Source of the DNA: Octopus sinensis
Lineage: Eukaryota
Direction of reading: 5' to 3'
NCBI RefSeq assembly: GCF_006345805.1
Contig: NC_043025.1
Coordinates: forward strand, 14,074,001 to 14,138,000
Length of the DNA stretch: 64,000 bases
Shown: positions 1-64,000 of the stretch, piece by piece
Layout of the letters: each line of letters opens with the position of its first letter
Position numbering within the stretch: the first letter of the stretch is position 1
Notes under the pieces: model-generated
The model's database searches: none
What the model was told of the DNA's origin: nothing
Seen by the model: the letters and a program-made list of their open reading frames with translations, nothing else
Made by a program: the position numbers and the translations under genes

Positions 1-483
1 ACAACGCTGCTCAACCAAATGATATACGATTGTTCCTGCTACGGCACTAATGTACACTCAACACGGAGAGCCTACTATCTTCGCCGCCTCTACCATCAGG
101 TACTTTTCTATGTCTGCCACAGACACAAAACCATGTTAATGCTTACCAGCTCCTGACGTTGACACAATTGTAAAATAAATAATGTTTATACCTCAAACAG
201 AAGACTTGTTGTCAATACACTTATGTTCTATTGTTACTGCATGTATTTATGGCTTGTAATAATTTGTTAAGAGTAGGACGACCACGGGCGATCATATCTC
301 CTATACGATACGACCGCATGTGATCCTATTTCTTACATTAATAATATTTAATTGGTGTAGTATGGTAGGAAGCTTGCTTCTCAACCATATGGTTGTGGGT
401 ATAGTGGCACCCTGGGCAAGTGTCTTCTACTATAGCCTTGTGAGTGGATCTAGTAGACGGAAACTGAAAGAAGCCCATCATGT

Positions 484-745
484 GTGTATGTTACACCACC
501 AGTGGCCAGGTTGTCTCGTTTTATGACTCATGAGTCCAGCTTTACTGAGGCAGGGTCTTGCATGCCAGTTACAACTACAGCCGGCTATTACCAGTAAAGG
601 TCTTGGTTGCCAATTTTGTACAAGACATTGTAGATCTTTAGCTGGGCTTAAAAGTCACATTCGATCACAGCACCAGTAACAGTTAAGCTTCGTGCAATGG
701 CCATTCTCGATAACGAGGGGGCAGCCATATGTATGTATGTATGTA
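484..745 (+). mobile_element. 5'-truncated RTE-like LINE 3' end with inverted 5' segment
   Basis: 565-729 duplicates about 968-1133 and ends in (ATGT)n. 484-564 is the reverse complement, with deletions, of sequence at about 784-880. Confidence 0.6.
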
Positions 746-747
746 TG

Positions 748-1145
748 GAAGGGTCTTCCTTTGGTTCTGACTTGCAATGTCTGTGCAAGACCCTGCCTCA
801 GTAAAGCTGGACTCATGAGTCATCTTCGTAGTCATAAAATGAGACAGATGAGTGACAACCTGGCCACTGGTGGTGGTGTAGCACACCATACTAATCATAT
901 CTGTTGGGCATGTGGAAGAGAGTGTAATTCGGCAGGAGGACATAAACGACATGCAAAGGTACATGAAGCCCAGTTACAACTACAGCCGGCTATTACCAGT
1001 AAAGGTTTTAGTTGCCAATTCTGTACAAGACATTGTAGATCTTTAGCTGGGCTTAAAAGTCACATTCGATCACAGCACCAGTAACAGTTAAGCTTAGTGC
1101 AATGACCATTCTCGATAACGAGGGGGCAGCCATAATGTACGTACG
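748..1145 (+). mobile_element. 5'-truncated RTE-like LINE 3' end encoding three C2H2 fingers
   Basis: ORF 692-1084: CNVC..SKAGLMSHLRSH, CWAC..SAGGHKRHAKVH, CQFC..SLAGLKSHIRSQH*, then a short 3'UTR and microsatellite tail. Resembles the CxxC..S.xGLxSHxRxH terminus of RTE-clade ORFs. Confidence 0.6.
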
Positions 1146-1407
1146 TGTGAGTGTATTTGTTTATGTATGTCTATCTATCTACATGTGTCTTTGTGTTTCC
1201 CCCTTACACCACTTCACAACTGGTGCTGTTACTCCCCCATAACTTAGAGGTTCAGCAAAAGAGATCGACAGAATAAAAACTATTACATTACAAAAATAAG
1301 AACTGGGGTTGTGCAGATAATTTTGGATCCCCCCCCCCTCATGGTTCCATGCAATGAGACCCGAAACTTGGGGGGTGGGTTTAAAACAAGAAAAAGAGGG
1401 CTCATAC

Positions 1408-1531
1408 CTTGTTGATGTGGAGTTTACAGTTAAATTTATATAGGTAGTATCCGTATAGGAGCCCTATCAAGTAGGGGCCAATCCTTGTGTAGGGCTTCAC
1501 ATAGATGTCTTGAAATGTGTTTGCAGTAGTT
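1408..1531 (-). CDS. nrf-6: nrf-6-like exon 12
   Basis: ATTACAG|A; QTTANTFQDIYVKPYTRIGPYLIGLLYGYYLYKFNCKLHINK; donor |GTATGA, phase 0. Confidence 0.9.
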
Positions 1532-2333
1532 CTGTAATGAATATAAAAGGGACACGACTGAAATAGAAATATACTCCCTAATATTATTATTATTATTATT
1601 ATATATATATATATACTCATTTACTTGTTTCAGTCATGCTGGAGCACCGCCTTTAGTCGATTGAGCAAATCGACCCCAGGACTTATTCTATCGGTCTCTT
1701 TTGCCGAACTGCTAAGTAACGGGGATGTAAACACACCAGCATTGGTTGTCAAGTGATGGGGAGGGGGACATACACATGACAGGCTTACTCTTTTACTTGT
1801 TTCTGTCATTTGACTGTGGCCATGCTGGAGCACCGCCTTTAGTCGAGCAAATCGATCCCGGGACTTATTCTTTGTAAGCCCAGTACTTATTCTATCGGTC
1901 TCTTTTGCCAAACCACTAAGTGACGGGGACGTAAACACACCAGCATCGGTTGTCAAGCAATACTAGGGGGACAAACACAACAGACACACAAACATATATA
2001 TATATATATATATATATACGACAGGCTTCTTTCAGTTTCCGTCTATCAAATCCACTCACGAGGCTGTAGTAGAAGACACTTGCCCAAGGTGCCACTGAAC
2101 CCGGAAGCAAGCTCCTTACCACACACACAAACATGTTTCACCTGGTGGGGTCTCCTTTGGGCCTCAACCCTAATCAAAAATAAGAAGAAGATACTTACTG
2201 ATTATTATTATTATTGTTATTACCCCCGAGCATGTTCAGTTGTGTGTGGTCGTTGGTTGCTATGAATCCTGTGCAGATGAAGTGAGCCAGTAACAGCAAG
2301 GCAGTGATGGCTTGACCGATTTTGGGTTTGCTG

Positions 2334-2368
<35 letters not shown>

Positions 2369-4543
2369 AGGGATTGAAAACGATGTGAATAAACAAGGAT
2401 TACATTTGACTGACGGACATGAATGCTGAAAGGGCCATACTTAAGACATAGGGTGTGCTTTGAGAGAGATTTCGCTGCTATTTCTAACAAGACTTGCCAC
2501 CATGTAGAGATCTCACATGTAGCTTCATACATGGATGTATGTCCCTTCGGCATTGAAACCAACCACATCCAGCCTATTTTATGTTCAGACTGGCCACATC
2601 CAGCCTCTCACACCTACCCTACAATGTCATTCTGAAAACGAAGAATCACATCATTAAAATCTCAAAGCTATGAAGATAATCCAGGATTAATTCGAGTAAT
2701 CTGCAGCTTAAAAACAATGCACTCACATCTTGCATGGCGAGTGGGGTGGGGTGGGGGCTTTCACCTCCACCATCATCGTTTAACGTCCGTTTTCCATGCT
2801 GGCATGGGTTGGACGGTTCGACCGGGGATCTGGGAAGCCAGAAGGCTGCACCAGGCTCCAGTCTTGATCTGGCAGTGTTTCTACAGCTGGATGTCCTTCC
2901 TAACGCCAACCACTCCGAGAGTGTAGTGGGTGCTTTTTACGTGCCAGACGAGGCTGACAAACGGCCACAATCGGATGGTGCTTTTTACGTGCCACCTGCA
3001 CAGGTGTCAGACGAGGCTGGCAAACGGCCACGGTCGGATAATTCGAGTAATCTGCAGGTTAAAAACAATACATGGAAGTTGGACATTAATTGATGACGAT
3101 GATGAGACTGGTGCAGCCATCTGGTTCGCCAGCTCTCAGTCAAAATCGTCCAACCCATGCCAGCATGGAAAGCGGACGTTAAACGATGATGATATCATTT
3201 AACGTCTGTTTTCTCTGTTGGATGTTTTGAGAGGAATCGATGAACTGCCTGATTTGGTTTGGGTGCCCTTCCTAGCAAAGTGTCCTGGTGCCTTTTATGT
3301 AGCATCAGTGAGATCACCACTTCTTGCACACTAATGCGTGGGGTGGGGTGGGGCCTTCGCCTCCATCATTCATCGTTTAACATCCGTTTTCCATGCTGGC
3401 ATGGGTTGGACGATTCGACCGGGCTCTGGGAAGCCAGGAGGCTGCTCCAGTCTGACCTGCCAGTGTTTCTACAGCTGGGTGCTTTTTACGTGTCAGGGGC
3501 CAGAGGAGGCTGGTAATGGCCACAATCGGTTGGTGCTTTTTACGTGGCACGGAAGCCAGCGCTGGCATCTGCCACTGGCACAGGGATCACAACTACAATT
3601 TCCATTTGATTTCAAAGATACACCATGCCTGATACTTACAAATACAATGGAACAAGTAATAAGGGGCTGATCCAATAGAACTGCATATCATTTGCCAGGT
3701 ACCATAGCCATCCCATACACTGGAAGAGAGAAAATGTTATAATAATATAGGGAAATTAGGGACTAACTCGGTGGTTTTTAACCAGGGTCTATATAAGGTT
3801 TTTGGGGTTACACAACAAAATAGTATTTTTAAGGGCCCCTGAAAAAATTTTGCATTAAATGTGTGTATTGTTGCAAAAAACAGCTGGGTTTCTTTTTCTT
3901 ACGTTTCACATAGTCCATCCGACATAAAGGAGTTTCGATAAAACTAGTTTTTCAACATCAAATGCCTATGCAGGGGTCCACCAGAATAAAATGGTAATCA
4001 AAGGGGATCCAGAGATAAAGACTGGTTGAGAACCCCTGGACTAAACAGAAGAGATGGAGAGTTGTTGAAGAGGTTACAGGTGTGTGATGAAAGATTTCAG
4101 ATGAAGTACACTAAGATACTTCGTTTTTGTATCTGGTTTGCAAGATTCTTTATGTGGATTTGTGTGTTGAAGCAAATTTGGTTGTATCCAGGAAGAGTCA
4201 TTGTGGTTAATATTGATGACTAAAATGAACAAACAATCGATTAATTAGTTGGATAATTAACCAATTGACTAATATTACAGGAATGGAACTGAACCAGTGC
4301 TTTGGCTCTCATTAGACACATCATCATCATCATCATCACCATTTAATGTCTTTTACATGCTGGCATGGGTTGGATGGTTTCATTGGTAAGCTGGAGAGCT
4401 GCACCAGGTTCCAATCTGGTTTCTATGGCTGTCTGCCCTTCCTAATGCCAACCACTCCAAGGGTGTAGAGGGTGCTTTTTACATGCCATTGGCATGGGTG
4501 CCAGTTATGTAACACCAGAAAATAGTTCGACAGGTCTTCTCGA

Positions 4544-4589
<46 letters not shown>

Positions 4590-7500
4590 GTATGTGTATA
4601 TATAGGCGCAGGAGTGGTAAGTAGCTTGCTTACCAACCACATGGTCCCGGGTTCAGTCCCACTGCGTGGCACCTTGGGCAAGTGTCTTCTACTATAGCCT
4701 CGGGTCGACCAAATCCTTGTGAGTGGATTTGGTAGATGGAAACTGAAAGAAGCCCGTCGTATATGTTTTTCCAAGTTGTAGTCAGCCAGGCCGCAATATA
4801 GGGGCTAAAGAATGGTTCCACCCTTCTTAAAACCCTGGGGCCCCACACTTGGATGCAGTATTTTAATGTGGGCAGAGGGTGTTGTGAGGAGGTTGGGCAC
4901 ATGATACAGAAGGTCTTAAGGGCTCACCTGCTTAGTTTGTTCAGTTGGCAGGAAGTTGTTGAGGTAGAGAATGTTATAGAACCAGGATTCCTTACAGAAG
5001 TTCACTTCAGTCCCTTGTTGGGGCCAGAAGGGTCCTTCCCCTATATAGCGAAACAGTGGGATATACACCATCATCAGGAGCAGTATGGGAGGAGTCAGAC
5101 TGTTGAAACAGAAATAATTAAAAACTAATTAACGAACTGTCACCATGATAATAATAATAATAACAACAGTAATATAATAACAATAACAACATGTGTTTAG
5201 TTGAATGGTCTTTCAATGTATATACAGAGTTTCTTTGCCCTAGGTGTCAGGAAGGCATTCAGCAAGAAATAAAAAGAAGAAAATCTCATAATAATAATGG
5301 TTTCAAATTTTGCCACAAGGGCAGCAATTTTGGAGGAGGGGACGAGTCAATTACATCGACCACAGTGCGCAACTGGTACTTATTTTATTGACCCCGAAAG
5401 GATGAAAGGCAAAGTCGATGTCCCTCATAGGAACACAAACCTTCTTCAAACTCCACCCATCTAACACCCGTGGACATGTTTACAAAGTCAGAAAACAGCA
5501 CAGCTCCCATGACTTCAGGAAACATTTTTTCATGCTGAGAGTTGCTGAAGCATGGAACAAACTGCCGGCATCAATTGTTGGTTGTCGGAGCACTGCATCC
5601 TTCAAAACTTCCATGCTTTCTGAGATTCGCCAACACTACACCTGATCTTCTCCCCTCCATACACACAAGCAAGCATCTATCTGACTCATACCTTGTTCGC
5701 TTTCCAGACATTTCTACATTACTGCATGTACTTTATATGCACTTTCTGACAAGTTGTGGTGCACCTGAGCACTGTATACAATAATTTCATTATTATTATT
5801 ATTATAAAAAGACAGCTTAAACTGTGCTCTAAACGGAGGTGTAGTCAAATCCTATTTTAGGGACTCAACCATGTTCTAAAATAAGTCGAAAGGTAAGCTT
5901 CTATAAATCGGCAAGAACTTTCCGGACAACCCAATATTTACTGAATGAATTGAAGTGCAATGTAAGCAGAAGGTAACTTACCGCCAGTATCGATGTATGT
6001 AGAAATATACCCAGTTCATTTTACCATCCCTTGCACTGAAGGCCTTCAGTGTGCTATAAGCAACCAAGAGTCCACTGAAAAGGAAAGGAAGAATGTTTTT
6101 TAAAGCTACACATTGTTGTTAGTTTGCATATAGGCACAGGAGTGGCTGTGTGGTAAGTAGTTTGTTAACAAACCATATGGTTCTGAGTTCAGTCCCACTG
6201 TGTGGCACCTTGGGCAAGTGTCTTCTACTATAGCCTCGGGCCGACCAAAGCCTTGTGAGTGTGTGTGTATATATACATACATATATATATATGTTTGTCC
6301 CACCAACATCGCTTAACAACTGATGCTGGTGTATTTACATCCCTGTACTTAATTTATCGACCCCGAAAAGATGATAGGCAGAATTTCAACTCAGAACGTA
6401 AAGACAGACAAAATACTTATTTCTTTACTACCCACAAGGGGCTAAACACAGAGAGGACAAAGACAGACAAACGGATTAAGTTGATTACATTGACCCCAGT
6501 GTGTAACTAGTACTTAATTTATTGACCCCGAAAGGATGAAAGGCAAAGTCGACTTCGGCAGGATTTGAACTCAGAACATAATGGCAGATGAAATACTGCT
6601 ATGTATTTCGCTCGGCATGCTATCGTTTCTTGCACACTAATGCGTGGGGTGGGGTGGGGCTTTCGCCTCCATCATCATCGTTTAACATCCGTTTTCCATG
6701 CTAGCATGGGTTGGACGATTCGACCGGGCTCTGGGAAGCCAGGAGGCTGCTCCAGTCTGACCTGCCAGTGTTTCTACAGCTGGGTGCTTTTTACGTGTCA
6801 GGGGCCAGAGGAGGCTGGTAATGGTCACAATCGGTTGGTGCTTTTTATGTGGCACGGAAGCCAGCGCTGGCATCTGCCACGCCATATTTTGTTGTTTCTA
6901 CATGAATCACAACACCATTATCGCCCTACTTCAACGCCCACTTGAAAATTTCCACTGCCCCTAGGGGTGCAATACTGCCCACTTTGGGAACCATTGGTCT
7001 AACCCATGGAAGTTAAACAATGATGATATCTCACCACTTACCTCAGCAAGAAGAAGGAGTCGACTGACACAGTAGCATTGCCAATGGCCTGGAAAGCAAA
7101 CTGTTTCATAAAACCTCCCAGAGTTATGGGGTTTTCTGTGAAGAGAAACAAAAACAATTGGAAATCAATTCGGCACATTCACTGCTTTTTGGTTAAAAAG
7201 GCCCCTTTACAATTCGACCAGCTGATGCTGAGGGGACAAATTCTCTTCTGCGCATGTGGCCAACAGTTAGTAAATACCATTGGGAAAGCTTAAATAAGGG
7301 ACAGAGTCAAGACTATTGAAAAGGTTGCAAGACACAACGGAAATCAAAATAAGGAAAAAGTGGAAATTTTACTGGTGAGTGTGCTACATTATAAGGCACC
7401 AATAGAGAATGACTCTCCCCAGACACAACAGAATATACTTCAACACACGAACTCACATAAAGAATCTTGCAAACCAAAAACGAAATATATATATGTGATG

Positions 7501-10500
7501 ATGACTAGCAGTATTGCTCGGGTTTGTTTCGACCCTCTAGAATTGGAATTTTTGAAAAGTAAAAATTTTGCATTATGTAGCTTTTTATTCTCTTTAAGTG
7601 AACATTTTTCTGGTTGAAATACACCGAAAAATGGCGACACAGCAGTCAAAAAATCGTAAAAAATAGGAATTTTCATAGAAAAAAGCACCTTTTTGGTGTT
7701 AACATGGTCCGATTTGAATTTTTTCTTCTACGGAAGGAAGAGCAAGCCTTCTTCTATCATACTCTCAATTTTGGTCAACTTGTGCCACAGGGTCTCGGAG
7801 GAGATAGTGTTAGTTGAAGGCTACCAAACCTGCCATACACAGATAACTTCAGCTTTATATAGAGAGAGATAACACATACACACACACACATGCCCCAGTA
7901 TGGCCGTAGTCCAATGACTGAAACAGGTAAGAGATAGAAAAAAAACCTGGTAATTGCATATATCATTAGAAGAAAATAATTAATGAAAAAGGGTCACTTA
8001 CTGAAAACCGTTATGCCAAACACATAGACATGTCCGAGAAGGACCCAGGTCATGCTGAGAAATCGAATTCCATGGACACAGCTAAGCGTGCCCTCACTTT
8101 GGTTGGTGTTGAGGAATTTGGTGCCATTATGGTAAACGGAGAAACACAGCAGAAGTTTGGCTCCAACACCTGAAAATATTCAAAAGTTCAAATGAGAAAC
8201 GGAAGATATGGCTGTGTGTGCTACTTGTTGTTTAGCCCAAGGTCAGACCTATAATCAGAGACGTCCCAACTATGACCATCCCATCTTTTTTTGGATATAG
8301 ATGTGTCCTTCCTTGTAGTCGTTTAGCCCCAGGTCAGTCCTGATCCAGACACACCTATGACCAAAGATGTTCCAGCTGTGACCATCCTGTCTTTTATTCA
8401 GGCATAGTGTATCTAGGACTACATTATCTAATGTGTCCTTCTTGTTGTTTAGCCCCAGGTCAGTCCTGATCCAGACACACCTATGACCAAAGACGTTCCA
8501 GCTGTGACCATCCCGTCTTTTTATTCAGGCATAGTGTATCTAGGACTACATTATCTAATGTGTTCTTCCTTGATGTTTAGCCCCAGGTCAGTCTGTTCCA
8601 GTAGACCTATGATCAAAGATGTTCCAGCTGTGACCATCCCGTCTTTTATTCAGGCATAGTGTATCTAGGACTACATTATCTAATGTGTCCTTCTTGTTGT
8701 TTAGCCCCAGGTCAGTCCTGATCCAGACACACTATGACCAAAGATGTTCCAGCTGTGACCATCCCGTCTTTGATTCAGCATAGTGTATCTAGGACTACAT
8801 TATCTAATGTGTCTTCCTTGTTGTTTAGCCCCAGGTCAGTCCTGATCCAGACACACTATGACCAAAGACGTTCCAGCTGTGACCATCCCGTCTTTTATTC
8901 AGGCATAGTGTATCTAGGACTACATTATCTAATGTGTTCTTCCTTGATGTTTAGCCCCAGGTCAGTCTGTTCCAGTAGACCTATGATCAAAGATGTTCCA
9001 GCTGTGACCATCCCGTCTTTTATTCAGGCATAGTGTATCTAGGACTACATTATCTAATGTGTCCTTCTTGTTGTTTAGCCCCAGGTCAGTCCTGATCCAG
9101 ACACACCTATGACCAAAGATGTTCCAGCTGTGACCATCCCGTCTTTGATTCAGGCATAGTGTATCTAGGACTACATTATCTAATGTGTCTTTCCTTGTTG
9201 TTTAGCCCCAGGTCAGTCCTGATCCAGACACACCTATGACCAAAGATGTTCCAGCTGTGACCATCCCGTCTTTGATTCAGGCATAGTGTATCTAGGACTA
9301 CATTATCTAATGTGTCCTTCTTGTTGTTTAGCCCCAGGTCAGTTTGATCCAGTAGACCTATGATCAAAGATGTTCCAGCTGTGACCATCCTGTCTTTTAT
9401 TCTGGCATAGTGTATCTAGGACTACATTATCTAATGTGTCCTTCTTGTTGTTTAGCCCCAGGTCAGTCCTGATCCAGTAGACCTATGACCAAAGACGTTC
9501 CAGCTGTGACCATCCCGTCTTTTATTCAGGCATAGTGTATCTAGGACTACATTATCCAATGTGTTCTTCCTTGATGTTTAGCCCCAGGTCAGTCTGATCC
9601 AGTAGACCTATGATCAAAGATGTTCTAGCTGTGACCCTCTTGTCTTTTATTTAGGCATAGTGTATCTAGGACTACATTATCTAATGTGTCCTTGACCAAT
9701 GACCAAAGATGTTCCAGCTGTGACCATCCCGTCTTTTATTCAGACACAGTGTATCTAGGACTACATTATCTAATGTGTCCTTCTTGTTGTTTAGCCCCAG
9801 GTCAGTCCTGATCCAGACACACCTATGATCAAAGACGTTCCAGCTGTGACCATCCTGTCTTTTTGTTCAGGCATAGTGTATCTAGGACTACATTATCTAA
9901 TGTGTCCTTCTTGTCGTTTAGCCCCAGGTCAACCCTGATCCAGACACACCAAAGATGTTCCAGCTGTGACCATCCTGTCTTTTATTCAGGCATAATATAT
10001 CTAGTTTAACCCCTTAGCTTTCAGATTTCTGTCAAATCTAATCCTTATTTATTCAAATTATTTTGAATTAATCCTGGATTATTTAATAATACGTCAGTTT
10101 ATTTTTAGAATAACACTGTAGGGTAGGTGTGAGAGGCTGGATCTGACCAGTACTGTGACGGGTCATCAAGATATTGACTCAAAGACAGACTTACCTGGTT
10201 CCACTTTTTCATCTTTCCGGGTCAAAACCACCTGACTCCCTGTTCCGTTCTGTATGGGTAGGTGACCGTTTTTCTCACCTGTACCATCGCCTTTTGTCTT
10301 TGGTGCGAGACAATTGGTGGTGAAAATATCGTATAAGGTTGCCGCTACGATGACGAGAAGATAGAGGGAGCTGGCGACACTGGAAACGACAAACAACCAC
10401 AATAAGCAGCAGCAGCAGCAGAGACAATAACAACAATAATAAATATCTTCACATCAGCCAGCATTGACCTGGGGTTAAATAACAACAACATGGGCAGCAA

Positions 10501-13500
10501 TAGCAACAGTCGCAGTGGAGGCGCGTGGCTCAGTGGTTAGGGTGTCAGCATCATGATCGTAAGATTGTGGTTTCGATACCTGGACCGGGCGACGCATTGT
10601 GTTCTTGAGCAAAACACTTTATTTCACGTTGCTCCACTCCACTCAGCTGGCAAAAATGAGTAATGCTGCGATGGACTGGCGTCCCGTCCAGGTGAGGAAC
10701 ACATACGCCATACAAACCAGGAAACCGGGCCCATGAGCCTGGCTAGGCTTTAAAAGGGCGCATTTATTGCCGTTCAAGAATTTGGACCTGGAGATCTCCA
10801 TTTCCAGCAACCTCCAAGCGGTGTCGGGTGTCAATGAAGACCCCTCGACTACAACAAGACGACCAAAGTTTTTTTTTCTTTCCAAAGTCTGGGGTCTCCC
10901 GCTCCTAAGCCCTAGACCCTCACCTAATCATCCTTAGCCATCTTGTTGCTTAACAACAACAACAGCAGCAGTGGAGGCGCAATGGCCCAATGGTTAGTGA
11001 AGCGGACTCGTGGTCATGAGAACGCGGTTTCAATTCCCAGACTGGGCATTCTGAGTGTTTATTGAGCAAAAACACCTAAGCTCCACGAGGCTCCGGCGGG
11101 AAGGGGTGCTGAATCCCGCTGTACTCTTTCACCACAACTTTCTCTCACTCTTTCTTCCTACTTCTGCCACAAAGCAGAGGAACCATGGTGTAACCCACTA
11201 TGGTGTGGTAAACCTTCATACCCTAGTCTAGATTGCGACTCCTCTGTACCCCAGGATGGTTCAGCTCTCCACCCGTTAAAAGCCACCGTTTATGGAATGA
11301 GGATAACAACGTAGCTTTCGCGCCCGTGCAACCTCCAGTCTATCGCGTGTGGTGGGTGGACCTTCAAGTTGTCACACGTATTCTTAGTAGCTTAGAGTAG
11401 GCTCGAATTAGAGATTATTGTTTGTGGCTAATGGCGTGAGTCCTGATTGGAAGAAGAAGAAGAAGCAACCGAAAGAACTGCAGCAACAATGGAATTAGGT
11501 GCAATGACATAATATATGCTATTGTTGGTGGTCAGTGGCTGGAATGAATACTAAGCCTAGTGGTCAGTGAACAAAAGGAATGCTATGGTCAATGTAGGAA
11601 ACAGTGATAGGCCAGAATGATAGCTATGGTCAGTCTACAAAATCAATTCTATGGTAAGTAGTCAGTGGCTGGAATGAATGCTATAGTCAGTGGCTGGCTT
11701 GGGGGGGGGGGTCATTGAATGAAATGAATGCTATAAGTAGTGGTCAGTTATTAGAATAAATACTGTGGTCAGTGGTCAGTGGCTGAAGTGAAAGCCAAGC
11801 TTAGCAGTCAGTGAATGAAACGAATGGTCAGTGGCCAAAATTTAAAAGCTACTTACATTGAGAAGATGGCTTTGCCATCAAAGTCCAGGCCGTTGTCACA
11901 AAAGGTGAAAGGCTTCAATCTTTCCCTGATTTTAATTGGCAGAAAGTGGATACCTGAAATATATAAGACATTGCTGGGTTACTGACCCAATACTGGACAA
12001 AAGGAGACAAACATCTTACAGAGATGCGGGCGTTAATGTGAGGTTAAGAAGCTTGCTTCCCAACCGTAGCATCTTCAGTTCAATCTACCACAGTCTTGGG
12101 CTGACCAAAGCCTTTTGAGTGGAATTGGGAGATGGAAACTGTAAGAAACCTATTGTGTAATATGTGTGGTCAACATGGTAACTAGGGATAGATAAGTGGT
12201 TGGTGAGAGCTGTACAAGCCAGCTACTCTAGCATAGCTGCTAGAGTAAGAATATGTGTTTATTGAGCGAAAACACCTAAAACTCCCCGAGGCTCTGCCAG
12301 GGGGTGGTGGTGACCCCTGTTGTACTCTTTCGCCCCAACTTTCTCTCACTCTTTCTTCCTGTTTCATGAGTAACGGTGTGATGGACCGTCCAGCTGGGAG
12401 GAACACAGAAACCGGGAAGGTAGTAGTCTGTCCTCACTGTTCTGTCCTTGTTACCACTTTCACCCTCCGCAAAAAAATCTCAAGTTACATTTAACTAGTA
12501 GTATCGCTTGGGTTTGTAAGGGAAATAACTATATAAGCATTTTTAGAGAGTTATAGCAAAAAAATCGTTGACTCATCGTAGACATTTTTAGAGAGTTACT
12601 TCCCTTATATAATAGCGAAAAAAATGCATTAAAATGGAAAAAAATGATGGTAAATTATTTTTTAAATCGTAGACTCATCGTAGACACGCGCTAATACCCA
12701 GAAGGGCTCGATATGAATCACGACTATAAGATACCCGCTTTTGGTTAAACTGCACCGCAAAATGTGGGAGTAGTTAGGAATCTAAATCGAAGGGGACAGA
12801 CACACAACTTCACTTTTATATATAAAGATTTGCTTTGCGGGAAGGACTGTTTTAATGAAGTTGTGTCTTGTCCTTGCCTTCGAAACTCAGAGTAGATGAA
12901 ACAGGGACGACTGAAGAAGGGGAAGATTCTTTGTTTCATGTCTCGTTTCTTTTCGTTGTTCGAAAAAAAAGTTCGTTTCTATCTTTCTGATTTTATGTTT
13001 TCGTTTCTCATTGTGTTCTACGTTTTTTTTTTTTTATGTCCTGTACCTATATATGCATGTATATATACATATAGATGTAGGTATGTATATATGCATATAT
13101 TTACATTATATTATCATATGATCAAATGCCACATCATTTTCCAAGTAAAATCTCTCTATATATCATCATCATCATCATCATTTAACGTCCGCTTTCCATG
13201 CTAGCATGGGTTGGATGGTTCAACTGGGGTCTGTGAAGCCAGAAGGCTGCATCAGGCCCAGTCTGATCTGGCAGTGTTTCTACGGCTGGATGCCCTTCCT
13301 AACGACAACCACTCTGTGAGTGTAGTGGGTGCTTTTTACGTGCCACCCGCACAGGAGCCATAAACTGTAGAATGGTGTATACATGCTGTGAAGGGAACAA
13401 AGTGTATAGAATTACTTACCAGTGTACATAAGGGTGTTTATATCGTTTTCATGGCAACTGTCAGGCACACAGATTCCCAAGTGTATTCCTGGTACGCCGT

Positions 13501-13692
13501 ATGACATCTGAGAAAGAAATAAAAAGAAAATAATGCAGAAATTTGTGTGGTAAGTAGCTTGCTTACCAACCACATGGTTCTGGGTTCAGTCCCACTGCGT
13601 GGCACCTTGGGCAAGTGTCTTCTACTATAGCCTTGGGCCGACCAAAGCCTTGTGAGTGGATTTGGTAGATGGAAACTGAAAGAAGCCCATCG

Positions 13693-13723
<31 letters not shown>

Positions 13724-16700
13724 TTGTCCCCCACAACATTGCTTGACAACCGATGCTGGTGTGTTTGCGTCCCTGTAACTTAGCGGTTTGGCAAAAGAGA
13801 CTGATAGAATAAATACTAGCCTTACAAAGAGTTAAGTCCTGGAGTCGAATTGCTCGATTAAAGGCAGTGCTCCAGCATGGCCACAAATAAAAAAGTATCC
13901 CTTTAGCAATTGATCCATCTGTCTAAATGTATCTCGACACAAATACTTGTCCTGGATTGCTCTGGTAGCATTGTGTCAACACACAGTTTCTGACATACTG
14001 ACTGCTATTTTCTGTGTCAAAATGTGTTGATACAATAGAAATGATTGTCATTGTATGCTAGAATCACCAATTAAAGATGTGATTTGTCTCCAAATATCTT
14101 TCTATGGATATATCTGTGCACGTTTATGCATTTGGGATTGTTTTGATAACATTGCTATTTCTTTAAATATAACAAAGAATTTAGTAAAATAACTTAGTTA
14201 TCATTCAGCTAGTGTTAGGAACATAAATTGTGACTAAGGTTTGGTGGAAGATTTTAATTCAGAACTTATGCAAACAAGACATTTGTACTACAGAGCCAGA
14301 GGTGGTTTCAGCCAGGTTGGTATCAAAAGGGTTAAGAATTGTTTCTCTATTATATATCTTAACCCTTTTGTTACCATATTTCTGTTGAGATGCTCTGTGT
14401 TTCTTTGAATTACTATAAATATAACAAAGAATTTAGTAAAATAACTTAGTTATCATTAAGCTAGTGTTAGGAACATAAATTGTGACTAAGGTTTGGTGGA
14501 AGATTTTAATTCAGAACTTATGCAAACAAGACATTTGTACTACAGAGCCAGAGGTGGTTTCAGCCAGGTTGGTATCAAAAGGGTTAAGAATTGTTTCTCT
14601 ATTATATATCTTAACCCTTTTGTTACCATATTTCTTCTGTTGAGATGCTCTGTGTTTCTTTCAATTCATTTTAAATATAACAAAGAATTTAGTAAAATAA
14701 CTTAGTTATCATTCAGCTAGTGTTAGGAACATAAATTGTGACTAAGGTTTGGTGGAAGATTTTAATTCAAAACTTTAGAAAACAAGGCACAGGAGTGGCT
14801 GTGTGGTAAGTAGCTTGCTAACCAACCACATGGTTCTAGGTTCAGTCCCACTGCATGGCACTTTGGCCAAGTGTCTTCTACTATAGCCTTGGGCTGACCA
14901 AAGCCTTGTGAGTGGATTTGGTAGACGGAAACTGAAAGAAGCCCGTCGTATATATATGCGTGTGTGTGTTTGTCCCCCTAGCATTGCTTGACAACCAATG
15001 CTGGTGTGTTTTTGTCCCCGTTACTTATCGGTTCGGCAAAAGAGACCAATAGAATAAGTACTGGGCTTACAAAGAATAAATCCCGGGGTCGATTTGCTCG
15101 ACTAAAGGCTGAGTAAAGAGTAAGACAATTGTACTACAGAGCCAGAGGTGGTTTCAACCAGGTGGTAATGAAAGGGTTAAATACAGATACAACTCCTTTT
15201 TTGCCAGCCGACCAGACTGGGGCACATAAAATACCTGTCACCCTATGGTAAACACAATGAGTCTTCCAGTGGATCAGCTTGCTTGTGAGATTAATGTGCA
15301 AGTGGCTGAGTACTCCACAGACATGCATACCTCAGAGAGATTCAGCATGACACAGAATGTGACAAGGCTGGCCCTTGTGAATTACAGGTACAAAAAGTAA
15401 TTTTTTCCAGCGGCCCAGACTGGAGCAATGTGAAATAACTGACACTCTGTTGGTTATAGCAGAACATCTTTGATCATAGGATGGCTGGATCAGGACTGAC
15501 CTGGGGCTAAACAACAATAAGGAAGGACACATTCGATAATGTAGTCCTAGATACACCATGGTGAGAACACCTGTTGATCTGATCAACAGAACAGCTTGCT
15601 TGTGAAATTAAGGTACAAGTGGACGAGTACCCCACAGACACATGTACCCTTAACATAGTCCTTAGGGAGTTTCAGCATGAGACATGGCCGGCCCCATTTG
15701 AATTACTGGTACAAAATGTCATTTTGCCAGCAGCCCAGACTGGAGCAACATGAAATAAAAAGTCTTGCTCAAGGACATAATGCATTGGCAGGAATTGAAC
15801 TCACGAGCTTACATCCATCAGCCAAACCATCAACTCACACATCTACACTGCACTTTGAATATAGGGGTGGGATTAGCCTGAAATAAATCCCCCACCCCTG
15901 ACCTTTATACTTACAAACATTTTGAGTGCTTCGTTGGGGAGAACAACTTGACAGTATTTCGGTGAAAAAGGGCGGCGTTTTATTTGGCTCGTTTTGTTGA
16001 TAGGGACCAAAACATCGATGGCTTTACATTCATCATAAGAACCCGGGTATCGGTAGTCACCCAACATTATACCACTGGGTATCTTGCCGTAAGAATCAAT
16101 CACTGAAATTAGAGACAAAAAGAGAAGAGATTGAGAAATTATTTACTGTATTTTAATGTGCACAAGCAGTATCGTCCGGTGTTGCTCGGGTTTGTTTCAA
16201 CCCTTTAGAATAGTAGAAGACACTATTTCAGTTTCCGTCTACCAAATCCACTCACAAGGCTTTGGTTGGCCCAAGGCTATAGTAGAAGACACTTGCTCAA
16301 GGTGCCACGCAGTGGAACTGAACCCGGAACTATGTGGTTGGTAAGCAATGTAGAGCAATCTTCAGCTGCACAGAGACATAGAATTTAATTAACTTAGAAC
16401 AGATGGACACATTATTATAATTATACCTAAAATCTCCAAGCAGCTCAGTGCTAAAATCTATGGAGAAGGGCAGGTCAGAGGTTCCCCCACCCTTACTTAT
16501 CCCTTAGAAACCAAACAGACCAAGTAATTCAGTCTTGCTACCTTCCGACAAACCAAAGAAGTTCCCACAGCCACTCCTACATATATAATAATGATGATAA
16601 TAATAATAATAATAATGAAATTATTGTATACAGTGCTCAGGTGCACCTCAACATATATACGTGTGTGTGTTTTTATAAACACATTGCAGATCTACACTTT

Positions 16701-18201
16701 ATGTGCTTCTTTTCCAGGTGTGTGTGTGTGTGTGTGTGTGTGTGATCACCGTTTGACAACTGGCGTTGGTTTATTTACGTCCCTACAACTTAAGGCGGAG
16801 GCAAAGAATACGTACACCACCCGTTTTCGGCATAACAAAATCCTTAACTCTAAACACCGGGTGTTTGTATTCTTTGCTTTCGCCCAACTTAGCGGATCAG
16901 CAAATGCAATAAACAGAATAAGTACAGAGCTTTCAAAAAAACAAAAAACAAAAAGCCTAAATAATGGACAAGAGTCAAGACTCTTGAAAAGGTTGCAAGA
17001 CGCAACAAAAATTTTAGGAAAATAAAAATAAGAAATAAGTGGAAATTTTACTGGTGAGTGTGTTAAATTATAAGGCACCAAAAGAGAATGACTCTCCCCA
17101 GACACAACAGAACATGGTTCAACACACGAACTCATATAAAGAATCTTGCAAACCAAATCCAAAAACGAAATACATATATATATAGGCGCAGGAGTGGCTG
17201 TGTGGTAAGTAGCTTGCTAACCAACCACATGGTTCCGGGTTCAGTCCCACTGCATGGCACCTTGGGCAAGTGTCTTCTGCTATAGCCCCGGGCCGACCAA
17301 AGCCTTGTGAGCGGATTTGGTAGACGGAAACTGAAAGAAGCCCGTCGTATATATGTATATATATATGTGTGTGTGTGTGTTTCTATGTCTGTGTTTGTCC
17401 CCCTAGCATTGCTTGACAGCCGATGCTGGTGTGTTTATGTCGCCGTCACTTAGCGGTTCAGCAAAAGAGACCGATAGAATTGTTTGTGTGTCTGTGTTTG
17501 TCCCCCTAGCATTGCTTGACAACCGATGCTGGTGCGTTTACGTCCCCGTAACTTAGCGGTTCGGCAAAAAGAGACCGATAGAATAAGTACTGGGCTTACA
17601 AAGAATAAGTCCCGGGGTCGATTTGCTCGATTAAAGGCGGTGCTCCAGCATGGCCGCAGTCAAATGACTGAAACAAGTAAAAGAGTATATGTATGTATAC
17701 GTTCGACTGAAAATTCTTCAAGCTGGTGCCCCAGCATGGACGCAGTCTAATGATTGAAACAAGCCAAAGATACAAATATAAACAAGGAAAATTCGTGTAT
17801 AGTGTTGTTGTTGTTAGTGGTGTTGTTGTTGTAAGGAAGAAAGACTACTTACTTTGAATCGCCCACATCTGTCTTTGAACCAAAGATGTCAGAATCGTTT
17901 TCGTGTCTTCACAACATTTCCTGGAGACATTCAACGCAGAAACCGAGTCGCAGACATTCATAGACAACAGTTGTTTGGCCCTTTCTATGGTACTGTTGTC
18001 TCGTGTGCTGTAACCTTCGAATTCCACGCCTGGATCGTCGCCCTCTTCAAAGGCGGACTCGTGTCGTTGATGTAGACCCTGTTTTTCGTGTGTGTATCGT
18101 TGGCGAGCAGCTGATATCACTTTCCAATAATTCAACGATTCTCCGGGGTCAGAAACGACCCCTGGAAGAATTAAGACGAGAAGGAAGGCAACTGTATTCA
18201 T
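1408..18201 (-). CDS. nrf-6: NRF-6/OACYL-like acyltransferase-3 membrane protein, 12 visible coding exons, 3' end outside window: join(18201-17853,16102-15915,13507-13420,11953-11857,10379-10195,8169-8002,7135-7042,6074-5982,5099-4928,3719-3640,2330-2199,1531-1408)
   Basis: Manual splicing gives one open frame with matching phases at all 11 GT-AG introns. It has a signal peptide (MNTVAFLLVLILPGVVS), NRF-domain motifs (MIDSYGKIPSG, GSYDEC, LGICVPDSC) and acyltransferase-3 motifs (HGIRFLSMTWVLLGH, VDSFFLLSGLL, HRYWRLTP, WYLANDMQFY, YVKPYTRIGPY). Family-level call; orthology within this multigene family not established. Confidence 0.93.
1616..2128 (-). mobile_element. tRNA-derived SINE, family A (CORE-like), with duplicated 3' part
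   Basis: Reverse complement of the repeat at 17185, 28455 and 49013. About 20 copies occur in the window; octopus OR1/OR2-type family assignment not verified. Confidence 0.8.
2199..2330 (-). CDS. nrf-6: nrf-6-like exon 11 (ends in poly-Asn)
   Basis: (CT)n CCCCAG|C; FKPKIGQAITALLLLAHFICTGFIATNDHTQLNMLGGNNNNNNN; donor CA|GTAAGT, phase 2. Confidence 0.85.
2768..3035 (+). mobile_element. SINE-like interspersed repeat, family B (catcatcgtttaacgtccg...ggatgcccttcctaacgccaaccac)
   Basis: Further copies at about 3365, 4330, 6668, 13175, 24315, 24545, 38450, 51525 and 63590 (+), and about 51030 and 59230 (-). Confidence 0.7.
3640..3719 (-). CDS. nrf-6: nrf-6-like exon 10
   Basis: TTCCAG|TGT; CMGWLWYLANDMQFYWISPLLLVPLY; donor TT|GTAAGT, phase 2. 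Confidence 0.93.
3769..4038. mobile_element. hAT-like MITE
   Basis: Imperfect TIRs CGGTGGTTTTTAACC / GGTTGAGAACCCCTG; 8-bp flanks GACTAACT / GACTAAAC (6/8 match, TSD-like). Confidence 0.6.
4605..4770 (+). mobile_element. SINE family A, 5' part
   Basis: Head ggcgcaggagtgg..agtagcttgcttaccaaccacatggtcccgggttcagtcccactgcgtggcaccttgggcaagtg (B-box-like and CORE-like motifs). Confidence 0.8.
4928..5099 (-). CDS. nrf-6: nrf-6-like exon 9
   Basis: CAACAG|T; RLTPPILLLMMVYIPLFRYIGEGPFWP...CKESWFYNILYLNNFLPTEQTKQ; donor |GTGAG, phase 0. Confidence 0.93.
5424..5805 (+). mobile_element. 5'-truncated CR1-clade LINE 3' end
   Basis: TRGHVYKVRKQHSSHDFRKHFFMLRVAEAWNKLPASIVGCRSTASFKTSML matches the CR1 ORF2 C-terminal pattern; 3'UTR and (ATT)n tail follow. 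Confidence 0.8.
5982..6074 (-). CDS. nrf-6: nrf-6-like exon 8
   Basis: TTTTCAG|T; SGLLVAYSTLKAFSARDGKMNWVYFYIHRYW; donor CG|GTAAGT, phase 2. Confidence 0.93.
7042..7135 (-). CDS. nrf-6: nrf-6-like exon 7
   Basis: CACAG|AA; KNPITLGGFMKQFAFQAIGNATVSVDSFFLL; donor AG|GTAAGT, phase 2. Confidence 0.93.
7505..7869 (-). mobile_element. Non-autonomous Helitron-like element
   Basis: Minus strand ends ...cccgagcaatactgCTAG|T, as in the elements at 12495 and 47612. Confidence 0.5.
8002..8169 (-). CDS. nrf-6: nrf-6-like exon 6 (acyltransferase-3 domain start)
   Basis: TTTCAG|GT; GVGAKLLLCFSVYHNG...LSCVHGIRFLSMTWVLLGHVYVFGITVF; donor A|GTAAGT, phase 1. Confidence 0.93.
8225..9992. repeat. Tandem array of about 125-bp units (about 14 copies) in nrf-6 intron 5
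   Basis: Unit gtttagccccaggtcagtcctgatccagacacacctatgaccaaagatgttccagctgtgaccatcccgtcttttattcaggcatagtgtatctaggactacattatctaatgtgtccttcttgtt; period 123-127. Confidence 0.95.
10195..10379 (-). CDS. nrf-6: nrf-6-like exon 5 (first TM segment)
   Basis: TTTCCAG|T; IVASSLYLLVIVAATLYDIF...DEKVEP; donor G|GTAAGT, phase 1. Confidence 0.9.
10515..10765 (+). mobile_element. tRNA-derived SINE, family C
   Basis: A box TGGCTCAGTGG, B box GGTTTCGATACC, CORE-like ttgagcaaaacacttt; near-identical copy at 25365-25610. Confidence 0.8.
11857..11953 (-). CDS. nrf-6: nrf-6-like exon 4
   Basis: ATTTCAG|GT; GIHFLPIKIRERLKPFTFCDNGLDFDGKAIFS; donor AT|GTAAGT, phase 2. Confidence 0.85.
12495..12828 (-). mobile_element. 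Non-autonomous Helitron-like element
   Basis: Minus strand begins A|TCtttatatataaaag and ends CTAG|T (Helitron termini at an AT target); same family in + orientation at 47612. Confidence 0.7.
13420..13507 (-). CDS. nrf-6: nrf-6-like exon 3
   Basis: CAG|ATG; MSYGVPGIHLGICVPDSCHENDINTLMYT; donor G|GTAAGT, phase 1. Not in the ORF track. Confidence 0.9.
13545..13885 (+). mobile_element. SINE family A
   Basis: Head, internal (AT)n(GT)n and tail matching the other copies. Confidence 0.8.
14160..15176. mobile_element. Tandem trimer of piggyBac-like MITEs (partial to 14331; 14363-14583; 14615-15176 interrupted by a family A SINE at about 14785-15110)
   Basis: TTAA|CCCTTTTGTTACCA ... TGGTATCAAAAGGG|TTAA termini; period 252 bp. 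Confidence 0.7.
15915..16102 (-). CDS. nrf-6: nrf-6-like exon 2
   Basis: TTTCAG|TG acceptor; (M)IDSYGKIPSGIMLGDYRYPGSYDEC...ALKMF; donor |GTAAGT, phase 0. Confidence 0.92.
16348..16568. repeat. Dispersed repeat (about 220 bp) with inverted copy at 32479-32702
   Basis: Long exact tract cccttagaaaccaaacagaccaagtaattcagtcttgctaccttccgacaaaccaaagaagttccc is shared in reverse complement; family unknown. Confidence 0.75.
17185..17690 (+). mobile_element. SINE family A, full length with partially duplicated tail
   Basis: Complete head to tail ...gcagtcaaatgactgaaacaagtaaaagagta. Confidence 0.85.
17853..18201 (-). CDS. nrf-6: nrf-6-like exon 1 (signal peptide, start of NRF domain)
   Basis: ATG at 18201; MNTVAFLL...VSRKCCEDTKTILTSLVQRQMWAIQ; donor A|GTAAGT, phase 1. 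Confidence 0.88.
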
Positions 18202-18219
18202 TATTCCGTTTTTTGAACT

Positions 18220-18826
18220 CTAACCAACGAAGCACGAACAAGCGAGTGGGGCCGTCCTAGCGAGGACCGAGAGGGAACAACGGTAGAGCAACGTGGGGTT
18301 AAAATGGATGGGTTTTTTTTCTGGCGAACGTACGAGAGGGAACAACGGTGGGTCAACGTGGTGGGGTTAAAATGGATGAGGTTTTTTCTGTCCAACCAAA
18401 GAAGGGTCGTCCGAGCGAGGACCGAGAGGGAACGACGGTGGGTCAATGTGGTGAGGGTTAAAATGGATGGGTTTTTTTTCTGTCCGACCAACGAAGGGCT
18501 ATCGTACGAGTGGGGCCGTCGAGCGAGGACCGAGAGGGGAACAACGGTAGGGCAACGTGTGGCGGGGGGGGGTTAAAATTTGTGTTTTCTTTTGTTGTTG
18601 TTTTTTTTTTTGGTCCGACCAAACAACGAAGTGCTGCCGTACGAGTGACGCCTTCGAGTGAGGAACCGAGACACGAGAGAAGAGGAGGGTTCCGGAGGCG
18701 GCGGCGGCGGGGAAGGAAGATAAACGATATTTTGACGATTACATAAATAGGAAAAAAAAGTAATAAATATGTGTGTGTGTGTGTCACCTGTTGAGAGCAG
18801 AGGAGATGACGAAATTGTCCACTCAC
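18220..18826 (-). promoter_or_regulatory. Possible 5'UTR intron of the nrf-6-like gene in a CpG-rich leader region
   Basis: GAG|GTGAGT donor at 18826 and TTCGTTGGTTAG| acceptor 18 nt upstream of the ATG; no transcript evidence. Confidence 0.3.
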
Positions 18827-19524
18827 CTCACCTGGTATTTTTTTTTGAAAGTCACGTAAGCGAAAGCGATTAAGAGTCGAACTTTTTTCTCTTTTTTTGT
18901 TCTTTCTCCTCCTTTTTTTTGGTTCAAGTTATTAATAATGAAAGCCACATCTTCTTCTTCTCTTCTCTTCGTTCAACAATTGAAGGCCACTCGGTGCTAA
19001 TTCATTCTCTAATCAATGTTCGATGATAAAAAACACCTTCGATGCCAAACCAACGTGATTAAAAAAAAAAGGAAATAAATAAATAAAAAAACCCACGAAA
19101 AGTTCCTCTTGCAGCACCTCCCCTTCCTCCTCCTCCCGTTCAAACCTTTGCCCTTCCTCCCTCCCTCTCTCCGTCTCCGCCTTCTCCTCATTCGATAGTT
19201 CCTACCTCCGTCTTCCGATCTAACGCTACCCCCTCCTACTCTTTACGATTCTCTTCTTCCTCCTCCCCTTCTCTTTTCGCCAACCGATACTCCCCCTCCG
19301 TTACCTCCTCCTCCTCCCCTCCACAACTACTTCCTTAAGTTCTCTTCCTCTCTTCCCTCTACCAACCAATTCCCGCACCCCCCCACACACACACATTCTC
19401 TCCGTCTTCCTGCTGGACAACCGACCGACGTTGGTTTATTTACGTCCCTGTAACCTAATGGTTCAGTAAAAGAAACTGACAGAATAAGTTCCGGGCTTTA
19501 ATAATATGTACTGGGACTCTCTCT

Positions 19525-19737
19525 TTACTCTTTTACTTGTTTCAGTCATTTGACTACAGCCATGCTGGAGCACCGCCTTTAATCGAGCAACTTGACCCCG
19601 GGACTTATTCTTTTGTAAGCCCAGTACTTATTCTATCAGTCTCTTTTGCCGAACCGCTAAGTAACGGGGACGTAAACACACCAGCATCGGTTGTCAAGCA
19701 ATGCTAGGGGAACAAACACAGACACAAAAACATACAC

Positions 19738-19793
<56 letters not shown>

Positions 19794-19955
19794 TACGACA
19801 GGCTTCTTTCAGTTTCCGTCTACCAAATCCACTCACAAGGCTTGGTCGGCCCGGGGCTATAGTAGAAGACACTTGCCCAAGGTGCCATGCAGTGGGACTG
19901 AACCCGGAACCATGTGGTTGGTAAGCAAGCTACTTACTACACAGCCACTCCTGTG
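19525..19955 (-). mobile_element. SINE family A, full length
   Basis: Reverse complement of the 17185 copy; similar minus copies at about 20510-20885, 24955-25290, 29265-29612, 32822-33088 and 38008-38420. Confidence 0.85.
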
Positions 19956-21135
19956 CCACGTTCATTTTGACTAGAAAAAGGCCCTTTAAGGCAGTGCTCC
20001 AGCATGGCCACACTACAATGACTGAAACAAGCAAAAAATACAGGTATGTAGGTGCAGGCATGGCTGTGTGGTAAGAAGCCTGCTTCCCAACCACATGGTT
20101 CTGGGTTCAATCCCATTTGCATGGCACCTCGGGCAAGTGTCTTTTATTTATAGTCTTGGGCCGACCAAAGACTTGTGATGGATTTGGTAGATGGAAACTG
20201 AAAGAAGCCTGTCATGCGGATATGAAAGGTGTCGTTCAATTTGATGGCTGTTCTTTGGAGGTATCCGACATACATAGATGTGAAGCAGCATTGCGTGCTT
20301 GCCCCCCCCCCCTGTTTAGCATCTTCTTTGCAGTTCTATTGAAACACCCATTTGGGACATCAACTGATGGTGTTTACCTCCATCCACCCAGATCAGACGT
20401 TCAACTGTTTGGACTGAATCATGGGTGCACCAGGTACTCGTCAGAGAAATGGTGTTCACGGACGACACAGCACTGACAACGCTCTGAAGCAAATATATAT
20501 ATATATTTCTTTTTTTTACTTGTTTCAGTCATTTGACTGTGGCCATGCTGGAGCACCGCCTTTAGTCAAGCAAATCGACCCTGGGACTTATTCTTTGTAA
20601 GCCCAGTACTTATTCTATCGGTCTCTTTTGCTGAACTGCTAAGTAACGGGAACGTAAACACATCAGCATCGGTTGTCAAGCAATGCTGGGGGGACAAACA
20701 CAGACACACACATACATATATATGACGGGCTTCTTTCAGTTTCCGTCTACCAAATCCACTCACAAGGCTTTGGTCAGCCCAAGGCTATAGTAGAAGACAC
20801 TTGCCCAAGATGCCACGCAGTGGGACTGAACCCGGAACCATGTGGTTGGTTAGCAAGCTACTTACCACACAGCCACTCCTGAGCCTATAGAAAATTTCAT
20901 TAAAAAATATCCATATTTCTGAAGTTATGAGGAAACAAAGTCAGCAACGTGAAATGCTTAGCAGTATTTCAATTGTCTCCACATTCTGAATTCAAATTAC
21001 ACTGAGGCTGTTTGCCTTTTATCCTTTTGGAGTTGCTAAATTAAGTACCAGTTATGAACTGGGGTTGATGTTACCGACTAGTCACCTCCTCCAAAATTTT
21101 CAGGTCTTATGCCTTTAGTAGAAAGAGTTATTATT

Positions 21136-21690
21136 ATTATTGAGTGAGAGAGCAGTTCATGCCATCAAAGTGACACTGGGGTACAAATATACAAAGTCCA
21201 GTATACCCATCACGACTACCCATCTGATAAGGGTACACTAGGCACATGCATCACAACCATATGTGCGCGACATGGTGATCTCATATCAAGATGAACAGCA
21301 CATGACCTTGCAGGTGGAGCCCAGTTACAACTTTCTTCTGGTTGAATAAGCCATCTCACTCAAAAGGTCCCTGAATAAGGGTTGTGTAAGGATGTTGAAC
21401 GAACCACCTATGTTTCCAGAGGTGAATTATCCAAACCCCAAAGAACTCCTCTCAACACAGGGCTATGATGCTCCCCCACTACTTCTGTTCGTGATCAGAG
21501 ATGCACATATCGTCAGCCACCAAGGGACATGCTCAACTGGTTAAGGTCCAACAACTGACAAGCAAATCTGTGGTATTGAGCAGAATATTTGCTGTAGGCC
21601 ATCTTTTATACCAACACAAAACAATGTACATGATAACACTTCCAATCAGTTAAGATCAGAAGCCACGATAGCCACTGCCTGGGACTGCAT
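21136..21690 (-). mobile_element. 5'-truncated LINE-like repeat with (AAT)n tail
   Basis: Inverted homologue at 48281-48750 ends ...ctctctcactc(aat)n; clade not determined. Confidence 0.55.
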
Positions 21691-23180
21691 CAGGGCATTT
21701 ATTATTATTATTATTATTATTATTACTAAGGTGGCGAGCTGGCAGAATTGGCAAGAAGCTTAGTGTTATTTCTCCTGTTGATACATTCTGAGTTCAAATC
21801 CCACCTAGGTTAACTTTGCGTTTCATCCTTTCGGGGGTCAATAAATTGAGTACCAGTTGAGAAGTGGGGTTAACGTAGCCAACATAAGCGTCCCCCACCA
21901 CAGATTTCAAGCCTTGTGCCTATAAGAGAGATGATTATTATTGCAGGTATTGTTGTTGTTGTTGTTGTAACTCTTACAGGTCATCATTATGGATGCCACA
22001 GTTGTTGTGGTTGTAGTCATAAATATCAACCCTATTGTTGTGTAACTTTATCAGAGATTTTAACCTTTGTACAAAAAAAAAAATTATAAAAAACCCGATG
22101 AGTGCAACAAAAAAACAATAAAGAGAATTGAAAGTAGCCAAAAAAAAAAGGAAAAGAAAATTATTTGGTATCACTGATAAGAAATGTAATAAATACAGAC
22201 GAGAATCAAGTCGGAGAGACTTAGATTTAGAAAAACAGCACACTTTGGGTTCGAGGTTAAGCAACACCACCACTCCTCCAGCCGACCTAAATTCATTCGG
22301 TGACAGAAATTTTCGCAAAAAATGTAGAAAAGTTCGCTGGGTTTTTTTTTTATATTTATTTTTGTCTTCTTATTTTAAATCTTTTCTTTACGATTTGCTT
22401 TCTTTCTTTCTTTCTTTCTTTGTAAAATAAAATTTGTAAATATTTTCTCAGATATTTTCTGTGTTTGCCTAAAATATATTTATATATAAAAAGGCAGTGC
22501 TCCAACATGGCCACATTGAAATAACAGAAACAAGTAAAAAATATATATATATATATTAGTGGTTCGGCAAAAGAGACCAATAGAATAAGTACTAGGCTTA
22601 CAAAGAATAAGTCCTATGTATGGTAGAAGTATGTGAGGTTGCTATACATATATATATATATACACACACACATATATAAACATATAAATATACATATGTA
22701 TATATATATACAGTGAGAGTTTACAAAGAAACAAACGATGAAGACGGGTGCGTAAACAACAAACAGAAATAGTAGTTTAACAATCAGGAAGTGAGAAAGT
22801 TGTTTACATTTCGAGCCTACGCTCTTCAACGGAGAAGAACACAGAGAGAAAATAAAACAGCTTTAGTGGCTAGTGATCTATCATATGTACATATACATAT
22901 ATATATGTACATATACATATATATATGTACATATACATATATATATGTACATATACATATATATATATGTACATATACATATATATATATGTACATATAC
23001 ATACATAAGAATTTTTTGCATAATAAGATAAAAACAAGGCTGTATCTCATTACGCAACAAATTCTTATAAGCTTAAAGTGACAAATTATATGGTTATTGG
23101 AGATTAAGTCTATCTTTGGCATTGGAATTCTTTTCTTTTGCCCTTGTTTATAAGTTGCATATATATATATATATATATAT

Positions 23181-23564
23181 ATACAAGATAAGAAAATGGA
23201 GAAATACATCTAAATCAAATATCAATTACCAGATAATACTCAATCACATAATTTATTAAACCACCACATAAGAAACTTTAAGGTCAAACATAATAATATA
23301 GGACAAAACAGTGTACCTAAAGGAGTAATATGATACAATAAGTACAATATGCATAAGAGAATATATATTTATTTATATTTATATTCTCTTATACATATTG
23401 TACTTATTGTATCATATTACTCCTTTAGGTACACTGTTTTGTCCTATATTATTATGTTTGACCTTAAAGTTTCTTATGTGGTGGTTTAATAAATTATGTG
23501 ATTGAGTATTATCTGGTAATTGATATTTGATTTAGATGTATTTCTCCATTTTCTTATTTTGTAT
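23181..23564. repeat. Long inverted repeat (185-bp arms, 14-nt spacer)
   Basis: 23181-23365 is the reverse complement of 23380-23564, with two mismatches seen. Confidence 0.95.
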
Positions 23565-23735
23565 TAGTAATTTGTGGTAAATCATTTTACCTTTGCCCAT
23601 ATAATACAGTAAATGAATTGATTGCATCGCAATCCTTAATATTTATGTATTAACTTTGTTGGGTACTTCACTAGCAGTATATTGGATATATGTTATCCCA
23701 TGGAGGGTTGCATTTACAACCCCTATCTCAATTTG

Positions 23736-23811
<76 letters not shown>

Positions 23812-26221
23812 CATACATATATACTTAATATACTTTTTAATATTATATCTAAAGATTTAACTGGCTTAAGTCTCTGCTGTTTTGCTTCTGATGAGTGCTT
23901 GAAGTTTGCCCCTATTTTTTTTATTGGGAATTCATGACTGAAATTAGTGAATGTTTTGAATGGTCTTAGAAATATTTTCAGGTTCCCTGTTAGTATCAAG
24001 TAACAATACTTAGTGTCATATGAAACTGACATGGTTAACTATCTCTGTGTGTTAATATCAAGTGACAATAGTTAGTGTCATATAAGACTGACACGGTTGA
24101 CTGAACAGGCCTAGTGATGGTACTAAACAATCAATGCTTTGAATATTTTGTGTTCAGTGTTTGTAGAGAAGGAACACAGGAGGTTTAGAGCCTTGTTTAT
24201 GTTTCCCATAAAGTGGCAGAATATTTAGCAGCCAAAGTGAAGGCTGACGTGGCTGAGTGAACACGATTAGGTACAATCATGGCATTTGGAACTGAATAAT
24301 CAAACACCTAAATCATCATCATCGTTTAACGTCCGCTTTCCATGCTAGCATGGGTTGGACGATTTGACTGAGGTCTGGCGAACCAAACTCCAATCTGATC
24401 TGGCAGAGTTTCTATAGCTGGATGCCCTTCCTAACGCCAACCACTCCGGGAGTGTAGTGGGTGCTTATATGTGTGTGTGTGTATATATATATATATATTT
24501 ATATACACATATATATATATACACACATATATATACACACATCATCATCATTTAGCGTCCGTTTCCCATGCTAGCATGGGTTGGACGGTTCAACTGGGGT
24601 CTGTGAAGCCAGAAGGCTGCATCAGGCCCAGTCTGATCTGGCAGTGTTTCTACGGCATATATATATATATGTACCCACACATATACAATGTCATATATGA
24701 CAGAGAAATAGTTTGATGAAATTTTATTTTGCAGTAAGAAAGTTGTAGAAGCATAACAAATTGTTTCGTAACACAAAAGCAAGTTAATAATCCATATTAT
24801 GATATTTAACAAGCAAGAAATTACATAAACGTCTGCCTTTCAGAATTTAAGCTGCTTTCTCAGGTGAAAGAAGGCTTTTGTTGAAAGGTGGATTGTTGAC
24901 GTAATAATACAGGAACGCAAAGTCAAGGTCTTTTAAAGATCATGAACGCAATACTCTTTTAATTGCTTTGTGGCCATGATGGAGCACCACCTTTACTAAA
25001 AAAAAAAACCACCCCAGGTCTTATTCTTTGTAAGCTTAGTACTGATTTTATTAGTGTCTTTCGCCGAACTGCTAGGTTAGGGGGACGGAAAGACACGAAC
25101 ATCAGTTGTACAGCAATGGTGGGGGGGGGGAGCAAAGAAATTCATACAGGCTTCTTTCAGTTTCCGTCTACCAAATCCACTCACAAGGCTTTGGTCAGCA
25201 CTAGGCTATAGTAGAAGACACTTGCCCAAGGTATCACACAGTAGGACTGAACCCGGAACCATGTGGTAGGGAAGCATGCTCCCTGCGCCTAAAATCGATA
25301 TAAATTAATAAGCGGATTTTCAAATAAATGAAAGGGAATTTTAGTAATATAATTAAAAGTAACTGTGGAGGCGCGTGGCTTAGTGGTTAGGGTGTCAGCA
25401 TCATGATCGTAAGATTGTGGTTTCGATTCCTGAACCGGGCGACGCGTTGTGTTCTTGAGCAAAACACTTCATTTCACGTTGCTCCAGTTCACTCAGCTGG
25501 CAAAAATGAGTAACGCTGCGATGGACTGGCCTCCCGTCCAACTGGGGAACACATACGCCATAGAAACAAGGAAACCGGGCCCATGAGCCTGGCTAGGCTT
25601 TAAAAGGGCGAGAGAGAGAGAAATTAAAAGTGACTAGTAGATATTAGTACAATATAAGAAAAGAGATATTCAGTACTAAAAATCAAGGAAATGAAGATCA
25701 TAAACAGAGAAAGATAGGTTGTTCTGCCATTAATCAATGAGATTATTTATGCCTCGTTAATAAAAACTTATTGGCTTTGATGCTAAGAAATGTTTGAAAG
25801 CTGATTCCACTTCTGGTTTGGACCTGAAAGTTTTATCACTTAAAGACGTGATTAAATGCTTAAAGAACTGGAAATACCACCAAGTGATAAGAAAAAGAAC
25901 CCTACAAGACTATGAGAGATGCTAAAGGAAAGGAGATTCAAAGAGAAAGCAGATACATGTGTGATGCCCGCAAGATAACTTTGTGTGTAACTCCTTGTTT
26001 GAAAAATAATCATTCTAAATAAACAGTCTATCTCATTTTATAAAAAATTTTCTTTTGATTTAAAAGCAAAACATCTTAGAAAAAAATCAAAGATAATTAA
26101 GTTATATGTATTTTTTCAATGTCCAAGTTAACTCGTTAAAATCCAAATGAGTAAAAGGACATTTTAATTTCTATAATAAACAATAAAGGAAACAAGATAA
26201 AAAAAACCTTTTCTTATTCCT

Positions 26222-26448
26222 TTACTACCCACAAGGGGCTAAACACAGAGGGGACAAACAAGGACAGACACACGGATTAAGTCGATTACATCGACCCCAG
26301 TGCGTAACTGGTACTTAATTTATCGACCCCGAAAGGATGAATGGCAAAATCGACCTCGGCGGAATTTGAACTCAGAACGTAGCGGCAGACGAAATACCGC
26401 TAAGCATTTCGCCCGGCGTGCTAACGATTCTGCCAGCTCGCCGCCTTG
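26222..26448 (-). mobile_element. tRNA-derived SINE, family D, with TSD
   Basis: Minus-strand head aaggcggcgagctggcagaatcg...gagttcaaattcc; flanked by duplicated aaaaaaaaccttttctt; central domain ttatcgaccccgaaaggatgaa recurs at about 5390, 6355, 6525 and 38945. Confidence 0.8.
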
Positions 26449-28454
26449 ACAAAAAAAAAACCTTTTCTTCTAATTAACACAGCGTATATAATTAAAAAAG
26501 GAAATAAAAAATTATGTTCTGAAATGAAACGCCAGGTCAAAATAATTGGTCCATTAAGGGGTTAAAGAACCTGAGTTTTTGATTGCTGGTGGAAGAATAA
26601 TGCTAAATGATTTTTAAAAACCCCCACTTCAGCCCTTACTCCAGATAAATTGTTCTGTTTCATCATTTTGCACTTTTAAATATCACGAAGATAAACACAA
26701 TTCATAAAGGCTTCTAATCTGTGACCCCCACACTGGTTACAATGACAAGGTTCCCAGCTGATTCAGTCAGCAGAAAAGCCCGATTTGATAAATATGTGTT
26801 TCTAGGTGTCTGTGTGTCCCCATCACTGCTTGATGATGGTGTCGGTTTGTTTACATCCCTCTTAATTTGGCGGTCTGGCAAAAGTGATCGATAGAAGCTT
26901 TTTCTTATATCTTTCCTTTTACTTGTTTCAGTTGTTGGATTGTGGCCATGCTGGGGCACCACCATGCAGAATTTCATTTGAACTAATTCACCCCTGTACT
27001 TTATTATAAAATCTGGTCCCTTTTCTATTGATTCTCTTTTGCTGAACTGCTAAGTTACAGGAACGTAAACACACCAACACTGCTTGTCAAGCAGTGGCGG
27101 GAGACACACACATATGTGATGGGCTTCTCTCAGTTTCCATCTACAAAATTCACTCACAAGGCTTTGGTCAGTCTGAGGATATAGCAGAAGACACTTTCCC
27201 AAGGTGCCATGCAGTGGGACTGAACCCAGAACCATGTGTTTCGGAAGCAAGCTTCTTGCCACATATGTGCGTGTGTGTTTTGTCTCCCACTACTGTTTGA
27301 AGATAGTGTGGGTTTGTTTACATCCCCTTGACTTAGCAATTTGGCAAAAGTGCCTAACAGAATAAGTACCAAATTGCCAGGCTTTAACAAAACAAAAAAA
27401 AGCCCGAGTGTTGATTTGTCCAGCTAAAACCCTTCACGATGGTGCTCCAGCAGGGCCACAACTGCCTAATGGCTGAAATAAGTTAAAAACCAGATGACTA
27501 AACCAACCATTTCTGTTGATGACATCATTTGTGACGATAATTATTGCAAAATACTTTGTCACCTCGAGTTCTGCTCTTATCATTAATACACCCTCAACAG
27601 ATAAGGAAAGCATTGGGTCATTTTGTATGTCAGGGCTGAAGGACGTAACAAGAACCCCGAGTCACTGCCCCCATAAAAGCACTCATGCTCGTACAACATA
27701 AAAACACTTGTGCCGTGCCATGTAAAGGCAGTCAGTACTCTCTGTAAAGTGGTTGGTGTCAGGGAGGGGCACCCGGCTGTAGAAACCACCCCAAAAGCAG
27801 ACTGGAACGTAGAGCAGCTCAACATCTCTGGTCAAACCATCCAACCCATGCCAGCATGGACAAGCTTGCTTCCCAACCACATGGTTCTGGGTTCACTCCC
27901 ACAGTGTGGAACCTTGGGCAAGTGTCTTCTGTAGCATTGGACCAGCCAAAGCCTTGTGAGTGGATGTGGCAGACGGAAACTGAAAGAAGCCCATCATGTG
28001 TGCATATATATAGGTGCAGGAGTGGCTGTGTGGTAAGTAGCTTGCTTACAAACCACATGGTTCCGGGTTCAGTCCCACTGCGTGGAATCTTGGGCGTCTT
28101 CTGCTATAGCCCCGGACCGACCAAAGCCTTGTGAGTGGATGTGGCAGACGAAAACTGAGAGAAGCCTGTCGTGTATATATATATAGGCGTGTGTGTGTCT
28201 GTGTTTGTCTTCCCACCATCGCTTGACAACCAATGCTGGTGTGTTTATGTCCCATATCTTAACAGTTTGGCAAAGAGACCGATAGAAAAATACTCGGCTT
28301 ACAAAGAATAAGTCCTGGGATTGATTTCTTCGACTATAGGTGGTGCTCCAGCATGGCCGCAGTCAAATGACTGAAACAAGTAAAAGAATAAAAGAATATA
28401 TATATCTCATTGCTATTATGCTCAATATCAAGACATATCAGATCTATAGGGATA

Positions 28455-28792
28455 GTAGTGGCTGCGTGGTAAGTAGCTTGTTTACCAACCAAATGGTTTT
28501 GGGTTCAGTCCCACTGCGTGGCACCTTGGGCAATTGTCTTCTTCTATAGCCTCGAGCCGACCAAAGCCTTGTGAGTGGATTTGGTAGACGGAAACTGAAA
28601 GAAGCCCGTCGTATATATGTATGTGTGTGTGTCTGTGTTTGTCCCCCCCCAATATCGCTTGACAACTGATGCTGGTGTGTTTATGTCCCCGTAAACTTAG
28701 CGGTTCGGCAAAAAGACACCGATAGAATAAGTACTAGGCTTACAAAGAATAAGTCCTGGGGTCGATTTGCTCGACTAAAAGGCGGTGCTCCA
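28455..28792 (+). mobile_element. SINE family A (in a cluster with copies at about 27860 and 28013)
   Basis: Matches the family A consensus. Confidence 0.8.
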
Positions 28793-29213
28793 GAAGAAGA
28801 CATCAATAATAACCACCACCAACACTGCTACGATCAGAACCACCCTCAACACAACTACCACAATTGCAGCCACCACCTCAACCACCACCACCACCACAAT
28901 CTCAACCACCACCACCACAATCTCAACCATGACCACCACCACTACCATCATTATCGTTCAGTGCACTAAGCCATCCGATTGTTGTTTATCTCGCTTTGCA
29001 TTGCATCATAACCTGTCCTTAACACAAAATAATGTCAACCAACTTTTACTGTAGTTACAAAGTGGAACTGTTAACGAAAATCAAGATTTCTGGGGTGGAA
29101 AGGGCAGAGTGAGTGGGTGGGTGGGCGGGAATCTGAAGCCTTTGTTGTACGTTGAGCTGACGAGTGCAGCCGTACTCGTACAGTCAAGGAAACAGGTTTT
29201 GGGTTATTTTATC

Positions 29214-29244
<31 letters not shown>

Positions 29245-29849
29245 TCTTTTATTATTTTACTTGTTTCAGTCATTTGACTGCGGCCATGCTGGAGCACCGC
29301 CTTTAGTCGAAGAAATCAATCCCCGGACTTATTCTTTGTAAGCCGAGTACTTATTCTATCGGGTCCCTTTTGCCGAACCGCTAAGTTATGGGGGACGTAA
29401 ACACACCAGCACCGGTTGTCAAGTGATGTTGGGGGGACAAACATAGACACAAACACACATATATATATATATACAACAGGCTTCTTTCAGTTTCCATCTA
29501 CCAAATCCACTCACAAGGCTATAGTAGAAGACACTTGCCCAAGGTGCCACGCAGCGGGACTGAACCTGGAACAATGTGGTTGGTAAACAAGCTACTTACC
29601 ACACAGCCACTCCGTATACTTTCTGCAACTTTGCGTAGGCCTCTGAGCAGTATCGCCATCACAACTTTCTCTGTCAATGCGATGATCACACGCTACACAC
29701 CTTCCTTCCAAGCACTGCTGTAAAAAGTGGAAGTGAGCTAGAACATTAAAATTTAAGAGTCCAAGGTCAGAGTTTACCAAGAAGCTTTACCCTGCATGGC
29801 TTAGCTTTACCTTCGTTACTATGGCAACAGTCCGGACACTTATTGGTCA

Positions 29850-30445
29850 AACCCCATACACACACACACAAACACAGACACACAGACAGACACAAACACA
29901 AACACACATTCAAACACACGCACACACTTATACAGACATTGACTTACACACACACAAACACACACTTACAGAAACACTGACATACAGGCACACACATAAA
30001 TACACACACTCACACACACACAGACACACACAAACATACATGCAAACACACACATAAATACACACACACACTCACACACAAAGACACATACATACTAACA
30101 CACACACTCAGACACATACTAACACACACACACACACACACAAAGACATATACATACTAACACACACACTCACACACAAAGACACATACATACTAACACA
30201 CACACACAGACACATACTAACACACACACACACACACACACAAAGACATATACATACTAACACACACACACACACACAAAGACACATACATACTAACACA
30301 CACACACACAGACACATACTAACACACACACACACACACACAAAGACACATACATACTAACACACACACACACACAAACATAGACACATACATACCAACA
30401 CACACACACATAGACACATACATACCAACACACACACACACACAC
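29850..30445. repeat. Compound (CA)n-rich microsatellite
   Basis: CA runs with recurring catactaa / aaagacacata spacers. Confidence 0.9.
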
Positions 30446-30719
30446 TCAAGACAACAACTCCAAATTACGGCTGAATAAATATTTTATTTCATTAAAAATC
30501 AACAAAAGAAACAAAAAAACAAAACAAAAAATAATGACTATGTTGCTATGGCAACGGCAGAAAATAGGGCTAATAAGATAGCTGTTGTTGTTGTTAGATG
30601 GGGTCATTTTAGAATTTAATGGGATCCTCTCAGTCCTCCTTTCCCTTTTATTTCAGAAAAGGAGCGAAATAGAATGACTTTAGGGTTTCATTGGACCCGG
30701 ATTTTTTGGTGGGTTAACA

Positions 30720-31210
30720 CTTGGTGTGACTCATGCTGGGCCTGGTGTGGGTTAACATGTTTGGTCATCCTTACTGGGCTTGGTATTGGTTAACAGGTTA
30801 GTTGACCCATATTGGGCCTGGTCTGGGCTAACATATGTCGAGTCATCCATATTGGGTTTGTTGTGGGTCAACATAAATTGGGGCATCCATACTGAGTATG
30901 GTGTGAGATAAAGATGTTATGTCATTCTTACTAGGCTAACATATGTTGGTTGACCCATACTGGGCGAACAGGTGTTGTTTGATTCATACTAGGCCGGTCT
31001 GGGCTAACATATGTTGGGACATCCATACTGGACCTGGTGTGGGCTAATATATGTTAGATTATTCATATTGAGCCTGGTGTGGGCTAACATGTTGGGCCAT
31101 CTCTTGTGGGTTTGGTGTGGACTAACACAGGTTGACCCATATTGGGCCTAGTGTCAGCTTACATATGTTGAGCTGTCCATTCTGGAGCTAATGTGGGCTA
31201 ACATATGCAG
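30720..31210. repeat. Degenerate minisatellite (about 40 bp)
   Basis: Recurring tgggcctggtgtgggctaacatatgttgg..catccata. Confidence 0.7.
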
Positions 31211-31349
31211 AGATAAGAATCAAATGTACTAACAGTAGCAGGATAACATGTATGTAGTCCTTGCTAAAGGTACTGGATTGAGAACATTGGGCTAACATTT
31301 TGAATCAAGTGTACAGAGGCTGGGATAACATAATATGTTCCCTGAAAAA

Positions 31350-31830
31350 ACACTGGACTGAAGTAACATTGTGATCCATATATAAAGGCACTGTTGTAGG
31401 GGTACAGTGTGTTCCCTGTAAAGGCACTGGTGTGGGGTAACATTGTTACCTCTGTAAGGCACTGGTGTGAGTTAACAGTGTTACTCCTGTAAAGGCACTG
31501 CAGTGGGGTAACATATTGTGTCCCCTGAAGGGGATAACATTGTTCCCTCTGTAAATGCACTGAAGTAAAGTAACATAGTATGTCCCCTGTAAAGGCACAG
31601 CTGTGGGGTAACAGTATATTTCATGTAAAGGCACTGCAATGGGATTATATACTGTGCCTTCCATAAAAGTACTTGAGTGGGGTAACATTGTTCCCTCTGT
31701 AAAGGCACAGGTGGGGTGGCAATGTATTGTGCTCCCAGTAGAGACACTAGTGTGGGGCAATATAATTTGAGTTAATGACATAGGTATTGGTGGGGTAATA
31801 TATGCACTGTGCCCCTATAAAGGCACCATT
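31350..31830. repeat. Degenerate minisatellite (about 35 bp)
   Basis: Recurring gtaaaggcactg..gtggggtaaca..gttccct. Confidence 0.7.
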
Positions 31831-33217
31831 GGTGTGTAAGTAACACAAAGTGTACCCATGTAACAAAATTTACTGTCCCCTAAATCAAATGTAAAGACAC
31901 TAGACTTGGGTAATAAATTGTGCCCTTTGTAGAGGCCCTGGAGTTTTAATATTTCTAGGTTAAATACACAGGCATTGGTAGGGTAACATATTACCCCTTG
32001 AAAAGGAACATGGGCAAGGATAACATGTTGGGTCTAAAGTACTGACATTAGTGGGTTAATAATGGGTATACTGGGTTAACTGAACAGAAACTGATGAGAT
32101 AAGCTATGTGGAAGGGGTACACAGATTAATCAGCAGGTTGTTTGCCCTCCCACATTTGCCCTTAATGATTAGGGATTTGACTGCTATTTCTAGCAGGTTA
32201 AACAACCATGTAGGAGACTCCCTCCTTGATTCAGGAGTGGTGGGGGGAGGACAGTGAGCATGAATGTGTGTGTTCATCTGTTGGTAAGTAGGGGTGTGTG
32301 TGCGTAGGCCCTTTAGGGGTCTCTGTGACAAGACAATCGAAAATCTGAGATGATCCCACTGTGTGGAGAATTAAAAGGGAGCGGATGGAAGGTCTGTCGT
32401 GGGGAGAGAAAAAGAAGGGAAGGGAAATGGGACAGGGGGAACTTTTCTGGTTTGTTGGTAGGTGAAAACGAGGGTGGGGTGGGAACTTCTTTGGTTTGTC
32501 GGAAGGTAGCAAGACTGAATTACTTGGTCTGTTTGGTTTCTAAGGGATAAGTAAGGGTGGAGGGACCTCTGACCTGCACTTCTCCATAGATTTTGGCACT
32601 GAGCTTCTTGGAGATTTTAGGTATGATTATACTAATGTGTCCATCTGTTCTAAGTTAATTAAATTCTATATCTCTGTGTGCAGCTGAAGATTGCTCTACA
32701 TTTTAAATTGATGTAATGAAAAGATTGCATTGTTCAATTAAATGGAGTTGCATGAAACGATCGTACTGCATTACCTCTGGATATCCTTGTTGCTTATTTT
32801 GATATATATATATATATATATACTCTTTTACTTGTTTCAGTCATGTGACTGTGGCCATGCTGGAGCATGGCATTTAGTCGAGCAAATCGACCCCAGGACT
32901 TATTCTTTGTAAGCCTAGTACTTATTCTATCAGTCTCTTCTGCCGAACCGCTAAGTTACAGGGATTTAAACACACCAGCATCGGTTGTCAAGCGATGGTG
33001 GGGGAGGGGCAAACACAGACACACATATATATATACACATACATATACACGACAGGCTTCTTTCAGTTTCTGTCTACCAAATCCACTCATTATCATAATT
33101 TAATGTCCATTTTCTATGCTGACATGAATGGCTTGATAGGAGGTGGTCATCTGGAGAGCTTCCCAGGCTCCATGTCTGTTTTGGCATGGTTTCTACAACT
33201 GGGTGCCCTTTCTAACA

Positions 33218-35822
33218 CCAACCACTCCAGAGAGTGGACTGGTTGCTTTTAATGTGGCTCGATCACTTGCAAGGTCTGTTCTATCATGGCTTCTACAGCT
33301 GGATGCCCTTCCTAATGCCAACCACTCCAGAGAGTGGACTGGTTGCTTTTAATGTGGCTCGATCACTTGCAAGGTCTGTTCTATCATGGCTTCTACAGCT
33401 GGATGCCCTTCCTAATGCCAACCACTCCAGAGAGTGGACTGGTTGCTTTTAATGTGGCTCGATCACTTGCAAGGTCTGTTCTATCATGGCTTCTACAGCT
33501 GGATGCCCTTCCTAATGCCAACCACTCCAGAGAGTGGACTGGTTGCTTTTAATGTGGCTCGATCACTTGCAAGGTCTGTTCTATCATGGCTTCTACAGCT
33601 GGATGCCCTTCCTAATGCCAACCACTCCAGAGAGTGGACTGGTTGCTTTTAATGTGGCTCGATCACTTGCAAGGTCTGTTCTATCATGGCTTCTACAGCT
33701 GGATGCCCTTCCTAATGCCAACCACTCCAGAGAGTGGACTGGTTGCTTTTAATGTGGCTCGATCACTTGCAAGGTCTGTTCTATCATGGCTTCTACAGCT
33801 GGATGCCCTTCCTAATGCCACCACTCCAGAGAGTGGACTGGTTGCTTTTAATGTGGCTCGATCACTTGCAAGGTCTGTTCTATCATGGCTTCTACAGCTG
33901 GATGCCCTTCCTAATGCCAACCACTCCAGAGAGTGGACTGGTTGCTTTTATGTGGCTCGATCACTTGCAAGGTCTGTTCTATCATGGCTTCTACAGCTGG
34001 ATGCCCTTCCTAATGCCAACCACTCCAGAGAGTGGACTGGTTGCTTTTAATGTGGCTCGATCACTTGCAAGGTCTGTTCTATCATGGCTTCTACAGCTGG
34101 ATGCCCTTCCTAATGCCAACCACTCCAGAGAGTGGACTGGTTGCTTTTAATGTGGCTCGATCACTTGCAAGGTCTGTTCTATCATGGCTTCTACAGCTGG
34201 ATGCCCTTCCTAATGCCAACCACTCCAGAGAGTGGACTGGTTGCTTTTAATGTGGCTCGATCACTTGCAAGGTCTGTTCTATCATGGCTTCTACAGCTGG
34301 ATGCCCTTCCTAATGCCAACCACTCCAGAGAGTGGACTGGTTGCTTTTAATGTGGCTCGATCACTTGCAAGGTCTGTTCTATCATGGCTTCTACAGCTGG
34401 ATGCCCTTCCTAATGCCAACCACTCCAGAGAGTGGACTGGTTGCTTTTAATGTGGCTCGATCACTTGCAAGGTCTGTTCTATCATGGCTTCTACAGCTGG
34501 ATGCCCTTCCTAATGCCAACCACTCCAGAGAGTGGACTGGTTGCTTTTAATGTGGCTCGATCACTTGCAAGGTCTGTTCTATCATGGCTTCTACAGCTGG
34601 ATGCCCTTCCTAATGCCAACCACTCCAGAGAGTGGACTGGTTGCTTTTAATGTGGCTCGATCACTTGCAAGGTCTGTTCTATCATGGCTTCTACAGCTGG
34701 ATGCCCTTCCTAATGCCAACCACTCCAGAGAGTGGACTGGTTGCTTTTAATGTGGCTCGATCACTTGCAAGGTCTGTTCTATCATGGCTTCTACAGCTGG
34801 ATGCCCTTCCTAATGCCAACCACTCCAGAGAGTGGACTGGTTGCTTTTAATGTGGCTCGATCACTTGCAAGGTCTGTTCTATCATGGCTTCTACAGCTGA
34901 TGCCCTTCCTAATGCCAACCACTCCAGAGAGTGGACTGGTTGCTTTTAATGTGGCTCGATCACTTGCAAGGTCTGTTCTATCATGGCTTCTACAGCTGGA
35001 TGCCCTTCCTAATGCCAACCACTCCAGAGAGTGGACTGGTTGCTTTTAATGTGGCTCGATCACTTGCAAGGTCTGTTCTATCATGGCTTCTACAGCTGGA
35101 TGCCCTTCCTAATGCCAACCACTCCAGAGAGTGGACTGGTTGCTTTTAATGTGGCTCGATCACTTGCAAGGTCTGTTCTATCATGGCTTCTACAGCTGGA
35201 TGCCCTTCCTAATGCCAACCACTCAGAGAGTGGACTGGTTGCTTTTAATGTGGCTCGATCACTTGCAAGGTCTGTTCTATCATGGCTTCTACAGCTGGAT
35301 GCCCTTCCTAATGCCAACCACTCCAGAGAGTGGACTGGTTGCTTTTAATGTGGCTCGATCACTTGCAAGGTCTGTTCTATCATGGCTTCTACAGCTGGAT
35401 GCCCTTCCTAATGCCAACCACTCCAGAGAGTGGACTGGTTGCTTTTAATGTGGCTCGATCACTTGCAAGGTCTGTTCTATCATGGCTTCTACAGCTGGAT
35501 GCCCTTCCTAATGCCAACCACTCCAGAGAGTGGACTGGTTGCTTTTAATGTGGCTCGATCACTTGCAAGGTCTGTTCTATCATGGCTTCTACAGCTGGAT
35601 GCCCTTCCTAATGCCAACCACTCCAGAGAGTGACTGGTTGCTTTTATGTGGCTCGATCACTTGCAAGGTCTGTTCTATCATGGCTTCTACAGCTGGATGC
35701 CCTTCCTAATGCCAACCACTCCAGAGAGTGGACTGGTTGCTTTTAATGTGGCTCGATCACTTGCAAGGTCTGTTCTATCATGGCTTCTACAGCTGGATGC
35801 CCTTCCTAATGCCAACCACTCT
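33218..35822. repeat. Near-perfect 100-bp tandem array (about 26 copies) derived from a family B element
   Basis: Identical ORFs recur every 100 bp; the unit contains ctacagctggatgcccttcctaatgccaaccactcc. Confidence 0.97.
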
Positions 35823-37176
35823 ACAGAGAGGGTTAGGTGCTTTTTATGAGGCACCAGCACTTGGAAGGTCTGTTCTGCTATGGTTTCTACAGAGTGTACT
35901 GGGTGCTTTTTACATGGCACTGGCACCCACGAGCCTGCAAGATTAAGAACTGAGATGGAGAGGGATGCAGGGGGGATATGCCTGTATGCAAGGATGACCA
36001 TGTCATCCTTGACATGCTTGTTTTTACTTACATTTTTCCATGCCAGCATGGGTTAATAATCCACCCACCCATCCATCCATGTGAAAGGAGACATTGGGGC
36101 CAGCCACAGTCCTCTGGTTCATCAGTTCCTGTCCAACCCATACTCCTCCCATTTTTTGCTTTCTCTAGTTTCCTTACCCAATCCTGCTTCCCCATAACTC
36201 CCTCCCACTCTCTCACCCAGATTTGGTTGACTTTTCGTATCACGAACTGAGACTCCCCTTCTAATTTCCCTGATTCAGCCCTGTTTTTCCCAGCCAAAGA
36301 GAAGTATACATCACTGCCAAACACAGTTCACCTAGCTGTAAATAGGTACGCCGTGGAGATACAGAGGCCCACAGGTGTGCTCAGGCCACTTGGCTGTAAA
36401 TGGACACCATGCTACTCTTCTATCCGCTGCATTTTTCATTTCAATTATCCCAAGATGCACCATTCTATCAACCTAAACAGCTTCCTCTAGTATATAGTGA
36501 CCTCTGACCTTGAGGTCACTATAGTAAGATGACCTCTGACCTCTAGACCATTTTCATATGTCCTAGGCGTGACTTTAAACTGCATCCGATAGTGGGGGTC
36601 TGATTCAAGAATTCCAGGGTTTTGAGTAGGGTGGACCCACCCAATAGCCAGTATTGTTCCCAGGCCTACTCAGGTCCAGGGTAGTAGCACTTGTCAGGGT
36701 CCAAAGTCTACTCTATTTTTTGGGGGGGTGGAGTTGATGTAAGTGGTGATGTCAGGTGAGGTAAGGGGGAAGTGTTGCAGAGGCAGGGGTGGTCAGGTGG
36801 ATGGGGGTAGGTGAGGTGCCGGGATAGATGGATGGGTGGTGGGGAGTGCTTGGTAGACAAGGGTAGATGGAGGCATCGGGGAGGGGGAGATGGTGGTAGT
36901 GTCAGATGGACAGGGGGGATGGGGGTGTTTGGTAGACAGGGGTGGGGGAAGATGTCGGATAGCCAAGGGAACAGCTGGAGGAGAAGCGCTAAGGTAGAAG
37001 GCATGGTAGGGAGGTGGGGCTAGTTGTCTTTGATGATCATGATGGTGATGATGATGAATCAAAATGCTAAGTCAGGGGTGGGTGGCATGGGCAGAAAGCA
37101 GAAACAACAACAACTACTACTACTACTACAATAGTAAGAAGCTGCTGTGGCTCGTTAAAAGCGACAGAGTTTCTCG

Positions 37177-37730
37177 TTAACATATTATGCAGTGATCGAC
37201 TTTTTCTGCAATTGACGGACTTTCTGCTTTGCCAGTGGCTGGTGGTACCGGTGCTGGATTGGGGGCCGGCGTAGCTGCTGTGGTTGTTGGTGGTGTCGAT
37301 GGGGGTGGAGTCGCCGCGGGGACGCCAGGGGACGGAGCAGTGTCGGGAGTTAAAGACGATGGAGCGTCACCGATTTCCACCGCGTCCATAACTATGCTGT
37401 CCTCGTCCATCTGCTGCTCGGGGTCGCCCTCGGCGTTGTCTATGGAGAGCAAAGCATCCTCGCCCTCCGTCATGCAGTATTTCAGCTCAGACATTTCCGT
37501 GGCCATTTCTGCAAGCTCGATTTTTTCCTCGACGCAAGCGCCCTCTCCCCGTTTCTGGGATTCTGCCACATCTCCATCACCGCCATGGGCCCTCTCCCCT
37601 TTTTCGTCTCCCTCTGATGGTACCCCGGCATCATCACCATTATTCTTATTCGGGTCTGCATAACCATCTTCCTCTGCATTCATCATCATCATCGGACCAT
37701 GACAGCATTCTCCGATCTCGGTTCCAATCT
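37177..37730 (-). CDS. Acidic/Pro-rich terminal coding exon ending in CaaX (CIIC*); putative alternative last exon of CLIP1
   Basis: Long T-rich tract plus GTCAG|AG acceptor. The phase-1 frame is open for 184 codons including the stop (EIGTEIGECCHGP...KVDHCIIC*). It is a GC-rich, non-repetitive island. No separate upstream exons for it were found between 37731 and 47270. Confidence 0.65.
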
Positions 37731-38844
37731 CTGACAAAAAATACAAAAAAGAAACAAAAAAAACAAAAACAACAGAATTACAAAGGTTCCACATGAGAGA
37801 TCGTCAAACAATTTGGCTCAAACGTCCCACACCCACCTTCCATGTAAAACCCAACCATGCCCACCCCCAAAATTAATCACTTCTATTTTTCTCCCTTCAG
37901 CCAGATACTGGTTTCAAATTTCGACACAAGGCCAGCAACTTTGTGAGAGGGCAGAAGTTGATTACATCGACCCCCAGTATTACAACTGGTACCTATTTTG
38001 CTCTTTACTCTTCTATTTGTTTCAGCCGTTTGACTGTGGCCATGCTGGAGCACCGCCTTTAGTCGAGCACATCGACCCCCAGGACTTATTCTTTGTAAGC
38101 CCAGTACTTATTCTATCGGTCTCTTCTGCCGATCTGCTAAGTGATGGGGACGTAAACATACCAGCATCGGTTGTCAAGTGATGCTAGAGGAACAAACACA
38201 CACACACAAACATACACACACACACACATATATATACATATATATATATACATATATATATGACGGGCTTCTTTCAGTTTCCGTCTACCAAATCCACTCA
38301 CAAGGCTTTGGTCGGCCCGAGGCTATAGCAGAAGACACTTGCCCAAGGTGCCACACAGTGGGACTGAACCCAGAACCATGTGGTTGGTAAGCAAGCTACT
38401 TACCACACAGCCACTCCTGTGTCATATATATATATATATATATATATATATGACATCATCAATTAGCATCTGTTTTCCATGCTGGCATGGGTTGACAGAA
38501 GTTGGCCAGCCGGCAAGATGCCCAAACTCCAATTGTGTGTTGTGGCATGGTTTCCATGGCTAGGTGCCCTTTCTAACACCAACCACTTTACAGAGAGTGT
38601 ATTGGGTGCTTTTCACATGCCACTGGCATCAGTGTGATTGTGCAGCATCAGCACCCGGAGAGGACACGCCTGAATGCACGGACAACAGCGATTTCATTGA
38701 GCTCGACACATCTCCTCAAGTACAGCAAATCGCCACAACTCTTGGCCCCTCGACATGGGCCCCAATGTACAAAAGAGAAAAAATTCATCTTCAGACAATC
38801 CATAGACCCCGGGACAAGTTGATATCTATGGAATATCTATTTCT

Positions 38845-39070
38845 TTATTACCCACAAGGGGCTAAACATAGAGGGGACAAACAAGGACAGACATAGGTAT
38901 TAAGTCGATTACATCGACCCCAGTGCATAACTGGTACTTTAATTTATCGACCCCGAAAGGATGAAAGGCAAAGTCGACCTCGGCGGAATTTGAACTCAGA
39001 ACGTAATGGCAGACGAAATACCGCTAAGCCTTTCGCCCGGCGTGCTAACGGTTCTGCCAGCTCGCCGCCT
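38845..39070 (-). mobile_element. SINE family D, young copy with 16-bp TSD
   Basis: TATCTATGGAATATCT at 38823-38838 and 39073-39088; close to the 26222 copy. Confidence 0.85.
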
Positions 39071-39279
39071 TTTATCTATGGAATATCTGTGTGGTGATCG
39101 GGCCCTGTTTCTCAATCAGTATTGAACCTGTGACCCCGGGGTTTAAAAGAACCTCAACAACTAAAAAGAAAATAAGACACGGATCAACTTGGTTTCATCA
39201 TCAAAATAAATTCAACTTTATTTTAAAAAAAAGCAAAGGAAACGGTTTCAACCAATTTGTTATAGCGCAAGGGTGGTGT

Positions 39280-39860
39280 GGTGTATGCTGCAGTGTATGT
39301 TGTAGTATACTGCAGTGTAGGTCGTAATATGTTGTAGTGTACGTCGTAGTATGCTGTGGTGTACGTTGTAGTATGTTGTGGTATATGTCATAGTATGTGA
39401 TGTAGGCCATAGTATGATGTGGTGTAGGTTGTAGTATGCTATGGTGTATGTTGTAGTATGCTGCAGTGTAGGTCGTAATATGCTGTGGTGTAGGTTGTAA
39501 TATGTTGTAGTGTACGTCGTAGTATGCTGTGGTCTATGTCATAGTATGTGATGTAGGCCATAGTATGATGTAGTGTAGGTTGTAGTATGCTATAGTGTGC
39601 TGTCCAGTGGTGGTAGTGGTGTTGGTGTGGTACAGCTGCATGGTGCAGTGTGGTGCCTGTTGTAGTATATTGCAGTGTTGACTAATGTGGTGTGTGTTGT
39701 AGTAGGCTGTAGTATGTTGTAGTGTATGCTGCGGTAGGTGCTGCAGTATGTTGTGGCGTTGTCTGATGCGGAGTGTGTTATGGTATGTGTTACAGTATGT
39801 TGTGGTGGTGGAGTCATCTAGTGTGGTGTATGTTGTGGCATGTGTTGTAGTATTGTGGTG
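39280..39860. repeat. Degenerate GTAGTAT/GTGGTGT-type simple repeat
   Basis: Recurring tgtagtatgctg / tgttgtagtgt. Confidence 0.8.
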
Positions 39861-40859
39861 GTGTCCAATATGGTTGTGCTGTTTTCTGTACAGAATTAAA
39901 ACTATTATTATTATTATTCTTACAATTTTGTTATTTACAAAAGTAGCAGAGAAGGAAAAAGATAAGAAAAAACAGGGGGAGAGAGAGAGAGAGAGAGAGA
40001 GATACAGAGGAAAGAGAGAGGGGGAACTGAGAGAAAGAGGAGAGGGGGAACTGAGAGAGAGAGGGGATAGTGATATATATATATATATAGAGAGAGAAAG
40101 ATAAATAGAGGAGGATAGACAGAGAGGAAGAGAGAGTAAGGAAAGAAAGGCCTTAAAAACAGATCATCAAATCCAGACCAATTTTGAAAAATGGCAGGGA
40201 TGGGGGGGGGGGCAAGGGGTGATGATGAAGGGGTGTGTGGTGGGAGGGGAGCGGGAAGGGGTGGGCGTCACAAAAACAGCCCCATGGCCCTTGACTGTAA
40301 GGAAACATATGAAAGGGCTTCTGTGTGTGTGTGTGTGTGTGTGTGTGGTGCAGTGGTGGAGAGTGGAGGTGGTGGATGCGATTGGAGGGGGGGAGTGGTG
40401 AAGAGGGTTAGTAGACACAGAGGTGGTGGCAGCAGTGAGAGGAGAGGAGAGAGAGCGACAGAAGTGGTGGTGATGGTTGAGGCGGTGGTGGCAACGGCGG
40501 TAGTAGTGGAGGTAGTAGCAGTGGGGGTTCATTGGAAATTTTAGGGAGACGAGAACGGTTCAAATGGAATGTTGTTATTTCGTTGGGATCCAACGGCTGG
40601 ACACGGGGCCAAAAGGGGAAAGGCTGGCAGCCCCCCCCCCATGTTGGTCTGGCGCTCCACCCTGCCACCATGGTCCAAATCTCAGCTGGGTCACACATGC
40701 TACAGACTGGACACATAGGGGCCACACTGCTCCCTTATTTCTTCTCTCTGGCAGGACTCTAATGTAGTGTCACCCATGTGGTGTTGTCTGATGCGCTGTG
40801 GTGGGGTTGAGTAAAGGCTACAGGTTGACGAGATGGGCAAACCCTAGGTAAAAACTGCT

Positions 40860-41340
40860 AGAGCAGTGTAAGTGATATAGCAAAGAGAGAGGTGCTGTAC
40901 TGCAGCAGTGGTAAACTAGTGTAACGGCAGTGTTTGAATAGTGCAGTAACAGCGGTAAGGAAGTGTTAGAAGAGTGCTGTGTCAGCAGTACAGCAGTGCT
41001 TTAGCAGTGGCATTGCAGTGTTAGAGGAGCACTATGGCAGTGGAAAAGCAGAAGGAGCAGTGTTTTAGCAGTGGCAGTGTTAGAGGAGTGCTATGCCAGT
41101 GGAAAAGCAGTGGAATTGCAGTGTTAGAAGAGTGCTACATCAGTGTTAGAGGTGTATTTTACGAGTGGCATAGCAGTGCTAGGGGTATGCTATGCTGGTG
41201 ACATGGCAGTGCTTTAACAGTGTTTTATGAGTATCGTAGCAGTGCTTTAATGGTGTTATTGCAGTGTTAGAAAAGTGCTATGCCAGTGGTACGGCAGTGT
41301 TAACGGAGTGTGATCCTAACAGAGCTACATCAGTGTCTGA
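40860..41340. repeat. Degenerate minisatellite (gcagtgttag core)
   Basis: Recurring gcagtg(t/c)t(t)ag. Confidence 0.65.
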
Positions 41341-41699
41341 GGCTTGTCGTGCAAGTGGCGGGTGACATACACCAGAGTGTCGTATCAGTGGTGGTGGGCA
41401 GACCAACTGGACAGGCCAGGTTAAACCCGGTTGGGGGGGTGAGGGGGGGCAGCGGAGGTGATGAGGGAGAGAAAGACCAGGACCATTAGGGCTGGGGGTC
41501 AGGTCAACGACCACCAAAGAAGGGAAACAGGAGGGGACAACTTACTATTAACGAGAAGAATTACTGAGGTGTTATTAAGAGGAGATATATGATAATCCAT
41601 CGAAGGGATTAACTGGTGTTATTTTGGGATTTGTCTGTCTATATTCTCTTCTATGCATCTGTCTACTTATATGGTTTCCAGGGGCTGGATTAGTAGCAA

Positions 41700-42760
41700 A
41701 GCAGAGATAATGATTGTCATTAGTTGAAAAATAAGCTAATTACAACTTAATCCTAGTCATGAGAACTGGTAGGAGATTAGGGATAATCCCTGACAGAGCT
41801 AGCAGCAGATTAAGTTAATGCACGGGTAGAGCTGGATAGGGTTACATTAAGCCATGGTATGGAGTTAATCGGGAGTAGGGACCAAGCTAATTCCTGGCAT
41901 GGAGCTGGCTAGGATTAGAGTTAATCCAGGATATAGAGCGAGCAGGCGACCAAGTTGATCCACAACATGGGTTAAGGTAATCCATAACATGGAGCTAGCA
42001 AGGGATTATGTTGATCTGCAATATGAAGCTGATTATGGATCAAGTTAATCCATTATAGGACAGGAGGATTATGTTAATCCTGATATGGAGCTAGCAGGGA
42101 TTTTAAGTTAAACCACGAGATTGAGTTGATATGAAACTGATTGTGGATCAAGTTAATCCATGACATGGGACTGGCAGGAGGATTAAGTTAATCCACAATA
42201 ATGGAATTGGCAAGAGGATAAAGTTAATCCACATTAATGGAGTTGGCAGGCAATTAAGTTAATCCAAAATATGGAAACAAACAGGGATTAATTCATGACA
42301 TGGAATTTGCAAGGGATTAAGTTAATCCCTGATATGGAATTAAGTTAATGTATGACATGGTACTGGCTGGAGATTACATTAATCCCTGATATGGAGCAAG
42401 CAGGCGATTAAGTTAAACCAGTGTGGAGTTAAAAGGGGATTAATTTGATCCACAGCATGAAACTGGTTGGGGTTATGCTAATCCAAGACATTGAGCTAAT
42501 AGGATTAAGTTAATCCACACTATAGAGTTAGCAATGGATGAAAATGTTGTATGATATGAAGCTGGGGTCAAATTAATTGATGACATGGAAATGGTAGGGG
42601 ATTAAGTTAATCCACAATAATGGGATTAGCAGGGAATTGATTTCATGCCCAATGATGGCATTAGCAAGGGATGAAGTTAATCCACAATAATGGATTTAGG
42701 AGGGAATTAAGTCAATCCCTGATATGGAATTAAAAGAGGATTATGATAATCCATGATGTG
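41700..42760. repeat. Degenerate minisatellite (about 30-35 bp)
   Basis: Recurring ggattaagttaatcca..acatgga. Confidence 0.8.
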
Positions 42761-43179
42761 GAGTTGGCTGGAAGGCAGAAGGAAGCAAATGTCCTGTTGC
42801 CCCTAAATATGAGGACAGGTTACATAACTTTGGCCCTGTCCACTGGATAGAAGGGACCAAGCTATGTAGGGGGTCATATTATGGAGGAACACAGGGAACA
42901 GCGGCCAAGTTGTAAAGAAGAGGGTATTAGGGGTTGTTCCAGTTACCCCCCAAAGAAAGAAAGGTGACTTACCTTAACCCTTACCAACTGGACAGACTAG
43001 GTCAAACCAGGAGGGTGGTGGTGGTGATGGTGGTGGCGAGGAGGAAGATCAGGGCCTTTAGGGGCCGGTAGTCCAACTACTACCAAAGTATGGAGATAAG
43101 GGACAACTTACTTTTATCTGTGCATTCTTGAAGATAAAAATTTAGGGAAAAAACCCTAATACGTATATATAATATTGGG

Positions 43180-43647
43180 GAGAGAGAGAGAGTAGAGAAA
43201 GAGCTTGACATAAACAGGGGCCGAAGGAGAGTTAAGGGGAAATGACAGAAGAGAGAGAGAGAGAGAGTAAAAGAGAGTAAGTCTCTCTTTTTCTCCCTCT
43301 ATATAGGCAGAGAGGGGTGAAGAGAGAGAGAGAGAAACAAATAGTGAGATAGAGAGATAGGGAGATAGAAAGAAATAGATAGATGGACATAAACGAAAAG
43401 ACAGACAGACAGATAGACCGAGAGATAGATAGGTAGGTGGATGGATGGTTAGATAGAGAGAGAGAGAAGGAGAGATAGATAGAGAGAGAGAAGGAGAGAT
43501 AGATAGATAGAGGGAGAGATAGATAGATAGAGAGAGAGAGAGGAGAGATAGATAGGTAGGTAGATAGATGGATGGATGGTTAGATAGAGAGAGAGAGAAG
43601 GAGAGATAGATAGAGAGAGAGAAGGAGAGATAGATAGATAGAGGGAG

Positions 43648-43678
<31 letters not shown>

Positions 43679-44160
43679 GAGAGAGGAGAGATAGATAGGT
43701 AGGTAGATAGATGGATGGATGGTTAGATAGAGAGAGAGAGAAGGAGAGATAGATAGAGAGAGAGAAGGAGAGATAGATAGATAGAGGGAGAGATAGATAG
43801 ATAGGTAGATGGATGGATAGATAGATAGATAGAGAGAGAAGGATAGATAGATAGATAGAGGGAGAGATAGATAGATAGGTAGATGGATGGATAGATAGAT
43901 AGATAGAGAGAGAGAGAAGGATAGATAGATAGAGAAGGAGAGATAGATAGATAAAGAGAGAGAGAGAAGGAGAGATAGACAGATAGATAGAGAGAGAGGA
44001 GAGATAGATAGATAGATAGAGAGAGAGAGGAGAGATAGATAGATAGAGAGAGAGGAGAGATAGATAGATAAAGAGAGAGAGAGAAGGAGAGATAGACAGA
44101 CAAACAGATAGAGACACAGACAGATAAATAAACAGAGAGATAGATAGATGAAGACAGATC
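43180..44160. repeat. (GA)n/(GATA)n compound microsatellite
   Basis: Direct inspection. Confidence 0.95.
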
Positions 44161-44408
44161 AATAATAGACTTCAAGAGTAAAAATGTCTCAAATAGGTTT
44201 TTTTTGTTGTTAAACCAGAAAAAAAAGAAGAAAAATCCGTCTGATTCAGGCTCAGGAAACTGTTTGTGGTTTTTTGTTTTTTGTTTTTCTCTTCTTTTTA
44301 TTAAAATCATTTCACAAAGCAGCAAATAACAGTGGCGGCAGCAACAACTGCAGCAGTAAAGGTAGCAGCAGCAGCAGCGGCAGCAGCCGAAAGTCAATAC
44401 ATATATAT

Positions 44409-44446
<38 letters not shown>

Positions 44447-44450
<4 letters not shown>

Positions 44451-45755
44451 ATATATTTAGAGAAAGGGAGAAAGCGGCCATCGTTAACTTGTAGGTTCTC
44501 TATGACGATGTTATGGTGGTGGTGGTCATGGGTGGTGATGGTCGTGGTAGGTGACAGTGGTGGCGATAATGGTGGTGGTGGAGGTGGTGGTAGTAGTGTC
44601 GGCAAGTAACGATGGCCATGGGCTAAGAAAGGGGGGGGGACAAGGAGATCATCGTCGTCGTCATCGTCATCATCATCATCATCATCATTGTCGTCGTCAT
44701 TGTTATCGTCGTCCGCGGAAGTGAAGTCAACAAAACGCCAACTGCCCGACCGACCGACCGACCGACCGACCGACCGACCGTCCGCGACCACGCGTCGTCG
44801 GTCATCGGCGTTGGCGGGTGCAAGTTAGTCGTAGTGGCGGTGGTGGTGCTGCAGCTATGGGGCTGGTGGTGGTGGTGCACAGATGTGGTGTGCAACTGGG
44901 TTTTTTTCAAAAAAAAAAAAATTTTTTTTTTCTCGCAACAAAAAGTAAATAGGGGGTGAGGTGTCCTGACCATCACCCCTGCAGAGGGCCCTCAAAGCAC
45001 AGCAACGATATTAGCACAGGAATATATGGCAACAATGTGCAGGCACTGATGTATATATACATATATACACATATATATATATAATATGCATCTATATATA
45101 TATATATATTATATATATATATATATATGTGTATATATTTAGAGAAAGGGAGATAGCGGCCATCGTTAACTTGTAGGTTCTCTATGACGATGTTATGGTG
45201 GTGGTGGTCATGGGTGGTGATGGTCGTGGTAGGTGACAGTGGTGGCGATAATGGTGGTGGTGGAGGTGGTGGTAGTAGTGTCGGCAAGTAACGATGGCCA
45301 TGGGCTAAGAAAGGGGGGGGGGACAAGGAGATCATCGTCGTCGTCATCGTCATCATCATCATCATCATCATTGTCGTCGTCATTGTTATCGTCGTCCGCG
45401 GCAGTGAAGTCAACAAAACGCCAACTGCCCGACCGACCGACCGTCCGCGACCACGCGTCGTCGGTCATCGGCGTTGGCGGGTGCAAGTTAGTCGTAGTGG
45501 CGGTGGTGGTGCTGCAGCTATGGGGCTGGTGGTGGTGGTGCACAGATGTGGTGTGCAACTGGGTTTTTTTCAAAAAAAAAAAAAAAATTTTTTTTTCTCG
45601 CAACAAAAAGTAAATAGGGGGTGAGGTGTCCTGACCATCACCCCTGCAGAGGGCCCTCAAAGCACAGCAACGATATTAGCACAGGAATATATGGCAACAA
45701 TGTGCAGGCACTGATGTATATATACATATATACACATATATATATATAATATGCA

Positions 45756-45790
<35 letters not shown>
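44447..45790. repeat. 682-bp tandem duplication
   Basis: gtgtatatatttagagaaaggg starts at 44447 and 45129; the copies differ mainly in microsatellite lengths. Confidence 0.92.
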
Positions 45791-45791
<1 letters not shown>

Positions 45792-47270
45792 CACACATAC
45801 AGTGTGAAAGGTCGGCAGGTAGAGAGGGTGGGTGTGTGTCCAACCTGTATAACCACACCCACCTGTGGGCATGGCAAAGGGCGCAGCAACGAGTCTAGGG
45901 ATTGGTTCATTGGTTGCAGTAGTAGTAGTAGGAGGAGGAAGAGGAGGAGCATTGATATTGGAGCTGGAGGCAATATTATTATCATATCATTACGTCTGTG
46001 AATTGCAGAGAGGGAGGGAGGGAGGGAGGCAGAAAAGAGAGAGAGAGGGGGGGGGGAAGTGGCTGTTGTAGTAAACAATGCACAAACTGGGAGGAGGAGG
46101 AGCAAGAATTCAAAATATATATAAAACGCCTCCGCATGACGAAAAGTGAAGTGGGAGGAGTTAAGTGTGTTCTTTGGAGGAGGAGGTGGCGACTGTGTTG
46201 GAGGAGGAGGAATGAACGAACGAAAAAAAAATAATTTAACAAGATCAGAGCTGATACAGCCAACAGAGTTAATTAAGTTTTGTGTTTTTATATCGGAGTT
46301 AACGAAGCTGTGATGCAGCAACATTTTAAAGACTGTTGGATGGGTGGGGACTTGGAGGAGGAGCCGATGTGGCAATAGGATTGGGAGGGGCAGAGAGACG
46401 GGGGGGGGGTGAGAAATGAAGGGGAAGGATTGGGCGGGGACAAGGAATGATGAGGAGAATGACAACTAGGGGTGGGGCAGGGTAGGAAGAGGGAGATAAA
46501 AGGAGGAGCTAAAAATGGCAACAAGGGTGGGAAGGGCATGGAGGAGGTGTTGGACGAGAACTCTAAGGGAAGAAAGAGGTGTAAGGAAGAGAGGGCCCTG
46601 CGTGTGGGGGAGGGTGGGAAGGAGGGAGAGACAGGACAGAGAGGGTGTGAGAATCAAAGGGGAGAAAGGAAGCCATTTAAAGAAGGGGGCGTGGCATGGG
46701 ATGTCAGGAATGAAGAGAGAAGCATTATGATAGGGGGAGAGGAAAGAGTAGAAGAGTAAAAAAATAAAAAAGTGGGAGGGGAAAAAGGGATGGAGGGGGT
46801 AGTGGTGAGGATTAAAGGAAAGAAGTGGGGGGGAAAGACATAGGAATGAACTGGTGAAGGGGTGGAGTTGGTAAGGAGAGGAGGATGAGAAGCTAAAGAA
46901 GCAACAGAATAGGGGGCTGGGAAGAAGGGGGCTGGGATCTAACAGGAAAAAGGGGGCAGGACAGGGGAGAGGGGAAGATATATATATGTATATCTTCCCC
47001 CTTATATAAAGTGTGGGAGGGAAGTGTCATCTCATTCTCGTCTATTTTACAGGGATTTCGAAACCCTTGGTGGGTGGGGTGGGGAGACATTCGGCAATAT
47101 GCAGAGGGGGGGAGGGGGAGATGGAGGATGGGAGGTGCAGGAGTGGAACAAGGCAGGGGGCGGGGTTGTGTGTGTGTGTGGGGGGGAAAGAGGAAACAGG
47201 GACGGAATGGAGGATGGGGTGCGGATGGGGGGTCAGGGAGGAATGAAGGGAAATAATTTTTTTTGACGGC

Positions 47271-47317
47271 TCAAAACGTTTCGTCCACATCACAGTCGGA
47301 GGTCTGGTGTCCAAAAA
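47271..47317 (-). CDS. CLIP1: CLIP1 canonical last coding exon
   Basis: GCTTTGCAG|TT; [15 protein letters not shown]. It completes knuckle 2 (C-x2-C-x4-H-x4-C). Not in the ORF track. Confidence 0.93.
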
Positions 47318-47385
47318 CTGCAAAGCAAACAAACAAAAGCGGTTAGATGTGTGTAGCAAAGACAAGATGAAGCAGAGGCAAGTGC

Positions 47386-47418
<33 letters not shown>

Positions 47419-50400
47419 GTAGTAATAGTAATAGTAATAATAGTAATAAAGATGACAGTCTAGTCTAGTGAGGTGGTCTGCCCTCTGGCATGTCCTGTAA
47501 ACCTTCTTCAAAATGTTCCATGCTACCTGGAGGGGTTCGGACCCTCTCCTGTTGCTGTTAAGTAGATTGGGACTTTGGCTACCAGGACTGACAAGATGAA
47601 ACAGACACATATCTTTATATATAAAAGTAAGGTTGTGTTTCTGTCTCCTACGATTTAGATTCCTAACTACTCCCACATTTTGCGGTGCAGTTTAACCAAA
47701 ACCGGGTATCTTATAGTCGTGATTCATATCGAGCCCTTCTGGGTATTAGTGCGCGTCTACGATTAAAAAAAAAAATTACCATCAATTTTTCCCATTTTTA
47801 ATGCATTTTTGGCATATATAAGGGAAGTAACTCTCTAAAAATTTATTATTAAATCTCAGAACGTAAAAAGCTACAGTAACACCCCCCTTTGTGGTTAGCC
47901 ATATTGAGATGGCTATTATACTTTACATCTCTAAAAATGCTTATATAGTTATGTCCCTTACAAACCCGAGCATTAGTGCTAAATAATAATAATAATAATA
48001 ATAGGAGGAGGAGACCCCCTTCGGTCATGAATGGCCATAGGATTGCACCTAGAAAGTTACCCTCCGAGGCACCCTCTCTATGCCACCAATGTTATCCAAG
48101 GGAAAGGGCAAAGGGGCCGATACAGCTTGGCACCAGTGATGTCGCAATTCATTTCTACAGATGAGTGGACTGGAGCAACGTGAAATAAAGTGTCTTGCTC
48201 AAGAACACAACACTCAGCCCAGTCCAGGAATTGAACTCATTACCTCATGATGTGCCTTCAATAATAATAATAATAATAATAAGATGGGCTACAGCAAATA
48301 TTCTGCTCAATACCACAGATTTGCTTGTCAGTTGTTTGACCATAACCAGTTGAGCATGTCCCTTAGTGGCTGACGATATGTGCATCTCTGATCATGAGCA
48401 GAAGTAGTGGGGGAGCATCATAGCCATGTGTTGAGAGGAGTTCTTGGGGGTTTGGATAATTCACCTCTGGAAACATGGGTGGTTTTTTCAACATCCCTAA
48501 ACAAACCTTATTCAGGGCTCTTTTGAGCAGGATGGGCTACTCAACCTGAAGAAAATTCTAACTGGGCCCCACCTGCAAGGTCATGTGCTGTTTATCTTGA
48601 TATGGGATCACCATGTCGCGCACATATGGTTGTGATACATGTGCCTGGTGTACCCTTATCAGACGGGTAGTCATGATGGGTATACTGGGCTTCATTTTAC
48701 CCCAGTGTCACTTTGATGGTATGAACTGCTCTCTCACTCAATAATAATAATCCCTTCTATTATAGGCACAAGGCCTGATATTTCAGGGTTGGAGATAAGT
48801 TAATTACATCGACCCCAGTACTCAACTGGGACTCATTTTATCAACCCCGATGAAAAGCAAAGTTGACCTTGGCAGATTTCGAACTCAGAACGTCAAGCAA
48901 TTTGGCTGAGGGGCTAACCATCCTACCAGCTCACTGTCTTAAATAATAATAAATAAGAATAGGGGTTTCAAATTTTGCCACAAGGCCAGCAATTTCGGGG
49001 CAAAAGGGTAAGGCGTAGGAGTGGCTGTGTGGTAAGTAGCTTGCTTACCAACCACATGGTTCTGGGTTCAGTCCCACTGTATGGCACCTTGGGCAAGTGT
49101 CTTCTGCTATAGCCCCGGGCCGACCAATGCCTTGTGAGTGGATTTGGTAGACGGAAACTGAAAGAAGCCCGTCGTATATATGTATATATGTGTGTGTGTG
49201 TGTGTATGTTTGTGTGTCTGTGTTTGTCCCCCTAGCATTGCTTGACAACCGTCCCCGTTACTTAGCGGTTCGGCAAAAAAGACCGATAGAATAAGTACTG
49301 GGCTTACAAAAGAATAAGTCCCGGGGTCGAGTTGCTCGATTAAAGGCGGTGCTCCAGCATGGCCACAGTCAAATGACTGAAACAAGTAAAAGAGAGTTGA
49401 TTACATTGACCCCCCCATGCTCCTATATATTAAATTCAGCCTAGGAACAGACCCCTAACCTAACCCACGGGGGTCTATCCCGACCCAAATCTGCCACACC
49501 CTGACCAATACCTGGGAAGACGTAACTCAAACAGTTGCCTCGCCTCCTGGCCAAACAGAAAGGCCCGGTGTTCTGTCACCATGCAACCCCTCCTCCCTTA
49601 GCCCTTAACTCCATGCCCCCTAAAACATCAAGCAATCATCACTATAAACATGATTATAAAAGAGCAGAAGGTCAGATGTGATAAAAAAAAAAAAGGTTGA
49701 AGGTCAACAAGACCGAAAGGTCAAAGGTTGTTTAGAGAATGACCTTGGGCAGACAACATTGCTGGTGGTGACAGTGGTAGAGGTAGTAGTAGTTGCCGTG
49801 GTGACGATGGCTGTAGTGGTGTAGGTGGTAGTGACACGGTTGGTGGCATTGTGGTGGTGGTGGTGGTTGTGCTGTTGGTGGTTGTAGTGAGAGTAGTGGT
49901 TGTGGTGGTGGTGGTGGTTAAGAGATGCCCCACCCTCACTGAAATGTGGACAGCACACTCAGAAGAAAGACTAACATATACGTACAGACATGCAGAGAGA
50001 GATGCACACACACACACATACGCTCATGCACACAGGCAGACACATACACACACAACACAGGTAGACATGTACACAAAAGGTACACATGTAATTATATACA
50101 CACACACATACACACACAACACAGGTAGACATGTACACAAAAGGTACACATGTAAATATTTACACACACACAAACACAAGAAATGTACACCAACATACAT
50201 GTACACAGACACACACACACACACAATAAAGGAGACACGTACACACACATTGAAACAAGTATATATCTACGCATGTACATATGTAACCACATACGCACAT
50301 GTACAAAGACAGACACACACACACAATCAAAGAAACATGAACACAACCACACAGGTACATATATAACCACACATGTTCACACACACACAAACACACACCC

Positions 50401-53400
50401 AATATCATGCGTGTACACACATACACAGGTAAACATACCCCCTCCCTTCCCCCACCCCCTCAGAAGAAGAAAAAAGAAAAAAGAGTAAACTGAAGGTAAA
50501 AACAAATCAAAGAAAGACCTCCTCCACCTCACCTGAACTTCGCAACAGTTGATTACAGGTGTAAAAAAAAAAAAAAACAAAACAAAAAATAAATAAAAAC
50601 AAAAACAAAACACGTTTTAACCCTTTAGCATTTAACCTGGCCGTGTCTGACTTCTCACACCTACCCTTCAATGTCATTCTAAAAATAAAACAATCTTATC
50701 ATTGAAATCTCAAAGCCCAGAGATAATCCAGGATCAATTGAAATCAATGGGAAGAAACAGGAATTACATTTGACAGAATATATATACACACACACATATA
50801 TATATAAACGGCAGTGCATTAGCATGGCCGCAGCTCTGAGCTGAAACTTTAATTAAAAAAAAAATATTTATATGCCGAAGGACCGAGATCTCTGGAGATA
50901 TGCTGTGACTGCAAAGACCCGGGCTGCTTCCTGCACCAGTTCTGCATAGCCCCGCCCATTCAAAGTACCTTGGATTCCAGATCATCCCGCTATGCTTGAG
51001 GAGACCTGTTGAGTCAAGTACATGAACGTCGAAATAAATATCAATGGAAATAGTAGTTGTGATACCTGTGTCGGTGGCACATAAAAAGCACCATCCGAAT
51101 GTGGCCGTTGCCAGCGCAGCCTCGACTGACTTCTGTGTCAGTGGCACGTAAAAAGCACCATCCAAACGTGGCCGATGCCAGACTCCCCTGGCACCTGTGC
51201 CGGTGGCACGTAAAAAGCACCCACTACACTCGCGGAGTGGTTGGCGTTAGGAAGAGCATCCAGCTGTAGAAACATTGCCAGATCAGACTGGAGCCTGGTG
51301 CAGCCCCTGGCTTCCGAGACCCCGGTCGAACCATCCAACCCATGCTAGCGCGGAAAACGGACGTTAAACGATGACGATATATAACACTGTGGAATTCCTG
51401 ATGTAGATCCAGTGAAAATTATACCATTACCATGGATAACATCAGGTAGCTGTAAACAGTGAATGGGCTTTAATCAACATACTAGTAGACATATAGCCAA
51501 AGTCCAAATAATTACTTACACAATTCATCATTTAATGTCTGTTGTCCATGCTGGCATGGGCTGGACGGTTTGACCAGGGCTGGTAAGCTGAGGGGCTGCA
51601 CCAGGCTCCAAGTCTGATCTGGCAGGGTTTCTACGGCTGGAGGCCCTTCCTAACGCCAACCACACCGTGAGTGTAGTGGGTGCTTTTTATGTGCCATCGA
51701 CACAGGTGCCAGACGAGGTTGGCGAACGGCCACGCTTGGATGGTGTTTTTTACGTGCCACCGGCACGGAGGCCAGGCGAGGCTGGCGAATGGCCACGCTC
51801 GGATGGTGTTTGTTACGTGCCCACAGCACGGAGGCCAGTCGATGCGGTACTGGCTACGGCCACGTTCGGATGGCTTTCTTATGTGCTACAAAACTACAAA
51901 TTCCATTGATGTTCATCGATTTTGATTTGATTTGATATATATCCCCATTAAAATTTGAACCAGCTATATCCCACCCAGATATCCTACCTCTTTTATGCTC
52001 AAACTAGCCAGATCCAGCCTTTCACACCTACCCTACAATGTCACTCAGAACTAAAGAACAGAATCACTGAAATCTCAAAGCTCTGCAATATGCAAAGGTT
52101 AACTGAAAACAACTTGGATACATAAGCATAACCCTTAACAGAATAATCCAAATGCTAAAGGGTTATACACGTTTAATGAAGGCATTTTATGGGGAAAAAA
52201 AAGGGGGACATATAATTTATGTAGAAAGGACTTAACCTTTTGTAGGTATAGGGACTGTTTGATACATGTAAGAAGAGCCTAGCCTCTTGAGGCAACAAGA
52301 ATGTTTTTATAATAGGGTCTTTTGGGTGATGTGGGAAGGGCCTAGCATTTTATAAAAAAAAAGGGGCCATGTGATTTATACAGAAACAGTTTAACTTTCT
52401 GTATTAACAAGGACTATGAGATACATGTAAGATGGGCCTAGTATTTTATAGAAAAAGGGTCCATATAATTTATGTATAAAGAGTTTAACTTTTGGTGGTA
52501 ACAGGGACTATGTGATACATGTAAGAAGGGGCTAGTTTCTTGTGGAAATGGATTTGTCGGTAATAGGGTTCAGAGGATGATGTAGGAAGGGCCTAGTATT
52601 TTATAGAAAAAAAGGGTCCATGTAATTTATGTGGAGTCTAAACTTTCTGTAGTAACAAAAACTGTGTGATACAGGTCAGAAGGGTTTAGTGTGTGTGATA
52701 ACAGGGGATGATGTGTTGCATGTAGGAAGAGCCCTAATTTCTTGTAGCATCAGGGTTTTATAAAAGGGGTCTGTGCAATGCTTGCAAGAAAGGTTTGACT
52801 TCCTGAAACAACTGGGACATGTAACAGGGTCTAAATGATAATGTATCTAAGGGCTTATTTTCTTCAGACAACAGGGGGGTCTGTCAGGAACTGGGAAGAT
52901 GGAGGGAGAAGCACCAGCAGGAGTTGTTTGTACAAGGGCCATTTTCAATGGTCGATGAAGAAAAAAAGGGGTTACTAAACAACAACGAGGATGCATTTAG
53001 TAGTCTAGGGGGGCTACGTCATTCTAGAACGTGCTAGGAACTGGTTAACCCAACAACAACAACAGCAACAAACAATGGTATGTTTAATAAGTTCAGTAAT
53101 GATGCTAAGCACTTGGAGTGGCCGCAGGGGTTCGGGAGGTGTTGTTGGCTCTATGAATACCGAGAGGTGTTGAGGTTGAAACAACTGGTTCTGGATGAGG
53201 GAATGGCCAATCAAATGTTGACCCTCCAAGATTGTTAGCCCGGTTGCAGCACTTGGGAGAATTACCGCGGAAAATGTTTGCTATCAGAGAGCACTGTCCC
53301 CGTTCAGGAGTTCTACTTTAATAGCATAGCAGTTAGCCCTAACAATAGCATATCAATTAGCCCTAACAATAGCATAGCAGTTAGCCCTAACAATAGCATA

Positions 53401-53752
53401 GCAATTAGCCCTAACAATAGCATAGCAGTTAGCCCTAACAATAGCATAGCAATTAGCCCTAACAATAGCATAGCAGTTAGCCCTAACAATAGCATAGTAA
53501 TTAGCCCTAACAATAGCATAGCAATTAGCCCTAACAATAGCATAGCAATTAGCCCTAACAATAGCATAGTAATTAGCCCTAACAATAGCATAGCAATTAG
53601 CCCTAACAATAGCATAGCAGTTAGCCTAACATTTAATAGGAACAAATGTTGATTCTACAAAAAAGTTAGCCCAAAAAACTTAACTTCCCAAGCAGTTGAT
53701 TCTATGTTATTACTGTAGCCTATCCATCTGTCCCCTGTTGGGAGAACAAGGA

Positions 53753-53793
<41 letters not shown>

Positions 53794-55803
53794 CTGGGAT
53801 ATAACTACCGTAAATCTTCAAGTATAGTCTGCCCTTGAGTATAATATGCAGGGGATTTTTAGGGAGCTGTACCTCTGGAAAACCTAAACCTTGTGTAAAA
53901 TACGCACCCCTTCTCTAACTTGAGTCAAGGAGGTCTATATAACGTCCTTGGTTTGTAAAAATGTATACAGTAACGTCCTTTATTATTATTGTATATATAA
54001 CATAATGCAAACGTGTATATGCAGGGGATTTTTAGGGGGCTGTACCTCTGAAAAACCTATACCTTGTGTAAAATACGCACCCCTTCTCTAACTTGAGTCA
54101 AGGAGGTCTATATAACGTCCTTGGTTTGTAAAAATGTATACGGTAACGTCCTTTATTATTATTGTATATATAACAATGATTTTGAAAGAAAATCTCTGTT
54201 AACCCAGAAATGAAACAAAATTTGTTAACCCTGTACCTGTGTCTAGCCATAGGTTCCAGTGTTGGGGTAACAAATTTTCTTTTGAAACTTAGAGAAAAAA
54301 CATCGTCCAACATCAGGATAAATTAAGGTTATGTTTTTGCAATACTGGAGTAAGAGAAATTTTTTTTCAAACCTGGGTAACAGGGAATCGAGTTTAATCT
54401 GGGATACTAGAGATTTTGCTTCACTCCTGGGATAACAAGTTTTATGAAATGAAACTTGTTATCCTAGGAACAGAAATATTCCCTCACTATGATAACAAAC
54501 ATTTTGACTGTGCCTCTGGGGGGGGGAGGAAATATTTTGTAGAAACAGGGTGGGGGAACAAAACATTGTTTCAACTTTAGGGTAACAATCTGCTTAATCC
54601 AAAATTGGGGTAACTATGTTTGACCAGTGGGGTAACAAATATTGTTTTTTAACCCTGAAGAAGCAAAGATTTGATTTTAACCAGGGATAACAGATGGTGG
54701 GGTAATACAATATGAATTTCAACCCTCAGTAAGATAAATTTACTTGTTAGCCCAGTGGGTTAACAGGGTTGTTTCATTGGTCTTTACAATCCGGAATTTT
54801 TCATAGAAGCAACATCGGAAGGAAGAGAGGGGGACCCACAAACAGATAAGTCTGTGAGTTGGTATGCTGATTTTAGGGGACAGAGAGAGAGAGAGGGGGC
54901 AGGGTATCAGATGAGATGAGATGGAGGGTTAACGACTGAAAATATATTCACTTACCTTCCAAAACAGGGGTAACCTTTCGGTTTGTAGGAGTGAGGGTGT
55001 GCACAGACAGAAGGGTGAGGGTGAAGCCAATTGCGCCGAGAGAAAGAGAGAGGAGGAGAACTGGCAGTAAGGTGTTGGCCACTGGTCAAACAAGGGCCGG
55101 ATAATGCTTTGGTGCTGTACCAGACTGGAGATTCTCTTCCAACCAACAGGAACTGATAGCTTTCAATGCTTTCAGGGACCAAACAAAGAGCAACAGAATT
55201 GCTGCTCACTTTACATAGCTTTCAAATGTGAAAGACCTGACTGACTGATGGCACACACTGCATATATGCCCATATATAAACACATGCATGTACATGCATA
55301 TATACACACACACACACACACATGCATAAACACACAGTAGACATGCACACAACTTCACACCTATCTGCCCTTTGCCAATCAAGCCACTAGCAACCTCCTC
55401 CTCTTCCAGTCATTTCAGCATGCGGTAACTGTCCAACTGAGATATATATTTGTTTTTGTCTCTCTCCCTGTCTTTTCCTTCTGTAGAAGAGCACCAATCG
55501 ACCCCAGGACTTATTCTTTGGAAGCCTAGTACTTATTCTATCGGTCTCTTTTGCCGAACCGCTAGGTTACAGGGACATAAACACATATACGACAAGCTTC
55601 TTTCAGCTTTTGTCTATCAAATCCACTCACAAGTCTTTGGTTGGCCCAAGGCTATAGTAGAAGAATTATAATCATGAGTATAATTATAATTAGGGTTCGG
55701 CAAAATTTGCTTCACCACAAACCAAAATTTAGAAATAGCAGTTAAACTACTATTTTACTACTATAAGATATCTTAAGGTAGTAATAATTATAGAATTTTT
55801 GTA

Positions 55804-55837
<34 letters not shown>

Positions 55838-58800
55838 CTGTATTTTACTGTGTACAGGGAACCCTTTTTGTCAAAAATTAGGTTAAAAAAATATGGGAGT
55901 TTCTTATACATGGATAGTATTATAATCCCTTACAAAACCTTTTCTTCAAATTTTAAGACCCCAAAATTAGGGGGTTCCTTATACATATTAAAATACGGTA
56001 TATATAGTTATGATATATTCTGTTAAGAATGTGGTAGAGTACAGTATAAAGTTCGTCCACCTTCAAATTTCAACCTGTGCTAACCAGTAGTAGTATTATA
56101 CGTACTTCTAGGTTTGTGTTTGGGTATCTGTGGTGTGTGAACAGGTAATTGAAAAAATTGGAGTCAAGAAGAAGGGGTACGGTTGGACATTTAATTCAGG
56201 CCACAACACACAGAAGGGATGTTCTTCAAGCTGAGAAGATTTCAAACATACGGAGACATTATCTACACAACGCCTGAAGAAACAACTAGATCCCACAATG
56301 CAGGGAAACAGCTACATAATCAAGTACCTGCACACCTGGAGAACTACACTGTGTTGAAACGATTGTAGGGATTAAAAAAAAAATATCCAACTGTATCCCT
56401 TCTTGTTTCAATTATATGTATATATAGCTACAATATGACTGCTTCAATAAGAAAGCACACAATATAATATTAATATTGTGTTAAGCCTGGTACGCGATGA
56501 TGTCTGTCTCTCTATTCTTTCCCCTGATGAAGGAGTTATTAGCGTGATGCACCCTAGTGCTTTAAACACGATAATATACCCCTGAAATGGCCATAGGGAA
56601 TTTAGTAAATATGGTTTTCTTTTTTTTAACTATAAGGCCTCTCTTATTTAAAAAGTAATTTTATAAGATTTTCTAAATGATGAACTTTTATTTTATTTTA
56701 TTTTACATTATATATTATATATTTTTATATGCTTCCTATATATAAATATTTTTATATATTTTTTATATACCTATATATTTATATATTACTTTATACTATA
56801 TTTTTACGCTTTACCTTCTAGGTGTTGTAATGGTTTTTAAAAAAATATATTTTTCTTAATCACTAAAGTATAAACTTTTAACCGTGATGAACGGTATTCA
56901 CATATATTCACACATTTTTTCTCGCACTTTCTTGTACAGATGAATTATATTCCATCTTCCGTGATGTCTAAATGTCTTTTCTATGATTAAATGTTCGAGA
57001 TATGAAATGTTATGTGGATGACCTTGCATTTGTTTGTTCTATAAAACATTTTGTTCATGATAAGAAACAATCACTGTATTATTGATATATAGCTACACAT
57101 ACACATATATATGTTTGTCTCACTGTATAAAACGCATCCAGTCCACACTGCAAAGTGACTGGCAGTAGGAATGGTATCCAGCTGTAAAAAATCTGCCTCA
57201 AATTCTACCTAAACCGATGCAAGCAAGGAAAAACAGTTATTAAAACAAGCTGAGCAAGAAGGAAGTTGAGGCCAACGTTGGTTGTGTCAATAATATCAAC
57301 AGAAATATGAAATGTTTTTTGGAGTAAACCACACCACCATATCTTGTCCATCTTGACCTCAAGGAGCAGTTTTAAAGGTTCAGACCTTGTACACTGTAGC
57401 TATTATATTAAGGGATGTGGAACTTGCAATCATATCAGCTTGCTAGAAATAGCAGCTAAATCTCATTCAGATCGCATCTGTTGTCTTAAAAAGAAAAGGA
57501 TGGTGCTGTGTAACAATAGGATAATGTTGTCTTAGATACACTATGCCGTAATCTAACACAGGGTCTACTTTATCAGTTGACTTTAGGCTAAACAACAAGG
57601 GGAGGAAGACATTAGATAATGTACACCAAGATAGTCTATGCCTCATTGAAATACGGGGTTGTCACAACTGGAACGTCTTTGATCATAGCGCAGCTGGTTC
57701 AGAAGTGCCTCGGGCTAAACAACAAGGAAAGGTCACATTATATAATGTAGTCCTAGATACACTATGCCTGAATAAAAGACGGGATGGTCACAGCTGGAAC
57801 ATCTTTGATCATAGGTGTGTCTGGATCAGGACTGACCTGGGGCTAAACAACAAGAAGGGCACATTAGATAATGTAGTCCTAGATACATTATGTCTGAATA
57901 AAAAGACGGGATGGTCACAGCTGGAACATCTTTGATCATAGGTCTTTCTGGATCAGGACTGACCTGGGGCTAAACAACAAGACGGACACATTAGATAATG
58001 TAGTCCTAGATACACTGTGCTTGAATAAAAAGACGGGATGGTCACAGCTGGAACATCTTTGATCATAGGTCTGCTGGATCAGGACGGACCTGGGGCTAAA
58101 CAACAAGAAGGACACATTAGATAATGTAGTCCTAGGTACACTATGCCTGAATAAAAAGACGGGATGGTCACAGCTGGAACATCTTTGATCATAGGTCTGT
58201 GGGATCAGGACTGACCTGGGGCTAAGCAAGGAAGGACACATTAGATAATGTAGTCCTAGGTACACTATGCCTGAATAAAAGAGGGAATGGTCACAGCTGG
58301 AACATCTTCGATCATAGGTGTGTCTGGATCAGGACTGACCTGGGGCTAAACAACAAGGGCACATTAGATAATGTAGTCCTAGATACACTATGCCTGAATA
58401 AAAGACGGGATGGTCACAGCTGGAACGTCTTTGATCATAGGTCTTTCTGGATCAGGACACTGACCTGAGTTTAAACAACAACAACAACAAGGAAGGCACA
58501 TTAGATAATGTAGTCCTAGATACACTATGCCTGAATAAAAAGATGGGATGGTCACAGCTGGAACATCTTTGATCATAGGTCTGTCTGGATCAGGACACTG
58601 ACCTGGGGCTAAACAACAACACACACACACACAAACCAGTAGAATGTTCCAGAAGAATTCTAAATGAATTTCTTAAAAAGCAGACACGGTTTCCATAAGC
58701 ACCGTCATGTAGAAGAGAGAGTAAGAGCTGAGGGAAAAGGTGCCGGCGAACCGGCGCCACAGGGTGTAGTCGGGGACGACAAGTAGGAACTTGGCCATCT

Positions 58801-61800
58801 TCAGTGGGCCCCCGTCGAAGAGAAACGGCTTTGGAATCAAAGAGCTGAACAGATGGAACCAGGGTAGAGTTGTCAGAGTGGTGGAGGTGGTGGTGTTGGA
58901 AGAAAAGTGGTAGTGTTCGTGGTGGTGGTGTTGGTGTTGGCGTGGCGAGAACGACCTACCTTCACAGATTTCGCAGTAGGCTCTCTCCTGTTTGGGAGTG
59001 CCGTGGTACTGGGTGCAGGGCGGACTGTCTGACATGGTCTGCTGTGGACAGTCCTCGGTGTCGTGTTTGTCAAATTCTTCACAGATATCACAGAAAAGTC
59101 GAAGTGTGACAAGCGGATCTTTCCTGGAAAAACAACAACAACAACAACAATTATTATCATTTCTTTTATTGGCCTCAAGGGCCTACATGCAAACAACATG
59201 AAATGACAAAACAGGACAATACAAAGGGTTTTAAACCGTGTGGCACATAAAAGGCACCATTCGAATGTGATCGTTACCAGCATCGCCTTACTGGCACTCG
59301 AGCCCTGTGCTAGTAGGGTGCTAAGAGCACCATCCGAGCATAATCGTTGCCAGAGCAGCTAACTGGCCTCTGTGCCAGTGGCACGTAAAAGGCACCATTC
59401 GAGCATGGTCGTTACCAGCATCGCCTTACTGGCACCTGTGCCGGTGGAATGTGTAAAAAGATTCGAGCAAGGTCGTTGCCAGTACTGCCTGACTGGCCCC
59501 CGTGCTGGTGGCATGTAAAAATCACCCACTACACTCTTGGAGTGGTTGGCGTTAGGAAGGGCATCCAGCTGTAGAAACTCTGCCAGATCAAGATTGGAGC
59601 CTGGTGCAGCCATCTGGTTTGCCAGCCCTCAGTCAAATCGTCCTTCAGCTGGTCAGATCCTGTCAAATCCTCCAACCCATGCCAGCATGGAAAAACAGAC
59701 GTTAAATGATGATGGCATACAAATGTAAAGCCGAAGTGGTTACCTTTTGTCATTGTGGGCCTCGTCATCTTTCACGTCACCATTCACAAGGGCATCCAAA
59801 CGAGACTTGAGGTTCTCGTTCTGCATGTGAAGATAGACAATCTCAGACTTCAGCAATTCAATCTGGAAAACAAGACGAGATGTTGTGATGCTCATGCCTT
59901 TACGCCACAATAATAGCAGTTGTTACTCTTTAGACTTGGGGCATCCCTAATAGACACCCTTATGAGCATAAGAGTTTCCACGTGTGGCCATCCTGTTTTT
60001 TGAACCACATTAAGTAATGTTCTATCATTTTTTCTATATACAGAGAATTCTACATCACCATCCTAACAACTATCTGTCCCATTTTTGTTCACATACATCT
60101 GCAACACTATCCTCACAACACCCCACAACACTAAAACGCTATCCTCACAACACCCCAAACACTATCCTCACAACTCCCCACAACACTAAAACGCTATCCT
60201 CACAACATCCCACCACACCACCCCACAACACTAAAACACTATCCTCACAACATCCTACCACACCACCCCACAACACTAAAAACGCTATCCTCACAACATC
60301 CCACCACACCACCCCACAACACTAAAACACTATCCTCACAACGTCCCACAACACTAAAACGCTATCCTCACAACATCCCACAACACTAAAACGCTATCCT
60401 CACAACATCCCACAACACTAAAACGCTATCCTCACAACATCCCACAACACTAAAACGCTATCCTCACAACATCCCACCACACCACCCCACAACACTAAAA
60501 CGCTATCCTCACAACACCCCAAACACTATCCTCACAACATCCCACCACACCACCCCACAACACTAAAACGCTATCCTCACAACATCCCACAACACCATCC
60601 TAACAACACATTTATATTTAGTATCACAGTATTGACCAGTCACCAGATGCTGTTATACACCACTGTCACAATGCACTTCCAAGTTTGTCTTGATTGTGTC
60701 ATTCTTTTCTATCTTGACTCAAACTGCTTAACTAAATCGTCTTCTCATTGGTGTTGAGGCCTTATATTTTCTTATTTCTGTGTCCTATATAAGGTCACAG
60801 ATCGTGTCGTATAGCCAGCTGGAGACAATGTCTCCTGGGGCTAAATTACAGCAACATTCGTCTTAAACAAGGACTGCCATGTTATGTTGGCAAACAATCT
60901 TTACTACAAACTACTGTTGCTGAATATCTCATCTGACATTTAAAAATAGTTATTTTCTAAGCTTTACACTACACTCTACTATGATCTGAATAGAATATCC
61001 CTCTGCAACACTGTAAATAAATTCCCTTCTGGGAATGACCGAGTTTAAAAGTCTGCTGGATCTCACTCTTAAGAGAATCTTACATTGCTTATAAAATCTA
61101 TTTCTGGATGGACTCATTTTAAACTCTGTTGGACTTTTGGATTTTACTCATAGGATATTGGAATATTACACATATATACCATTCTGCCTATAAAACGGAT
61201 TTCCAACTTCAATACCCATACATATCTTGCATCTATTTTCTTTCCTCCACCTCACTCTCTATTTTGTATCATAATGAAACTCTAACTATGACTTAACATT
61301 CCTCTTACACCGTCTCCGATGAAGGGATATAATTAATAAATATCTTAGAAACAGCTGTAAAACCTTCTATCTATAAATGCTCTAATATCTACACAGCCTT
61401 GGTTTTTTATGTTATTACACAAAAAATTCTTATATATATATTTATGTATATTTGCAAATGGATGCATGGCATTCAATCAAATAATAATATAAATCATATA
61501 TATATATATATATATCAATATATAGAAAAATACAAACTGGGACAAGAACGTAAAACATTTAGAAGACGATACAAAAAACACGGACGGGACATTCAAAGCC
61601 TTCAATCTTCAGTCAAGAACCGGATCATCCTAGCAATTTCGGCTGATTAATTTATATATATATATATATACACACACATACATATATGAGTATAGGATGT
61701 CACCAACAGGAAACAACATAAAATACGAAAACGAATGTATTTGATACGCAAGCAACTAGAGACAAATGGAAGACAGGACAAGTAACATAAAGAACGACCC

Positions 61801-63252
61801 TTCATCAGTCGTCGGCTGTTTTGTCTACTCCTCATTTCGAGCATTCAACGACAATGCTCGAAATGAGAAGTAGATAGATTCTTTATATATATATATATGT
61901 ATATGCATGTCAGTAGCACAGAGAAGTACTTTTCACTGCTGTGCCCAGTCCATGTGGCTGTAACTAGGGACCACCTGCAACAACGTAATCATAAAACTCA
62001 CCTCCATTACACTTTCTTCATTTTCTTTCTTCAGTTGTGAAACAGCACTGTCTGTTGATAGAGAACAAAAGCAGAGGGGTCAGTTCGGTCGCATACCCTT
62101 CCCCATCTCTATTTTCAGTGGGGTTGAGGGGGAACTCGAGGGAGATTTGGCTACTATTTTTCACAAGTTCAGAGACAACACAATTCTATATTTCTGTGAT
62201 GAGGAACTTATTCTGCGAGGGATTGCTGAAAAGTTGCTGGTTTTTAAGGACATCACGAAAGGCCTGGTTGGAGGCACAATCTTCCAAGTTCTTTTATAGG
62301 GTTTAGAAAAACTGAAGGACCGCTGCAATAAGTGTGTGAATCTACGCGACTCTACTGCATTAACCAACATCTTGATCTACTACACTATGCCTGTCACGGG
62401 TCACAACAGAGAGAATATTTGGTTTTGTTTTTCTTAATGTTTGTTGGTTATGAATTACTGACAAGGTTGTAGGACATTGCAATCAGCAAATTAGCCATAG
62501 AATAATCCTTTCTACTACAAACACAAAACCTGAAGTTTGGGGGAGGGGGCTAGTTGATCCCATCAACCCCCCAGGGTTTGACTGGTACTATTTTATCAAC
62601 CTGGAAAGGACTGTTGTCCCATCTAGGGGGGGACAACACACTTACATTACAGAATCCAGGGAATTAGCCTTATGAGCCTAGAGCTTGGTAAGGCCCTTGA
62701 GGCATTGGCTTTAGTGGTCAAGATATTCAACTCAAGATCCTAAGATTGGGGTTTCAATTCCTGGACTGAGCAACTGATTGTGTTCTTGAGCAAAACATTT
62801 CACTTCACGTTGCTCCAGTCCAAATGAAAAAACCAGGGACAGACCAGGGTCCCATCCAGGGAGGATAATATAACCCGATAAACTGGCCCTTATCAGCTTG
62901 TGGCACAGCAAGGACCTTTGATTCCATCATATATCCACAGCCTACCAGATACCCTCGCTCTAATATGTACCCTCTCCTATCACATACACACCCTTACTAT
63001 TAGGTACCCAAAGGTAAGAGGGGGGGGGGGCTGTTTAAAGCTGTACCATTCTAAAGACAGAGACTTACCATCCTCAGAGGTATCAGCATCACCATTGGCT
63101 AACAAGTGGCCAGCTGGGGCATTTTTCTGAGCTAATTGCTCCTCGAGGGCCTTGACCTTCTCCAGAAGTTCCTTGTTTTCTTTCGATAGAGATTCTGTTA
63201 AAGAACTGGAGTTTTCTTTTAACCGGCTGTTTTCTTTCTGAAGTTGTTTCAT
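47271..63252 (-). CDS. CLIP1: CLIP-170 (CAP-Gly domain-containing linker protein 1 / restin) orthologue, last five coding exons, 5' part outside window: join(63252-63069,62051-62002,59862-59744,59123-58960,47317-47271)
   Basis: Phase-consistent splicing gives a coiled coil followed by [19 protein letters not shown]...[24 protein letters not shown]. This is the diagnostic CLIP-170 C-terminus: two CCHC zinc knuckles plus a terminal ETF motif. Confidence 0.93.
47612..47975 (+). mobile_element. Non-autonomous Helitron-like element, 3' terminus degraded
   Basis: A|TCtttatatataaaag start; homologous to 12495-12828. Confidence 0.65.
49013..49395 (+). mobile_element. SINE family A, near full length
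   Basis: Matches the family A consensus from head to tail. Confidence 0.85.
49960..50430. repeat. Degenerate (CA)n-rich region
   Basis: Direct inspection. Confidence 0.85.
53322..53630. repeat. 24-bp minisatellite (about 13 copies)
   Basis: Unit aatagcatagcaattagccctaac; ORF reads (SPNNSIAI)n. Confidence 0.95.
53846..54174. repeat. 173-bp-period tandem duplication
   Basis: atgcaggggattttt at 53846 and 54019, both ending tattattattgtatatataaca. Confidence 0.9.
56519..56600 (+). ncRNA. Minimal type I hammerhead ribozyme motif
   Basis: ttccc-CTGATGA(56524-30)-[agg...cct stem II]-GAAA(56584-87)-tggcca-TA-gggaa: intact core, 5-bp stem I, palindromic stem III. Confidence 0.7.
57600..58617. repeat. 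Tandem array of the same 125-bp unit as 8225-9992, opposite orientation (about 8 copies)
   Basis: Unit is the reverse complement of the nrf-6 intron array unit. Confidence 0.95.
58960..59123 (-). CDS. CLIP1: CLIP1 zinc-knuckle exon
   Basis: TTTTCCAG|G; [55 protein letters not shown]; donor G|GTAGGT, phase 1. Confidence 0.95.
59230..59715 (-). mobile_element. Family B element with internal repeats in the CLIP1 intron preceding the zinc-knuckle exon
   Basis: gagtggttggcgttaggaagggcatccagctgtagaaac...catgccagcatggaaaaacagacgttaaatgatgatg. Confidence 0.75.
59744..59862 (-). CDS. CLIP1: CLIP1 exon
   Basis: TTTTCCAG|ATT; [39 protein letters not shown]; donor AG|GTAACC, phase 2. Confidence 0.88.
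60100..60600. repeat. Minisatellite (about 30 bp, cccacaacactaaaacgctatcctcacaacat)
   Basis: Direct inspection. Confidence 0.9.
60640..61390. mobile_element. Highly degraded retroelement-like remnant ending in a decayed hammerhead motif
   Basis: Stop-ridden, non-repetitive segment followed by CCGATGA...GAAAcagctgTA; a Penelope-like origin is inferred only. Confidence 0.3.
62002..62051 (-). CDS. CLIP1: CLIP1 short coiled-coil exon (50 bp)
   Basis: TATCAACAG|AC; [17 protein letters not shown]; donor |GTGAGT. It bridges the phase 1 donor to the phase 0 acceptor of the next exon. Confidence 0.82.
62259..62347 (+). mobile_element. mariner/Tc1 transposase C-terminal fragment
   Basis: [14 protein letters not shown] / (frameshift) [16 protein letters not shown] resembles the mariner terminus W...Q..EFY..GI.KL..RW.KC. 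Confidence 0.55.
63069..63252 (-). CDS. CLIP1: CLIP1 coiled-coil exon
   Basis: TTTGCAG|ATG; [43 protein letters not shown]...DTSED; donor G|GTAAGT, phase 1. Confidence 0.88.
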
Positions 63253-64000
63253 CTGCAAAGAACCAAAAAAAACCATAAGAAAATTATAAACCAAAAAAAC
63301 AAATAAACAGGAGCAGACGGGTGATCCCTTATGAAGATCTTAACGTTTCCAGGGGACCCAGGCATGGCTGTGTGGTAAGAAGCTTGCTTCCCAGTGACAC
63401 GGTTCTGGGTTCAGTTCCACAGCATGGCACCTTGGGCAAGGGTCTTCTACTATAGCCTCAGGCTAACCGAAGCCTTGTGAGTGGACTTGGTAGATGGAAA
63501 CCGAAAGAAGCCCATCATATAGCAAGTGTCTTCTACTAAACCCTTGCGAGTGGACTTGGTAGATGGAAACTGAAAGAAGCCCATCATATATATCGTCATC
63601 ATTGCTTGATGTCCGCTTTCCCTGCTGGCATGAGCTGGACGGTTTGACATGGAACTGGCCAGCAAAGAGCTGTCCAGACTCCAACCGTCTGTTGGGGCAG
63701 GGTTTCTGTGACTGGATGCCCTTCCTTTTAAGATCTTTGTAATGTGTGTGTGTGTGTGGGGGGGATCTCCCACCATCACTTGAAAACCAGTGTTGGTGTG
63801 TTTACATCCCTCTAACTTAGTGGTTCAGCATAAGTGACCAATAGAATAAGTACCAGGTTTTAAAACCAAAGGAGTACTGGGGTCAATTTATTTGACCAAT
63901 GTCCTTGAAGGTGGTGCCCCAGCATGGCCATAGTCAAATGACTAAAACAAATACTCTTTTGTTCTTTTACTTGTTTCAGTTATTTGACTGTGGCCATACT

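Follow-up and report, generated by a model that had tools for sequence, protein, structure and literature searches.

CLIP proteins and terminal CaaX boxes

The canonical C-terminus of CLIP-170 consists of two CCHC zinc knuckles and an ETF tail; Lansbergen et al. (2004) reported that the CLIP-170 head binds via the first metal-binding motif, and p150Glued and LIS1 via the second (PMC2172020). The C-terminus proposed here for octopus CLIP1 would come from the same locus and strand and would share its sequence with the canonical one as far as the first half of knuckle 2, beyond which it differs in having neither the His ligand nor the ETF tail and in failing the PF16641 profile. The closest functional analogue of a CLIP protein without knuckle 2 is CLIP-115 (CLIP2), which has a CAP-Gly head and a coiled coil and lacks both the C-terminal knuckles and the ETF tail. 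However, CLIP-115, named as a protein related to CLIP-170 (PMC2172020), is the product of a separate gene rather than an isoform, and it lacks a signal for lipid modification. CLIPR-59 (CLIP3), a TGN-associated protein also associated with lipid rafts (PMC2797139), offers a precedent for a CAP-Gly microtubule binder that is placed on membranes by a lipid-modified C-terminus. It differs from the octopus candidate in having ankyrin repeats and no long coiled coil and in being encoded by another gene, and no sequence similarity was found between it and the octopus tail. The modification differs as well: the C-terminal cysteines of CLIPR-59 are palmitoylated, with palmitate on a Cys pair instead of prenylation of a CaaX box.

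Prenylation boxes that are gained or lost by the choice of terminal exon distinguish lamin A from lamin C, the isoforms of CDC42, ZAP-L from ZAP-S, OAS1 p46 from p42, and isoforms of RPGR; to our knowledge, none of these genes encodes a +TIP. The logic in the octopus would be the same, exon choice setting the prenylation box, although the octopus case is a candidate junction. Known CaaX substrates that end in CIIC or CIIS include yeast Ras1 and Ras2. The octopus tail is like them in its Cys, its two aliphatic residues and its use of Cys as X, whereas Ras has an adjacent palmitoylated Cys or polybasic run and the tail has neither. Of 32 papers whose full text pairs CLIP-170 with CaaX, the ten listed by title and abstract mention no natural CLIP-170 isoform of this kind; the author of the preliminary description of this DNA knew of none.

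The candidate exon and its possible join to octopus CLIP1

The window, i.e. the whole stretch of Octopus sinensis DNA that was analysed (64,000 nucleotides), contains the 3' part of CLIP1 on its minus strand. An upstream coiled-coil exon lies inside an open frame (EEQLAQKN) at 62980..63294, with approximate limits. The penultimate exon (58960..59123, minus strand) encodes knuckle 1 and the first half of knuckle 2 (YCEICE); it runs from 59123 to 58960 and ends TAC TGC GAA ATC TGT GAA G|gtaggt, the donor being in phase 1. The canonical last coding exon, of 47 nt, was located at 47271..47317 (minus strand) behind an acceptor reading ...gctttgcag, and the CLIP1 model of O. vulgaris stops there. 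The preliminary description was accurate to the base and had not placed this last exon.

A second possible ending is found further downstream. The candidate terminal coding exon (37177..37730, minus strand) comprises 184 codons and a TAA stop, and its recognition draws on the sequence, a scripted join, the kept frame and dN/dS. Its frame is read from 37730 down to TAA at 37179-37177, the first codon being completed by a G from the upstream exon, and is contained in an ORF (37177..37794, minus strand) of 208 codons from stop to stop. The putative 3' splice site (37731..37775, minus strand) has a U-rich polypyrimidine tract of ~40 nt with a CAG end: the intron-like tract at 37731 finishes ...ttttttgtcag, i.e. 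...tgtttcttttttgtattttttgtcag, and the exon opens AGATTGG at 37730. Between positions -40 and -4 the candidate acceptor is 84% pyrimidine and 81% T, compared with 68% and 43% for the acceptor of the canonical last exon, and the ~70 nt before it differ from O. vulgaris at just 2 positions. Because the canonical last exon lies between donor 58960 and this acceptor, the candidate would be a distal one, lying 9.5 kb after the stop that is normally used. The leading reading, tentative and drawn from the sequence, makes it an alternative last exon of octopus CLIP1 in this distal position.

Donor 58960 and the candidate exon are on the same strand, with the exon downstream of the donor, compatible phases (a match for which the prior is 1 in 3) and a frame that stays open to the stop. 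When 58960 was joined to 37730 by script, the product read CEICE-EIGTEIGECCHGP...CIIC without a frame break, with AYCEICEEIGTEIGECCHGP... as the predicted junction peptide and a C-terminal end of ...SIAEKVDHCIIC, i.e. ...AEKVDHCIIC, directly before the stop codon. The strong phase-1 acceptor fitting the 58960 donor, first noticed from the letters alone, was thus verified together with its phase and the in-frame join. The 13 junction-proximal codons, (E)IGTEIGECCHGP (37692..37730, minus strand), lie ahead of the first Met run, (ATG)4; within them are an imperfect tandem copy of 12 nt (EIGT/EIGE) and one Cys that falls in register with the final Cys in knuckle 2. The tail as a whole (184 aa, pI 4.05) has 40 D+E against 9 K+R, 21 Pro and 12 Thr, and is acidic first and then Pro/Thr/Ala-rich, which bears out the earlier account of about 180 acidic, Pro/Thr-rich residues ending KVDHCIIC. 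It is predicted to be disordered, AlphaFold2 giving a pLDDT of 45 and no helices or strands, and a disordered spacer with a lipid anchor would be functionally more sensible as the tail of a larger protein than as a free one.

The first 29 nt of the candidate exon, aligned in register with the canonical last exon, are identical to it at 15 of 29 positions, a level reached by 0.2% of the 29-mers in the window and by 0.1% of post-AG sites; the in-register peptide has a BLOSUM62 score of 14, which is in the top 0.17%. This resemblance was noticed post hoc and ends after the Cys. An origin of the candidate by exon duplication is unsupported, sensitive blastn around the two acceptors having given a best E=0.53, with the 29-nt resemblance as the only likeness.

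The hybrid knuckle 2 formed by the join has Thr in place of the His ligand, with Gly and the last Cys in register, exactly as had been described, but it does not behave as a CLIP1_ZNF knuckle. Against the PF16641 (CLIP1_ZNF) profile, with its family cut-off of 25 bits and its pattern C-x2-C-x4-H-x4-C, the hybrid matches profile positions 1-9 only and scores 14.6 bits, no better than control joins (13.8 and 20.0 bits), as opposed to 40.9 bits for the canonical knuckle 2 and 36.4 bits for knuckle 1; its assignment to the family was rejected. The join deprives knuckle 2 of its His ligand and the protein of its ETF tail, and retains knuckle 1. With the second motif lost and the first kept, the proposed isoform would therefore lose dynactin and LIS1 binding, and not necessarily autoinhibition. 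The earlier suggestion of a non-autoinhibited linker is unsafe, since the CLIP-170 head uses the first motif (PMC2172020), which the proposed isoform keeps.

The CaaX box, TGC ATA ATA TGT (C-I-I-C; 37180..37191, minus strand), is followed directly by the TAA; its Cys is at -4, with aliphatic residues at -3 and -2, directly C-terminal. Such ends in their strict form terminate 25 of the 4921 ORFs in the window (~0.5%), most of them being one repeated CLLL. CIIC is among the tetrapeptides with measured FT and GGT1 affinities, and prenylation requires a linker of ~11 small or hydrophilic, flexible residues ahead of the Cys (PMC1175975). The 11 residues found there, ESPSIAEKVDH, are small or hydrophilic and lie in the region that AlphaFold2 predicts to be disordered, and three Octopus species share the last 19 residues without a difference; the C-aliphatic-aliphatic-Cys consensus recognized earlier fits, as a motif of measured affinity that is kept in all three. 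The 20 residues before the box (TGKAESPSIAEKVDH...) have a net negative or neutral charge and contain no polybasic run and no Cys that might serve as a second membrane signal, so that the predicted farnesyl alone would give weak, transient membrane binding. Of the membrane anchor that had been envisaged, the CaaX end stands, and with no second signal next to the box the expected attachment is weak or transient at most.

Conservation and coding potential within Octopus

Exactly two proteins match the tail, both of them from Octopus and both standalone: CAI9744336.1/A0AA36FM62 of O. vulgaris (213 aa, 94% identical, described as a "hypothetical predicted protein") and A0A0L8FQL2 of O. bimaculoides (173 aa, starting MMITAEED, 75-80% identical). 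The ORF itself is already public as an uncharacterised protein. Both proteins have the same C-terminal end as the candidate, ...KAESPSIAEKVDHCIIC, and the C-terminus common to all three Octopus species is ...TGKAESPSIAEKVDHCIIC; the frame and the terminal CIIC, which had been put forward as the features to compare among cephalopods, are both retained by O. vulgaris and O. bimaculoides. Outside Octopus, homologues of the tail numbered 0 when 1.84 billion representative proteins were searched with a profile, a Pfam search gave nothing below E=0.13, and a scan of JGI metagenomes gave no true match. As far as can be seen, the exon appears to be restricted to Octopus. Exact-product look-ups found no record of A0A0L8FQL2, of the 205-aa unspliced ORF or of the 171-aa ORF that starts at a Met codon. 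The C-terminal exons of CLIP1, searched against the protein index, retrieved fish and environmental fragments only and zero octopus CLIP1, so that absences from this index, including that of the fusion isoform, are weak evidence.

The window aligns collinearly with the O. vulgaris locus (OX597843.1), aligned columns being ~96-98% identical, and so belongs to a close relative in the O. vulgaris group. Both public models, CAI9744336.1 and A0A0L8FQL2, assign the candidate exon to a separate gene, the outcome that had been named as fatal to the join with CLIP1; it is found at the level of these two gene models only. In the O. vulgaris model the candidate is exon 2 of a two-exon gene whose exon 1 lies 1.4 kb past the CLIP1 stop. 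The counterpart of this exon 1 in the window (45863..45938, minus strand) has the phase-1 donor ACAG|gtgggt; the modelled start (MLLLQ...) is out of frame here owing to a 1-nt indel, and the in-frame remainder is only gccATGcccaca-G / gccATGcccacaG (ATG at 45872-45870). Most of the "coding" part of the O. vulgaris exon 1 is therefore unconserved between genomes ~3.5% apart. Because this first exon fails in a sister genome, both public "hypothetical protein" models need revision in either case.

The O. vulgaris annotation brought together ab initio predictions, PASA/TransDecoder and the aligned O. bimaculoides proteome, and drew on Iso-Seq and RNA-seq with PASA isoform updates (PMC10700109). 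Since the O. bimaculoides protein served as evidence in this pipeline, the two models are not fully independent, and the two-exon model may have been built without RNA support. In O. vulgaris the longest CLIP1 product runs to the canonical stop, and no annotated CLIP1 isoform of this species contains the candidate exon; because a tail-bearing isoform would be longer, the canonical end of the longest product counts against a CLIP1 isoform. The same annotation also calls a "gene" of 134 aa, of low complexity and UTR-like, in the 3' region of CLIP1, from which it follows that it does call spurious ORFs here.

The frame from 37730 to 37177 (minus strand) is judged, with good though not full confidence, to be coding. 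The exon is 96.7% identical to O. vulgaris and its flanks are 96-98% identical, i.e. the exon is not more conserved than they are. The 18 substitutions divide into 8.5 synonymous and 9.5 non-synonymous ones, giving a dN/dS of 0.34 (binomial p=0.038, on these 18 substitutions), compared with 1.5 and 1.0 in the remaining sense frames; the antisense frame with mirrored third positions gives 0.27, and because this is equally low, the test cannot pick the strand. First codon positions are 48% G, a strong codon periodicity. Over 12 kb of alignment with O. vulgaris there are 93 short indels, 32% of which are multiples of three; the expectation for 552 nt is ~4 indels, ~2.8 of them frame-breaking, and the exon has two, of 6 nt and 3 nt, neither of which breaks the frame.

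The O. bimaculoides protein aligns over its full length, and all of its indels are in frame; from the indel rate of the flanks, neutrality would be expected to produce several to many frame-breaking indels at this distance, and none was seen. The last 45 residues have at most two changes relative to O. bimaculoides (P ~0.007 at a uniform neutral rate of 0.09). From a published neutral rate of 0.0036 per site per My per lineage and split times of 13-34 My (PMC13282606; PMC10700109), the pairwise distance to O. bimaculoides comes to 0.10-0.24 substitutions per site. Simulation at a distance of 0.09 makes 80% identity with an open frame unremarkable (P(no stop) 0.31), and remarkable at higher distances; an open frame in O. 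bimaculoides has a probability of 0.18-0.31 under neutrality at distances of 0.09-0.13. Taken from stop to stop, the candidate frame is the fifth-longest in the window, the four longer ones being CT-rich and of low complexity. The candidate is an exon-like unit, with a very strong acceptor and a frame that is open in three Octopus species, in which synonymous change exceeds the chance expectation and indels are all in frame.

Alternative readings and the CLIP1 3' region

If the candidate is an alternative last exon of CLIP1, the canonical 47-nt coding exon at 47317 would be skipped and donor 58960 joined to 37730. The product would be unchanged from its CAP-Gly head through the coiled coil to zinc knuckle 1, would lack both the His ligand and the second half of its knuckle 2 as well as the ETF tail, and hence the p150Glued/LIS1 site, and would gain a disordered, acidic, Pro/Thr-rich spacer of ~170 residues with a terminal CaaX box. 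This box would be farnesylated, clipped and methylated, giving a plus-end protein a weak lipid anchor that would make it CLIPR-59-like in function, and head-to-tail inhibition through knuckle 1 may persist. That the octopus has in this way a lineage-specific CLIP1 isoform acting as a prenylated plus-end tracker, which would tether growing microtubule ends to membranes, is a possibility viewed with some doubt. No CLIP-170 isoform before it would have had a prenylation box, and it would be a natural experiment on the module of knuckle 2 and ETF tail, in which one splice choice gives up the recruitment of dynactin/LIS1 in exchange for attachment to membranes, in an animal whose neurons are very large and whose transport is long-range; the "cytoplasmic linker" idea would then be built into one polypeptide. 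The isoform would have to bypass a good canonical acceptor and the poly(A) site belonging to it.

A separate, Octopus-restricted small gene downstream of CLIP1, encoding a free, disordered, acidic protein that is predicted to be farnesylated, is somewhat unlikely, and accounts for the two annotations in which the exon has been modelled in this way. A short 5' exon with its donor at 45863, in or after the CLIP1 3' region, or a 5'UTR intron, would be spliced to 37730, with translation starting either at the conserved gccATGccc, for a product of 187 aa (MPT-EIGTE...), or at the Met run, for one of 171 aa. Donor 45863 is a good one of matching phase, every species seen retains the ATG at 45872 and two or more Met codons of the run, the weak poly(A) signals that CLIP1 may have at 47046 and 46292 would leave space for a new transcription unit, and the in-frame indels, dN/dS and periodicity argue for coding here as much as they do for a CLIP1 tail. 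However, the annotated O. vulgaris start falls out of frame in a genome ~3.5% diverged, the two models share evidence through the O. bimaculoides protein, and the product, having no domain, homologue or predicted structure, would amount to a lipid anchor joined to nothing that can be recognised; moreover, the phase match and the in-register resemblance to the knuckle exon are left unexplained. Models of this kind are a common by-product of ab initio gene finders that meet an orphan terminal exon. A separate gene and a CLIP1 isoform are not mutually exclusive, as both donors could be spliced to one acceptor; a separate gene, encoding a disordered and farnesylated orphan confined to the genus, would be of modest interest, mainly for studies of the origin of new genes.

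Less probable again is that the region is a non-coding exon or no exon at all, being part of a spliced CLIP1 3'UTR (45863^37730), of read-through or of an lncRNA, with the frame and its CIIC end incidental. The equal identity of exon and flanks to O. vulgaris, an ORF length that is no outlier in the window, and the neighbouring 134-aa "gene", plainly UTR-like and of low complexity, are consistent with this, as are the lack of detected homologues outside the genus, the pLDDT of 45 without secondary structure, a substitution test based on 18 changes, and a retention in O. bimaculoides that is unremarkable if the neutral distance is ~0.09. It is opposed by a low dN/dS that among the sense frames is confined to this one, by zero frame-breaking indels where ~2.8 are expected relative to O. 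vulgaris and several times more relative to O. bimaculoides, by the near-identity of the last 45 residues, by the strong first-position G periodicity, and by the rarity of a CaaX-type end by chance. All remaining readings are together improbable. Translation of the unspliced frame from an ATG at 37794 is among the least credible of them: it would give 205 aa whose first 21 residues (MWNLCNSVVFVFFVSFLYFLS) are hydrophobic and signal- or anchor-like, and the ATG and frame are present in the window and in O. vulgaris, but the hydrophobic stretch is the translated poly-T/G splice tract, a secretory signal is incompatible with CaaX modification in the cytosol, neither public model uses this start, and the 205-aa product is not on record. 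Scarcely any weight is given to coding on the plus strand, where an ORF of 155 codons (37196..37663), rich in Gly/Ala/Val/Ser, has a dN/dS as low as that of the minus-strand frame, third positions being mirrored between the two; such a mirrored signal is expected from any true minus-strand coding frame, and the ORF is shorter, of low complexity, without splice or start context, and in a place where no plus-strand gene is called in O. vulgaris.

The sequence between the canonical and candidate exons is unusual in composition. A G-poor, CT-rich domain on the minus strand (39200..47500) extends from the canonical last exon down to an AATAAA at 39222, and may be a long 3'UTR of CLIP1 or plain low complexity. 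The first AATAAA past the CLIP1 stop is at 44302, with weaker poly(A) variants before it (AATAGA at 47046 and TATAAA at 46292). The median octopus 3'UTR is 350-380 nt long (PMC9699675); because of this short median the skew domain was not taken as a mapped UTR, and, with the weak variants at 47046 and 46292 also considered, it was rejected as proof of an 8-kb CLIP1 3'UTR. Neither AATAAA nor ATTAAA occurs in the 1.4 kb that follow the CIIC stop, where variants only, such as AATAGA at 36717, were found. Rfam and ARAGORN detected no RNA genes in the window. A 100-bp satellite is present beyond the region of the CIIC stop.

Composition of the start of the candidate exon

The first 24 nucleotides of the candidate CLIP1 alternative last exon (37177-37730, minus strand), which lie within positions 37695-37729 of the window, are an imperfect tandem copy of 12 nucleotides (GAGATTGGAACC / GAGATCGGAGAA) encoding EIGT/EIGE. 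Because the exon opens with this repeat, tandem duplication may account for the position of the cysteine that splicing would place in register with the last cysteine of CLIP1 zinc knuckle 2. The run of methionines that opens the tail (37678-37695) is an (ATG)n microsatellite, the length of which differs between species: PMMMM in the window, TMM in O. vulgaris, and MM in O. bimaculoides.

The G-poor domain beyond the canonical CLIP1 last exon

On the minus strand, a G-poor, CT-rich domain of 8 kb (39200-47500) begins at the canonical last exon of CLIP1 and ends at an AATAAA sequence (39222). It contains the four longest open reading frames of the window, as well as an (AGAT)n run of approximately 800 nucleotides (43347-44149) and an array of 22-nucleotide units (39283-39598). 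Between 43.4 and 40.4 kb, its identity to O. vulgaris is 98.3%, which exceeds the conservation of the candidate exon. The O. vulgaris annotation includes a "gene" encoding 134 amino acids rich in proline, serine and leucine (9220-9624 of the collinear locus, corresponding to about 46.7-46.3 kb of the window), located between the CLIP1 stop codon and exon 1 of CAI9744336.1, the two-exon model that contains the candidate exon; this looks like a spurious open reading frame within sequence of low complexity. Two stretches of the window, 47610-47980 and 44450-45100, have no counterpart at the O. vulgaris locus. Since the latter repeats adjoining sequence, with a PTLLPPPP...SPTTT frame found at both 45284 and 44602, its probable origin is a duplication of approximately 650 bp at this place.

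Tandem arrays and dispersed repeats

Two related tandem arrays (8301-10004 and 57586-58619) are present in mutually opposite orientation, with a unit of approximately 125 bp and higher-order periods of 253 and 374 bp; the second is located inside a CLIP1 intron, just 340 nucleotides or so beyond the donor of the knuckle exon. Copies of a tRNA-like, SINE-type repeat, together with a second repeat family of approximately 400 bp, are dispersed across the window, at 38850-39090 and about 20 further sites (e.g., 26215-26447 and 6418-6625), and also across the corresponding locus of O. vulgaris; ARAGORN and Rfam made no calls on any of them. A satellite of 27 copies of a 100-bp unit, 98% alike (33174-35892), begins approximately 1.3 kb downstream of the CIIC stop codon on the minus strand; every unit contains ATTAAA on that strand, and the array is found in O. 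vulgaris also.
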